In this document: piece after piece, positions 1-64,000 of the stretch | Numbering within the stretch: position 1 is the first letter of the stretch | Layout of the letters: the number at the start of each line of letters is the position of its first letter | Source: Rhizophagus irregularis | Lineage: Eukaryota | Direction: 5' to 3' | Length of the DNA stretch: 64,000 bases | NCBI RefSeq assembly: GCF_026210795.1 | Contig: NC_089429.1 | Location: 6,944,001-7,008,000 of the forward strand | Program-made: the position numbers and the translations under genes | The notes under the pieces: generated by a model | The model's database searches: none | The model's input: the letters and a program-made list of their open reading frames with translations, nothing else | Told to the model about the DNA's origin: nothing

Positions 1-2186
1 TAAAGAAGAAACCAAAATAATTTATAAATAAAGTGATTACGCAATCATTGAAAAAGAAATTAAAAAGGGATTAAAATAAACCGAGTAAATTGGTTTATCA
101 AATCACATATAGAATGATTTCTAAAGCTATGATAGATACATTTGTACCGACGTTAATAGAATAGTTTTATCGCATTTTTTCAATATAAATTTTATATTGT
201 TTTTAGTATGTGACGACATTTATTTATATAACAAAATTTTATCCAGATAATATGACCGTAACTCAAGGATTTCGAATAATTATTGTTAATACAAAATTTA
301 TAAATGTTTGCATACTATCAACATTTTATTTCTTTACTTGCTGTTTTACAAAATCTTTTCATAATTATCTCGATTATCCGAAAAATTTACATATAATTAA
401 ATTAATTATAGCTAAAAAAATATATACGTATATTTATGTATATTAATTACTTACTAGTATCTCTTAATCCTAAATGCAATTTTTGAAATATTTTAATACT
501 TTAGATAATGTCATCTTTAACAATACTATTTATTTTTAATATACTATCATTATCGTTATTCTAGATTTGATTTATTGAAATCATCAACTAGAAAGAGAAT
601 TTGATTTAAATATCAAATATGTTCAGGTAAATTATCAAATTGATATAGTTTACTTGTAGATAATCTGCTTGTATAATAAATACTTGTACAAATATTTTTA
701 TTAATCTTTTTTTTTTAGACAAAACATATAAAAATTTTAAATTATGCATAATTGAATATGTCAAAAGGGTAACTGGCCAATTCATTAATCTTTTTGTGGC
801 CTAGCACTTATTTAATCCATAATTAATTTATTTGTAGATTTCAGAAGTTGTAATTTATTTATTTTAACGAAACGTTTACTAACATTTCGTTAACTTTTTT
901 TTTTTTTTAGACGGCCGTATTTCTTGGCAACAACGCATGGGAAGTTCACATTGGTAATTTTTTTTTAAAAAAAAAATTATTTTAACAAAGCATTTACTAA
1001 CATTTCATTATTTTTCTTTTTTTAAATGGTCGATTCTTCAGACCTCAAGATGAATATCGGTATTTTTTTCAAGGTAGATATCAGGCTTGTATTTAAATAA
1101 ATAAATATATATATATTTTTAACAAAACGATCATTGACATTTTTTATTTTTCTTTTAGGTATTGAAGGATCCAATTAGAAAATTTCGTTGTAAAACTTAA
1201 TGTTAACCGTTTACTTTTGGAATTAGATTAGTATATAGATTTAGTATAGGTTGATTAATATGTTTTATTAATTTATTAATGTAATAAAATTATGCTATAT
1301 TATTTAACAAATTTTATTTAACGCTACTGGTGATTATTGTCTATTTAACTATATTGATATTACTTGACATGATTTTTATCAATATATCATTCAGGTTAAA
1401 TTCAAATAATTTATCACTAGTACTTATCCATATTGATATTACTCAATATCGATGTATGTTATGCGACCTTTTCATTAACACATGTCCTCTAGAAAAATTT
1501 CCTGATGATATAAATTAGTAAACAACCAAGAAAAAATTTCTTACGATTATGATTATCAGATATTTTCACCAAATCACAGGTTTGAAATATCAATATATAT
1601 ACCGTATAGGACTCAGAAGTATATATAAAAGGGTCAGGTTTGAGTTCGCGTATTTTGAACAAAAAAAAAATCATGAAAATCTTTCCTTTTTAGATAATTT
1701 TTGATAATTCCAGTCGGAATTTTATTTCCTATTATAATATCCGACTAGCATTATCATAATTCTGGCACTGAAAATATGCGTACAGCTCATACATGTAGTA
1801 AAAAAATTTTTTTCATCACCTGATCCATATATGTATATTTCTGGGTCTTTACCATATTCTAAAAATTGACCGGAATTATATGATCATACAAAAATTTCCA
1901 AATTATATTTCAGTTTAACTTAATTGTTGAGTTAATGATGACATGATGTGTAAAATTTGTTATTTTGGGCATAGAAGCAATCTTATAAGATGTGGAAGCC
2001 AATTCAAAGTTTTAATGAATTAGGGTTTTTATTGACCAAATAGAAAAATATTTATTGTTTAGTCAGGGGTAAAGACGATCATCTTTTCATATTCATCCAA
2101 TAAACGATATTCCAAGAAAAAATAAATACATTTTTATGGCGCAGTCTAAAGTATTATATTTTTATTAAATTAATGAAAAGGTATTG

Positions 2187-2244
2187 TTGCTAAAGCTTAC
2201 CGGCGGTGATGGTCACGACCATCACCGCCGGTGAGCTTTAGCAA
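2187..2244. repeat. 58-bp GC-rich palindrome/hairpin
   Basis: TTGCTAAAGCTTACCGGCGGTGATGGTC-AC-GACCATCACCGCCGGTGAGCTTTAGCAA, one T/G mismatch. Confidence 0.9.
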
Positions 2245-2646
2245 TTTTCAAATTAAAATGTCTAATAAATAATATCATAATTTACAATCTATTTACTATA
2301 TATTTTTTCTGTTAAATTTACTTTCTAAGATATAAATCAAAATCAGTAGTAGAATGCTCAACATTCGACCTTATTGATCTTATAGAAGCAATAGACAAAT
2401 GTTCAATGTAAAATTAATTTAAGATATATCTTCTAATAATGTCTTGTAATATAAAAATGATCTAAATATTACAGAGTTTCTTGCTTTGGGATTTTTTCAA
2501 CGTGCCAAAAAATACAATAATATTAATATTATTTGATTTACTATAAATATTATGATTAATGGCAAAAATTTTCCAAAATAATCCTCTATAAAATAATAGA
2601 ATTAAAAATTTAATGAAATATTAATTATTTACAAATATCAAAATAT

Positions 2647-3003
2647 TTAATTAACAACACACTTACGAGTTATTGTAAAAGATGCACTTTCATCAATTAA
2701 TGAAGTATATTCATTATTTGAAAGTGCAGTAAACCCTTTTTTTTCAATCAAAGTGTTTAAATTATCAAACATTGTTTTGGAACTTGGTTCAATGGCATTT
2801 TTAGCTTCATTTATAGTAAATGATAACAATTTTTTGGGGTAAAAAGGATCATTTTGCCATTTACCATTTGTTGATAATCTTTGTTCATTTACTGGAATTA
2901 CTTTAGAAAATTCTTGAATCATATTCTTAAATAATTCTGACTGATTTGTTTGAAGAAATTTTTTATAAAAAATTTTATGGGTAAAATTTTGATAAATGAT
3001 CAT
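2647..3003 (-). pseudogene. Probable exon or gene fragment of an unknown protein
   Basis: 118-aa ORF with protein-like composition ending at a possible donor (TC|GTAAGT); no flanking exons resolved. Confidence 0.4.
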
Positions 3004-4504
3004 ATGAGAGTAAAGAAATATAAATTTTTTGTGAAAAATTTTAAAAAATTAAGCAAATATATGTGTAAAAGAAAAAAAAATTTTTTTTTCAAAATTTCGT
3101 CTCCTTTATAAAATTTTTCAACCCTCTTTTTTTTTACTTTATTTGGTTTAAAATATAAATTATATGAAACTCTAATATGCATTTGTAACCCATTTTCTAA
3201 ATTATTAGCAAGTATTGTTCATTTTACTAATTTATAGTAATCATTTGTTTTAAAAGTAGGGTACAATAATAATAATAATAATTTATATTATACCATTATT
3301 GATAAGCATTAAATCATTGTGAAACAATAAATTTCACCTACTGCGTCTAATAGACATTGTTTCACTTATGCAGTTCATTACGGATGAAGCCAATTAAAAA
3401 TTTTTTATTAAAAGTATATGGTTGGAAATTCCAATGCATGTTAGCGTTCTAGAATTAGCAATCGGCTTCTTTTTTTAGAAATATTAACCTAACAAACTAG
3501 GACGAATTTATTTCAAAAAGAATTACTTTTTCGCTCTTAAAGTTTACAATTTTTAGAAAAGGATCATCATAAATAAATATTGAAATTTTAATATTGTTCT
3601 CTGTGTTATATAAATATGATGCCTAATTTGATATATTTATTGGATGTCATTTTAGTAACATCTTTTTTAGACTATTCGGGTGTTAAAATAAGAAAAAAGC
3701 CAATTATTTTATTATCATTATTTTTTTTAAAAAAAATAGCTATTGTGTATTAATTATATTTATTTACTTTATAATACTGTTAGCGAAGATCAACCAGAAA
3801 TTACCGGAGAAAATATTTCCAATGATCCAAAAAAAAACTGATTATAAGAAACAGATGATGATGAACAATTTATTGATAAAGTAAGTGTCTAAAATTTCTA
3901 TTAACTTAAATAGTTAATAATATAACATATATATTTAATTTAAAATTTGTTCTTTAAGGTACAGTACAAGATGCGGCAGATGATCTCATCGAAAAATTTA
4001 CTATGAACAGTTATTTTAAAATGTTACACTCGCGAGCTAGATGCGTAAAATTATATTTAATAATCATAATTTTTTTTCAATATTTTTAATAAAAATTCTT
4101 TAAAATTACAACGTTTCCGATATATTTGTGATAGTATTTGATTTAAGTGACAAAATAATAGAACTTTTTTTGAGCTTTTTTTATTTTTTATCATTTTTTA
4201 TTGGCCGTTCGAGAAATGTGTATTGGGTTAACTTAAACGGGCAAAATCTGGACTATTTTTCACACTCATATGGGCTGATTCTTGGAATCTAATTTTTTTA
4301 CACAAAAATAATTTTATTAAAGCAAATATAAATTATCATTTATATAAGAATAATAAATTTATACTAGATAATGCAAAAAAAACTAATTAATTATATAATT
4401 TTTAATTTTTTTTTAATATAAGATATCATTAAAATTTAAAAGATCAAATATAACTCTCATGACAAAATCATTGATAATTCTTCGTAGAAATAAGCTATAC
4501 AAAT

Positions 4505-5030
4505 AAATTTACATTCATTTGAAAGAGAAAATCGAGATCTATCTAATGAATCTAAAATCAAGTGAATTGAATCACTAGTTGTTCAGTAATCACGTTCAGT
4601 ATATTTATTGAATTTTATCTAAATTTGATCATTAATTACTTCACATGTAGTGATTCAATTTGAATGATCTTTGCTCCTTAAGGTGATGCCAACTTTTATT
4701 TTTAAAATAAATTTAAAATAATTCGTTTAATATATGTAGATGTTTAGAAATCATCAATTATATTATTAATATAAAATTTTATAAGTTTGATAAAATCTGA
4801 TATAAAAAAAATTATTAAATACCTGTAGATGCAAGCTACACGAATGAAATTATATTCATTTGAAAGAGAAAATTGAGGTCTATCTAATAAGCCTAAAATC
4901 GAATGAATTGAATCACTGGATTGTGAATAATTACGTCTAATATATTTATTTTTAATTTTTAAATTTGATTTGACTTTGATCGTTAATTACGCCTCATCCA
5001 GTGATCCAATTTTCCTGATCTTTGATTTTT
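4505..5030. repeat. Duplicated ~170-bp motif, probably a decayed DNA transposon arm
   Basis: ATTCATTTGAAAGAGAAAAT...GAATTGAATCACT...GTGAT occurs twice. Confidence 0.6.
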
Positions 5031-6891
5031 ACGATAGAGCAAATTCTCAGCTTTCAAATGAATGTAAAATGATGACGTTAGCATATCTCCAGGAATAATA
5101 ATGCACGATTTTGTCACCTGCATAAAGTCCGATCTGAAAATTTTATTTCTTACCAAAAAATGCTTTCATAAGAGAATCCCAAATTCTTTTACTTTATTTA
5201 AAAGATTTTATTTGCCATTTAAGGATTTTAGTAGAATAAATCTAATAAAATAATTTTAAAAGATAAAAAACAAATATATAATTAGTTATTTTGAAAAAAA
5301 AAAAAAGAATATCTTATTATTCATTTTACAACTATTTTACATCATAATTATTTTTTATTTGCATGTATTTTTTACAAAGAAAAAATAATAAATTAAAGCT
5401 AAAAATTATGAAAAAATATGTCTTATCTATGTATATAAAATATTAAGTTTTTTCTTTTACTTACCACTTAAAAATAACTGCTATATTTGCTTATAAACTT
5501 TTTTGCCATATTTAATAAAAGTGAATAGAAAAAGGATGGAAAAGTGATGGGCAGTGATGGGGAAAAAGAAGTGGTTATTACCGTTATTTTTGAATATTGA
5601 TTAAAAAATTTTTTTTTATTTTTTATTAAATCTGAGTTACGTAAATATGTAACACATTTAATTTAGATTTGTGTAATGTTAATCTTATTAAAATATTAAA
5701 TTTTTATAAAAATCTTAATTTAGACTAATTCCAAAAATCGGCACATATGTTTCACATCCAGGTGGTATAAAAATTTTCAGAAAAATGATCACGTGTCTGA
5801 GTTTCTTCGGAATAAAACTAGAAAAATTTATTTTTAGAACAGTTCTTTAACATTACATAGCGTGTACCTAATTGTTGCAAAGTTATTTATCGCTGGGTGG
5901 TTATGGTGCATTGATGTTGATATCCATCAGCACACATTTCAGACGACATGCTCGTTATTGATAATCGCATAAAAAAATTCCATACCGTACCACTTACTGT
6001 ACCATACTCGTAACTTGTATACAGCTGATAAAATTAGTAGCGTACCGTACCATGCTGGCTCTATAACAATTATTGTTATTATTATTAACGTTCTTTTTTT
6101 TATTTTTTATTATTTTGCGTGTAATTTTTTTTATATAGTCTAATAGGGAAGAGAATAACGAATAAGACGAGAGTTAGAGCAAACAAACCTTAATTTTGTC
6201 AATAATATTGTCCTTACTTATAAATTTTATATGATCAATATCAGATATCAAATGTACTTTTATAATTATTATTAATCTGATTGTATTGATTTACACTAGC
6301 GAATAAATTTAATCAATATATTATACGCAACATCGGGCATCTTGACGCTGACGATGTCAGTAATTCAATGGTACTGAACTTAAAAAAATATACAGTATAC
6401 AAATATCAAACCGCATCCGTCGTAACCGACAAGAAATAGTGAAAGTTTAAAATTTTTTTATAAAGCAACTGTTTAGTAATTGACTTAAAAAAAGGTGATC
6501 TTAAGAAGAAACTGCACGTTATGCGGTGTAATCTACGTCTGGTTAAGAAATTGTATATTTGGCATTTATAATAAGTCTATGATTTCAAAATTTCTTACGT
6601 CGAGTACAATTAGTGGGTTGTTCGATCGTTTTAATAGTATATGATGCCTAGCCTATATGGCGTTATTGAAATGTTGGATCATATTGTTATTACAAAATCA
6701 TTTTCATTTCTATACAATTCATATACTTGATATGAAAAGGATTTTAAAAGGTTTTCATCATATGATGTATGGAAAATTGGCGATTGTTTGATGTAAATAA
6801 ATTTCTTTTATTCTTTGATATGTATAAATGAAAATTTGGATAATTAAAAAAATTCTAAGGTTGTTTTGTGCAACTTTTTATGATATACTGA

Positions 6892-8071
6892 TGTAAACGG
6901 TTGAATATCAAGTGCGAAAAGATGATAAAATTTAATCACCAAATGTAATTGCCAAATATTAAGAACGAACAAACTAATTATGAATTGGCGTAGATGGATA
7001 AATAATTAGCCGAAAAGGATAAACATTTAAGAAGAGCAATGATCTACATGATGTAATATTTATCAGATGATTAACAAAAAACCAATAGAATAATTAGAAT
7101 CGATCAATTGCGGCTTAGCAATCTTTAACAATAAGAACAATTAGAAAGAATAATTATAAGCCACAAAAGGTAGATCATATAAAATGGAGGGATAGTGGAC
7201 TAAAGGAACACGCATAACAAAAATACATACATTCATTCTCATGTTTTATTATTTCTTGCGAACATTTGTCTTTCTTTCTTGAAAAATCTTCATTTAATAT
7301 TTCTTTTATTTCAAAGATTTCTAATTCTTTCGAAAAGTATATCGTTTTACAAATAAGTTTTTATTCACAAAATTTACAATATATCTTAAATTTTACTTCC
7401 ATAAATAATAATATAAAAAGATAGTATAAAGATGGAACATAAAAGATAACATATTGGAAAGAACATATATAAAAAGATAGCATATTAGAAAGATAGTTCA
7501 AAGATAATATGTAAAAAGAACATAAAAGATAGTATATAAATAGAATAGAAAGTAGCATAAGATTTGTATAAATAGAGAGCGGAATTCAAAGTAATTCCAC
7601 AGTTCTCATCCACAGAACTCAATAAAAATATAAGTTTCATTTAATTATTTGTTAGTGAAGTTTAATATTAATTAAAGGTAATAAGTTCGCCCTAAACTTT
7701 AATTAATGTTTGCTTAATTAATTTTAATTGAATAAAATGAAAATTTTAAGATGAATTAAATATACATTTTTGGAAAGTAATAATTCGTAGCGAGAGCTAT
7801 CGAAGTTTGAAATTAAAGGTAAAAAGTGGATATAATTTGGGAAAATTTAGAGAAGTTAAATTTTATTTTATATCGTTCGACATTTTATATTACTAACGCT
7901 ATTTATATCGTGAACCAAGAATGTTGTTGTATGTTGTTTGATTATATCGTTGATTATTTGTTTGTTCGTTTAATTGTTCGTTCATGCGATTATTCGTTCG
8001 TTCGACCATGAGAATGCCCGTTCGATGTGGCAACTCTGTAAATTGATGACAGAGGGAATTGGGGGATCTCA
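6892..8071 (+). repeat. 5' LTR
   Basis: Starts TGTAAACGG and ends GGGGGATCTCA; both end segments match 17578-18661. Confidence 0.92.
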
Positions 8072-8073
8072 TA

Positions 8074-8086
8074 TGGTGCATGCTCC
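8074..8086 (+). promoter_or_regulatory. Primer binding site (cognate tRNA not determined)
   Basis: TGGTGCATGCTCC begins 2 nt after the LTR end; TGG is complementary to tRNA CCA. Confidence 0.65.
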
Positions 8087-9228
8087 AAGAAAGAAAATGA
8101 TCATCATCACATGATTATTAAGAATATGAAGATTTAATTTCGTTAGTAAGTCACTGATAGGTATTATTAATCAATATTTTATTTTTAGAATTTATTTTTA
8201 GATTTCAGGTTTTAACGAGTTCAAAAGGAACCAATAAATCAACAAGGATTTAATTGAGTTAAAAACTTGAAAGGTGAAAGATTGAAGTTTGAAGTCGTGC
8301 AAGTAATCATTTAATCGATAGAAAGCACGAGAATATTTCTTTTGGAAATAAAGTACCTGAGAAATTTCGTAAGGAGACGTGGAAGTGAAAGATGAATTTT
8401 GGAATAAAGATTAATAATGGGAGAACACCAATGCATTATCTGGGGTTCATCTGTGTCGTATGGGTTACGTCTGAGTTTGAATTTTGGATAAATGCTCGAG
8501 ATTGGAAAATTTTTATTCTTCGATATTAAGGATTATAACGTATGGGTTACGTCAAATCTGGATACCCAGCTCAATAATGCGCAAATTGCTTTGGGGACGG
8601 GGAATGAAAATTGTAAAGACACCTACTATCAAGAAACATTGAAAGAATAAAATGGGACAAACCTGTAAACTATCATGCTTTTACCCAATGGGAAAAAGAT
8701 AGAGATAAGCCCAGTATAGGTCCACCAACTTGAGAAAAGATAAGTTAGTTTAGACGAGTTTTATGGATAGCAGATGACTTTTGAAACTGGATTTCAAAAG
8801 GTTAGATTCACCCGTTAAAAGACAAGTCGACTAACGAAAGAAGAAAAGACAGATACGTTGTATTGTTACAGGTCCTAGGCTACATTTCAGATGAGGGTTC
8901 CTGGTGTAGTGTGCTAGGTCACGTTCTCATTACAATGTTCTGTTAAAAGAAGATAAAATAGAAGGATATTTACACATTAACGAGCTGTATAATGAATATT
9001 ACGTGCAGTATTTAATAATAGAGTAAAGTCCAAAAAGAGGATATGAATAAAAACGTTGAAGAAACATTTTATGTATTTGAAAAGAAGAACATTTATTTGA
9101 AAAGAAGGACATTTTGTGTGCTATAAATTAATTTATATAATATAGAATATATAATAAGAAGGATTTATGTGGACGATAAGAAAGATTGAAAATTCACAAA
9201 CTTTAAAAGTTATGAAAATTTTGGAGTT

Positions 9229-9380
9229 TGTGATATGTGATATGTGAAATTATAAATCTCGGTGATAGAAGATAAATTTTAGAATGTGATATGTGAAATT
9301 ATGGATCACGGTGATAGGAGATAAAATTTTAGAATGTGATATGTGAAATTATGAATATCGGAGATAAAAGATAAATTTTG
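9229..9380 (+). repeat. ~50-bp tandem repeat (3 copies) in the retroelement leader
   Basis: Repeated TGTGATATGTGAAATTAT...GATAAATTTT units. Confidence 0.8.
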
Positions 9381-9668
9381 TGGCGCAGTAAAAACCTCCG
9401 CAGTCTGAGGAGATCGTGGACTTAGGATAATTTTTGAAATTTTGAGGCGCAGTAAAAATTAATAGTAAAATATGGCGTAGCAAATATATAAAACTGAAAG
9501 ATGGAATCTAAAGATTGAAAGAAGTAATCTATTTAAAGATAAAAGAATGTTTAGAAGATCAAAAATAGAAACGAATAAACGATAAGAGTGAAATGTATAT
9601 ATATAGAGAGATAGGAATCCGATTGAGATTCTGGATGGATATTCATAGCAACTTAACTAAAGCATACA

Positions 9669-12600
9669 ATGGAATGGTACCATCAATGGGAAAGTGAATA
9701 TAGAACACATAAAGAGGAACACGAATTAGGAACGGAAGAATTGGACGAATGTTTAAATTGTGAATTATGTCATCCAATAGTAAATGAACCAATAGTATTC
9801 AAGAAATTTTGGGATGCATTATTTAAATTTAAAGATGCAATAATAATATATAACAATGTAACAATTAATGGAGTATTAGATTTATTAAGTATAAATAATT
9901 CAGAAAGAGAAGATACAATACATAAAGGAAAATGTAGGAATATAATGGATAGAATAACGGAATCGATAAGGTATAGGATACAACCAAAAATGAAAGAAAA
10001 AGGATTACGAACAATTATATTAGTAATTGTAAGAGACTGTATTGAAGGAGATTTAGAGAATGAAGTATTTGATAGATTAATTGGAAACCCTGAACTAGTG
10101 GAACACAAATATATTTTAGAAGATTGGGATGTTGAAAGAAGGTTTGAGAAATTTTGGCAATGGTACAAAATCATATCGAAAGAAGTTGAACCATTACGAG
10201 TAAAGATGGGAGCAATAAAGACATTCAGGGAATTACTATATGAAGAAGAAGGAATAGCTATGAATGAGGAGAAAGTAAAAGAATTAATGTCCAATATGGA
10301 ATATGGGAACATAAACATAGAGAATGTTCACGAATATCACAGGAATATGGTACAAAAGATAATAAGAATATTTATAGATACTAGGGGCTTTACAAAAGAA
10401 CCAGAAGATTCAGAAAGTGAAGATAGCTTAGAAAGTTACGAAATGAAGAAGAATTTTAACATGAGTTTATATCTTAGATTTGAAAGATTCAGGTACTGGT
10501 GGAATGACAAATATGAAGGTAAACGAATACATACATATCATGAAAATGATTCATTAGAATGGTTCGAAAAGATGTTATCTGAGGGAGAGAATTTGCAAGA
10601 AGATACTGTAAGGAAGCTGACGGATAGTATGACATTTAAGGATAGCGAAGATATGTATGAAAAAGATCCTATTATATTGAGAATAGATGATGGAGTAATA
10701 GAATGGATTGTAACAGATTTAAAAGAAGCGATGGAAAGAACGCAAAAATTTAAGTTAGTGGAGATAGAGCAAGAAGAAGGTGATGAAATATATGATTCTG
10801 AGGAAGAAATAGAAATAATAGTAGAAGATAAAATGTGGAAGTTAGGTGAAATAAGAATAGGATTAAGACAACTAATAGTAAACCCAAAAGAAAAGCTTAT
10901 CAGGGAAATAATGAAATTTGGAATAAAAGAAAAGATAGAAACAGGAATACTGTTAACGTGTGATTTTATAAGATATTATATTTTTCTGAAAGGGAGATTT
11001 GATAAGTCTGAAGAAATAAAGGAATGGATGGATTCGAGTACGATAATATGTAATAGATGCAGTAAACAGAAATTAGATTATATGATATCAAAAGAAAATG
11101 GCAGATGTGAAGAGTGTAATCAGGAAATACGGGAAGATGAACAAGATGAGTTAATAGAATTAAAAAACAACTTAGAAAAGCTAGGATACGAAATAGATGT
11201 GTCAGAAATTCAAAGAATAAAGAATTTTGGAGTTAATAATCGAATAATAGTGACAGAAGAATTCATAGAAAGGTATATGAAAATAATAGAATTAGAAGAT
11301 AGAGAGTTAAGAAAAGAGGTGCACAGATGGTTAAATGAGAATACAACCTGGTGCGAAAGATGCGAAATAAGATGGATGAATGATATGTTTAGATTAGGAG
11401 GAACTGTATGCAAAGATTGTGAGGAAGAAGATATCGATAAAATTGATGATCGGGTAAAAAGATTTCAGAAGATTTTTGAAGATATTGGAACAATAATAAT
11501 TGAAGAAGAATTGTTAAGATTAACTAGTATGGGATATACAGATGGAGAAATTTTAGATAAAGAATTCATTGGAATCTTTCAAGAAAATAAAAATGAGTCA
11601 GAGAAAGAATTGAAGAAAAAGTTAGATAAGTTGTTGAAAGAACAAGCAGGAATAATAGATAGTGAAGAAAGTGGTGAAAAGAGTGATAATGAAGAATCAG
11701 AAGATAATACAGATGATTCAAAAAAAACTGGAGAAATATTAAACCCAGATGAAATATGGGATGAAAATATTGAAAATTTTAACGAAGATGAGTTTGAAGA
11801 TAAAATTGAAAATGTTATAAATAGAGGAGATATCGACTTAAGTCAAAACTCAGATACGAATAGTTTATTAAATATTAAAAATTCTGACAACGAAAGTGAA
11901 TTATCTGATTACAATTTACAAGATTTATTTCAAGAGGATATATTAAATATGGCAACTGAGAATCAAATAAAAAGATTGATAGAGAATGCTTTAGGTTATC
12001 CAGTTAATACTTTGAATGCAGCAGTAGGAGCGGGAGCAAGTTTGATAGAAAGGATTGAAAATGCAGGGAATGAAGCAGGGGGAGTAATTAGTGTACCACT
12101 CTTTTATGGAAAAGAAGATGAAGACGTTAACGATTGGGTTAGACAATTTGAGGTAGCATTTACAGCAGTCGGAAAAGCAGCTGGAGCTAATGGTACAAGA
12201 CAAGCAGCATACGCAGCAGCACATTTAAGAGGGCAGCAGCACAATGGTATAATGAAATGAAAGAAGTAAATGTAGGTCACTTAGTGAATTGGGCAGATGT
12301 AGATAATGATAATGATTTAAAACATAGAATAAAGAGGAGATTTACCAGAGAGGATGTTAGAAGAAAGAAAATGCTAGAATTAAGAAAACTCGACAGGAAG
12401 TAAATGAAAGTGTTGAAGAATACACAAGAAGATTTAGACAAATATTAAGAATAGCAACTAGGGGACATGCCTTAGCAGATGAATATCAAGTAGATTTTTA
12501 TATCGAAGGATTAGAACCAACAATAGGGTATCAAGTTAGAAGACAGAATCCAGGGAACTTAAATGGGGCAATAGAAATAGCAGTAAGAGAAGAAGGTGTA

Positions 12601-13584
12601 AAGGACGAATTTATTAGGAAAGCAATAGGTACACCAGTTAGTACGAGTATAGACATCAAAAGAGATAATAATAGACAAAATATGTTCGCAAAACCATTGA
12701 ATGAAAACTATGAGGACGAATTAGTTAAAGCGTTTGAAGAAAAGGCAAGAATTAGTAAATTAGAAGGACTGGTATCAAATATAGAGAGAAGATTAAATAA
12801 TGATAATAGGAATAGGTATTGACCAGATGTAGGAAGGAGATTAAATAATGGTAATAGGAATGGTTATCAATCAAATCAGAATAGGGTACCAACATGTTTC
12901 AGATGTAATAAAGTGGGGCATTATAAGAATAATTGTCCTGAAGGAAGGAATGCAAGAGTAAATATGATGGACGAATATGATGACCAAGAGGAATATGATT
13001 ATGATGGATATGAATATGAGAAACCACAATACGATGGAGTATATTATACACAAGGATATTAATATGATTATGAAGATAGGGAATTAAATTATTATAATGA
13101 ATTGTACGCAAAAGATAACGCAATAAAAACAAGAAGACAAACAAGAAGGACGAATCCAACAGTGGGATATAAAAATAATAATGAAGAAGGAAATTTACAA
13201 GAAGAATTAAGAGAAGCGGGAAATAGAATGGATGATAGAAAAATACCAAGTGGTACAATGGCACCAAGTTATACACCTGAACGAACTGAACAGAATTGGG
13301 ATAAACCGATAGGACCAAGAAAAATGAAATGGAGTAATAAAAGGCAAGATTTTTACGACCCAACAGAAGGACTAAGAAAATGGAGAGAAGCAGGGGGACC
13401 AACAAAACCTAGGGTATATGGACCGAGATTAACTGACGAAATACCACCTTACGACATTGTGGGAGACGTGAAAAATTGTAGAGTGAATATAACATATGGA
13501 CAATTAATAAATGAGAATACTAAGTATTATAAGCAATTGAGGGAAGGAACATATAGACCAAGAAGTATGAACAAGAAAAATTGA
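9669..13584 (+). pseudogene. gag: ORF1/Gag: ~760-aa acidic, Cys-motif extension fused to Gag (capsid region from ~11949, CCHC knuckle 12895-12936); frameshifted
   Basis: FYGKEDEDVNDWVRQFE and RQEVNESVEEYTRRF capsid motifs, CFRCNKVGHYKNNC knuckle; frameshifts near 12230, 12390 and 13060; in-frame TGA near 12820. Confidence 0.85.
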
Positions 13585-14097
13585 CTACACTCGGTGGGAA
13601 CTATGAAAAATGAAGAAAAAAGAACTACAGCAATGAGAACAGAATTAGAAGTTGAAGATCAATTAGTAAATGTAATAATAGATACTGGAGCAGCAGTAAG
13701 TGTGATAACAGATAAATTAAGAAGAAGATTGAATATACCTATATTTGGAAAAAGTAAATTTAGATGTACAATAGCAAATGGGCAAAAGATAGCGGCGTTA
13801 GGAAAGGCAAATATAACTTTGAGGTACAAAGATGAATTAGAGATACTGAAAGAAGTTGAAGTGATCAATTCAGAAGAAGAGGATCTAATTTTGGGAAATG
13901 ACATATGGAAGTTGTATAATGCAAAAATAAATTTTGAAGATCATACCTTAAGAATAGAAGAACAGGGAGAAATAATAACGATTCCAGTAGGATATGAAAG
14001 AGAAGTAGCATATGAAAGTGAGGAGAGTGAGGACGATGAAGAATATGAAAGTAACGATGAAGGAGAGGTATTCAAAATGCACCAGAATTTTAAATAG
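13585..14097 (+). CDS. Retropepsin-like aspartic protease
   Basis: IIDTGAAVSVI active site and LILGND motif; in frame with gag across TGA-CTA. Confidence 0.9.
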   Translation, partial: LHSVGTMKNEEKRTTAMRTELEVEDQLVNVIIDTGAAVSVITDKLRRRLNIPIFGKSKFRCTIANGQKIAALGKANITLRYKDELEILKEVEVINSEEEDLILGNDIWKLYNAKINFEDHTLRIEEQGEIITIPVGYEREVAYESEESEDDEEYESNDEGEVFKMHQNFK

Positions 14098-16166
14098 AGA
14101 GTCTTGGCTCTGAAGAGAGAGAGACGGAAAAGATGCTCGAACTAAGTGAAAAATTTATGCAAAAACTAAGTATAGGAGAAGTAGAAGAACCAATTTGGGA
14201 AAATATGGTAAAATTACTATTAGAATACCAAGATATTTTAGAATACGACGAGGAAATAGAAGGAATAACAAAAGCAGCGCAACATGAGATAAAGATAAAA
14301 GAAGGGGTAGAACCAATAAAGCAAAGAAGATACAAAGAAACAGATGAAAAGGCAAAATTTATAAGCGAAGAAGTGGATAAATTGTTAAAACAGGGAAGGA
14401 TAAGGAAATCAAAAAGTCCATGGAGTTCACCTGTTACATTAGCAGGAAAGAAAACAGGAAAATATAGGTTCTGTATTGATTACAGAAAGTTAAACAAGAT
14501 AACTATAATGGATAGTTTTCCTTTGCCAAGAATGGATGAATTGTTAGACAAATACAGAAAAGCAAAATGGTTTTCAAGTATAGATCTAGCGGCAGGATTT
14601 AATCAGGTAGAAATGAAAGAAGAAGACAAAGAAAAAACAGCATTTGTATGTTCGAAAGGATTGTTTGAATATAATGTAATGCCATTCGGTTTAACGAATG
14701 CACCAGCAACATTTCAAAGATTAATGGACGAAATATTGGAAGAATACATAAACGATTTTGTAGTAGTATATATCAATGATATTATGATATATTCAGAAAA
14801 TTTGAAAGACCATATGGAACATGTGGAAAAAGTATTAAAGAAGTTACAGGAGAATAATTTAATAATAAAATTGAAGAAATGTAGATTTTTGGAAAGAAAC
14901 ATAGAATTTTTGAAACATATTGTAGGAAATGATGGATTAAGGCCAGACGATAAAAAGATAGAAAAGATAAAAGAAATGAAGGCACCAACCACAGTAAAAG
15001 AAGTAAGATCATTTTTAGGACTTTGTTCATATTACAGAAAATTTGTGAAGAATTTTTCAAAGATAGCAAGACCAATAAGTGATTTGAGAAAGAAGGGAAT
15101 ACCTTTCATTTGGGGAAGAGAACAACAAGAAGCGTTTGAAAAATTGAAAGAAAAGTTAATACAATATCCAATATTACGACATCCAGATTGGAAGAAAGAA
15201 TTTTTATTAATAACAGATGCATCAGGAAAAGGATTAGGTGCAGTATTAAGTCAAAAAGATGAAAAAGGAAAAGAAGTAGTAATAGCATACGCAAGTAGAA
15301 GTTTATTACCAGCAGAAGAAAATTATCCGATAACAGAATTGGAATGTTTAGGAATAGTTTGGGGAATTCAACATTTTCATAAATATTTAATCGATAGAAA
15401 ATTTAAAGTAATAACAGATCACAGTGCATTAAAGGGATTAATGAATGCAAAGATACCGAAAGGAAAAAGAGCGAGATGGGTAATGGAATTACAGCAATAT
15501 AATTTTGAAGTAATACATAGATCAGGAAAAGAAAACACGAATGCTGACGCATTGAGTAGGTTATTAAAGATAGCAGAGGATCAACCAGAAATAGTAATAA
15601 TCGATGGAGTAGATGGATTAGGAAAAACAAGTATAGTACAAAATTTAATTAAAGAATGGGAAAAGCAAGGATTAAAAGTAAGATTCAATACTTATAAAAG
15701 AAGAAGAAAAGATAAAGATAAATTTTATGAATCAAAGATGGAGACAGAATGGAAATTCAGAAAAGAAGTAGTAGAACAAATAAATAGAAGAATGTTAGAA
15801 TATGATGAAAATACAGATATAATAATTTTAGACAAATCACCATATTGTGAATATTATTATCAAAAGACGAAAAGTTTTGACAGAGGATTAATTACTCCAC
15901 ATGGAAATCATGAGATGGAAAAAGAAATATTCAGATTGAAAGAAATAATAGATAAATCAATAGTGATATTTTTAGAAAAAGATGGCGATGTATGTTGGAA
16001 GAATTACATCGGAAGAGAAACAAAGAAAATGGAAAAATCATCATATCCAACATTAAAAAAGGATGAATATTTGGACATGGTTAAAATGTTTGAAGAAAAT
16101 CAGAGTGTGTACAAAGATACCAAAAGATACAGTCGAGTAAAAGTTAAAAACGACAATAGTAGCTAG
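14094..16166 (+). pseudogene. pol: Pol: reverse transcriptase + RNase H + C-terminal P-loop NMP/dNMP-kinase-like domain
   Basis: RFCIDYRKLN, MPFGLTNAPATFQR, YIND (mutated YxDD), TDASG...NADALSR, then IIDGVDGLGKT and IILDKSPYCEYYYQ. Confidence 0.92.
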
Positions 16167-16274
16167 AGAAAAGTATTTAAAGAAGTGGAGAAATGGAGAA
16201 GAGCACAGGACTAAAAATATAGAACACATAACGAAAATAACAAATTCAGAAGTAGAATCAATTAAGGAAATATT

Positions 16275-17429
16275 ATGGAAGAAAATAATTATAAGAGAAT
16301 AATAGACAATATCGAAAAAGAGAATAAGTATGAATTGAAAGAGGGAATTTTATATAGAGTGAAAGGACAAAACAAATTTAGAGTAATCAGGGATTATGAA
16401 TACGAAGGATTGATGTACATGATGCATGATAATGAATTATCAGGGCATTTTGGGATAGAAGCGACATTAGATAGAATAAAAGAAAATTATTGGTGGAAAA
16501 ATATGAAGGAAGATGTAGAAGAATATGTAAAGACATGTTGGAATTGTCAGATGAGAGGAAAACCAAGAGGAAAGAACGAATTAACGTCAATAAAGATAAA
16601 TGAACCATTCGAGATGATTGGGATAGATATAGTTGGACCATTAAAAAAGACAGAAAAGGGAAATAAGTACATTGTAGTAGCAATGGATTATTTTACAAAA
16701 TGGCCCGAGGCCGCACCACTAAAAGAAGCTACGGCGAAAGAGGTAGTAGAATTTATTTGGAGGGACATAATTTGTAGACATGGGTGTCCAAAGAAAATAA
16801 TTAGCGATAGAGGGACTCACTTTAACAATAAAATGATGGAAGAATTAGTAGAAAAATGTGGGATAAATCATAGATTAAGTACACCATATAGGCCACAAAC
16901 AAATGGTTTGGTCGAAAGATTCAATAAAACTTTATGCGAGGGATTAGCCAAATTAGGAGAAGAAAATTGGGATAAGCATATACCATCCGTATTATTTGCA
17001 TATAGAACGAAGAAGCAGTCGTCAACAAAAATTAAACCTTTTTATGCAACATATGGAAGAAGAGCAAAACTACCATTAGACAAAGATGAAAATAAGATAA
17101 CATTAGCTGACAGAATAAAAATATTAATTGAGAAGCTACCGGTAATAAGAAGAAAAATAAAAGAAAATGTGAAAGAAGTTCAAGAGAAACAAAAACAACA
17201 ACACGACAAAAGAGGAATTAGAAAACCTAAATTTGAAATAGGAGAAAAAGTATTATTATATGAAGCATGGAGAGAGAAACAATGGTCTGGAAAATTACAG
17301 AACAAATGGAAAGGACCATATTTAATTCATGAAGAATTTGGAAATGGAGCTTATAAACTCAAAGAATTGGATGGAAGAATACTAAAAACACCACAAAATG
17401 GAGAATGGCTAAAGAAATTTTATGATTGA
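16275..17429 (+). CDS. Integrase (HHCC, DDE core, GPY/F), separate ORF, no chromodomain
   Basis: HDNELSGHFG...CWNC, GIDIVG, SDRGTHF, GLVERFN, WKGPY. Confidence 0.93.
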   Translation: MEENNYKRIIDNIEKENKYELKEGILYRVKGQNKFRVIRDYEYEGLMYMMHDNELSGHFGIEATLDRIKENYWWKNMKEDVEEYVKTCWNCQMRGKPRGKNELTSIKINEPFEMIGIDIVGPLKKTEKGNKYIVVAMDYFTKWPEAAPLKEATAKEVVEFIWRDIICRHGCPKKIISDRGTHFNNKMMEELVEKCGINHRLSTPYRPQTNGLVERFNKTLCEGLAKLGEENWDKHIPSVLFAYRTKKQSSTKIKPFYATYGRRAKLPLDKDENKITLADRIKILIEKLPVIRRKIKENVKEVQEKQKQQHDKRGIRKPKFEIGEKVLLYEAWREKQWSGKLQNKWKGPYLIHEEFGNGAYKLKELDGRILKTPQNGEWLKKFYD

Positions 17430-17563
17430 GGGAGATTTACCCCAAAAATAGTAATTAAAGGAAAAGAGGTATTCGATAAGACCCGAGTTCGATTCGATTA
17501 GAATTATTATGAATAAGACACGAGTTCGATTCTATTAAAGTTATTTGTGAGGTCACAAATAGC

Positions 17564-17577
17564 GAAGGAGGGGATAA
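17564..17577 (+). promoter_or_regulatory. Polypurine tract
   Basis: GAAGGAGGGGATAA immediately before the 3' LTR TG. Confidence 0.85.
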
Positions 17578-18661
17578 TGTAAACGGTCAAATATCAAGCA
17601 TGAAAATATGATAAAATTCAACCACCAAATGTAATTACTAAATATTAAGAATGAACAAATTAATTATGAATTGGCGTAGATGGATAAATAATTAGCCGAA
17701 AAGGATAAACATTTAGGAAGAGTAATGATCTACATGATGTAATATTTGTTGAATGATTGACAAAGAACCAATAGGATAATTAGAGTCGATCAATTGCGGC
17801 TTAGCAATCTTTAACAATAAGAACAATTAGAAAGAATAATTATAAGCCACAAAAGATAGATTATAAGTAAAACACATAAAGCGAATTAAGAGAACATATA
17901 AAATAATGTCAGAAAGATTAAAGAACATAAAATAACATAAAAGATAATATAAAAAGATAATACAAAGATATTATAAAAGATAATATAAAAAGATAATACA
18001 AAGATATTATAAAAGATAATATATAAAGATAGCATATTAAAAGATAGCGTATTTAAAATATAGATAGCATATTAGAAAGATAGTTCAAAGATAATATGTA
18101 AAAAGAACGTAAAAGATAGTATATAGATAGAATAGGAAGTAGCATAAAATTTGTATAAATAGAGAGCAGAATTCAAAGTAATTCCACAGTTCTCATCCAC
18201 AGAACTCAATAAAAATATAAGTTTCATTTAATTATTTGTTAGTAAAGTTTAATATTAATTAAAGGTAATAGGTTCGCCCTAAACTTTGATTAATGTTTGC
18301 TTAATTAATTTTAATTGAATAAAATGAAAATTTAAGATGAATTAAATATACACTTTTGAAAAGTAATAAATCGTAGCGAGAGCTATCGAAGTTTGAAATT
18401 AAAGGTAAAAAGTGGATATAATTTGGGGAAAATTTAGAGAAGTTAATTTTTATTTTATATCGCTTAATGTTTTATATTACTAACGCTATTTATGTTATGA
18501 ACCAAGAATGTTGTTGTATGTTGTTCGTTGATTATGTTGTTTGATAATTATGCGGTTGAATATTTGTTCGTTCGTTCGTTTATTCGTTCGTTTGACCATG
18601 GGAATGCCCGTTCGATGTGGCAACTCTGTAAATTGATGACAGAGGGAATCGGGGGACCTCA
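17578..18661 (+). repeat. 3' LTR
   Basis: TGTAAACGG...GGGGGACCTCA; contains internal AAAGATAATAT-type tandem repeats. Confidence 0.92.
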
Positions 18662-19594
18662 ACGCCAAACTCAATTTTTTTAGAGGTAAATAATTTTTTT
18701 AAAAAAATCTTTCAGCAACACCTTAACATTTCTTTTTTTATTTTTAGGGATATCAGATATCTTGTTTTTTAAAAAGATTTCTTTTGGAGTATCTAACACT
18801 CTTTTTCTTTTATTTTTGAAAACACTGGACACATTAAAGGTAAATGGGTGTTTTTTTTGAAAAAAAAATTATTATTGAAATTTCGTTAACGTTTCTTTTT
18901 AATTTTTAGGAATACTGATTTTTCTTGAAGCTCAATGTTGTTTTTTTAAAATAAAACCAGGTTCAAAAAATTTTTTTTTTTATTTTATGAATACGACCTA
19001 GAAGGTAAATGGACAATTCTTTTAAAAAAAACTCCTATCTATTATTAAAAAATTTCTTTGAAAACTTTACTAGCCTTTCTAGAAATCTTGGACTTTCTTG
19101 AACTCTCTTGGTAAAAGAATTTGCGCCTATTTGATTTTAATTAGCAGTTTTATAATAATTTACAGAATCAGCCAATTTATTGACCAATTTGTTAAATATA
19201 TGATCGGCAAATTATTTACTGATTTGTCAACAATGTAACCTAATTAACCAAAAATGGCTCATATAAACAAACCTTTAAAATAAAAAAATAGCAATGAAAA
19301 AAAAATTTTTTGTTTATCTAGACGAAAAAACAACTTATTACGAAATTTTTTTTTTACAAAAAAGTAACCTATTTAACTAAAAATGGCATATATAAACAAA
19401 CCATTTTTTTTGTTTAAAATAAACAAACTAGTAAAATTTATGACGAAAAAATAAACAACTAGTGAAACTTATGACGAAATTTTGTTTTTTACAAAAAAGT
19501 ATGATAAATTTTTTTTTTATTTAAAAAGTAAATAAATAATTAGCGAAAACTAAACATCCTTTTTCTTCTATCTATTTTCATTTTTTATATAAAA

Positions 19595-22111
19595 ATGTCA
19601 GAAGTTTGGGAATATTTCCAAAAAATTAGAAATGACAATAATGTCATTATATCATTAAACTGCCAATTATGTGAAACAGAATATGGAGTATTAACTTCTA
19701 CAACAACACTTCGTCGACACTTAAGAAGTATTCATGCTTCTACGTATGTATATGGACCAAACCTTTTATCACAAAACTCTTCTTATACTTCTGCTGAACA
19801 AAAACATATAACAACAAAGCTTACACAATGGGTTACTGTTGATTTACAACCTTTTACTGTTGTTGAACAAGAACAGTTTCAGGAGTTAATTTATACTTTA
19901 GATCCACGTTACATTTTACCATGCAGGCAAACTTTGAAAGAAGAAGTAAATTCATTATTTTTACAAAGAAGAGCAAATGTCAAATCCGAAATTGATAATC
20001 TTACATCAAAAATTTCTTTAACAACTGATATTTGGTCTTCTACATATAATAATACAGCCTTTTTAGGAATTACAATGCATTACATTACCAATAACTGGAC
20101 AATGAAAAAATGTTTATTGGATTTTATTTCCATAGAGGAATCCCATTCAGCAGCACTAATTTTAACTAAACTAACTGATGTTTTACAAGAATTTAATATA
20201 AGTAATAGAATCATATCTCTTACAACTGACAATGGTAGCAACATGTTAGCATGTGGAAGAGAACTTGCTAATGAATTAGAGGCAGGATTTTTTAATTTTA
20301 CATTTTCTCATAATAGATGTGTAGCACATATAATCAATTTGGCAGTTAAGGCTGGAATGAAATATTTGGACTCTTCTATTGTCAAATTGCGAAAATTTGT
20401 TAATAAAATAAAAAATTCTCAATTATTAATTGATGATCTTAAAAGTATTTGTAAAATTAAAAATGTAAAATTTCTAATGCCAATACAAGATGTTGACACA
20501 AGGTGGAATGCAACTTACCAAATGATTGAAAGACAAATTTCTACACGAGATGTAATAGAAATCTTAGTGAATTCTCATAACAATATATTAAAAGATTTAT
20601 ATCCAACAGATATTGAATGGAGAAAAATATTGGTATATTTTCAAATTTTTTTTAATTTTTAATTTAAATTAAATTTTTTTATTGAATTAATTTGAAAATT
20701 AATTAAATTAATTTTTTTATATACTATTAGGAATTAGTTGATGTATTAAAACCTATGTATAAAGCTACTATTTTACTTTCATCAACATCAACACCAACGC
20801 AAGGAGATTTGCGTCTAGCTTTTTTGGGAATGCTAGCTTCTTTGCGACGTCAGCGACAATCAGATCTAGCAAATGCCATATATGACAAACTTTGGACCTA
20901 TTGGAACAGACATTTATCTAAATCATTAGCTATTTCTGCAATTCTTGATCCACGTTACAAACTTACAACTTTTCATAATCAAGAAGAACGCAAAAATTAT
21001 ATTAATCATTTACAAACTTTATTTTCTTCGTACATATCAAATTCCCAAATTACATCAAATACAACAGATGTACACTACCCTCCCAAAAGTATCCGGTCAA
21101 CCAATAAAGATCATATTTTATTAATAATAATTAATATTTAGTTGGCCATCCATGCATGCTTCAATTTGGCGTGGCATGCTCTCAATTAAATTTTAATGTA
21201 AGTTTTGGATGGAATTCTTTCTCACTTTTTTTTTAGCCATTAATCCAGTATTAAAATTTTTGTATCGAACAATTATGTCTGTAACAGTACTTTTTGGAAA
21301 TTTTAGGATATGACTGATTGCTTCATAAGTTTTTATCCTTTCCAAAGGCTAATAATTTTCTCACGCTCACTCAATTCACGAGTTTTTCACATTTTAAAAG
21401 TAGCCGAATGGCACAGTAACAAAAAAAGCAAAGATCAGCATTGGCAAAATTGAGGTGTTATTATTTGTTTTATTGCCAAATCTGGTACAAGCATCGTAAT
21501 ACAATAAAAATACATTCATTTTAATCGTTAGAACCAGGGGAATTGTTTTTTTTTTAAAAAATAATACTTTATATATTCAATCTTGAGAAAATCAAGTTGA
21601 GCTTGGCCGGATACTTTTGGGAAGGTAGTGTAACTTCGCAAGATTCAAGAACTTATTTTTAAATATGATTAATAATAGTCAAAATTATGCAGAAAATTCG
21701 GAATATGATGAAATTAATAATTATTTGAGTACACCATGTGATATTAATGCAGATCCGTTAGTGTGGTGGAATGTTCACCAAAAAAATTATCCTACACTTT
21801 CACTAATAGCAAAGGATTATTTAATTATACAAGCCACAAGTGTATCATCAGAGCAAGCCTTTTCAGTGGCAGGTAATACTATTACACAAACAAGAAATAG
21901 GCTGGATCCTGAAACAGCACGTGCAACTTTATGTCTTAAAAGTTGGATTGAGAATAAGTTGGGAATTAATATAACTAATGAAGATGATAAAGAAACTAGT
22001 AGTAATAGTAGTGATAGTGATTATTGTGATAGTACTAGTATTATTAGCAGTGAAGACAGTGATAATGATGACAGTAATAGTGAAGATAGTGATAGTGAAA
22101 GTGAAAGTTAA
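19595..22111 (+). pseudogene. hAT (Ac-like) transposase with BED finger, one intron (20633-20730), interrupted by a Tc1 derivative
   Basis: VWEYF..CQLC..LRRHLRSIH BED finger; LTTDIWS, TTDNGSN, RCVAHIINL, TRWN; dimerisation domain PLVWW..YPTLSLIAKDYL..SEQAFS; the GT-AG intron preserves frame. Confidence 0.93.
21073..21630 (-). mobile_element. Internally deleted Tc1/mariner element
   Basis: ~28-bp TIRs (CACTACCCTCCCAAAAGTATCCGGTCAA), TA TSD; minus strand retains an HTH N-terminus (RELSEREKII..PKSTVTDII) and the C-terminus (ESMPRQIEAC..PTKY). Confidence 0.92.
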
Positions 22112-24559
22112 TGTTTTTTTATTTTAATTATTCATTAATTATGTTTTTACATAAAGGAATTTTCAAAAAAAACTTTCAATAAAGTCCAAATTCAATATTC
22201 CTAAAATAAAGAAAACTTTTAAAAAAATGTATATTTAAAAGAGTTCTAATGGTTTTGGTGTTAAAAAAGAATTTTAACAAATGTCATTTACTTCCAAGAA
22301 AAGAGTTCAGCATTCATAAAAATAATAAAGAAGTCTTTAAAGTTTCTAAATAATTTTTTTTAAAAAAAATTAATTGCATCCAATAAAATCAAAGAAATCA
22401 GATATTTCTAAAAATAAAAAACGTTAGACATTTCTAAAGAATTTTTTTAAAAAAAAATGTCATTACCTTTAAGAAATAGTCTAAGGTATCTGGTGTTCCT
22501 GAAATAAAAGAAAGAAATGTTAGAGACATTTCTAAAAGAATTTTTTATAAAAAAAAACGTCTAATTACATTGTATTTAGCGTTCCTAAAATAAAGAAATA
22601 TTGGAGATGTTTCTAAAGAAATTTTTTTAAAAAAAACGCCAATTTGCCTTTAAGAAAGTCCAAAGAGTTCAGCACCCCTAAAGTTTTTTTTTAAGAAAAA
22701 TGTTTCTAAACTAGTTAATTAAAATTAAAATAAAAAATTATCAAAAAAAAAATTTGGTACAAATTTTTTTTCATAGGACCGATCGGTCCTGGTCCACAGT
22801 CCGATCCTGAACTGCGGACTGATGAAGACCGGATCAGGACTGACCAGACCGGACCATTAACATCCTTAGGCACAGGAGACCCTAAATCGCAATTTATTTT
22901 TTTGATGTCAAAAAAGCATAAGTATATGCATTATGATTATGAGTATAAATTGTCATACTCATATTCTAATTATAAAGCATAATGCTTTAAGTATTATTAT
23001 AAAATGCAACTCAAATTTTTATTTGAGCTTTTCTAAAATTGATCAAAAAACATATTAATTCTTGATGATCACCTACAACACTATCCAAATTAAGCGAAAA
23101 AATGGATAAATTTGGAAATGATCTGATCACCTTCTACGCTAAAATAAACTAAAAAATCAGACTACCAATTTTTTTTTAATAAAAATGAACTGATTTTTAT
23201 TAAAAAAATCAGTATATTGTTATATTTTTTTTTTAATTAAAAAAGCTGATTTTTATTAAAAAAATCAGTATATTTTTTGATTTTTGATGATCAACACAAA
23301 AGTAAGAAATGTAAATTTCTTCATAATCTATCAAGTCAATAATCATTTTTAGTAGCACAGAAAAATTCAGTGCAAAAGTTTCTATAATGATTGTTTAAAT
23401 CTTAGTGTCTTAAGTCTTAAATCTTATGTCTTAAGTCTTATGTCTTAATTGCCGATCCACGAATGAATCGGACCTAGTGATCGGCAAAATCAAATCTCCA
23501 CTTCCAAAAAAAGTAAAGTCGGTCAATTTTTAGCCAAACCAATTAAATTTTTTTTTTAAAAAAACTTAGAGATTAAATCTATTTTGTAAAAATATAAATT
23601 TAAGTATTTCAAAACTCAAAATTTTGCGAATTGCTTTTAAATATCATCAATTAGCGAAATTTTAGTAAAAATTATTTATCATTTTTTTTTCTAATAAAAA
23701 TACTAGCAAGAAGTCTCAAAATTCACACATATATACTTTGGACATATATTAATAGAATATTTAAAAAAAAATGATATAATAAATGTAAAAATATTTCCTA
23801 CTTTAAGGTTAACTAACAATAATCCATTTTCCCATTTTTAATGCTTATATGAAACTTTTATAAATCAATCTTTAGGAATTTAAAAATGGTAATTTTATCT
23901 TAAAATATAAGTTCTGAACATATTTAAAGCATTTATTTTCAAATTATTAAGTGAAAAAATTTTTCAGTTTTGTGTCGATGGTTACACAAATTACGAATTG
24001 AAGAAATTTAAAGTTTATTGGTGAAAGTTTGACTTTTTTAAGAGCTATTTTTGATACTTTAATAAAATAAAGCAAATGTCAAAGTTTTTTCATTAAAAAT
24101 TTCAATCTATTCGATTAAAAATTGGTGGATATTCCTATATTGGAAATGCAGATTTAAGGGGTGGTCCGATTGGTACATGGATTACTAATTAAGTCTTATA
24201 TACTAAGTACTAAATACTAAGTATATTAAAGATTAAAATGGACCTTTTTTTACCAAAAAGGAAATCTTTTTGAATTCAATGGCTAGATCAATAATAAATT
24301 AGGAAATGATTGACAATAGAAAATTTCTTAAAATTTGAAAAATTCTTCATTTTTGCAAAAAATGCTCAACAAATGATTATCTGAGTTAGTGTTCTGAACG
24401 GATCAGGTCAATTCGGGTGACCCGTCGGGTTGACCCGAAAATTTCGGGTCGGGTCATCAAATTTATGACCCGACCTCGGGTCGGGTCACAGTTTGACCTG
24501 ATTCGTTGACCCGTTTGACCCGACATAATATTTCTGGTCAGATGTGTCAAATATGTAAA

Positions 24560-25259
24560 AAAAAACGCCAAAACGTTTTTTTTTGTATTATTATTAAGAA
24601 AAAATGTTTTGGCGTTTTTTCATATAAAATTATTAAAAAAAATGCAGAAACGTTTTTTTTTATATTAATTATTATATAAAAAACGTTTCGGCATTTTTTC
24701 ATATAAAATTATTAGAAAAAAATGCCGAAACGTTTTTTTTGCATGATTATTAAGAAAAAATGTTTCGGCATTTTTTCATATAAAATTATTAGAAAAAAAA
24801 TGCCGAAACGTTTTTTTTTTGCATTATTATTAAGAAAAAACGTTTCGGCGTTTTTTCATATAAAATTTAAAAAAAACGCCAAAACGTTTTTTTTTATATT
24901 ACTTATTAAGAAAAAACGTTTCGGCGTTTTTTCATGTAAATTATATTTAAAAAAAATGCCGAAACCGTTTTTTTTTTGTATTAGTTGTTAAGAAAAAACA
25001 TTTCGGCATTTTTTCATATAAAATTATTAGAAAAAAACGCGAAACGTTTTTTTTTGTATTAGTTGTTAAGAAAAAACGTTTCAGCATTTTTTCATATAAA
25101 ATTATTAAAAAAAAATGCCGAAACGTTTTTTTTTATATTAATTATTATAGAAAAAACGTTTCGGCGTTTTTTCATATAAAATTATTAGAAAAAAACGCGA
25201 AACGTTTTTTTTTTGCATGATTATTAAGAAAAAACGTTTTGGCGTTTTTTCATATAAAA
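24560..25259. repeat. Alternating-orientation AAACGTTTCGGCG repeat array (resumes at 28637-28980)
   Basis: Repeated ~80-bp units, each holding an inverted pair of the same motif. Confidence 0.9.
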
Positions 25260-25599
25260 CTAGTTGTAGCCTGTCGCGCTGCGCCGGGGAATGGAGGGTG
25301 CATAATGATTAAAGCAAGAGAGTAATATAGCAATATATTTGTAGCATACCCGATTTGCAATGCAGATTTTTATTGTTATCATATCATTACAATTGTATTA
25401 GTATAAGGCAAAAAAATGTAAATAATTTTATGTCTCTATGACCAATAGAAGGCGAGTTATTCCATATTTTTTCTTCAGAATCGCAGATTCTAAATTATTG
25501 ATAAAATACATATGAACTTATCACCGCCTTTTAATAGTCAAATTTTATGGTTCACTGGTGGATCACGAATTAATTCTTTCCAGAAGTCCATTTTGCCTC

Positions 25600-26650
25600 C
25601 AGGTGGTGTTCCTATAAAACTATCAATAAAATGTTAGGAAATGTTCTTAAACAAAATTAGCAAAAGAAAACCTTTGTCTCCAAGAGTCTCTGAAAGTCGT
25701 TCCTATAAAAAAAATTATTAAAAGAACATTAGGAACATTCTTGAACAAAATTAACAAAAGAAATAAAAGAAAACTTACTTTTTATCTCCAAGAGTCTCCA
25801 GGGGGCATTCCTATAAAAAAAATTATTGAAAGAACGTTAGAAACATTCTTAAACAGAATTAAGAAAAGAGACGAAAAAGAAAACTTACCTTTCGTCTAGG
25901 GTGTTTTTACAAAAAAAATTATCGAAAGAACATTAGGAAATGTTCTTAAACAAAATTAGCAAAAGAAAATGAAATCCTTTTGTCTCCAAGAGTCTCTGGG
26001 AGGCGTTCCTATAAAAAAATTATTCAAAGAATGTTAGGGAACATTCTTAAATGAAATTAACAAAAGAAAACATAAAAAACTTACCTTTCATCTCCAAGAG
26101 TCACCAGGAGGCGTTCTATAAAAAAAATTATTGGAAGAATGTTAGGAAATGTTCTTAAACGACATTAGCAAAAGAAACAAAAAAGAAACATTACCTTTCA
26201 TCTCCAGAGTCACCAGGAGGCGTTTCTACAAAAAAATTATTGAAAGAATGTTAGGAAACGTTCTTAAATGAAATTAACAAAAGAAAACAAAAAAGAAACA
26301 TTACCTTTCATCTCCAAGAGTCACCAGGAGGTGTTCCTATAAAAAAAATTATTGAAGAACGTTAGGAAATGTTCTTAAATGACATTAACAAAAGAAACAA
26401 AAAAGAAACATTACCTTCATCTCCAGAGTCGCCAGGAGGCGTTCCTACAAAAAAATTATTGAAAGAACGTTAGGAAACGTTCTTAAATGACATTAAAAGA
26501 AAACAAAAAAGAAACATTACCTTTCATCTCCAAGAGTCACCAGGAGGTGTTCCTATAAAAAAAATTACTGAAAGAACGTTAGGAACGTTCTTGAACGAAA
26601 TGAATGGGAAAAAATGAAAAAAACACCTTTTATTTTTAGGAGTCCATTTT
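25600..26650 (-). repeat. ~120-bp tandem micro-exon/intron units (~8 copies)
   Basis: TAG|GAACACCTCCTGGTGACTCTTGGAGATGAAAG|GTAAT...CCTAAC...TTTTGTAG repeated. Confidence 0.85.
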
Positions 26651-26845
26651 GTCTTCAGGGTATTCCTACAAAAAAAGGGTAATGAAAAAAAAACATTATA
26701 AAATGTTCCTAAATGAAGTAAAAATAAAAATAAAAAATAAAAAATAGATTGATTATCTAAATACACAACCAATAAAATTTTAAAATCACATCACGTGATA
26801 GGGTGCATTTGAACGCCAGGTGCGTTTAAATTTTAAACCCTTTTA

Positions 26846-28501
26846 TCTATTATTTATATCTACATATCTATATAACAAAAAAGTCATATAAAATTGTATA
26901 ATGATATAATGTGTATTTATCTGTATTATTGATTTATTATCTGTTATTTTTTAGTTAAATTTTTGGATCGGTAAATCAATATCATGAATACCGATCAATC
27001 TGATCATTTATATCATCATTTTATCATTACAAATGCTGATCATTTTATATAATAAATCATACTATGAACACCGATCATTTCTGTTGACTGAAATTATCAT
27101 AGCTTTATTACCAAATTACCAAAATTTAGATATTTTAAAAAAAGCTATTATAAAATTAAAATTATCTATAATATTATAATTTCGTATGATTTAACATAAA
27201 ATATATTTTTGATCCCTGTTTCATATGATACATCTACATAACATATTATAAATTAATTTTTTCATTATATAGCACATATTAAAGTAAGTTAAATAAAAAA
27301 ATTCTATAGTATTTAGATTACCCTGTATAAATAATTTGAATTGTGTAATGGGTGGTTTGTCTGCTCCCGAAATATTTGATCTATATTATTATGGTTAAAA
27401 TCCATTAATCAGTAAATTATAGCATTAATACCAAATTGCTAATCATTGCTATTTTATTGCTGAAATTAAAAAAAAAATTAATTAGCCCGTTTATTGATTA
27501 CAAATACTTATTATTATAACTATGTACTCTTTTCATGATTAGATTGAAGGTCCTGAAAGTGTGATCCAAAGTATTCGTGTCGGATATTCACTAATTAGAT
27601 TCCAATTTTTTTAAAATAAAATGCAATTAAATGTTTTTTTGATTTTTTTTCTTATAACAATGGGACACAATTATTTTTTTTAAAAATTATATTTATTTCG
27701 TCAATAACAATATTTTTTTCATAATAACAATATTTTTTTCGTCAATAACAATAGGATACAATGTAATTTTTTTTGATATTAATAATGATAACTTTTAATA
27801 TTATTCATTCAATATTAAAATTTTTCGATAACAATAAATTCCACAAATACATTATTTTTATCAAAATGTTCTTTGATAAATCATAAATCATCAACATATA
27901 TTTTATTTTTGTGATAATATATATAAAACATCAATTTTCCATCAACATAATATGTAATATTTTGTTAATACTAAATTAATATGGCTTCACTTCAGGAAAC
28001 ATTTGAAGATAAAATGCCTGAACAATGTAAAAAAAGATTAAATAATGAAAGTCAAACCTGTACAGACATGCATAAATCTCATAGATATCAGTGAATTAAA
28101 ATTCTCATATTACATCAAGAGAACTGTCAGACAAAAAACATTGTATATAATGAAATTTTTCAAAATATTTAACACTCATTTATTGTAAATATAATTTAAA
28201 TTACTTTAATGCACTATAATTATATCATTCTAATATATAGCTACATTATTGTAAATATAATTCATATCATTTCTAAATATAATTTATATTATTCTAATAC
28301 TGTAAATATCATTTTACTAATTGTTAATATGATTTAATATATCTTATTTTAATATTTTTTTGTTAACTAATTATTAACTATATATCAAGTTTTAATTAAT
28401 AAACAAAAAACTGTAACCATTTTTAATTTACATTATAATACCAAATTGTTCTATTTAAACCAACTCATTAGGTCCAGTGCAAAGCAACAGGTAACTGCTA
28501 G
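26846..28501 (+). mobile_element. Second, oppositely oriented Helitron derivative nested inside the first (5' end approximate)
   Basis: TCTA-type starts at 26846-26867; 3' CCAGTGCAAAGCAACAGG hairpin + CTAG|T; short remnant ORF MASLQETFEDKMPEQCKKRL near 27981. Confidence 0.55.
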
Positions 28502-29439
28502 TATATATATAAAATAATTAGTACTGTTAGGCGCAAATGAATCATGTGAATCATGCGATACAATTCAAAGATTATTTATACAGGCTAATCTAAACGTTAG
28601 AAGATCGACATGTATTTTTTTATTATATTATATAGATTATTAGAAAAAAAACGCTGAAACGTTTTTTTTTGTATTAATTATTATAGAAAAAATGTTTTGG
28701 CGTTTTTTCATATAAAATTATTAAAAAAAACGCCGAAACGTTTTTTTTTTGTCATTATTATTAAGAAAAAACGTTTTGGCGTTTTTTCATGTAAATTATA
28801 TTAAAAAAATGCCGAAAACGTTTTTTTTTGTATTAGTTGTTAAGAAAAAACGTTTCGGCGTTTTTTCATATAAAATTATAAAAAAAAATGTCGAAACATT
28901 TTTTTTTTGTATTAATTATTAAGAAAAAACGTTTCAGCGTTTTTTCATATAATAAATATTAAAAAAACGCCGAAACGTTACTTTTTAACAGAAAAATGTC
29001 AAGTTTGGCATTTTTTTGTTTTTTTTAACTAAAAAACGTCGGGTTGACGTTTTCAATTAAAAAACCCGGGTTTTTTTAATTTTTTAATCATTTTTGATAC
29101 ACAGGTCAAACGGGTCAAACGGGTCGGATCAGGTAAGACAGATTACCTGACCCAACCCGACCCGATTTTTTTTGTCGGGTCGGGTAAGATGGATTACCCG
29201 ACCTGACCCGACCCGTTCGGAATACTAATCTGAGTGTTATTGTGATATTTCATAAAAAATATTTTTCTTACTATTTTTATTTTTAAACTACTTGAATTTA
29301 TAATTAATGAAAGAATTAATTTAAAATCCATGTCAAGTTATTTTCAAATTTTTATCATCTCAGTTCTTAATTTTCATATTTTTATTTTTTATATAAAATT
29401 TTTTTAAATTAAACTTCTTTTACCAAATACACTATAATC

Positions 29440-30235
29440 TCCACTTTGGCCAAATGAAATCAACTTTATTTATTAATTGAAAATTGTTTAGATGTGTTGA
29501 AACTAGAGGTCTGCAAACGGGACCTGGAACCCGGAAACCCTAACCCAGCCCGGACCCAGATCTGGATTTTGGCTGGCAAACTTTCTTCAAAATTCACCCA
29601 GGCCGGGTCTGGGCCAACACATGAATTTTCGTTGAACCTGGATTTTCATAATTCTGGCCAAAATCGTCTTAATTCCGGCCAAAATTAATCTGGCCAAAAT
29701 TAAGTTAGCCAATTTTTTTGTTTTTACAACAAAATGATATAATAAAAGTCTGAATCTGGTCCAGGCCAGGTTTTTAATATTTTAAGTCTGGGCCAGGCCA
29801 GGCTGGGCACTTTATGTTAATTTCCAAGTGCGGGCCAGGCTGGGTTGTAAAATAGTAGTCAATGCAGACCTCTAGTTGAAACCACTTGATATGAATGTAG
29901 GTATAGTGCTTAGAGAAATTGCATTTTTCTTGATGATATTAACTCTCTTTTCTGTTTTTTAATTTAGAGTGTAATATTTCCACTTTGGGCAAATGAAATC
30001 AACTTCATTTATTAATTGAAAGTTGTTCAGGCAGGTTGAAACCACTTGAATATTAATTTTCATAAATGTAGGTGTAGTGTTTAAAGAAAATTGCATTTTT
30101 CTTGATGATATTAACTCTCTTTTCTGTTTTTAAATTTAGAGTGTAATATTTCCATTTGGGCAAATGAAATACACTTTATTTATTAATTGAAAGTTGTTCA
30201 GGCAGGTTGAAATACTTGAATATTAGTTTTCATAA
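29440..30235. repeat. ~180-bp tandem repeat (3 copies), first copy interrupted by a MITE
   Basis: CAAATGAAAT...TATTAATTGAAA...GTTGAAA recurs three times. Confidence 0.8.
29504..29874. mobile_element. hAT-type MITE
   Basis: TIR TAGAGGTCTGCA / TGCAGACCTCTA, 8-bp TSD GTTGAAAC. Confidence 0.95.
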
Positions 30236-30759
30236 GATTTCATTTTTTTGTAGCTGTAATAACTTTAGAACACTTATTACAGCTTATGTAAATTATAAAA
30301 ATTAATTTATATTATTGGCTGATTATAATCACATGATCCCATTTGATTTAATAATTTAATAGAATGTTATTATTTAAAATTATATTCATATAAATGCAAC
30401 TAATATTAATAATTATAATTTAAGCAGTAAATTCATTGACCAATTCATGTAAATTCTATATTCAAATTATGTAATTTCTTTATATAAATTCAGTATAAAT
30501 TATGGTTAATCATGCAAATGATGCATTTTTGTGATGTGGAATTGTGCATTTTCCTGTATCCCTATATATAGTTTAGATACATCATCAGGAAATTTTATAG
30601 TGCAAAAAATTGCATAAGTTTACAATTTTGTAAGTTTACAAAAGTTTATGGCATAATATTTCAAAAAATTTCAAAATATTATATAAGTTTATAATTTTGT
30701 AAGATTTATGTGATATTACGGTCAAAATATTACACAAGTTTTTAATATCAAAAGATTCA

Positions 30760-30970
30760 CGCAATATTACAGTTGAAATATTTTGAAAATTTACGGTTTT
30801 GTGAACCTGCATAATATTACAGTTGAAATATTTTGAAAATTTACGAGACTGTAAACCTGCGTAATATTACAGTTGAAATATTTTGAAAATTTACGAGACC
30901 ATAAACCTGCGTAATATTACAGTTGAAATATTTTGAAAATTTATGTGACCATAAACCTGCATAATATTAC
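30760..30970. repeat. ~50-bp tandem repeat (4 copies)
   Basis: AATATTACAGTTGAAATATTTTGAAAATTTA...AAACCTGC units. Confidence 0.85.
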
Positions 30971-31021
30971 TATTCAGATAAACTTGCAGTATGCAGTAGA
31001 ATGTATACAAGGGCATGTAAT

Positions 31022-31235
31022 TAGTGTTTGGATCTGAAGCGGTTTTATCCGGGGTTTATCCGGTATCCGTTTCGGTTAATTCAGGATGGAACTATCAGAA
31101 TTACCAATTTTTTGATTCATAATATATTAAATATTCTGGTCGAAATTATAGTCTATTCAGAACTGAGATTTACAATCTTTTTTCGGCAATAATCTCATTT
31201 AAAATATTTAAGATTTTATCCAGATCAAAACACTA
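31022..31235. mobile_element. hAT-type MITE
   Basis: TIR TAGTGTTTGGATCTG / CAGATCAAAACACTA, 8-bp TSD CATGTAAT. Confidence 0.93.
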
Positions 31236-32436
31236 CATGTAATACTATTGCAAATTTTATTTTATTTTTATTTTTTTTATTTACAAATTTTTATGTTAAT
31301 TTTGATTAAAAATTAAAAGCAAATTCTATTTTTATTTAAAATTTTTTATTATTTACAATTTTTATGTTAATCAATTAAAAATTAAAAGCAAATTCTATTT
31401 TTATTATAACTTATAAAAAAAATACACATTTGATACTTGTTTGCTACTATTTTATAAAATAGTACCCAGGCTATATAACATGAATGTCAGTATCAGTTGC
31501 AGCCCAAAAAAAATGTGAGTCTTTACCCTTTATTTGGTATGGACTGGCCTTCGCTACTCTAAGGATACTGGAGAAACTAAGGAGTTTTGGCAAGTTAGCA
31601 AAATGTTGAAATAGCAAAACTTTGCCAAAACTATATGAAAGTCTTATTAAAAAGTTGGCAAAACTTTGGAGAAAAGTGAAACCTAACAAAACTTATTATA
31701 AATGCTGAAACTGCCAAAATCTTGCCAAAACTATAGTAAAACTATAGTAAAATCTTGAAGAAACTAATCGTAGAATTTTGGAGAGGTTTAGGCAGGTAAC
31801 CTTACATTACTCATTCATGTGTAAATATAAATTTAAAAGTAAAATTATCTTCTTCTATGATACGTAAGTAGGTTTCTTCTCCTCCTACGATCATGGTTCA
31901 TTTCTAAGAAATTTACAGATTTAGTAAATATTATTTATACAAATTTTCATTACAATATAATATTATAATTACTCAGCCTCTCCCAAAAGGCCAAAACCTA
32001 GTTCAGAATAGCCTAAAATACCTTTTGCCAGTACGCGTATATAGTCTTCATCTGGGAATACTATTATGATATAAACAAAAATTCTAAATATCAAAAAAAT
32101 TAACATTAATAAAATGAATAATATTTAATTATATGACAAATATAAAATTTAATATTCAATTTATATTTTTTATTTATTCTTTCATTTACATGATAATCCC
32201 TAAGGAGATTTTGCCACTTCTGGCTGCATTGTTGTCCGGTGAAGTGCGTATCAAATCTGTCATTTATTCTAATTCAATTAAATGGATTAGTTAATTTAAA
32301 GATTTTTCTCAATTTCTATAAAATAAAATATTGTACACATGATAATATGAACCTTCATGCAATTACAGATCAAAATTCTTGGCGGCTTGTCCCATATAAA
32401 CTGTAATATTATGCATTTTTTGTGAACGGTGCCATA

Positions 32437-35400
32437 CTACTGGTCAGAATAGTCCATTTTGTCCAAATTTCAAATTGATGAATGTTGGATGAAAGTTGGT
32501 CTAATTTTGGCCGATCATTGCCAAAAAAATCGTCAAAATTATTATGGACAATTTGCACAGTTTGTCTGCCACTTAGCAATCACAAATCGGCAAAATTCAT
32601 TAAAAATCAGAAATAAACTATTCGTCAACCTTTTGCTAGTCATTCGTCTAAATTTTAAATTGTGAAATTGAGTCTAATTTTGTCTAATTGTTAATGATTT
32701 TTATGTATTTAGTTTATTTTAATTTTGCAATAACAATCAATTAATTATATTTTATTTTTTCACTTTATTAAAATTACACATTAAAAATTATTATATTAAA
32801 TATCAAATATCTACAGTATCTGTCTATTTACACCTACCATTCACCATTTACCATCCACCATCCACTATTTACCATTTACCATTCACCATCCATTGTCAAC
32901 CATTATCAACCATTGTCAACTATCATCCACATCCATCATCTACTATTCATCATTCACCATCTATCGTCCACCATTATCTACTATCATCCACTCATCCAAA
33001 ATTATCTACAACTTACTTTATCTGACAAAAGTCCGAAAGAGAAACCTACAAAAAAAATAAAGAAATGGTTAGTAAACTGTTATTATTTCAATAAAAAAAT
33101 GTCAAAGTTTTGAAGATTCAAAACCTACCCATTCAATAGAAGTCCGAAAGAAAAACCTACAAAAAAAAATAAATAAACGGGTAGTAAACTGATTCTTTAA
33201 TAAAAAAAATTTTAGTTTTGAAATATTTTGAAATTTACCTAACGAAAAATTCAAAGTGAAACCTATAAAAAAAAGAAGAAACGATTAGTTAAAGTTTCTT
33301 TAAAAAAAAAATAATTTCAAAATATGAAATTTACCTGATTTATTCAATATAAAGTGGAAACTTACAAAAAAAGGAAAGAAATGATTAGTTTTTTATTAAA
33401 AAAGTTTTGAAAAAGAAAGTGAAATTTTGAAACTCACCTATTCAAAGCCCAAGGATATCACAACTGATACCTACAAAATAAAAAAATAAATAAATAAAAT
33501 TAAAAATTTATTTTTAAAGTTTTGAAAAGAAACAAAGCTTTGAAACTCACCTATCCAAAATCCAAGAACCAAAAGTCAAAACCTACAAAAATGAAAAAAA
33601 GATTAAAATAAAATTAAAAAAGTAATTTTTTTTAAAAAAAGTTTTGAAGTTATTATTCCAAACTCACCCATATATTCAAAGCCTAATAACTGAAAGCTGA
33701 AACCTACAAAATAGAAAAAAAAATTAAAATAAAATTAAAAAAATCTTTTTTTTAAATAGTTTTAAAGTTTTAACTTCAAAACTTACCCATATATCCAAAG
33801 TCCAACCAAAAGTCGAAACCTACAAAATAGAAAAAAAAGATTAAAATAAAATTAAAAAAAAATCTTTTTTTAAAATAAGTTTCAAAGTTTTACTTCAAAA
33901 CTTACCCATATATCCAAAGCCCAAGAACCAAAAGTCAAAACCTACAAAAAAGAAAAAAAGATTAAAATAAAATAAAAAAAAAATCTTTTTTTTAAATAAG
34001 TTTCAAAGTTTCACTTCAAAACTTACCCATATATCCAAAGCCCAAGAACCAAAAGTCAAAACCTATAAAAAAGAAAAAAAAATTAAAATAAAATTAAAAA
34101 AAAATATTTTTTTTTAAAAAAAAGTTTCAAAGTTTTCCGTATATCCAATGCTCAAAAACTGAAGGCTGAACCTACAAAATGAAAAAAAAAAATTAAAATA
34201 ATTTTTTTCAAAAAAAGTTTTGAAGTTTTACTTTGAAACTTATCCATATATCTAACGCTTAAGAACCAAAAGCTGAAACCTACAAAATAGAAGAAAAAAA
34301 TAAAAAAAATTTAAAAAAAAATAATTTTATTTTAAAGAGTTTTAATTTCTTCGCTTCAAAACTCATCTATATATCTAATGTGAAGCTGAAACCTACAAAA
34401 TAGAAGAAAAAAAAATCAAAAAAAATATAATAAAAATAAAAAAAATAAGATTCGTATTTGTATTTACAAATTTTGGTTTATCTATTCATCAGAAATCCAT
34501 CCAACCTATAAAAAAAAGAGAAAAACGGTTATTAGTAACTATTCGTAATATTAAAAATAAAAAAAAACAAAACTAAGATTTGTATATACTTACGAATTTT
34601 GGTTTTCTGATCTTTGGAAGCCTATTCAAATCTAAAAAAAATGAAAAGAACGGTTATTAGTAACTGTTCATTAATATTAAAAAAAAAATAATAAAAATAA
34701 AACCAAGATTCATATATACTTATGATAAGTAAATCGTTCTTTAAAAAAAAGATAGTTTTGAAGAGATTCTTCAAAACTTACCTTTGGGATTCAGTATCCA
34801 AGTAGGAACCGATTTTCCTACAAGAAAAAGATAAAAAAACATTAAAAAAACGTTTTTTATGACATTAATAGTTTCAAAAAAAAAAATTTTGAAACTAACC
34901 TTTGGGATTTCAGTATCCAAGTAGGAGCCAATATCCCTATAATTAAATATAAAAAAAAATGTTTATTTTAACATTTTTTTTAATAGTTTTGAAGAGATTC
35001 TTCAAAACTTACCTTTGGGATTCAGTATCCATGCCGAAACTGATATCCTTACAATAATATAAAAAAAAATGTTAGAAATTAACATTTTTTTATTAAAGTT
35101 TTGAAAATTCTGGAAACTTATCTTGGAATTCAGTATCCATGCCAGAACTGAATTCCTATATAGAAAAAATCAAAAAAAAATGTTTTTAAAAAAGTTTTGA
35201 AATATTTTATTTTGAAACTTACCTGGAATATTGGCGTCCACATTTGAGCTGAATTCCTATATAGAAAAATCAAAAAAAAATGTTTTTTATTAAAAAACAT
35301 TTTTAAAAAAGTTTCAAAACATTTGTTTTAAAACTTATCTGGAATATCGGCATCCACATTGGAGCTGAATTCCTATATAAAAAAATCAAAAAAAAAACAT

Positions 35401-36250
35401 TTTTTTATTAAAAAACATTTTTAAAGAAGTTTCAAAACTTACCTGAAATATCGGTGTTTACGTTGGAGTTGAATTCCTATATAGAAAAATAAAAAAAACG
35501 TTTTTAAAGTTTTGAAACATTTTGTTTTGAAACTTAACTGGAATATCGGCGTCTCATGTTGGAGCTGAATTCCTATATAAAAAAATCGAAAAAAAAAAAC
35601 ATTTTTTTTTATTAAAAAATGTTTTTAAAGTTTTGAAACATTTTGTTTTGAAACTTACCTGGAATATCAGTGTTCACGTTGGAGCCAAATTCCTATATAA
35701 AAAAATCAAAATAAAAAACATTTTTTTTACTAAAAAACGTTTTATTAAAGGAAGTTCCAAAAATCTTTCAAAACTTACCTGAAATATCGTTATCCACGCC
35801 AGAACCGATTAAACAAAAAAAATGCTTTGAGAAAAAGATTTTTTTTCAAAATAGTTGAAATAGTTTAAACTATTATTAATAGTCTAAATTTGGTAATAGA
35901 TCAACTAATTACTGTGACTGCAGCTTAATACATCATATGATCATAAGTTGAAGTGTATCACTGATTTGCTAAACTTTTGCCATTATTGATATTAATTAAT
36001 TAAAAAATTGTTTAAAAATTGTCAAAAAAGTTTTTAAGTTAATTGTAAATCAATAAAAAAAAGTATTGGTCGATTTATGGTTTTTTTTATATTACAACTC
36101 AACCAAAAATCAACCAAAAATCAACCAGTTTATTTATGCCAAATTTTTTTTGATTTTTGTAATTAGCCGAATGTATGATGAATCATATGATTGATTTGCC
36201 AAATTGTTGCCGAAAGGTCTTATTGACAAAATAAATGATTTTGACCAGTG
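32437..36250. mobile_element. ~3.8-kb non-autonomous TIR element filled with splice-unit repeats
   Basis: Ends (T)ACTGGTCAGAA / TTTTGACCAGTG with TA on both sides; the flanks rejoin as a continuous reading frame on the minus strand. Confidence 0.7.
33020..35800 (-). repeat. Long array of micro-exon/intron units (several subfamilies, >20 units)
   Basis: For example TTTGTAG|GTTTTGACTTTTGGTTCTTGGGCTTTGGATATATGG|GTAAGT and TATAG|GAATTTGGCTCC...GATATTCCAG|GTAAGT. Confidence 0.85.
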
Positions 36251-36793
36251 TACGGCAGGACGAATTCAGGATGAAGCTTGATAACATAGCATGATTAAAA
36301 TTAAAAATATATTTGAGATCAGAAAAGATTAATAAATTTTGAAATTATTTGCTTGTATTAAATGGTGTTGATTGACAAAGGGTTCGTATCTCTATACTTT
36401 TTGGCGTTGAGTAATACATGGCATTTTTCAACACTTTATACTCCTGTTTAAAACTTCCTGATGATGAATGGTTAAAATATTCACTAAGAAATTGACTAGT
36501 ATCATTAAAAAATAAATTATAGCCAAAGTACTAAAATTACGCCATAAAATTTTTTTTATAAGTTTCAATTTTATTTCATTTATTTATATTTTAATATTTA
36601 TTTTTTCAGCCTTCTGAAAAAAAAAACAGTCCCATTACTTTCAGCCTTCTGAAAGTATGAAGAAAAAAACATTTTTTTTTTAAAAAAAAAAATGGAAAAA
36701 AAAATCTAATCTTCTTGCGGCAGGTTCCTATAAAAAGATAGTTACAATTGAACCATAGTTATTATAATAAATAATTTATTGTATAATATTCAC

Positions 36794-37123
36794 TTACTGC
36801 TGAGATTCATTTTTAAGACATTTTTCTAAAAATAATTGATATTCTTGCTCATTCATCCAAGGTGAAACTGGCATTTTTCCCTTGTACTTACATTTCTTTG
36901 AAAAGTGTCCTCTCCTCCAACACCTAATACAATACTCTTGAAATTCAGTTGGGATTTCAGGACACTTTTGGATCCAGTGACCTGGAGTATTACAAAAGTA
37001 ACATATGTTTTGTTTCTTTGACGTGTTATTTATGTGTAAGTCAGCAATTACTTGTGTAGTGATTCGTAATGCGTTTAAAATTCCTTCAATCTTTTTTTCA
37101 ATAATGTCTAGTTTTTCAGACAT
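36794..37123 (-). CDS. Small protein with two CCHC zinc knuckles
   Basis: CYFCNTPGHWIQKC and CIRCWRRGHFSKKC; a putative 5'-UTR intron (GTAAGG...TTAG) ends at the ATG. Confidence 0.75.
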   Translation of the reverse strand: MSEKLDIIEKKIEGILNALRITTQVIADLHINNTSKKQNICYFCNTPGHWIQKCPEIPTEFQEYCIRCWRRGHFSKKCKYKGKMPVSPWMNEQEYQLFLEKCLKNESQQ

Positions 37124-40100
37124 CTAATTACAGTATATAAAATATTATTGTAAATAAACTACAATCTTAAAAAAAAAAAAAAAAGTAAAATAATAAAAAT
37201 AAATGAGTTAGCCTTACTTTCAAATAGCAGAGAAGAATAGGAAACAAGAAATACAAGAGAAAAAAAGATGTAAAGAAAATTTTTTTTTATAAAGTAGTGT
37301 TTTTGGTTCAATTTTAAATTGCATTAAATCAATCTATAAACATAAGAACTTGGTTGATTATCTAACTAATTGCCAGTTAAAATTTTCTTATTGATATTTT
37401 TGTTTTAAAAAAATTAATTCTAAATTTTATTTTCTTATTATTTTGAAAATGGACTTTAAGCAATTTTTTGCACTTTTATTCTATTTTTGCAATGAACTTT
37501 AATAATTGATTATTCACATCTTCAAAAATACTACTTGGTATAGAAATCAAAACAATTACTAAAATAAGTATAGCAGACAGATTTCATATTAATATAAGAC
37601 ATCATGTATTGTAGATCAAGGCCTATCATTATGTTGAATTGATTTTTTTGGTAGATCTTTTGTGTTGATGAACATGGTCTTGCGTATCTTCTAAAATATG
37701 ACCATAATCTTTCTAATGATTTAATTAGAATATATGCATGGGACATTTTTTAAAATTCTATTATATAAACAAAGCAATAATTATTCCAATATTAATGATT
37801 TATTTATTCCTTCCTATATCTATTTCTTCACCATGCAATTTGTAAAATAATTCACATGATTTAAAAATTTCAATGTAGTGATATTTTATATATTCCAGTT
37901 CCCAAAGCTTTGATCAACTCTTTAAAAAATGAATCTTAACTTTTCTGATCATTTTGGTAAGTTTTGTACAGTTGTTAAATCTTGGTCTTATCAGCAGAAA
38001 TGTATAATATATAAAGGAAAAATCATTTTTAAATATGATAAACAAAAAATGATACATGATTCAACATTTAAAAAAAAAAAAAAAATATGATAACCAAAAT
38101 CTTTTATGTCATTATCATAAAATATTTTGCTGTATATATTTAAGATCATAATGAATTAAAGATTCTCTTCCATCCTATTTTTATATTGACTATTTTACTT
38201 ATGTTTCTCTGTAAACATTAAAACTTTTGCTATTTGAACTGTCTAATAACATGAAAGAACCAGTGACTTTTTCAGGAATTTCTGACATTTTAGTGTCTTT
38301 TACAAACATTTTTGTATTTTTTATAGCATCTATAGCAATTTTATAAATTTAATCCCTTTGAGAGAATAAGTCTTTTAGTGAATGTGTATATACTTTTCTA
38401 AAATATATTGAACCTCTAGGTATTTAGATAAAATTGTTCAGTTGATCTAAACTACTTGCATACAAATTTTTAATATAAATATTTAATAAAGCATAATTTT
38501 TGTTAAACTATTTTAATTTGAATAGTTTTATAAGCATTAGAAATAAAATGAATTATAAAACTATTTAAATTTAAAGTTTAATTGTCATGTTTTAATAACA
38601 TGTAATCTCATTAAACTATTTTGATTTATATAGTTTTATAAGAAAAATAATTAATAATCTTTCCAATCATATATTTTAAAAAGAGATAGTTATTCCCATA
38701 AAAATCCTATGATAGCAGATTTTGATGGACATATTATAGCAGATTTAAATACTATTTAGATATCATTTTCATCTACAGCTTAATCAATATGTAAAAGTAG
38801 TATGACTGATTGTTAATTGATTGTGCATTGAGTACAGATTAAATAAAAGACCTTATCAGTGGTTTTTTATTTAATAACCTGTCCAGCAGTTTGTCAAATG
38901 ATGGGTTTGATTTTTATCTCTTGGCATTAAATTACCAATCTGATGATATAAAGCACCTTGAATTCTAAAAGTTTAAACTCCATCTTTAGCATTTGCAAAG
39001 TTCATCATCACTATTGCTTAATTATTTAAAAAGTTTCTGATAAACTTTTAATTTTTCTGTAAGGACTTCAATTGTCTCTTTAGCCATAATATAATAGTGA
39101 AAAAAATATAGGCTAATTAAAATAATAAAGTAATAAAATTAAGACCAAGCAAAAGGTTAAAAGAAAAAAATAAGAAAAAGATAGCTATACACTTTATACT
39201 TTTGTGGTATATCAGGGTACATAATAGTCCAATATTTCTGAAGCTAAACTGTAAGCCTTGGAAATAGCATATTGCTCTTACAAGTCTTTTATTCCTTATT
39301 TATGTTTAGGCTCCAATGTTTCATTATATCTTTCGGAATAAAGTTTATTGAGTTTTTGACCATGTGGTTAAGAACTTAAGATTGTTTCTATTAGAATATG
39401 ATTCTGCAATATCAAGTATTTAATTCTTAAATCTATATAAATCATAAATAAAATTTTAATATTTTATGTTCCTTATGATTATAATCATTTTAAAGCATTA
39501 TCAGCAAGGATTATCTGATCGATTTTCAGAATCATTATTAAGTAGTTTCCAAGGAAACATTTTCCATACAATCATAGTTGAAATTGTGTGGCTTAGGGAT
39601 TAGTACTATCATGAAGATTTCCATTCTATATATATATATAACTTCAGTTTGTAGAATAAAATAAAAAATTTAAGTCAAAAAATCAAAAAATTGTTTGGTA
39701 AATAGTAAAGCATTGTATATTGTCTTTAATGGATTTTTTCCCAATAATTCTTTGGATTAAATTTTATATTGTATAATAATATATTACTACTCACAGGCCA
39801 GTAAAAAGAAAAATAGCTAAAGGAATTCTCAGAAAATCAGAAGCCCATACTAAAAAATAAGAATAATTAAAGAATATAAAATAACTAATATATGAATAAA
39901 GAATAAAATGAAGGAAAAGAAGAAATAAATGCATTTGATTAATAAATATCTACTGTAGATGAAATACATTTCTATTTATACAGATTTCCAAAAAAATAAA
40001 ATTCTTATTCTTTTTAAAAATCAATGTGGATATGCTTTTTAGTTTGGAAGTAAACTTGGAAAGTATTCTGAAAATTTTCCCATTAGGAGGAGTTCATCTT

Positions 40101-43100
40101 GGTCCCAAAGCAAAAGATTGCCAGATTTTTGATAAAAAAGCCAGTGACCCTATATTCAAGTGGTATATTTGGACAGATCCTGAACCCATGTCTATAATAA
40201 AAACAGGTATGGCAAGATGGGGCTGGTTTCTTATTATCTAGCTCAAATTTCAGATTTTTATCATGGATATAAAGACTAAGATGAATGGAATTGATGAGGA
40301 ATGTTAAAAATGGGTTGACTTCTTTTTTCAGAAGTGTGATTCTATATAATTCTACTATCTGCCACTAATCATTCTTTATATACAATGTCTTGTTCGTCAT
40401 TAGATCTTAAATTAATTTGTGAACATATTTATTTAAGTTGTAAAAAAAATTTGAAGTAAAATTTACTAACTAAATGGTATTTATAAATGAGATTTTATAA
40501 GGGAAATACTTGTGTGATATTTTAAAAATAAAATTGATAATTAGCATTGAAATCTCTCCCTCACTTTACAAGAAAAAAAAGATGTCTAGACCAAATAAGG
40601 ATAAATTATATATAGATAGAGTATCTTCAATTAAAGTTAATGCACTGGAGAAAATACAGGGGAGTTATGGCCAATATATAAACTTATATAATTATCTTAT
40701 GAAGATTACTATAAATTCCTTTTTACTAATAAAATATAATATAAAAATATTGAAACTTTGCATAAATAAGAGTGGTTGTATAATTGTATTGGAATCTTTG
40801 AATACTTTTTGAAATATCATAATGGCTATAATTAATAGAGAAAATGAATAAATCTTTAAAAAGTGGTTTACTAGTCTCATTATATAACAACTTTTTATAA
40901 TTTTTGTTAATGAAAGGCATATACTATTCATTATTTTTTTCAATGTTGATAAATAAAAAACATGTCTGATTTCATCTTACTAACACATGAATGATATGAT
41001 CTTAAAATTAACTTATTTCCTTTAACTAATCCATCAGATGCAAAGTGCAAGAGATGAATAAGATCATATGTTATAACAATATTAATAATATAGTAGCCTC
41101 TGAATAATGAATTGGGTACATCTTCAATAAAGATATTTATATTTTCTAATGAAGGATATATTATATAATGAGTTTCTAAAGAAGATTTTTTTTGCCTCAA
41201 TGTGATTAATTTTTTCTTTCTGGATTCACCAGTGAGGCTGGCTTTCTAAACATGTTTTTGGATAAGTTTAACTGATTTCATGTAATATGTAAGATTTATT
41301 TCTCTATTTTTAGAGCACAAACTCCAATAAATACTAAATACTAAATACTAAATTATTAAGCTTTCTCCAGTTTACATCTTTTATAAGTTCAATATAATCC
41401 ATTATTTGCTTCTTATCACAATTTTATTATATAACCTTTTTGTAATGTGCAGATTAATATGAGCACTTAATAACATATAAGAGATTATACTTTTCCTTTA
41501 TATCAGCTAAAGGTGAAAAATCAATATTAATGGGCAAACTGCTTTGGTGAGAAGAGCTTGAAGAGTGTTATTAAGATCCATATAATTAATTTGTCCTGTT
41601 ATTTTATTTATCACCCATAGATGGAAATAGCGTAAAATGCATGCTGGATCTTCATCTTCAAAAGCCATTTTAACTTCAAATATAACATCAACTATTTTTC
41701 TGCCTTGCTATCAATCACTCTTCCAATTCTCTTTTCTTGCTGCAAAGTCTTGTTCTCCAAAATTTCCAGCAGGTAAGTTTAGTTATTTCATGTATTTCTT
41801 ACCTATAAAAAATATTCCAAGAAAAATTTTGGCAAATGATCATTTTTTGTTTTAATCAATTTTCAAAAAAAATTTTTATAGGGCTTTGATATCCTTAATG
41901 ATTACCATCTTATGGGCTTACATCTTGAGAGAATTTATGATGTTTTCCTGATATATGTTTTATTCTCAAAATTGATATATAGTTCAGTTATTAAATTATT
42001 GCAACCACTTGTGCAATTAGAATTTCTTCAATTTCTGAAAGTTCTATGAGCTCTTATCCTAAATGGTAATAATAAAGCTTTGCTACCCCATAAAAATTTT
42101 TCTGTGAAAAGGATCATTTTTTTAGTTTTGATCAATTTTCCAAAAAATTTTTTATAGGGCTATAGTGTGATTTGATTCTATGTCCAGTCAGATCCTTTCA
42201 TCCAATCAACCATGTTGTTGAATAAAAGAGTTGTCCTCATTGTTTTTATTTGTTTTATTAATAAAAATATTTAGAGGTTTAAATCTATAATCAAATTCTA
42301 ATATTAACTTTGTATAATTTGATTTTGCTGAATTGTGAAATCTGTTGATGTAGTTAATGTTATATTAAAACCACATTTTTAGTCTTTACTCAATGATTCT
42401 TCTTCATGTTAATAACAATAAAAATCATGTTTAAATTAACATATTTACTATATGCCTTCATAGTTAGAAGAAGAACATGCTTATTATCATACTGTCATTC
42501 ATTTAAACATTAATAAAAGGTATGTTTGAATTAATAATGTATGTTCATTAATGTCAATATTAAATGGAGTTAGCACTTTGGCATTAATATATCTGTTTGA
42601 GATTTGGATGTTTGAGAATTTGAACATATTATATAGAATTTCTTTATGATTTTTTTTAATTTCTACTATTTGAATTTGTTGATATTGAAATATGTAGATT
42701 TAGGGCTGAAATATTTGATACTATGATTCAAATTGATTTGTTTCGCATTATATCATTTAGATATTAAAGTTATTATAATCGTTTGTGAATACAATAATAT
42801 ACAGCTTCATCTGTATTCTAATCTTCAAATATTGCATATAATTTACAAGTTGATATATATTTTTTTCATAAAAAATTATCCATTGGATTCTGAATGTACT
42901 TCTGCAATATTCTTATGCATATTGCTAAATGATAGTTCATTATAATACAAGCTTTTTGTTCTAGTTAATAATGATTGCATGATAATTACATTGTGGTATG
43001 TTGATTAATGAAGGAAAAGATCTTTTTGAAAATGGAAATATTGACATGATCATATGCTTTGTTCAAGAGTCAATTGTCCCATGATGCCTGCCCAATTATT

Positions 43101-43699
43101 AGGTTATAAAATTTCTAAGTTCTATCTAATGTATTTTGTACTGTTCATTTATTGTAAATTTACTGAGATCTTGCTAGGATTCGTAGTAAGTGTGTACCAT
43201 AAGGATTTTTTTGCACTCATTTAAATATGGTATGAGGATATTATAACCAGTAGGGTTCTTGTATATTAACTAAACACATAATGAACTGATTTTCATTTCA
43301 TGTTTTCATATATTGTATGTGTTCATAAAAGACTTTAGCAAATAATTTCGTTATTTTCATTGTTAATTATTTTACAATTTTAAACATACAGTATGAGTAT
43401 ACTTGTGGATTGTAATTTATTAATCTCAAAGAATATTAAATAGATTGATATACAGGAAGTTTTGTGTTGAACACTAAATGTTTGGTTTATAAATTAAATA
43501 TTGAATTTAAACTATGTATGTATTGTTTTGTTTATCTATTTATTGATACAGATATCAGGTGTACAATAAAAACAACACTACTAATTATTTAAGAATTATT
43601 ATCATTGTGTTATCAGATTATAATAGTAGATCATGTGATTTTATAGTTAAGGATGAAAAATGTGGATAGAAATAAAATACTTAGGAAGAAAAGAATGTC

Positions 43700-44190
43700 C
43701 AATTTATATCAAAATTAGTATTGGTTTGTGTCATGTATTTTTAATCATTCAGTGACACCAGTGACATCAAAAGAATTTTGCTACATATAACAACATTAAA
43801 GCCAAAGAATTATTGTAAAATAAAGTCATAGCCACAAAATCACAATTCAATTTTTATTTTATAATTTATGTTGCTAAAAAAAAGCTTAAATTAGTATTGG
43901 GTTGTGTTACATATTTTAGAATTTTGCCACATATAACAACATCAAAGCCAAAGAATTATTCTTAAATAAACCATAGCCACAAATTCAATTTTTATTTTAT
44001 AATTTATGTTGCTAAAAAAAAAGCTTAAATTAGTATTTGTTTGCGTCACATATTTTTAATCATTCGGTGACACCAGTGACTAAAAGAATTTTGCACCAAA
44101 GAATTAATGTAAAATAAAACCATAGCCACAAATTACAATTAAATTTTTTCTATCAATTGTAATCAAAATTATTTTATAATTTATGTTACT
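43700..44190. repeat. ~150-bp degenerate tandem repeat (3 copies)
   Basis: AATTAGTATT...CAAAGAATTA...CATAGCCACAAA...ATAATTTATGTT recurs. Confidence 0.75.
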
Positions 44191-46304
44191 AAAAAAAAAA
44201 AAAGATTTGTTAAAGCCTTATAAATTGAGCTTTAATTAATAATCATATTAACTTTATTTCAGTAAAAATAATCAAATAATCATGTAATAGTGCTATTTTA
44301 ATATAAATCAAAATCAAAAATCAAAGCTACCTATCCTTCTAAGCTCCTTCAAGCACAGCAACCAACAGCAATTATACTATCCAGTAAAGACTGGTGCTAC
44401 ATTTATAAACAATAAAAAAAAATAAATAAGATAAAAATAGAATAAAATTCGTGATACCTGGATAAATAAGATAAATAGATGGTGCAAAATTTTATCACTC
44501 CGGACCCATAATGGTTTCCGTTTCCTAGTAAATTATAAAAACACTTTTGAAAATTATGTCAACTATTTAAGAGAAATAATTCAAGCAGTTAATAAAGCAT
44601 ATACAACAATTGATTTTAATATTCACAAAGATATTAAAGATGTTCATAAACAATATGAATTTATACAACAATCAATTATTACTGATCATTTCTTACAGAG
44701 GGAGAAAAAACTGAAGCAATAGATTAAGTAATAAGGCTTATGACCAATGCAAAATAAATTTTTTTATAATTCAGGAATAAGAAAATTTTGTGAAAATTGT
44801 AACTAAAAATGTTTAGCTACATTATATTGTGAATATTAAGTTCAAAGTTATTTAAAAGAGGAGATTAGTATTATAAAATGTAAAATATATGGAATGTGAT
44901 TTTGAACTATTCATTTCTAATAAAATCATGGCATCTAAATTTATAAAAATTTTTTAATTTTATCATATCCTCAGAATTGTTATTTTGTGCAGCAGTGAAA
45001 TTTAAATTTATTAGGGGATGTTTTTATGTAAATTATATGAAAAATTTTATATAAAAATTTATATACATTTCAAACAAATTTTATAGTTTTATATAAGTAT
45101 TATTTAATATTATAAATTATAAATTAAGTAATGTATTTATACAATATTTTATAGTTAAACTATTTTAAACAAAGGATTAACACTGAAATTATAATCTATT
45201 TTGATGTACTCAAACTATTGATTTTTGTTCGTTCTTATTTGATTTTATTTTTTTGGATTATGTTTATTTTCCTTAATAGAAATATGACTTTTAAAATAAC
45301 TATCATTATAAATAATTTTTAAAAATTTTAAGAAAAGGATGGTTATATAATGTGATTGCAAGATATTCATGTTTTGGGCTAGCTTAGATTTAGATTGAAA
45401 CATTAGTTTGTAAATTTTTCATGTTTTAATATAAAATGTTAGTATAATTTTTATAAATAACTAGTATTAAAGCCAATAGTTTGCTCATTATTGATTATAT
45501 AACTTCTAGTTATCCAAAAATAATATAAATCCATTATTTAGGTTTGCATAGCATTCCAATAGCATTCCTTAATAAGCTGATTCTTTACAAGGGTTATTTG
45601 TTCATTAAGATCCTTAGTACAGCATCTAGGTTTTAGATATTTTTTTTCCTGCTGTTTATGATAAAATTATTTAGGACTCATCTAGATAAGCCTATTTTGA
45701 GGCTTAATTTCGGATCTATTCTTCAAAAATTTTCAGCCATACCATCTATCTGCGCAAATCCCTTAATATACATTATAATGCTGGCCAGAAGCATGTGATT
45801 AATAAAAAAAATAAATTTGATATCTAATATTGAGTTATATGCAAGTCAAAGGAAAATGATTTCATAATGAAATTTCTAATTTTTAATTATGGGCTTATTA
45901 ATAATTGGTCACACAAAGATGGTGTATGGTGATCCTTTGTTATTCACCATAATCTTTCTTTTCCATATAATATTTCATTATAACAACTTACAAGATTTCT
46001 AATCACTTTTTGGAGGCCAATGCTAGAGTGGGTTTTCATTGAATCATAATTTAAGGAATTAATGAAATTATCTTTTTATTAATTGATTGTGTTGATTTCG
46101 GTTTTATTAATAGGAGTCTAAAACATGAATTATGTGAATATAGTAAATACATTGCAAAATATTATAGTTAATTGAAATTAAAAAAAAATTAGCAATTCTC
46201 ATTCATATGTATATTAAATCATTAAGAAAATTTATTTAACCGAATAATTTTGAGTAAATTAGGAAAATAGGAAATCCGTGTAATTTAACAATTTTATTAA
46301 CTCA

Positions 46305-46432
46305 GGGTTACGGTACATTTTGCCGAAAGGACGTTTTGCCAAAAAATAGGGCCAACATTATGCAGAATATAAATAACTCAGGCCAGAGATTATTTTTCAG
46401 CGAAATGGCTTTCAGCGAAATGTCCTGATACC
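46305..46432. mobile_element. Short TIR element with TTT(T/C)GCCGAA repeats (related sequence at 61281-61706)
   Basis: GG...CC termini and inverted TTTTGCCGAAA / TTCAGCGAAA motifs; no clear TSD. Confidence 0.5.
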
Positions 46433-48229
46433 AATTTTCTATATGTTCTATTATCAGATTTAGTCCCTGTAAAAAATGTGATCCATGTTCATATTTCCAT
46501 GATTTTTCCGTGAATGTATCATTTTCACAGAATTTTTATGAAAGTTAGAGAAATGATGGACTATATAACTAAAAAAAATTGTCTGACGTTTGGATTAATC
46601 TCCGTATAAATAATTTAAATTGTGTAACTTGAAATCCATATAATTAAAACCTGTGACATGCCTCCACAAAAACTATTCGATCCAACGATCCGTATACATG
46701 CCAATCAACTAATCCAATTTCAGTTAATAAAATTTTACCTTAATCGGAATTTTTTTTTTTTGATTAATAAATTTTTTGTCTGATTTTTTCTTTCCTTTTT
46801 CTTCTTTCAGTTTAGTTTTTTTTTAACCGAAAAATTTGTTTTTTCTCATTCTTTTCCCGTTTAGGTTTAATTTTTTTCCCAAGCTGAAAAATATTTTTTT
46901 TTATTAAACAATCCCTATTATTTTTTTTCGATCTTTTTTTTTTAGACCATATTGTTATTTTTCTTTAAAAAAAAATTTTTTTTTAGATCGAATTATTGTC
47001 CTTTTTTTTCAGAATTTTTTTTCGTACTTATTTTTTATTTTCGGATTCCTTTTTTTTAAAAAATTTCCCTTTTTTTTACACTGATTTCTTTCTTTATCCT
47101 TTTTCTTCCCCCAAATTTTTTTTAAATTTTTTTTTCTTTTTCTTTCAATTTTTCTTTTATTATTAAATAAAAAATAAAATATTATATTAAATATATTTAT
47201 ATATTTACAAAAGTATTATTTTTTTAAAAAAAAATCAATATAACATATAGGAAAATTGACCGATGTTGGTAGATAGATGAGTAAGATTTTTTCAATTAAA
47301 TTGGATAAATAGTTTGATTTTCAAATTCATAAAAATATAAAAAAAAATTGATATTTTTACATACTTTATAATTAATTGAAGAAATTGTTGATTTAATAAT
47401 AAATTATTATAACCAAATTCATATCTGAAATTCTCTAAATAATCACCAGATTTTTGAATAAATATTTTAATTCTAATGGTTTAGTTAAATTAATAATTTA
47501 TTGAGTAAAATGAGTAGTATCAAAAGAATAATAATAAATGAAATGATCAAATATTTTTCCTAAGTTGGTTATAAGTTAAAGATTGACGTAATATAAAATA
47601 AGAAATAATTATAAATTTATAATCAATTTATAAAGGTATTTGTAGTATTTTCATAATATTAAGGTTTTTCAAAAATACTTCTAAAAAATTAATCAAATAA
47701 ATGAGGGTGAATGAAAAATAGGGAGAGTAAAGGAAATAAAAGAAATGAAGGGGAGTGAGGGAGGAAAATAAAAGAAGAAAAAGTTAGTAGGGAACGGAAA
47801 TTACATGTAATAAATAAACAAAAATAAAAAAATAAAAAACATACCTTAGTAGTTGCAAAGAAGAACCGAAAGACCTAAAAAGAATGAAATACAAAATGTA
47901 ATAAATGAAATATTAAGAATTGAATGAAAAATAACTAAGAAAAAGAAACGACCATATAGTGCTGGTCATATCTTAATTGCAAAATTGAAAGAGCCAAAGG
48001 ACCTAAAAAAAATGAGATAAAGTTAGTAAGAACAAAATTGCAAGAAGCAAAAATGAAAAAAAAGAAAGAAAACGTATCTTGAGTGCCGTACAAAGGAGTG
48101 AAAAGGACCTAAAGAAAAAAAGATTATCCAAGTACGTTTAAAAAGTTTAAAAAAAAAAATAAATAATGAGGTGATATCATATAGGTTAGGTGAAAAATTG
48201 TTAAATCGCCCAAGGTGAAAATTAGTTAT

Positions 48230-50158
48230 CAGTCACTGGAAATGTCTCAAAAAAAGAAGGCAAATTTTATTCATTAATGTTGACAAAAAAAATTTTGCAA
48301 TATAATACTCTCATTAAATATATAGTATATGTATATAATTAAAGTTGGCCAAAATTAATTAAATTGGATTTAATCATATGGGCCGATCCGACTCATTTCA
48401 TTAATTAATAATCAGGTGATATAATTGAGGAATATATATGAAATTTGTGAAGATCTGCAAATAAAATAAACTTAGATAAGCTTTCTACAAAAAAACAATA
48501 TGGTGGGGAATCGTCGGGAATCGTTTTCCTATTGGATGTTGTAAATATGTGACATATTAAAGTTAGTATAATGTGCTCTATTTTTATAACATTATTTGCA
48601 CATTATTACGTTTATTAAGGCATTTTAAACAGCAGTTTACGCTGTAAAACTTTTTTTAAATATATTAATAGGTTTATTTTTATTTTTTAGGCATTATTGT
48701 TTAATAATTATTGTAATTATTGTATATTATATGTATTTATATAATAAACAGCATATTTTTAAGGGTTATTCTTTATTTTTGATGGTATTTTATAATGGTT
48801 TTATTACATAAAAGAAGCGTTCAAAATATTTTTTTGATTTTTTTTTCGCTTGTTACACTAAATTCAATTGGTTCAATATTGTCACACTTATTCTCATGTG
48901 ACATTTGGTTGGTGAGTCGGATTAGCCCATATGTTTGCAAATCAATAATTCGTCGGTTTAAATTTTTTAAAAAAATTAAACTTATTGACCACTTCTACAA
49001 TCTTATTAAAAAAAATATTCATATACTCTTTATTATTCAACTTGGATCTTTGCTTAAAGTTAATGTATTGTTTATATTAAAAATAAAAAAAAATAAAGGA
49101 TCGGAAATCAGTACTATTACGAATAATGCCAATTTCTCCATGAGTATAAATCAAAAATTTGTTAAAATTAATATATAAGTAGATTCGACCTTGCCGAACA
49201 TCTTTCACTTAATTCACAAGGGCGAATTACTTAGAACCAAAGTGTTAAATTTACGCCCTGAAGTTACAGATTGGGTGTATAAAACATAAACAATAATTGC
49301 TCCATATGTGTTGATTAAAAATTCGCGAAAATCGAGATATAAGTAGTTTCGACCTTGCTGAACAATATTTACTTAATTTACAATAGCGATTCACTTAAGA
49401 CCAAAGTGCCAAAATTGCGCCCTAAGGTTATTGATCGGGTGTAAAAAATTCAAAGATCGAAAATTAGTATCGTTACAATAAATGCCAATTGCGCCATGAG
49501 TGTAAAATAAAAATTCATGAAAATTGATAAACATGTAGTCTCGTCCTTGCTGAACAATTTTCACTTATTTTACAAAGTCGATTTACTTAGGACTAAAATG
49601 CTGAAAATATGCTCTGAAGTTGCTAAACGAAATTTAAAATTAGTTTTATTACAAAAATTAAAATAGCTATGCAAGTATTAATTAAAAACTTACAAAATTT
49701 GAGTTTCCAGTAGTTTCGACCTTGCTGAACAATTATCACTTAATACATAAAATTGATTTACTTATAGCCAAAGTACTAAAATTACGCCATAAAATTTGTA
49801 TATATTTCTAAAGATATTACAAATTTGTATTTTTTTATTTTATGCAAAAACTATCTGAATAACCACCATTATAAGCTTAGAAAATCTTTTTCTACCCGTA
49901 AAATTACATATATTTTTGCTTTTAAATATGAATATTTCTTTATATTTCAACTTAGATCTTGAAAAAAGTGTGTTTTTTAAGTGAGTTTTTTGTGGGATAT
50001 AAAAAAAAAATTTATTATTAAAAATCCGAAAGTAAGGATAGAAATAAGTATAGTACACTTAAAATTCATGTCTAACTATTAAATAAAGTAATCTGATTAA
50101 TGTTACACAAAATTCGTTTAATATGAAAATGATCTGCATACGACATTTCCAGTGACTG
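48230..50158. mobile_element. Non-autonomous DNA transposon, 17-bp TIR, TTAT TSD
   Basis: CAGTCACTGGAAATGTC / GACATTTCCAGTGACTG perfect TIR, TTAT on both sides; four internal ~160-190-bp repeats (49090-49800). Confidence 0.9.
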
Positions 50159-50270
50159 TTATAATCTTCCGAATTTCATTCTACACTCAAACATCAAATC
50201 ATTATTGCCGTTTTCAAAATTACTGACAAATTTTGATTTGCGAGGTTTGATATATGATTTTTCGTATAAC

Positions 50271-50605
50271 AAAAGTAAATCACATTTTTACGCGAATTTT
50301 TAATATTTTCATGTCAAATTTTTTTTGTAAATCATCAAATTCAAGATAAAATGTGTATCAACGTAAAATTTCAGTATATATTTAATATAAAAATTTTGGA
50401 CTTTTACTATGCAGATATCATTTATTATAGTCATTTATATATAAAAATAAAGTGAATCACATTTTTACGCGAATTTTTAATATTTTCATGTCAAATTTTT
50501 TTTGTGAATCATTAAATTCGAAACAAAATGAGTATCAGTGCAAAATTTCAGCATATATTTCATATAAAAATTTTGGACTTTTACTATGTTAATATTATTT
50601 ATTGC
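50271..50605. repeat. ~180-bp tandem duplication
   Basis: AATCACATTTTTACGCGAATTTTTAATATTTTCATGTC...GGACTTTTACTATG occurs twice. Confidence 0.85.
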
Positions 50606-50800
50606 AATTACGTTGTGCCAAGTAACTGTTTATCAGGCTTACGTAATAGGTATTTTTTATACAACTTAGTAACTGGTTGTACTAACATAAATCACCAATT
50701 AGTAAATGCCTGTTGCAAAATGAGGAAATTAGTTACTTTATTGGAAATTTGGATATTCATGAGCATATTTTTGTATTATATCCTTTATAATTATAATAAT

Positions 50801-51409
50801 TATTTCCTTAATTGCCGATCCGCCTAAAATCGGCACTGCGTTACTAATAAAATTCGGGGTTAAATTTGCCAATTTTGTGCTAGAACACAAACTTCAAAAA
50901 AGGATATCTCATAGATGACATATTGACTATAAAAAAAAATCATATGATATACTGAAAAAATACTTGAAAAAAACGAATTTGCAAAAAAAAAGTTATACAT
51001 TCGTATGCAAAATAATGAGTTTACTATGCGCGCACGTCAGATTTACACTTTAAAATATACGAAATTTCAATATTTCATTTTACTATATTGCATTATTTAC
51101 AATAAAAACCTATAATTTTTAGCTTCTAAAGTTGTTTTTAAAAGCTTTTTTGAAATATTTTTATTATTAAAAACAAGTGAAAGTTGAAGAAAACCAGTTA
51201 CAGAAATATAATTATAAAATTTTTTGGCAAATATGACTTGTCATAAAATGAAAGAAAATATTGTTTTTATGATATTTCTGTTTGTAAAATGGGTGAAACT
51301 TATTTCGCGCGTGAGATGCAAAAAATTCTTTTTTTTATTATCGCTATTATCCCCGAATTTTATTAGTAATGCAGTGCCGTTTTTAGGCAGATCGGCAATT
51401 AAGGGAATA
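50801..51409. mobile_element. MITE with ~60-bp TIRs
   Basis: CCTTAATTGCCGATCCGCCTAAAATCGGCACTGCGTTACTAATAAAATTCGGGG and its near-perfect reverse complement. Confidence 0.9.
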
Positions 51410-51995
51410 AAATTTGTGTGTTAAATAATGAATTAATATCTACGTAATTTCATTAATTGATAATTCTTTTTAATGAGGTTCTTCATGAGCTTAAAATTCA
51501 TATCACATTAAATAATGTCAAATTTTATTATTATGAAAAGTAAATCATTTATTTATCTTATTATAAAATTATAAAATGTTAATTGCGTAATTTAGTATCT
51601 TTTAATTTATTTAATAGTAATCCTGGATAGTATTTATTATTAAATGTTGTTTCATTTTCCATAAATAACTAAAATATTTAAAACACTTAATTATTATATA
51701 GTATATCAACTTATTTTTAATAACTTGAAATACTTCATAATCATTCGCATTGAAATTGAATAAGTATGTGGTTTACATACCCAGTTAGTATCATTATTAT
51801 AACACACTAAGTCATGGCCACCACCAAATGTTGGCCCATAACTGCAGTTTGGAGGTTATTTCAATCTGCAAATGAGAAAATAAAACTATCTTTTGTTGAT
51901 TTATAACCATTCGTCAGTTCCCAATCCAATGGATTATATCCTCCAACTATTTGTTTCGAATTTTCAATTTTTACTAAAATTATAGTAGATCTTTA

Positions 51996-54575
51996 TTTAT
52001 TTATTTAATTAATGTCAAGCAGGAAATCGCCTACTAAGGCTATTACAATTCCAAAGAAAAGAAAGAAGCACTATAAAAGGAAATTATCACCCAAGGTCGA
52101 TCAAAGACCGAAGTCAGGCCTCACTTGTGTTTAAAAAGAAACCAATTTGGACCTTAACCCGTCCGATAAGGAACAACTAAAGCCGAATAAAAAATATAGA
52201 CCCAATAAATCATCGTAACAAATAAAAATAATAAAAAAAATACTATAATAATCCTGTGACAGTTCAGTCAAAAAATAAAATTAATGATCCGTATTTTTCT
52301 TTCGACAAAAGTCGCCACCCGTAATACTGTCGTAAGTGGAATGATTCACACTATTCTAAATTGTTAAAAAGTAGTATAATAACGTGAGGTATATAAAAAA
52401 TACAATAATAAGATGTAGAAAAACTACTCGAAAAAAGGTAATTGACTCCTAGTGTACAAATACTAATATATAAAAACGGATAATTAATATGAACTGTTTA
52501 AAGGTCCTGCTTCCAGGGAATAATCGGCAAGTGCTGGAGCAGGACGGAGCCGTTTGGGTTTGATCGAGCTATTATGTGAAGAGAGATTAAAATTGTAAGT
52601 AACATCACGTTTGTTGGGTCGAAGTTCAAGTTCTTTTGTATCATCGGAGGTGTTCGGATCATCTCATTGTCTGATGGATCTTTTGAATGAGTCGAGAAAT
52701 TTGTTCATTTCATTACGTTATTTCTTTTGACGTTTGATGTTACCAGCGTTAATTGCTTTCTTTTCTGTAAATTTCACCATGTTCTCATGAAAAATATCAG
52801 CCGTAGAAGTTAGGCAATCTATTGCTACACAGCGGGTGTCAAGACGTTTAACACTTGTTCCTAAGAGGGCAGCCTCTTCCTTTCTAGCTTTAGCAATCGT
52901 ATCGCGTTCAATGTTGTCTTGCTGTTGACAATGGTCAATTTGTAGTATTTCTTGCCTCCGCCTATCGGGCGAGTTTCTTCTCCAGTTCTGACATATAGGT
53001 GAACCATTCTTGGATTCCTGGTATGATAAAAGTTCCATTCTTGGCGTATATTGGATCTGGCGGTATAATATTACAGTATTTGTGGGGATAAACATATCTG
53101 GGATAGGGTTATACGGTTCTACAGTATACAGAATAGACGTCGAAAATGTAGGGTTGATTGGCGTGGTAGATTCTTCTATCGAATCAACTTCAATTTCAGG
53201 AGGAGCAACTGGTATCGGACGATTGTGTACAAAGTATGGAACCAAAAATCGGTAATCGTTCGCGTCAGATATTGTATGTGCTTGTTTGTATTTTAAATTT
53301 TAAATATTTGATGGGTTTGTTGATGAACTGTGATTTGAGAAATAAAAAACGATACTCGCAATGGCAAGATTATCCGCCATTGTACGTGTACGTTCTGGCT
53401 GCGGTTTTGTTATGTTGAAGATACGTCTACATGAACGTTGAAATCGTTTTTCCTTGTACGAGTATTAGCACTAAGAGCATATTTGAAGTTGAAAAGTCTC
53501 TTCCGGTACATATGTCTATTACCTAATCTTAAGATCGAATTGGCATCCCGAGCGTGAAGTGTTTCACTATAGGTTGTACCCAACCTGTTGGAGAAAATGC
53601 TTTTAGTACGGACCGCCATCGGCGATATAAGAGATTGACATTTATCGTTGACAAATCTGTGGTATCTTTAGTCTTCTTGTCATTTTTAGGTTTAATATCT
53701 TTGAAGGCTTTGAACTTTAATAAGTTTCGTTGATGATGGATGCAGCCGTGTCGTTTATGTGACATAATGAAGATTTTACTATATTGTTGTAATGGGGAGG
53801 GATATAATCTTGTTGTTTATCCAAGCAAGGAATATAAATTCCGAAATAAAAACGGTATCTTTTGTAGGTGAAATTAAAAAAAAGTTCTTGTGATAATATT
53901 TTGTTGGTCGTTCTTACGAGCACGTGATACTATAATCGATCCAATAATTTGTCTCTGATCATCTTAAAATATTTTGCTGAATACGTCGAGGGATGACTCT
54001 TTGTAAGGATGTGAGCATACAGAGCATACAGCTGATTTGGTATTTGTTGTTCAGAAAGAGTTCATCGGAATCCTGATCGACCAGCAAGCTCAAAGAAGTA
54101 ACTTCTTGATCGGCAAAATTTCATATATCTTGTTATAACCGGCTCGGTTTGGTTTGATCACGAGGAATTTATTCAGGGAGACCTGAAAGGAGTTTTTCGA
54201 AAAAATTTTGTAGGTGAAGGGTTTAGTAGTGACATGTTCAAGTGTTTTAGTGTAAAGGAAAGTATAAAAGTTATATTTTTATAAATGTAAAGTGTATGGC
54301 AATGTAGGGGAGCAAGTAGAAATAAAAAAAAACTCGTTCAATACAAAAGTTTGTTGAAATATTACGTTGAGGGTCGATATGAAGACGTTATCTTGATGGA
54401 TGTATAATTTTATTAAAAGTAAAAATTTTTACAATATGTATATACTAAAAATATGGAATGAAGTGTTAAATATTCGCGAGTTGTTTGTGTTTTAAAGTTT
54501 GACGATAGCTAGTAATAAAAGTCTATTTCGTAATATAAAAAATTTTCTACTGCGTCATTTTAAGAATTTTAAGAT
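51996..54575 (-). mobile_element. 5'-truncated non-LTR-like retroelement fragment with (TAAA)n tail and decayed accessory ORFs
   Basis: Interrupts the TLDc frame precisely; no TIRs; minus-strand 3' end ...GCTTGACATTAATTAAATAAATAAAT; frameshifted ORF chain 54235-52718. Confidence 0.65.
52718..53765 (-). pseudogene. Frameshifted ORF of unknown function inside the insertion
   Basis: Overlapping ORF pieces 53765-53529, 53619-53410 and 53245-52718 on the same strand. Confidence 0.55.
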
Positions 54576-55880
54576 ACATAGATTATGAAATGCTGCAGCT
54601 GTATCACCATCTCTACTAGCATGATAAAGCAAATAAGAATCACTTTTCTTTTCGACCCAGCTAGCAAAAATAACAAAATGTTGAGACTAACTATAATTGA
54701 ATCATATTATTTCGATTTTTTATATCCCCTTGATGGTAATGAACTAATAATTTTTGTGCCAGGTACTAAATAAAATTGCATGATTTCCTTCATTAATTTT
54801 ATTGGTAGTAAATCCTGATAAGGATATACTTTGAAATAGTAATCAACAGAAGAAATATCTTGAAATCTAATCAATGGAATTAATCTATGTGTAGTTTGTT
54901 TCATTACTTCAATATCATCATTGGTCCATTTCTCAGGATCTTGATTAACATTAGGATTTTGAGCGCATGACCATCTAATAAAGTTACTCCAAATTTCACT
55001 TTCATCTAATTTAATTTTTTCTTTGAGAATGAGTTCAATCATTTGGGATGATAATCTTAAAAAGGTATTTTTTCCAAACAATAATTCTGGAGTTTCACAA
55101 ATTATTTGTAAACAATAATTTTGTATAGGCTCAAAATTCTCACAATTAAAAGTATTATCAAGAAATTTAATGATTAAAAATTCTTGAATATGCTTAACAA
55201 GTGATTCCAATTCAAATTCATTTGCTGCCGTTAATAATAATGTCAAAATATCTAAAGATTCAACACTTAAATCAATCTTACCACAATATAAAAATCTATT
55301 ATTAAATTATTTTATTTAGCTTAGTTTTTTACATAATTTAAGTTATCAAGTTTAAAAATTATTTTGAAATAAATTACCTGAAGATATTTTCTAAAATTTT
55401 GGGTGAAATATTAGATATATTAAAAATGAACTTTCCGTCCTTCTTTTCCTTTAAATTAGAACGAAAATAATTTGATTGACGGCAGAGAATTATGGAATGA
55501 GCGTAAATTTCTTGTACATTTGGTTCTTCTCCCACTTGTATAATAACGTCATAATTCTCTTTACTTTTAAAAAGTTGTTCATAATTTTTCGTAAGTTCTA
55601 ATTTTGATGCCATTATCCTATAAATTTGGATTTAAAATTTTTTTTTATAAAAAAAGTGTTTTTAAAAATTTGTTTTTTTAAAAAAGTGTTTTTAAAAATT
55701 TTTTTTTTTTAAAAAAAAAATAATAAATAAACTTTAATTTATATAGTAATTACTTTTCATTTAATTTGACCAAAAATGCAGAACAGGTTTGTTCAATTCT
55801 AGTAAGTAGTAACGTCGGATATTCCGCTGTGTAATTTTCAGAGTTCATCACTACCGATTAAATATATGGCGCAATAGAAT

Positions 55881-56055
55881 TAGAGGTTGGAACCGGTTAA
55901 ATTGCACCCCATTTGACCGATTGACAAAGGTTCTAACCTTACATTTCATGTCTCAAGTGTCTAGGTTAGTTATATTTTTTGTCGATCGGTCGAATGGGGT
56001 GTTAATTAACCGGCTATTAGCCGGTTAAGGCTTTTTGGACCGGTTCTAACCTCTA
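55881..56055. mobile_element. hAT-like MITE
   Basis: 17-bp TIR TAGAGGTT(G/A)GAACCGGT; imperfect flanking duplication ATAGAAT/ATAGATT. Confidence 0.85.
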
Positions 56056-56075
56056 ATAGATTCACTTTTTTTCTG

Positions 56076-57867
56076 TAAAGAAATCGTCTAAATAAACTTA
56101 CTACTATTCCCCTGATAAATAAAAGCTTCTGCTATTCTTTTACCAAATGGTAATAATAATTTTAAGAATCCTAAATATGTATTTTTTTCAAAGTCATATA
56201 TATTTATTTCCTAAAACTTTACAATTTTAAAAAGAACAATTTTCTAAATACTTAATAATATTTTATTATTTACTTTGAAATACTTTATTATTTATTTATG
56301 AATTCAAAAACACAATTTTACAATTAATTTACAAATTCGATAATATATTTTTTCGATGTCGGACAAAATCAGCCGACGATCGCCTTAATTTATAATATTT
56401 TTTTTTTCAATGAGAGGAAAAGAATAAATCATTAAATATGGAAAATTTTCCTATTAATATGAATAAGATTTTTTATTTTATTGTTTTAATTAAAGAATTA
56501 ACAAAACTGCAGTCCATCAGTTGTTTATTAGTCTACTTTTATGAGAACGATATAAAATAAACTTTAATTGGTACCATACGTCCATACGTAAAGTACACTC
56601 ATAAGCAAAAATAAAAAGTAAATTGAAACTTCGGTTCATGATAGAACTAATAAGGGAATGCCGATAAAAAAAATTTAATAAAGTTTTTTATTACCTACAG
56701 TAGATTACCTAATGCCTTATGCCTACCAATACTGTACCAAAGATATATTAAAATCTTATTTTTTTGATCGTTGCCATATCCATGTAATCAAAACGAAGTC
56801 GAATTAGCGAAAAAAAAATACGATAAGAATATAACGAACGATGTAATAAACTAATTCCCCGGATACCATATTATTAAATTATCTATATTAATTTATTTTT
56901 CTATTTCAAATATTTACAAAAATTATATACAACTCAAAAAAATAACTGGAAATGAAACAAAACAAAATCAGCATAACTTTTCAAAAAAAACAACGATATA
57001 CAATATAAACAAATGTGTACCATATCCAAATTAGGAACTTATACGTAAATACTTAAGCGAGTACCTTGAGCGTTAGGCACCATATATATGATTTAAATCT
57101 AGAAAAATTTAGTAAGAAAAGAAATTATTTAACATACGAAACTCACAAATTAAATCATATTTTAATTTAAAAACTTTTTTACAGAAACTTCAAGATCGTA
57201 GCGATGGCTTAATGCGCAGTAACTGCATATATGTAATTTCTTTACTATGTATTTATAACGCAGTTACTGCGCATTAAGCCATCGCTACGATCTTGAAGTT
57301 TCTGTAAAGTTGTTAGATAAATTAATCATATGTAAAAATGGAACAAATCTGTTAATCCTGATCCGATGACTAAACAATAATGAGATGGAAGTTTGATTTT
57401 TATTGAGAACGATTTTTAGAATCAAGAAAAATCTTTAATGCATGACCTAATAACAAATTAAGACAATGTTATTATTCAATTTTTTATTGTATCAAGAATG
57501 AAACAGTAATGATTCATTTACAATAGACTATTTATAGGCATAAATGATCGTCGTTTTAATAAAAAATAATCAATAAATTAAGTTAATTATCATGATTATT
57601 GGTGAATGAAAAAACTGTTATGACCGTTTCAATGTATCATGAGAACAAAATAAGAATTCGGAATATTTTTTTTCCGTACAAGATAAATAATTTATTTGTC
57701 ATCCAACTATTCGACGAATCTACTATCAATTCGATTTTACGAATGTTCTTAATAAAAATAATTTCAATATCCTTTTATTTTTTTGTAGTGGCTGCGTAAA
57801 ATACTTTTTGAGGCTTTGTATATAATATACTATTTGAAGATTTTTATTATTACAATAAATTTTCATT
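56076..57867 (+). repeat. Direct repeat copy 1 (paralogous to 61708-63804)
   Basis: Collinear high similarity from TAAAGAAATCGTCTAAATAAAC to AAATTTTCATTA. Confidence 0.92.
57178..57308. mobile_element. Fold-back mini-MITE (49-bp perfect arms)
   Basis: TTTACAGAAACTTCAAGATCG...AACTGC with its exact reverse complement; TA-CAG...CTG-TA ends; absent from the paralogous copy. Confidence 0.85.
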
Positions 57868-59151
57868 ATTGCATGCTTTTGCGTAGAATGTAAAAGTCTC
57901 CGCCCCGCTTCGGACAATTAGCAATTAACAACCTTTTTATTTCTATTAATAATTATTATTGACTATTTTTTTATAAAAGACTAATATAGAATTTCTAATA
58001 AATAAATATGAATAAAAATCGGTACTTAAATCGCTATCAATGTCCAAATTATCCAAAATGATTTTTTCAGAAAGAAATTGCTTATAAATCATATTAAATC
58101 TCATGAAATTAATGAGTATAATGAGACTTTTTATTTGCAAAAAAAGAAAATTTATATTTAGAAATTATATAGTTTTCAATTTGTCAGAGGATCTATTATA
58201 TTGCGAGGATAGAATTCGTATCTATTAATATATATATATATATTTAAAATAGATTAGTAAAATCACAGTATATTTAAACCGATATATATCAATCATCGTA
58301 AAATTTAATGGGTGTCAAATATTGCTTAATTATATCGTCCAATCCAAATAATCTATTACACAACATTGGCAACCAATGATCATTTCGTTAGTAAATTTTT
58401 TTAACAGGGAATATTTTTTTTTGATAGAGAATTTCGGTAAAGATTTTTTTTTAATAGGAGGAAGTTTTTTTTGATATAGAAATTCTTTTGAGAATTTTTT
58501 TTAATAGGGAAAATATGTTTTTTGACGGAAGATTTTCGTTAGAAATTTTTCTTTAATCGGGGATATTTTTTTGATTGAGAATTTCATTAGAGAATTGTTG
58601 GTTGAAAAGTTTTTTTTATTTTTTGATGGAGATTTTGTTTAGAAGTCTTAATAGTTTTTTTAATAAGGGTATCGAGAATTTTGGCTTTTTAATAATAAAG
58701 AATTTCATTATTACATTATTTGAAATTTGTGATAAATTTACTGGAAATAGTACATGTGCCAACTTCGACCAGTGGATATTATATATAGTTTAATGATGAA
58801 ATGAAATATGGCCATCAGCACGTGATTTATATTAATTTGCGGATTATGCCAAACCCGACGACAAAAGCAATCACGTGACATTTGTCGTGATATTTATTTA
58901 TTTATTTAATTTTGTTTTGTGAAACATTATTTACATTATTTGTATCATTTGATCAAGCTTATGGTTGGTACAAAACAATCAAATTTAACAAATTAGCCGG
59001 AGTTTCTGTATTCTATAAATAGTCCGATTTTTTTATCATTTTGGTTTTTTTTTTTGTATTAATTTTCTTTTGTATTAATACTTTGGAAAATTATCCTTGA
59101 AAATACTTCGGTTATATAGAGTTTATTTTATTTTAAACCATTTTTATTAAA

Positions 59152-60642
59152 ATGTCAAAACTCAACAAAGATATTCTTTTCTTAATATTTGAGGAATTAC
59201 GAGAAGATTCGAAATCTCTCTTTTCATGTCTAATGGTTAATAGACTTTGGTGCGAAACTGCGATACCAATTTTATGGAGGAATCCCTGGTGCTACAATGG
59301 TATTAATTACAGTAACAAAATCTCTTTATTCATAATCATTTCTCAATATTTATTTGACGATATCAAAGAATTCATAACAAATCAAGAAATCCAATTACCT
59401 TCAAATCTATCACTCTTGTTTGATTATTTTTCTTACTGTAGAAGTATCAATATAAATATTATAAAGGAAATAATTTCTATTGGTTCAGATTTAAATTATA
59501 ATCAATTTAATATGCAACAAAAATTTTACTCTCTCTTTATGAAAAAATGTTTAGAATTGAAGTATTTTGATATGAGATCGATTAAACACCAAATATTTCA
59601 ATTTCCAGAAGCCATGGTTCGATTTGAATTACTTTGTGAATTAAAATGTGATACATCCATTGATCCTTTCTATTTTTACGGATTATCACAATTCTGTCAA
59701 TATTTACAGAGACTTACCATTGTTAATGTTGACATAAAACCTAATCATGGGATTATTAAGTTAATTGAGGTTCAGAAGAACTTAAAGTATTTTCAATGGG
59801 ATGATGATTTTGATGATGGGTATTTTACGGATAATGATCCTTACGAAAAAGTTCTTCTCGCGCTAGAAAAAAAAGCTGAAAGTCTCAATTGTTTAAGACT
59901 ATTTGCCCAATATGTGGAAAATTATGAGCACACTTTACTGCAAGAAGTACTTCCAAAATTTTATAATATAAAAATATTAATAATTGATGGCTATCATTTT
60001 TTTAATGAAGAAAAATTGGAAACTTTAAAAATGCAAGCTTATCACGAACTTGAAATTCTTAATATAGAGGGTAATAGGTTAGATGTGATTTCTAGTATAA
60101 TTGAAAATAGCGGAGCAAATCTCAAGAAAATTTTGTTCGAACCCTATAATATTGAATATGAATATGATGAATTTAATGAAAATTCTCTATATTTTATTCA
60201 TAAAATTTATGAAAATTGTCCTTTGATTGAATATTTATCAATTGCGTTTTCGCCAACAAAGGCGCATTTTGTTGAACTTGAAAAACTACTAGAAGGTTGT
60301 AAAAATTTAAAGTCATTATTAATAGTTATATTAGATGATGATGGTACTTACTCTTTGAACAATGGAGAAGAATTATTAAGAGTATTAATTAGGTCAATGC
60401 CAACCAATTTAAAAGAAATTAGGTTCTGTCGTAAATTTAAATTTTCTTTAGAAAACTTGGAGGAATTCTTGGAAGAATGGAAAGGCAGACATGCACTTTC
60501 TATGTTTACTACTGGAAATGATATAGATGATGATTGTACAAAATTAATTAATGAATATAAAAGAGAAGGAGTAATCGAAAAGTTTGAAAATTTGGCTTAT
60601 GTAGATTTTATTGGTTACATTGCAAATATTTGTTTCGGTTAG
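59152..60642 (+). CDS. F-box protein with LRR/RNI-like C-terminus
   Basis: 496-aa uninterrupted ORF; LNKDILFLIFEEL..SLFSCLMVNRLWCETAIPILWRNPW F-box; CPLIEYLSI and CKNLKSLLI LRR-like repeats. Confidence 0.92.
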   Translation: MSKLNKDILFLIFEELREDSKSLFSCLMVNRLWCETAIPILWRNPWCYNGINYSNKISLFIIISQYLFDDIKEFITNQEIQLPSNLSLLFDYFSYCRSININIIKEIISIGSDLNYNQFNMQQKFYSLFMKKCLELKYFDMRSIKHQIFQFPEAMVRFELLCELKCDTSIDPFYFYGLSQFCQYLQRLTIVNVDIKPNHGIIKLIEVQKNLKYFQWDDDFDDGYFTDNDPYEKVLLALEKKAESLNCLRLFAQYVENYEHTLLQEVLPKFYNIKILIIDGYHFFNEEKLETLKMQAYHELEILNIEGNRLDVISSIIENSGANLKKILFEPYNIEYEYDEFNENSLYFIHKIYENCPLIEYLSIAFSPTKAHFVELEKLLEGCKNLKSLLIVILDDDGTYSLNNGEELLRVLIRSMPTNLKEIRFCRKFKFSLENLEEFLEEWKGRHALSMFTTGNDIDDDCTKLINEYKREGVIEKFENLAYVDFIGYIANICFG

Positions 60643-61707
60643 CACTAAAGTCGATCAAAAAATTATTCCGGAACATTAACGACATTCTGTGGAGGATACA
60701 ATATTAAAGACTTCAATATTCTCAATTTTTAACAACGGTCATGAATTTTTAATGTAGTCTTCTTGAAAGTAATTGCTTTAAACAAATCGATATTAGTCAA
60801 TAATTTAGATGGTATTGTTGCTAGTTAGAGTTTTGAGCTAATAAACTATTTTTTTTTTGTATTTATCATTATAAATAAATTTATATTCCTTTACCCATCA
60901 TTATAATATATACCCAATAATAAGTCCCAATTCTTTGATTAATCTGTACGTTTCTATCAATCCAGTTAAATCACTATCACTACTATCACTTATATTCGAT
61001 CCAATATACCACATAACTAACTCGTTGATTGCAATTAAATTAAAAAAATTAAATAAATTTTTTGCACGGGTTTTGCATATAGCTTAACTCTTTATATTAT
61101 TTAATAGAACCGCCTGATAAATGTGAATGACTACATCTCAGAAAATTCACTTTTTACATAACTATCAATCGAGATCTTTCCACAAAATTGAAATAATAAT
61201 CTCACCAAGTTCTATTAATTAGCAAAAGGCAAGAATGAAAAATCTAATACCATTATGGAACCCTCTGAACATCAAGTAAAGGCATCTGGACTTTTTGCGA
61301 AACCCATTTCGCCGAAGCCATTTTGCCGAAAGGATGTTTTGCCGAAGGGATATTTTGCCAAAGGGGCGTTGAAACCCATTTCACTGAATTCCATTTCACC
61401 AAAGCTTTATATTAAATATATAAAGAAATCTAATCTAGAAAAATTTTTGAATTAGATGATTTTCATTAAATTTATCTCATTGTCTATTATAATACATTAA
61501 TCTTTTTTTTTTACTTCTTCGTGAATAAATGTTTTTAGGTAAATAAAGTTATTTATTATTTCTTGCTTGCTTGCTTGAATGTTATAAGTTTTATAAAAAT
61601 ATTAATCGCTACCATTTTTGGGGGAATGGAACTTGAAGAAATAGATGATTCAGAGCAATGGATTCGATAAAATGCACTTTTGGTGAAATGTCCTTTCGGC
61701 GAAACAC

Positions 61708-63804
61708 TAAAGAAATCGTCTAAATAAACTTACTACTGTTCTCCTGACAAATAAAGCTTCTGCTATTCTTTTACAAATGGTAATAATAATTTTAAGAATC
61801 CTAAATATGTATTTTTTTCAAAGTCATATATATTTATTTTCTAAAACTTTGCAATTTCAAAAAGAACAATTTACTAAATATTTAATAATATTTTATTATT
61901 TATTTTGAAATACTTTATTATTTATTTATGAATTCAAAAACACAATTTTACAATTTATTAATTTATTTACAAATTCGATAAGATTTCGATAATACATTTT
62001 TACAATTTCGATTACGATCGCCTTAATTATGGTACAATAAAATATTTTTTTTTTTCAATGAGAGGAAAAGACACTATGAAAATTTTCCTATTAATATGAA
62101 TAAGATTTTTTTTTATTGTTTTAATTTACTTAATAAATTGTTATACTATAAAGAATTAACAAAACTGCAGTCCATCAGTTGTTTATTAGTCTACTTTCAT
62201 GAGAATGACGGAAAATAAACTTTTGACAAATTTGTTACAAATTTTACTAGAAATTTTAAATGATAAACTATATTATCATTACCAATGAAATTGGTACCAT
62301 ACGTGAAGTACACTCATGAACAAAATAATAAATTGAAACTTCATGATAGAACTAAGGGAATGCCAATAAAAAAATTTAATAAAGTTATTATATGGTAGAT
62401 TACCTAATGCCTCATGCCTACAAATACCAAAGATATATTTTTTTGATCGTTGCCGTATCCATGTAATCAAAACGAAGTCGAATTAGCGAAAAAAAATACG
62501 ATAAGAATATAACGAACGATGAAATAAGCATATTTCCCGGATCGCACATTATTAAAATATTTACAAAAATTATGTACAACTCAAAATTCTAGTAAAATTA
62601 TTTACAAAAAAAATAATTATATACAAATATGAAACAAAGAACTGGAAATGAAACAAAACAAAATCAGCATAACTTTTCAAAAAAAAACAACGATATACAA
62701 TATAAATAAATGTGTACCATATCCAAATTAGGAACTTATACGTAAATACTCAGGCGAGTACCTTGAGCGTTAGGAACCACATATGTGATTAAAAACTTAA
62801 ATCTAGAAAATTTAGTAAGAAAAGAAATTATTTAACATACGAAACTCACAAATTAAATCATATTTTAATTTAAAAACTCACAGTAATTCTTAACGAGTGG
62901 CGGATCTTAATATCTTAATTTTAAATCTTAATTGCTTAATAAATCTTATGAAGTGAACATAACTCGCAATCTATGCTGCTTTTATATTTAATCTGGACTC
63001 GTACGCAGTACTATTCAAAGTTTTAAAGGTATGACATGATTAGCTCTGAATGACGCATAAGAGCACATATATCGGAACAATGTTTCTAATTATATATCGG
63101 AACATTGTTTCTAATTATATATCGGAATAATGTTTTTAATTATATATCGGAATAATATTTTTAATTATTGTTTGAACGCTAATTAAATGAGGTGCAGTAC
63201 AAAACAATACTCTCAAAACAAAGCTTGTTAGATAAATTAATCATATGTAAAAATGGAACAAATCTGTTAATCCCGATTCGATGACTAAATAATAATAAGA
63301 TGGAAGTTTGATTTTTATTGAGAACGATTTTTAGAATCAAGGAAAATCTTTTAATGCATGATCCAATAACAAATTAAGACAATGTTATTATTTGCATTAT
63401 ACAATTTTTTATTGTATAAGAATGAAACAGTAATGATTCATTTACAATAGACTATTTATAGGCATAAATGACCAAAAAATCAATAATTAAAAATGCTTTT
63501 GTTCTATAATAAGCTAATTATTATGATTATTGGTGAATGAAAAAACTGTGATTACCGTTTTCATGCATACATCATGAGAACCAAATAAAAACTCGGAATA
63601 TTTTTTTTCCGTACAAGATAAATAATTTATTTGTCATCCAACTATTCGACGAATCCACTATCAAATCGATTTTACGAATGTTCTTAATAAAAATAATTTC
63701 AATATCCTTTTATTCTTTTGTAGTGGCTGAGTAAAATACTTTTTTGAGGCTTAGTATATAATATACTATTTGAAGATTTTTATTCTTACAATAAATTTTC
63801 ATTA
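61708..63804 (+). repeat. Direct repeat copy 2
   Basis: Paralogue of 56076-57867 with indels, including a different insert at ~62879-63220. Confidence 0.92.
63066..63168. repeat. ~26-bp tandem repeat (4 copies)
   Basis: TATATCGGAACAATGTTTCTAATTA units. Confidence 0.85.
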
Positions 63805-64000
63805 AAAAATAGTTTAATATATTATAACGTAAACAATTTATTTTTATAATACCATAAAATATTCATAAGTTATAGATAATAAAATTGATAATGGCGTAGT
63901 TAGCCGAAAAAGACTACCCCTGCGTACCCTTCAAAAATGTCACGAAACGGCCGGCATTACGGCGTTATGCACTAACACGTGAAAATAAACAGTGACGAAT

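What the first reader, a model, noticed from the sequence alone, without database searches (positions are those of the whole stretch)
9669..11948. ~760-aa modular extension fused upstream of Gag, with repeated C-x2-C-x15-C-x2-C fingers
The recognisable Gag begins near 11949, but the frame opens 2.3 kb earlier. The extension contains CLNCELCH, two copies of an RFE(K/R)FxxW module, about three ~100-aa helical repeats (two end in identically spaced CNRC-x15-CEEC and CERC-x15-CKDC), and a very acidic linker. It stays open while gag itself is frameshifted. Inference: an accessory protein (anti-silencing, targeting or particle trafficking) that forms part of the same unusual element design as the kinase.
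Basis: partly seen in the sequence, partly recalled or inferred. Interest (0 to 1): 0.7.

Follow-up and report, generated by a model that had tools for sequence, protein, structure and literature searches.

The report
Swappable zinc-repeat extension on retrotransposon Gag
A retrotransposon family of mycorrhizal (Rhizophagus) fungi carries a conserved 760-residue repeat protein, with predicted zinc sites and no match to known families, fused in front of its capsid protein and swapped between capsid lineages; it is likely an accessory adaptor that binds host proteins, but that role is untested.

Summary
9669-11948 is an open frame fused in frame to the Gag of an 11.8-kb Ty3/Gypsy LTR retrotransposon, and every species-named homologue is Rhizophagus. 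It is a family feature, not a one-off capture. All 41 capsid-bearing homologues carry extension modules ahead of the capsid, and no host domain was found. The anatomy needs revising: an HHCC motif, three ~85-aa 'A' modules, three ~70-aa helical 'B' modules (two followed by C4 fingers), then an acidic linker. Module number and finger spacing vary among relatives. Residues 1-245 fold confidently (pLDDT 93.8), with no convincing match among solved structures. Extension and capsid trees conflict (AU p 1.7e-47), and the swap point lies at the Gag methionine, which is kept in 33 of 35 relatives. Related elements also start integrase at its own ATG. Best reading (0.4): a long Gag isoform bearing an acidic, protein-binding adaptor, made beside a short Gag. 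'Stays open while gag is broken' is not significant (P=0.25). Start use, particle incorporation and partners are untested. New variant of a known kind; interest 0.58.

The parts
6892..8071 (+). 5' LTR (TG...CA), with a ~200-bp stretch absent from the 3' LTR
   Evidence: blastn HSPs 90-91% to the 3' LTR; alignment; read loose ends at 8071
8074..8086 (+). primer-binding-site-like TGG sequence (tRNA-Gly match is recalled, not tested)
   Evidence: sequence directly after the LTR
8087..9668 (+). 1.6-kb leader with 38 ATG triplets (counted over 8072-9668) and a 50-bp x2.9 tandem repeat at 9235-9379
9669..11948 (+). 760-aa N-terminal extension, in frame with Gag
   Evidence: 87.6% identical over all 760 aa to P0242, which carries a different Gag
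9708..9770 (+). H14-x3-H18-x12-C31-x2-C34, predicted zinc site
   Evidence: motif in 34 of 39 aligned N-termini
9798..10043 (+). A module 1 (aa 44-125)
   Evidence: model pLDDT 93.8 over aa 1-245
10134..10397 (+). A module 2 (aa 156-243)
   Evidence: hhalign A1-A2 probability 97.4
10476..10664 (+). A module 3 (aa 270-332), inside an insert limited to a subfamily
   Evidence: E 2e-5 with the A2 profile, 0 of 1000 shuffles; absent from most rows; present in P0242; low pLDDT
10833..11117 (+). B module 1 (aa 389-458) plus C4 finger (aa 461-483)
11142..11420 (+). B module 2 (aa 492-559) plus C4 finger (aa 562-584)
   Evidence: block pLDDT 60-86
11445..11648 (+). B module 3 (aa 593-660), no finger
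11649..11948 (+). acidic linker (33 D/E, 6 K/R) ending in a conserved LxxLF motif before the Gag Met
11949..13584 (+). Gag (capsid, CCHC knuckle); broken in this copy by a frameshift near 12230 and stops at 12820 and 13060
   Evidence: PF03732, PF19259, PF00098
13585..14097 (+). aspartic protease ORF, in frame after the gag stop
   Evidence: same layout in L001
14094..16214 (+). RT-RNase H-thymidylate-kinase-like ORF in another frame; premature stop at 16164
   Evidence: same frame change in L001
16275..17429 (+). integrase ORF with its own ATG; no chromodomain hit
17578..18661 (+). 3' LTR, preceded by a purine-rich tract

Best explanation
This is a conserved, swappable accessory region fused in frame to the front of Gag in a Rhizophagus Ty3/Gypsy family, and it likely works as an acidic, zinc-stabilised protein-binding adaptor on a long Gag isoform that would be made beside a short Gag starting at the conserved Met at 11949. 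SHOWN: family-wide in-frame fusion; purifying selection; A and B repeat modules that vary in number; exchange between capsid lineages at the Gag Met; net charge about -75; no membrane segment. PREDICTED: a compact fold for aa 1-245; HHCC and C4 zinc sites. INFERRED: two starts (9669 and 11949); co-assembly of a minority of long Gag into the particle, with the extension on the outside, where matrix sits in retroviruses (position recalled from established capsid architecture); binding of host proteins that move or shield the RNA or particle between the many nuclei of coenocytic hyphae. That the feature is real and selected: about 0.95. This mechanism: about 0.4.
For: Fusion: 24 of the 38 first hits contain a capsid; of 186 extension-type proteins 41 have a capsid, and all 41 have extension modules upstream of it. 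Selection: 13 of 19 listed differences in the extension are synonymous, against 0.32 expected (p=0.001). The first 170 aa are 51-53% identical between lineages whose capsids are 31-33% identical. Codon usage correlates 0.95 with pol. Swapping: P0002 vs P0008 are 92% identical in the N-domain but 57% in the capsid, while P0002 vs P0022 are 74% and 76%. The capsid data reject the 12-protein group taken from the extension tree (AU p 1.7e-47). The same junction motif precedes many different Gag N-termini. P0242 has the full 760-aa extension (87.6%) on another Gag. Second start: a Met-Ala/Gly junction is kept in 33 of 35 proteins with an intact capsid start. Related elements give integrase its own ATG after a stop in 13 of 13 loci that reach it (18 loci examined), and window and L001 share a protease stop followed by an RT Met. 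Continuity: three polyA-library reads run from the extension end into a different Gag start. Protein-binding character: net -75, maximum hydropathy 1.4, no NLS-like motif. Precedent for long and short Gag forms: MLV glycoGag (PMC5120145, passages).
Against: No direct evidence on which start is used: RNA depth was about 1x, in both orientations, with no transcript ends, and DNA carry-over is not excluded. The leader holds 38 upstream ATGs, so translation from 9669 needs splicing, an internal promoter or internal entry, none of which is shown. No fold or family match points to a partner. A conserved Met could equally mark a protease site or a former start. Sibling proteins are gene models and some contain predicted introns. 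The 19 differences come from tables cut to the best-supported rows. The extension tree was a quick search, and long branches affect both trees. Some distant relatives have no B module or a single A module (P0142, P0175), so no one architecture is required.
Confidence: 0.4

Rival explanations
1. The extension is released from Gag (cut near the junction, or made from its own spliced RNA) and acts in the nucleus as an anti-silencing or RNA-export factor, as CERV does for Cer1.
Against: Net charge -75 and no NLS-like motif. No splice joint within the extension was listed in the RNA reads, at low depth. No stop separates it from Gag in the 41 capsid-bearing models.
Confidence: 0.27
2. It guides integration: carried with the cDNA complex, its fingers and repeats read chromatin proteins in place of the chromodomain that this integrase lacks.
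For: No chromodomain hit on the integrase. Sibling LTR flanks tend to begin with ACG (loose ends), which hints at target bias. C4 fingers are predicted as hairpin plus helix.
Against: Known targeting domains sit on integrase (established knowledge of chromoviruses and Ty5, recalled), and short sequence bias is usually an integrase property. No similarity to reader domains.
Confidence: 0.12
3. It is a structural outer layer present on every Gag, a greatly enlarged matrix, and 11949 is not used as a start.
For: Continuous frame in all capsid-bearing models; the N-domain is more conserved than the capsid between distant lineages.
Against: Repeat number varies (B 0-4; A 1-3), the region swaps freely between capsids, and the Gag Met is kept (33 of 35).
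Confidence: 0.14
4. It is a captured host gene or a neutral passenger.
For: Unknown origin; all species-named homologues are from one genus.
Against: Of 60 relatives scanned, 6 had only Gag/Pol domains, 1 a weak DUF and 53 none. Of 22 long B-module proteins 20 carry Gag-type Pfam domains, and the other 2 contain a capsid by sequence. Synonymous excess and retention across capsids of 33% identity.
Confidence: 0.04

Closest known systems
Ty3/Gypsy (Metaviridae) LTR retrotransposons without chromodomain
   Same: LTRs, primer site, purine tract, Gag capsid and CCHC knuckle, order PR-RT-RH-IN.
   Different: 760-aa modular extension before the capsid, a thymidylate-kinase-like domain after RNase H, and pol split into separate ORFs.
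MLV glycoGag (PMC5120145, passages seen)
   Same: An accessory long form of Gag from an upstream in-frame start, beside the normal Gag start (two starts inferred here).
   Different: GlycoGag adds 88 residues with a signal/membrane segment from a CUG. This adds 760 residues from an ATG, has no hydrophobic segment, and is built of repeats.
CERV of C. elegans Cer1 (PMC10309623, passages seen)
   Same: Gypsy accessory protein coded 5' in the element, sharing sequence with a long Gag, with a candidate C4 site and domains unlike known folds.
   Different: CERV comes from a spliced mRNA, has a G-protein-like domain and NLS/NES candidates. None of these was found here; no sequence comparison with CERV was run.
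Plant 5' extra ORFs: Ogre, Retrosat2 ORF0 (PMC6317226 and PMC6431247 passages; PMC3485330 abstract)
   Same: Lineage-wide extra coding region of unknown function in a large Gypsy element.
   Different: Those are described as separate ORFs in plants. This one is fused to Gag, fungal, made of two repeat types, and exchanged at the Gag Met.
Integrase HHCC domain and treble-clef C4 fingers (recalled)
   Same: Ligand order H-H-C-C at the N-terminus; hairpin-plus-helix C4 in the model.
   Different: Shorter H-to-C spacer (9-18); no profile similarity to the element's own integrase (probability 0.09); no Pfam finger family at its cut-off.

Membership tests
Ty3/Gypsy LTR retrotransposon | Two direct LTRs bounded by TG...CA | tested here: met
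   6892-8071 and 17578-18661, 90-91% in blastn HSPs
Ty3/Gypsy LTR retrotransposon | Domain order Gag-PR-RT-RNase H-integrase | tested here: met
   Pfam hits in that order
Ty3/Gypsy LTR retrotransposon | Target-site duplication | tested here: not met
   5' flank ends CTGA, 3' flank begins ACGC; read as a rearranged or recombinant copy, not as a change of class
Chromovirus | Chromodomain at the integrase C-terminus | tested here: not met
   no chromodomain hit at E<=1; RT phylogeny not run
Env-like accessory ORF | Membrane segment; position between pol and 3' LTR | tested here: not met
   maximum 19-residue hydropathy 1.4; position is 5' of gag
GlycoGag-type long Gag isoform | In-frame upstream start plus retained normal Gag start | tested here: met
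   sequence level only: ATG 9669 in frame; junction Met in 33 of 35
GlycoGag-type long Gag isoform | Both forms are translated | not testable with these tools
   needs ribosome profiling or proteomics; RNA depth about 1x
GlycoGag-type long Gag isoform | Signal/anchor segment in the extension | tested here: not met
CERV-type export factor | Spliced mRNA giving a protein separate from Gag | tested here: inconclusive
   no such joint listed, but depth too low
CERV-type export factor | G-protein-like and ring-forming domains | tested here: inconclusive
Captured host gene | Host homologue outside elements; present in one or few copies | tested here: not met
   no whole genome was held, so genomic context of capsid-less fragments was not checked
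Known zinc-finger families (GATA, LIM, integrase HHCC) | Profile or fold match | tested here: inconclusive
   only sub-threshold hits: zf_UBZ E 0.002, KDM6_GATAL 0.06, LIM 0.38

The most novel reading that the evidence does not exclude
Arbuscular mycorrhizal fungi host a Gypsy lineage with a virus-like, multi-ORF genome (separate starts for extension, Gag, RT-kinase and integrase). Its 5' cassette encodes a new-fold repeat adaptor that coats the particle, is swapped between capsids like an exchangeable host-interaction module, and lets the element move between nuclei, or across hyphal fusions, in a coenocytic host.
Probability: 0.15. Interest if true: 0.85.

Novelty: new variant of a known kind. 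Interest (0 to 1): 0.58.

Why it matters
Gypsy elements are among the recently expanded, small-RNA-producing repeats of R. irregularis (PMC8647823, passages), and most of its repeats remain unclassified (PMC11075540, start of abstract and passages). A selected, confidently folded but unmatched accessory domain, with changing repeat number and free exchange between capsids, gives a concrete bait for finding how a retroelement engages its host in a multinucleate fungus. It also explains a set of 'hypothetical' Rhizophagus gene models as element-derived. Fixed extra domains in LTR elements are described as rare (PMC9289625, abstract). Full-text searches for this family or design found no paper (0; 0; searches listed none that describes it by title or abstract start). 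The library lacks most subscription journals, and I did not open any supplements or the authors' repeat libraries, which may already hold the family unnamed.

Full report
Setting. The finding lies inside an 11.8-kb element bounded by LTRs at 6892-8071 and 17578-18661 (TG...CA; blastn HSPs 90-91%), with a primer-site-like sequence after the first LTR and a purine tract before the second. Pfam places capsid, CCHC knuckle, protease, RT, RNase H, a weak thymidylate-kinase-like P-loop domain and integrase in Ty3/Gypsy order. The flanks do not form a target-site duplication. No genome is held for the window; the host is inferred from homologue names, 36 of 38 of which are Rhizophagus.

Observation. 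The frame is open from 9657 to 12260, with 760 codons between ATG 9669 and the Gag ATG 11949. Chance is excluded (about 1e-36) and the quoted motifs are present. The claim that it stays open while gag breaks is true but weak. The frame change at 14094 and the break before integrase are shared with relatives (L001), which leaves four private breaks (near 12230, 12820, 13060, 16164). All four falling outside the extension has P=0.25.

Family. A word-indexed search gave 38 homologues, a profile search of 1.84 billion representatives gave 147, and a B-module search of long proteins gave 22, all Rhizophagus. Of 30 clusters looked up among the 147, 11 carry a species name (R. irregularis, R. clarus, R. 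diaphanus) and 19 carry none. Of 186 extension-type proteins, 41 contain a capsid and all 41 have extension modules ahead of it; the rest are shorter or partial proteins whose context I could not see. Of 60 scanned, none had a host domain at cut-off. P0242, a cluster of 106 sequences, has the whole 760 residues at 87.6% identity. These are gene models, some with predicted introns.

Selection and exchange. Thirteen of 19 listed differences in the extension are synonymous, against 0.32 expected (p=0.001); the rows come from tables cut to the best-supported entries. Between the most distant full-length lineages the first 170 residues are 51-53% identical while capsids are 31-33% identical. P0002 is nearer P0008 in the extension (92% vs 74%) but nearer P0022 in the capsid (76% vs 57%). 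The capsid alignment rejects the 12-protein group read from the extension tree (AU p 1.7e-47; 18 of the 21 rows used, P0004, P0020 and P0039 left out). The junction motif stays nearly constant while the sequence after the Met changes, which places the exchange at the Gag start.

Expression. A Met-Ala/Gly junction is found by pattern in 33 of 35 proteins with an intact capsid start. Among 18 kinase-bearing metagenome loci, 13 reach the integrase start; all 13 begin it at its own ATG after a stop, 7 of them within 8 nt of the kinase stop. Two NCBI models, P0063 and P0067, join kinase and integrase. Separate starts are therefore common in this lineage, which makes a second start at 11949 plausible. 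PolyA reads cover the element at about 1x, nearly all from sibling copies (1, 1 and 7 reads at 99% or more of 178, 221 and 177), with no transcript ends; three reads in one run cross from the extension into another Gag start. The 38 upstream ATGs leave open how 9669 is reached.

Kinase link. Thirty-one of 38 kinase hits are named Rhizophagus and 7 have no species name. Four models hold extension pieces with the kinase, and P0068 joins the kinase to a Gag 74% identical to that of the divergent extension lineage. Co-occurrence is supported but not counted.

Mechanism. I commit to a long Gag isoform whose acidic repeat extension binds host proteins from the particle surface, made beside a short Gag (0.4). 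Fusion, selection, modularity and exchange are shown; fold and zinc sites are predicted; dual starts, particle display and the kind of partner are inferred. A released nuclear export or anti-silencing factor (0.27), an obligatory outer layer (0.14), integration targeting (0.12) and host capture (0.04) are the rivals.

Comparison and novelty. Extra 5' coding regions are known in Gypsy elements. What I saw of each paper: PMC10309623, PMC5120145, PMC6317226, PMC6431247, PMC9289625, PMC8647823, PMC11075540, PMC3248453 as passages; PMC7264820 as the first of three parts; PMC3485330 as abstract and outline; no supplements. None of these passages describes this domain family, its fusion to Gag in a fungus, or its pairing with a kinase; the searches returned no paper. 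Verdict: real, selected, unexplained; a new variant of a known kind; interest 0.58.

Noticed in passing
window 13582-17429; L001 375-4242; L003-L017: pol is split into separate ORFs in this lineage: gag stop TGA followed by CTA and the protease in frame (a read-through-type context, recalled); protease stop within TTTTAAATAG with RT in another frame and a conserved Met; integrase with its own ATG, often overlapping the kinase stop. Worth a finding of its own.
   Followed up: partly
L005, L006, L009, L014 after the kinase stop; window 16215-16265: Small extra ORFs between kinase and integrase in several relatives; the window has a short stretch resembling that of L002.
   Followed up: no
window 15576-16214: Thymidylate-kinase-like domain after RNase H; named homologues only in Rhizophagus; P0069 joins it to a domain with Pfam PF00293.
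   Followed up: partly
window 8071 and 17578 (read loose ends): Flanks of sibling LTR ends tend to begin with ACG, a hint of target-site preference; this copy's own flanks do not match each other.
   Followed up: no
window ~7185-7400: About 200 bp in the 5' LTR has no counterpart in the 3' LTR.
   Followed up: no
window 19544-22111 (+): hAT transposase (BED finger, RNase H fold, dimerisation domain) in three ORF pieces just after the 3' LTR.
   Followed up: partly
window 24549-28990, 33545-35862, 49131-49815: Arrays of 78-120-bp and ~170-bp imperfect repeats, many self-complementary.
   Followed up: no
window 57178-57308; 56139-57809 vs 61769-63744: Perfect 49-bp inverted repeat with a 33-bp spacer, and segments duplicated at 5.6-5.9 kb spacing around the 501-aa F-box-like ORF at 59137-60642.
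   Followed up: no
window 54707-55306 (-): ORF with a weak BACK (BTB-Kelch) hit, E 6e-4.
   Followed up: no

Follow-up and report, generated by a model that had tools for sequence, protein, structure and literature searches.

Nucleotide kinases are typically found in phages and large DNA viruses, and among retroelements the known nucleotide-metabolism passenger is dUTPase. In non-primate lentiviruses, the dUTPase is located between RNase H and integrase, is cut from one Gag-Pol precursor and is critical only in non-dividing cells, according to the available sections of PMC4531489. Excerpts of further papers report dUTPase in Gypsy elements of fungi (basidiomycete and truffle, PMC2864245), of rotifers (PMC5408684) and of planarians (PMC6431247). 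Other enzymes carried by Gypsy elements, again as given in the accessible parts of the sources, are an AlkB ORF in orchids (PMC9289625) and a rotifer ORF3 with GDSL and DEDDy (PMC5408684), and extra domains rarely become fixed in LTR elements according to the available text of PMC9289625. Our search of the literature on retrotransposons together with thymidylate or deoxynucleoside kinase, on AMF transposons and on fungal TE domains, to which Repbase, GyDB and TE libraries did not belong, yielded no kinase-bearing retroelement in the text portions available, and no such kinase appears in the accessible text of PMC11075540, PMC8647823, PMC11952901, PMC6416283, PMC6431247, PMC2864245, PMC5408684, PMC4531489 and PMC9289625.

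In this study, we analysed a window of 64,000 nucleotides from Rhizophagus irregularis (NC_089429.1, positions 6,944,001 to 7,008,000), for which a sequence-only reading had proposed a Gypsy Pol with a kinase-like domain in frame after RNase H. The element found here represents a kinase-bearing Ty3/Gypsy variant which is real, conserved and apparently undescribed.

Results

The window contains a full-length but decayed Ty3/Gypsy-type LTR retrotransposon on the + strand. LTRs (TG...CA), primer-binding site and polypurine tract are all present, as expected for Ty3/Gypsy structure, and the Pfam matches follow the Ty3/Gypsy domain order gag-PR-RT-RH-IN (protease, reverse transcriptase, RNase H, integrase). 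The features are:

6892..8071, + strand: 5′ LTR (TG...CA), from alignment to the 3′ LTR
8074..8089, + strand: primer-binding-site-like stretch with TGG start, 2 nt past the 5′ LTR, from sequence
9657..12260, + strand: long (~770 aa) N-terminal extension of Gag, running into the Gag start, from the ORF
12361..13584, + strand: remaining Gag with capsid-like region, CCHC knuckle and C-terminal part (Ty3_capsid, Retrotrans_gag, zf-CCHC)
13585..14097, + strand: aspartic protease ORF (gag-asp_proteas, E 4e-9)
14448..14912, + strand: reverse transcriptase (RVT_1, E 6e-41)
15186..15560, + strand: RNase H with NADALSR at its end (RT_RNaseH, E 4e-37)
15582..16214, + strand: P-loop kinase domain of predicted TMPK/dNK fold (ORF, Pfam, PHROG, predicted fold)
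16216..16302, + strand: remnant of a small coiled-coil ORF with a deletion, start and end matching the 81-aa ORF of metagenome locus L001 by eye
16275..17429, + strand: integrase, encoded apart from the kinase frame and opening with an ATG of its own (H2C2, rve, GPY/F-like end)
17564..17577, + strand: polypurine tract, from sequence
17578..18661, + strand: 3′ LTR (TG...CA), from LTR alignment

This copy is dead. The catalytic motif of its reverse transcriptase reads YIND where siblings have YIDD or YLDD, and the enzyme is inactive because of this change from YIDD; Gag is broken, its final part closing at TGA 13582-13584, and the LTRs have diverged, with 64 differences in 880 aligned columns, transitions predominating. 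No matching target-site duplication was seen at the LTR flanks. The protease continues in the frame of Gag after TGA-CTA, and an identical junction is found in locus L002. The Gag N-terminal extension showed no match in Pfam or PHROG and belongs to no known family there, but is homologous to the N-terminus of the R. clarus protein P0040 (E 1e-31). No chromodomain match was obtained for the integrase.

RVT_1, RT_RNaseH and a further ~200 residues past NADALSR share one open frame (14094-16166), so that the kinase-like extension after RNase H could be confirmed; the linker between RNase H and kinase comprises 9 aa. The frame closes at TAG 16164-16166, and the next in-frame stop, TAA 16212-16214, is the end that the sequence-only reading had given as 16214. 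At the TAG position, Trp is present in 92/92 relatives scored there, and in the closest siblings the protein extends 11-15 residues beyond it, in agreement with the TAA; the TAG is decay in this copy. The motifs of the domain are:

15606..15629, + strand: Walker A GVDGLGKT (Lys in 84/88, Ser/Thr in 85/88 relatives covering the site)
15612-15614, + strand: TMPK-type P-loop Asp (Asp in 79/85 relatives covering the site)
15687..15713, + strand: family-specific basic motif N-x-F/Y-K-R-R-R-x-D after strand 2, at the location of the dNK catalytic Glu
15831..15863, + strand: DKSPYCEYYYQ, by profile alignment to TMPK-like proteins, with the spacing of TMPK DR(Y)xxSxxAYQ
16002..16028, + strand: predicted LID start N-Y-x-x-R-E-x-K (N141, R145 and E146 in 90/93 relatives)

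Together with the end of NADALSR at 15560 and the IVIFLE strand at 15960-15977, GVDGLGKT and DKSPYCEYYYQ lie at the sites assigned to them beforehand. The P-loop Asp aligns to D12 of a TMPK-like alignment (A5), in which D88 and R89 are invariant. The Arg of this DR motif binds the dTMP phosphate in TMPKs, whereas the DR(Y/F) motif is absent here: D84 and K85 are each found in 94/99 relatives, with Arg at position 85 in none. From the two explanations offered for DK in the sequence-only reading, a family-specific motif could consequently be retained, while G>A decay had to be rejected. The catalytic Glu of deoxynucleoside kinases stands after strand 2; this position aligns to Thr/Lys in an alignment based on a single dNK-like sequence, while its part could be taken by E56 or E90, which are invariant as well. 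The N-x-F-KRRR-x-D motif is nearly invariant among relatives, the EP motif of TMPKs is absent from the retroelement kinase family, and the LID Arg corresponds in alignment to the lid Arg of dNK type. With its altered active-site motifs, the domain forms a new branch of the TMPK/dNK superfamily.

In profile searches, the domain resembles kinases of the thymidylate kinase (TMPK) and deoxynucleoside kinase (dNK) group and lies outside the curated limits of both families. The Pfam families dNK (E 1.9e-5, 25 bits) and Thymidylate_kin (E 6e-4, 19.9 bits), which the sequence-only reading had named for a check, were found, but below their curated cut-offs of 27, and TIGR00041 gave 19.5 bits at a cut-off of 83. 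The PHROG thymidylate-kinase profile matched with E 1.9e-14 and is matched by 31/34 family members. At E <0.01, Thymidylate_kin matches 28/34 members and dNK 9/34. A weak PPK2 match is seen in 4/34; the Thymidylate_kin cut-off is exceeded (27.6) just by a fragment of a NUDIX-fused relative described below. Since the Pfam and PHROG matches are accompanied by 105 homologues, the kinase match is not due to chance. PDB sequence searches with the window domain gave matches at P-loops only, and ESM Atlas features reached 0.95-0.96 to Thymidylate_kin, dNK and AAA_28 clusters.

The AF2 model of the window domain (pLDDT 89.3, pTM 0.84), which omits the last helix, predicts a TMPK/dNK-superfamily kinase fold, in line with the P-loop NMP-kinase fold proposed earlier and with the general P-loop, LID and NMP layout given for kinases of this type in the available part of PMC10653934. 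The superfamily core of sheet, P-loop, NMP-binding helices and lid is present in the model, with Z 12-15 to dNKs and TMPKs over 163-192 residues. Best Foldseek matches are dNKs and TMPKs, dNKs first, and VIA-align gave Z 15.0 for human dGK (rmsd 3.1, 183 aligned), 14.9 for Dm-dNK, 14.4 for Giardia dAK and 12.9 for S. aureus TMPK; viral structural matches are likewise dNKs and TMPKs, at 10-20% identity. PPK2 (Z 8.4-10.0) and T4 polynucleotide kinase (Z 8.7) were rejected as identities against the 15.0 of dGK. By hhalign, six TMPK-like proteins were matched with 98.8% over 126 columns and one dNK-like sequence with 95.1%, an unequal comparison of six sequences with one. Profiles thus tend towards TMPK and folds of the window domain towards dNK; taken together, folds and profiles leave TMPK and dNK unseparated.

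Two database searches returned 105 relatives, 45 of them longer and 60 of similar length. Their named sources are Rhizophagus irregularis, R. clarus, R. diaphanus and Glomus cerebriforme, the remainder being metagenomes, and the closest proteins (94-97% identical) are from R. irregularis. When 1.84 billion cluster representatives were searched with a profile, 76 matches were obtained, 45 of which had E <1e-10. Contigs from four runs, guessed to be RNA, add presence only, with no GT..AG joint. Some relatives carry automatic annotations as thymidylate kinase, without recognition of the element.

RNase H lies directly upstream of the kinase in 10 of 23 metagenome loci, with the kinase in frame in 5 and as a separate ORF in the other 5, and integrase follows downstream in 14/23, the remaining loci ending early or being broken. 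Stand-alone kinase ORFs encode small natural proteins of about 250-265 aa. A third arrangement, in which the kinase sits on the integrase N-terminus, is represented by an R. irregularis cluster of 47 members (P0034) and is known from protein gene models, not DNA. In locus L008, a coiled-coil ORF takes the place of RNase H upstream of the kinase. The kinase keeps its slot between RNase H and integrase while fusion partners vary, and accessory ORFs, including an F-box ORF, share this slot.

The likeness to the lentiviral dUTPase slot, drawn in the sequence-only reading, holds for the position between RNase H and integrase, but does not extend to an internal location in a single Pol polyprotein: the kinase either forms the C-terminus of RT-RH, stands as an ORF by itself or forms the start of integrase. 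An open RT-RH-kinase-IN frame was found in 0/23 metagenome loci, and the kinase frame is closed by a stop before integrase both in the window and in 13/13 metagenome loci measured. Since integrase is a separate ORF, the RT-RH protein of the window branch ends with the kinase, and the canonical arrangement with integrase inside the Pol polyprotein is absent from the window element. The integrase ATG is placed -11 to +3 bases from the kinase stop in 8/13 loci (TAATG, ATGA, TAAATG), and in the other 5 the gap spans 135-344 bases. This gap is occupied by small ORFs starting beside the kinase stop in L007 and L016, the range tested contained no small ORF in L009 or L010, and in L020 the kinase is broken. 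In the window, the gap measures 60 bases, with the deleted relic of the L001 ORF.

The median pairwise dN/dS (NG86) of the kinase is 0.185, with 0 pairs at or above 1, from 19 sequences with 120/171 pairs usable and 51 set aside as saturated; the corresponding medians are 0.163 for RNase H (34/36 pairs), 0.164 for integrase (14/15) and 0.138 for RT (2/3). A maximum-likelihood check of 5 kinase pairs gave 0.02-0.16 in four and 1.05 in one, the latter being probably a failed fit (dS 0.24 compared to 1.22 by NG86). The kinase is under purifying selection comparable to RNase H and integrase. Trees of RT-RH and kinase for 14 proteins are largely congruent, with P0013 as a clear exception (recombinant or chimeric model) and the weakly placed P0016 shifting. 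Among the fusion arrangements, the sole supported clade is the short-linker RH-fused branch which includes the window copy (99/97). The purine-rich codon style noted beforehand is borne out as well, with a purine fraction of 0.68 for the kinase, 0.63-0.68 for PR, RT, RH and IN and 0.52 for a nearby hAT gene. Because purifying selection, congruent trees and a composition matching pol coincide, we agree with the sequence-only reading on a long residence of the domain.

Outgroup branches are too long for placement of a donor in the tree. At limited sensitivity in each case, four queries against viral contigs and tblastn against phage records returned no relative, and one motif pattern gave 18 matches in prokaryote genomes, 0 of which were confirmed. 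A phage origin via phrog_761 was rejected, since this profile also matches 14/14 control genomes and phiKZ gp188 aligns at the P-loop only.

The closest relatives outside the retroelement set, known from proteins alone, are metagenome proteins of 345-391 aa with a NUDIX hydrolase and the same kinase on one chain (P0185, P0122, P0174 and P0201, with automatic JGI names only). They are ~30-35% identical to the retroelement kinases (E to 1e-36) and share their P-loop, KRR, FR, DK[ST]PY and lid motifs, but, unlike these, carry a full NUDIX domain, which looks intact (Pfam E 3e-11; fold Z 16.2 to MutT-type NUDIX). For the kinase half of the P0185 model (pLDDT 92.4), S. aureus TMPK comes first, with Z 15.6 compared to 13.9 for dGK. 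The NUDIX partner links the family to nucleotide handling. Atlas look-alikes of a NUDIX-kinase fusion fall into bacterial clusters, which we regard as a lead only. When the N-terminal extension of the retroelement kinases was compared to NUDIX-bearing proteins, 2/6 scored above nearly all shuffles (shuffle counts 1 and 12 of 300) and 4/6 failed; its interpretation as a NUDIX remnant is weakly supported at best. In the window branch, the extension is wholly lost.

Discussion

We propose that the domain may act as an ATP-dependent dNMP kinase which boosts the supply of DNA precursors for cDNA synthesis of the element, a reading to which we give an even chance. Catalysis would be expected from the intact Walker A, the D-K motif and the lid Arg, and phosphorylation of a dNMP over a nucleoside is suggested by the TMPK-type P-loop Asp and the TMPK-spaced ..YQ, as well as by invariant KRRR instead of Glu at the dNK catalytic-base position. 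Because the kinase is fused to RT-RH in the window branch and to integrase in another, it could be delivered to the particle, and the benefit would arise where dNTPs are low, in the cytoplasm or at certain life stages. As preferred substrate, dTMP is one candidate, though with less than even likelihood. Several points speak against the dNMP-kinase reading: scores stay below curated thresholds, the DR Arg is replaced by Lys, EP is absent, and by fold the window domain is matched best by nucleoside kinases and less well by TMPKs. Eukaryotes possess their own TMPK. A dNMP kinase yields diphosphates, so that the host NDP kinase would be needed, and fusion cannot account for entry into the particle where the kinase is its own ORF (5/10 RNase H loci). 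In yeast, raised dNTPs left Ty1 cDNA unraised and aided recombination, as stated in the available part of PMC3002893, which likewise counts against our proposal.

The dNK matches, which take the top three places in VIA-align, the top place in Foldseek and the best place in Pfam, would be accounted for by a deoxynucleoside salvage kinase converting free nucleosides to dNMPs for the element. Many fungi are not known to possess deoxynucleoside salvage kinases, and on this premise the gain for an element in such hosts would be large; our literature search on fungal salvage kinases gave nothing usable. With Thr/Lys at the position of the dNK catalytic Glu, a P-loop showing the TMPK-type Asp and not GNIG/GQIG of dNKs, and TMPK as first match of the NUDIX-fused relative, we consider salvage quite unlikely. 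That the relatives at ~30-35% identity are NUDIX-kinase fusions could instead point to unusual substrates, such as nucleotides that are damaged, modified or connected with defence, in place of a bulk supply of dNTPs; the kinase would then be what is left of a NUDIX-plus-kinase system for pool cleaning or counter-defence. An acceptor site rebuilt with KRRR, D-K and FR..VV..IN.R, unmatched in the tested families, would fit this, as would the other accessory ORFs, including the F-box ORF, in the same slot. However, the NUDIX-fused forms, known as proteins, may lie outside retroelements, and the putative remnant is weakly backed and gone in the window branch, so that this reading, too, is unlikely.

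The change from DR to DK and the missing catalytic Glu would also be compatible with a non-catalytic or regulatory binding domain, be it a dNTP sensor, an RNA- or DNA-binding domain or a nuclear-import module based on KRRR, attached to RT or integrase, and pseudo-enzymes of the dNK fold do exist, a complex I subunit matching at Z 12.6. Pseudo-kinases usually relax their catalytic residues, whereas >90% of the relatives here retain Lys and Ser/Thr in Walker A, Asp in the P-loop, D in the D-K motif and Arg in the lid, and the kinase also occurs as a free-standing ORF, which renders loss of catalysis improbable. The dead window copy, taken by itself, would agree with a recent capture or a neutrally drifting passenger in few copies. 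This is refuted by 105 relatives in four named species and metagenomes and by dN/dS ~0.19, with a composition equal to pol and largely congruent trees as further counter-arguments, and retains practically no likelihood.

Returning to the dNMP-kinase proposal, the element could exemplify a lineage of retrotransposons in mycorrhizal fungi with an operon-like pol, in which RT-RNase H, kinase, optional small ORFs and integrase follow each other with stop/start overlaps, and which brings its own deoxynucleotide kinase, descended from a NUDIX-kinase module. No other retroelement would be known to make DNA precursors instead of just cleaning them, and the D-K/KRRR acceptor chemistry would be new; we hold this combined view with somewhat less than even confidence. 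If true, a retroelement making DNA precursors would be a parallel to large DNA viruses. Selection on the kinase like that on RNase H and integrase across fungal species suggests that supply or quality of nucleotides limits retrotransposition, and in the multinucleate, spore-forming symbionts which serve as hosts, nucleotide limitation is directly testable. The stand-alone natural kinases are small and available for assays. Among the R. irregularis gene models labelled 'thymidylate kinase-like', 'hypothetical' or 'phosphodiesterase-like', many are pieces of this element.

Compared to the described systems, the family shares its predicted fold with thymidylate kinases (PF02223, TIGR00041; S. aureus 4dwj, T. 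thermophilus 5x7j), at Z 12.9 for the window domain and 15.6 for the NUDIX-fused form, and resembles them in the P-loop D/E-G-x-D-G-x-GK, the D-x(8)-YQ spacing and the lid-region Arg. It differs from them in DK for DR, in N-x-F-KRRR for EP, in an identity of ~13-15%, in scores below the cut-offs and in its location within a retrotransposon. Deoxynucleoside kinases (PF01712; human dGK 2ocp, Drosophila dNK 1ot3, Giardia dAK 8puu) provide the best fold match (Z 14.4-15.0, rmsd ~3.1), and resemble the family in the helices which follow DK and in the lid Arg, but differ in the P-loop, which is of TMPK type here, and in the catalytic-base position, which lacks Glu here, at 12-17% identity.

Among mobile elements, as far as the available texts on them go, dUTPase retroelements likewise carry an enzyme of nucleotide metabolism in pol, the lentiviral one in the same slot as the window kinase. 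The window element differs by a predicted P-loop kinase fold, adding phosphate, in place of the dUTPase fold, and the family differs from the lentiviral arrangement in that the enzyme ends RT-RH, stands alone or heads integrase, with integrase being separate. Gypsy elements with AlkB or with GDSL and DEDDy, according to the accessible parts of their descriptions, resemble the window family in a captured domain which became fixed in a lineage under selection, and differ in enzyme, position and hosts, their extra ORFs being located outside pol.

Structure of the window copy and its surroundings

For the decayed Ty3/Gypsy element, comparison of positions 6887-6891 with 18662-18666 of the window revealed no matching target-site duplication. 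The middles of the two LTRs are dissimilar (about 7180-7450 in the 5' LTR, about 17860-17990 in the 3' LTR). Two insertions may have recombined to give this copy, or its 5' LTR may hold an insertion. Upstream of Gag, an acidic extension of about 770 aa containing Cys pairs is encoded at 9657-11950; it found no match in Pfam and PHROG searches and is conserved in the R. clarus protein P0040. Elsewhere the window carries a broken transposase gene and repeats, the AT-rich arrays being built from units of 50-190 bases, some of them palindromic.

Other features of the window
19544-22111: broken hAT-type transposase with BED zinc finger
24549-29000, 25616-26639, 30760-31009, 33545-35862, 49122-50603: AT-rich tandem arrays
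57178-57308: perfect 49-base inverted repeat with 33-base spacer
56139-57809 and 61769-63744: duplication, 95-96% identical, about 5.6-5.9 kb apart

Settings of the kinase in related loci

Among the related metagenome loci, small ORFs were observed at the kinase stop. In L013 (655-1089) and L014 (930-1128) an F-box ORF, matched in Pfam with an E of 2e-5 for L013, overlaps this stop and lies between kinase and integrase; it could recruit host ubiquitin ligases. A conserved ORF of 48-52 aa, belonging to no known family, begins at the kinase stop in L006, L007 and L016, as does an 81-aa coiled-coil ORF in L001 (1045-1291). One kinase clade (L008, 3-389; protein P0142) has a coiled-coil, Cys-rich ORF upstream in place of RNase H, while the integrase is still located downstream, and this clade possibly represents a different or non-autonomous element. 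In proteins P0012 and P0013, a kinase 88-89% identical to that of the window is attached to the RT-RH (reverse transcriptase and RNase H) of one family, a combination which might reflect a module swap or a chimeric gene model.

Junctions flanking the protease

Gag ends in TGA followed by CTA (13582-13587) and the protease continues in the same frame; L002 displays TGA-CTA at its Gag end (372-377) in identical context. Between protease and RT the frame differs, with TTTTAAATAG at the junction (14088-14097), which is conserved in L002 at about 881-890 and could constitute a second recoding site, a restart site or a splice site. The TGA-CTA between Gag and protease looks like a stop-codon readthrough signal of the UGA-CUA type.

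Follow-up and report, generated by a model that had tools for sequence, protein, structure and literature searches.

Spliced transposon-derived long non-coding RNAs (lncRNAs) with few exons are already known in fungi. In Blumeria hordei, lncRNAs derived from transposable elements (TEs) are partly spliced and include intron-retaining isoforms; they have a mean of 2.3 exons, fewer than 1.9% have more than five, and most are antisense to TE genes (PMC10648671). Two annotated non-coding RNAs, CNAG_12018 and CNAG_12019, lie within the Cryptococcus DNA transposon KDZ1, and one of the two has been linked to small RNAs (PMC11343200). Short CAC-led ends and target duplications of 2 to 3 bp are typical of CACTA/EnSpm elements (PMC2613891, PMC12810828), which also produce spliced internal transcripts of the tnpA type (PMC2613891) and include the fungal EnSpm-like element CNEST, with CACGG ends (PMC12810828). 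Many very short exons are found in the micro-exon genes of Schistosoma, which encode secreted proteins and have introns of 0.2 to 5 kb (bioRxiv 10.1101/2023.06.21.545858).

The element described here, from Rhizophagus irregularis, resembles the B. hordei RNAs in that it is fungal and TE-borne, with a probably non-coding product that is spliced in part and occurs in intron-retaining forms, but it is gene-less and has about 25 predicted exons arranged as tandem exon-intron units, a structure that does not figure in the available description of the B. hordei lncRNAs (PMC10648671). In CACTA/En-Spm elements and CNEST the exons are not tandem copies and encode a DNA-binding protein or transposase (PMC2613891, PMC12810828), whereas the present element has no open reading frame (ORF). 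KDZ1, unlike this element, is autonomous, and the accessible part of its description gives neither a tandem micro-exon structure nor an exon count (PMC11343200). Compared with the Schistosoma genes, the introns are short (about 80 nt), the exons do not keep frame, and the array is located in a transposon. The literature searched, which excluded supplements, TE libraries, and most subscription papers, yielded no description of tandem exon-intron units in a transposon, and PMC8647823 and PMC11075540, whose supplements and TE libraries may hold the element, use neither of the strings "intron" and "splic" in their main text. What appears to be new is the tandem exon-intron array within a transposon.

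The window, meaning the whole 64,000-nt stretch analyzed (contig NC_089429.1, positions 6,944,001 to 7,008,000), has a GC content of about 25% and is crowded with transposon remains, together with BTB and F-box genes; host-gene introns within it are 70 and 80 nt long. Its main features outside the element are as follows (coordinates are those of the window).
9.6 to 17.4 kb: Ty3/gypsy element
19.5 to 22.1 kb: hAT element
25600-26710, minus strand: second tandem exon-intron array of about 9 to 10 units, with cores of 30 to 32 nt and introns of 76 to 79 nt, predicted from sequence
36713-37123, minus strand: CCHC gene with two knuckles, conserved among the annotations of R. irregularis

Several further features of this setting were recorded. 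The Ty3/gypsy pol (14094-16166, plus strand) contains a weak P-loop/thymidylate-kinase-like stretch between RNase H and integrase (E of 0.002 to 0.007, below cutoffs). The hAT transposase appears by eye to be interrupted at about 21060-21630 by a short element with matching inverted ends, and at 57178-57308 two arms of 49 nt form a perfect inverted repeat around a spacer of 33 nt. An 80-bp palindromic satellite is present in two copies (24559-25259 and 28644-28986) with almost no matches to the splice unit (one relaxed match at 28920). The CCHC ORF (37123-36794) is 99% identical to an R. irregularis protein and is followed by a 70-nt intron (36797-36728). In annotated relatives, translation runs on for six residues after this intron before it reaches a stop. 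Because of this early stop, and because the ORF is located beyond the limits of the element, its candidacy as a coding head for the array was rejected. At other loci the second half of the CCHC gene is joined to a different N-terminal region, and the viral contigs searched held no relative of the CCHC protein.

The preliminary description of this locus, made from the letters alone, had labeled it a transposon, a label now supported by end repeats that agree at 21 of 28 positions and by an exact GTA target-site duplication. The boundaries are as follows.
32438..36250: non-autonomous CACTG-ended DNA element, 3813 bp, defined by end repeats and target duplication
36223..36250, minus strand: upstream terminal inverted repeat (TIR), begins CACTG, 21/28 letters identical to the other end
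32438..32465, plus strand: downstream TIR, begins TACTG (first letter C>T), 21/28 identity with the other end
36251..36253, minus strand: target-site duplication GTA, upstream copy, exact match to the other flank
32435..32437, minus strand: target-site duplication GTA, downstream copy, exact match to the other flank

A 2-bp TA duplication with a one-base shift fits the flanks as well. The 28-bp TIR was spotted by eye and its matches were counted afterwards, and local alignment of the 400-bp ends gave no TIR above shuffled sequence (score of 98; shuffled maximum, 116). Because one more 21/28 match, a chance one that lacks a CACTG start, lies in another part of the window, the case for the TIR rests on the CACTG start and the duplication. 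We take CACTG to be a CACTA-type family end. The subterminal sequence contains an 11-bp repeat at 36099-36127 and, at the opposite end, four loose 12-mers, with no motif common to the two ends standing out statistically. No transposase was found among the element's ORFs scanned against Pfam, and from its sequence the element is likely a transposase-less member of the CACTA superfamily. A recent expansion of CMC elements has been reported in R. irregularis (PMC8647823). Just beyond the downstream end lies a weak Myb/SANT-like fragment (32109-32273, minus strand; E of 0.007), and the element may have inserted into another transposon's gene. A search for an end that would pair with the sequence at 31502 gave none, and reads cross this sequence.

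The minus strand carries a predicted first exon, which lacks an upstream acceptor and ends in the donor GTAAGT at 35778, and then 24 acceptor/core/donor units between 35692 and 33017, a number that bears out the preliminary count of more than 20 tandem units. A strict scan of 35830-33530 found 12 units on the minus strand and 0 on the plus strand (mean of 0.43 and maximum of 3 in 300 dinucleotide shuffles), and a window-wide scan found 31 matches on the minus strand versus 2 on the plus strand, 22 of them in the main array, where two units were counted twice. The predicted parts of the transcript are as follows.
35779..35817, minus strand: first exon, end only, with donor GTAAGT at 35778
35122..35692, minus strand: subfamily A, six cores of 34 to 35 nt with predicted introns, 3/6 donors dead
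34782..35048, minus strand: subfamily B, three A-related cores of 36 to 37 nt with predicted introns
34468..34631, minus strand: subfamily C, two cores of 38 nt, predicted introns without the donor hairpin
33438..34392, minus strand: subfamily D, nine cores of 26 to 36 nt, including those translating as VLTFGSWALDIW and VSTFGWTLDIW, 3/9 donors dead
33017..33361, minus strand: subfamily E, four cores of 24 to 29 nt
32713..33045, minus strand: last exon, formed by the final core and purine-rich short repeats, with AATAAA at 32769, 32756, and 32718

The first reading of the array had described GC-richer cores of 33 to 36 nt, drifted into subfamilies and followed by GTAAGT or GTGAGT donors. The cores are indeed richer in GC than the introns (38% versus 15%) and fall into five subfamily blocks, A to E, of which A, B, and C are linked as a chain; the cores of D and E resemble those of A little or not at all. 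The length given for the cores holds for 15 of the 24, but the full range is 24 to 38 nt; likewise, the two donor forms occur in 13 of 24 units, but GT itself is kept in 18 and lost in 6 (four G>A changes, one G>T change, and one deletion). An in-register TAG acceptor is present in 22 of 24 units, with TAA in the other two. Predicted introns are 61 to 88 nt long in 23 of 24 cases, the exception being 150 nt. In 20 of 23 introns a YTRAY branch-point motif falls within 50 nt, but such motifs are common in AT-rich DNA, and CTAAY lies at positions -23 to -27 in 6 of 23.

Excess conservation of the GT and AG positions, proposed earlier as a check, was not found within the window copy, where the splice-site G is changed at 7/47 sites and exon G/C at 34/128 (Fisher P = 0.16). 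The donor +2 T (23/23) and the acceptor -2 A (24/24) never vary, but substitutions of A and T are few in this copy and the units were partly picked on AG; intron positions +7, +8, and +11 equal the donor in constancy. In 11 of 23 introns (one intron was omitted), the initial 38 nt fold with a z score below -2, forming a hairpin whose stem spans the donor. This hairpin motif is recognizable in 16 of 23 introns, and its two variable dinucleotides are TG, CA, or TA and never CG, with Watson-Crick pairing at the variable sites kept in 4/16 and broken in 6/16. Compensatory change was considered and rejected, as the TG, CA, and TA states are those that decay of CG predicts; the stem reads as an old CG-bearing palindrome in free decay. 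Similarity among cores fades between subfamilies (pairs with a z score above 2: 0/24 for A versus E and 6/54 for A versus D), and intron positions +7 to +36 show kinship in 13/42 A-D and 11/21 B-D pairs versus 0/30, 0/15, and 0/35 in comparisons with the second array; pairs are not independent in either set. On this longer time scale, the donor, the acceptor, the intron length, and the 5' part of the intron persist among A, B, and D, but the cores do not.

RNA alignments were made for four runs from four studies (X6, X12, X20, and X23) on 31400-33476, a region that covers the last four of the 24 introns. The libraries are unstranded; X20 is recorded as poly(A) RNA, and X6 and X12 are presumed to be RNA. 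Seven joints were found, comprising four of the CT..AC type, two that are non-canonical, and one of the GT..AG type on the plus strand. The four CT..AC joints all occur in one X6 contig (depth of 18.3) and fall exactly at predicted intron ends, and they and the plus-strand joint delimit the following segments.
33361..33437, minus strand: intron removed, 77 nt (joint 33360-33438), X6 contig
33263..33334, minus strand: intron removed, 72 nt, X6 contig
33157..33238, minus strand: intron removed, 82 nt, X6 contig
33046..33128, minus strand: intron removed, 83 nt, X6 contig and one X23 read pair
32662..32816, plus strand: 155 nt skipped, GT..AG, T-rich, ending in CTACAG, one X6 contig (depth of 20.3)

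U2-type GT-AG introns are removed at 4/4 introns within the covered region in the probable RNA run X6, so that the earlier phrase "heavily spliced" applies to the last four of the 24 introns. The 77-nt length of the first of these introns matches the AAG acceptor of the window copy, which lies one base beyond a dead TAG>TAA site, and this fit suggests that the spliced contig comes from the window copy or one nearly identical to it. At 32817-33045, contigs with 0 differences are present in X6 and X12, the latter contig stopping at 33045. The segment skipped at 32662-32816 could be an intron of an antisense transcript or reflect a deletion allele; in the former case, the downstream end may give rise to a spliced antisense RNA. 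The non-canonical joints (33081-33259 and 33258-33366) were taken as misplacement between units. Nor was the junction beyond 33436 accepted as proof of splicing: it is always joined (55 X20 reads and 53 X23 reads), which a genomic fusion in another copy fits too.

Other copies of the family contribute most of the signal, as few reads are at least 99% alike to the window copy (12/353 in X20 and 1/198 in X23), and where they differ, they mostly have C or G in place of T or A in the window. In X20, 40 reads have a 32-nt D-type exon, from another copy, directly upstream of the 33470-type exon, and in X23, 41 reads show intron letters at that place (consensus agreement of 0.77 and 0.72; set against the window by eye), so both spliced and retained forms of this one junction occur. 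Unspliced reads are common. The summed depth of X6 contigs at the 33470 exon is about 1190, so some family member is abundant. Depth at 31820-32029 is 0 in all four runs, and in the raw-read runs it drops close to 0 across the downstream inverted repeat and to 0 below 32660; the zero depth at 31820-32029 and the near-zero depth over the repeat count against DNA as the source. Raw-read depth stops just below the three AATAAA sites, and AATAAA is the poly(A) signal in R. irregularis (PMC10234402).

The product of the array had been proposed to be either a non-coding RNA or a repeat peptide, and of these the former is favored. Core lengths leave remainders of 0, 1, and 2 on division by 3 in 10, 7, and 7 cases, so that, as noted in the preliminary description, some cores keep frame and others do not. 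The joined cores (799 nt) contain 7, 16, and 11 stops in the three frames; the total of 34 lies at the low edge of the range in 1000 dinucleotide shuffles (33 to 49), the best frame has 7 stops versus 10.4 expected (range of 6 to 14), and the longest open stretch is 76 codons versus 77 expected, all within the shuffle range. Across the full predicted transcript, the longest frame to begin with ATG has 46 codons. The peptides VLTFGSWALDIW and VSTFGWTLDIW are genuine translations but are flanked by frame-shifting cores. Exons expressed from other copies include one of 32 nt and one with a 2-nt insertion. Searches with intron-spanning frames, a weak test, gave no true protein relative among 35 candidates and no usable match in a protein atlas; the single phmmer match (P0017) was an unrelated repeat protein. 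A metagenome scan with the exon motif returned two matches (L001 and L002), both chance bacterial contigs. No Rfam match at an E of 0.1 or lower lies within 33560-36300, where the array thus does not look like a host gene for snoRNAs or other small RNAs, and with 10/24 lengths divisible by 3 and no ORF, it does not qualify as a micro-exon gene, whose exons keep frame and encode a secreted protein. The predicted product of the window copy exceeds 200 nt without a coding frame, as in an lncRNA. Judged from sequence, the product is likely non-coding, and a peptide is unlikely.

Units of similar layout occur elsewhere in the window. The second array equals the main array in layout and shares no intron similarity with it; its stem encloses a CTAAC branch motif, and no TIR or end repeats were found for it or for the hAT element. 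Decayed exon-intron-like units flank the hAT transposase at 18680-19010 (plus strand) and 22200-22650 (minus strand), both sets apparently facing inward, with three donor-like sites per side and few intact pairs, a weak signal. Equally weak are three short cores at 47840-48110 (minus strand), each with a T-tract, TAG, and a GTC-led start, spaced about 106 to 128 bp apart and accompanied by one GTATGT donor.

The reading that we tentatively prefer, at somewhat less than even probability, is that an exon-intron unit was amplified in tandem into an intron-dense non-coding RNA and was favored because its splicing would mimic a host gene and so lessen silencing of the element. The architecture, the end repeats, and the target duplication are the portion of this scheme visible in the DNA, and splicing at the predicted GT-AG sites, with retained forms, is seen for the 3' end alone. 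A single unit would have been amplified through unequal exchange; each subfamily occupies a block, and the introns of A, B, and D remain alike in their 5' part although the cores have diverged. The transcript would start inside the CACTG end and stop near the AATAAA cluster, giving a mature RNA of about 1.2 to 1.6 kb. By analogy, the useful trait would be the act of splicing and not the exon sequence: splicing would stabilize or export the RNA, and copies would remain active in transcription, carry less methylation, and stay open to a transposase supplied in trans. In Cryptococcus, introns act cumulatively on expression and export (PMC5851062), introns protect from HUSH, a human system (PMC8770142), and expressed TEs in R. 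irregularis have lower mCG. The Glomhoppers of Gigaspora cut both ways for a benefit of splicing; their intronless copies are expressed 2 to 8 times higher (PMC13465315), a point against mimicry. The role suggested earlier for the array, in silencing or export, may thus be proposed by analogy. The window copy itself would now be in decay through G:C>A:T changes, without visible selection. The exact X6 joints, the forms seen in X20 and X23, and the absence of coding signs were counted for mimicry of a host gene, as were the zero and near-zero depths that speak against DNA, host-like intron lengths across unrelated cores, the kinship of intron positions +7 to +36, and the like layout in unrelated sequence at 25.6-26.6 kb. 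Counted against it were the lack of significant conservation of the splice-site G, the dead donors (6/24) and in-register acceptors (2/24), the constancy of positions +7, +8, and +11, the uncompensated decay of the hairpin, and the common unspliced reads.

A close rival, somewhat doubtful in itself, is that an exon-intron unit from a multi-exon accessory gene or untranslated region of the parent element expanded as a minisatellite does and is spliced merely because it is transcribed. Block-wise subfamilies, a window copy without excess conservation, and a freely decaying hairpin are all in line with such a neutral by-product, as are nearby palindromic satellites without splice sites and the multi-exon accessory transcripts of CACTA elements, of which that of soybean Tgmt* is predicted to have 21 exons (PMC2613891); left unexplained are the survival of donor, acceptor, and intron length while the cores lost all similarity and the equal layout of another array in unrelated sequence. 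The folding over the donor in 11/23 introns, the abundant intron-retaining reads, and the single plus-strand GT..AG joint could also point to a self-limiting trigger of silencing: spliceosomes would stall on donors buried in hairpins and on closely packed micro-exons, and this stalling, combined with an antisense transcript, would yield small RNAs against the family. Poorly spliced TE transcripts feed small interfering RNA production in Cryptococcus (PMC5851062), and R. irregularis has AGO-loaded 24-nt small RNAs, but the donors are near consensus, four successive introns are fully spliced, and some family member is abundant in X6, and such a trigger seems improbable. A repeat peptide encoded by the joined cores of younger copies is very unlikely: some cores are open 33- or 36-mers, the stop total lies at the low edge of the shuffles, and A/T drift adds stops to the window copy, so that cleaner copies could be more open, but the remainders of the core lengths, the best-frame stops, the open stretch, the 46-codon ATG frame, the expressed exons of other copies, and the protein searches (a weak test) speak against it.

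Returning to mimicry of a host gene, several unrelated DNA-transposon families of arbuscular mycorrhizal fungi could, as a more speculative and rather unlikely extension, have independently grown protein-free "intron satellites" whose sole job would be to load spliceosomes on element RNA, countering a splicing-based test of self and non-self by the host. Unclassified repeats make up 24% of the R. irregularis genome and were omitted from TE analyses (PMC8647823), and a 3.8-kb TIR element without transposase would fit neither class kept by one curated library (PMC11075540). Such arrays could also be stitched by gene predictors into false "orphan" genes. The finding bears on the question of whether introns mark "self" in fungal genome defense and whether transposons exploit that mark, and a multicopy family with countable, partly broken introns would make this question testable with the existing long-read, small-RNA, and methylome data for R. 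irregularis.
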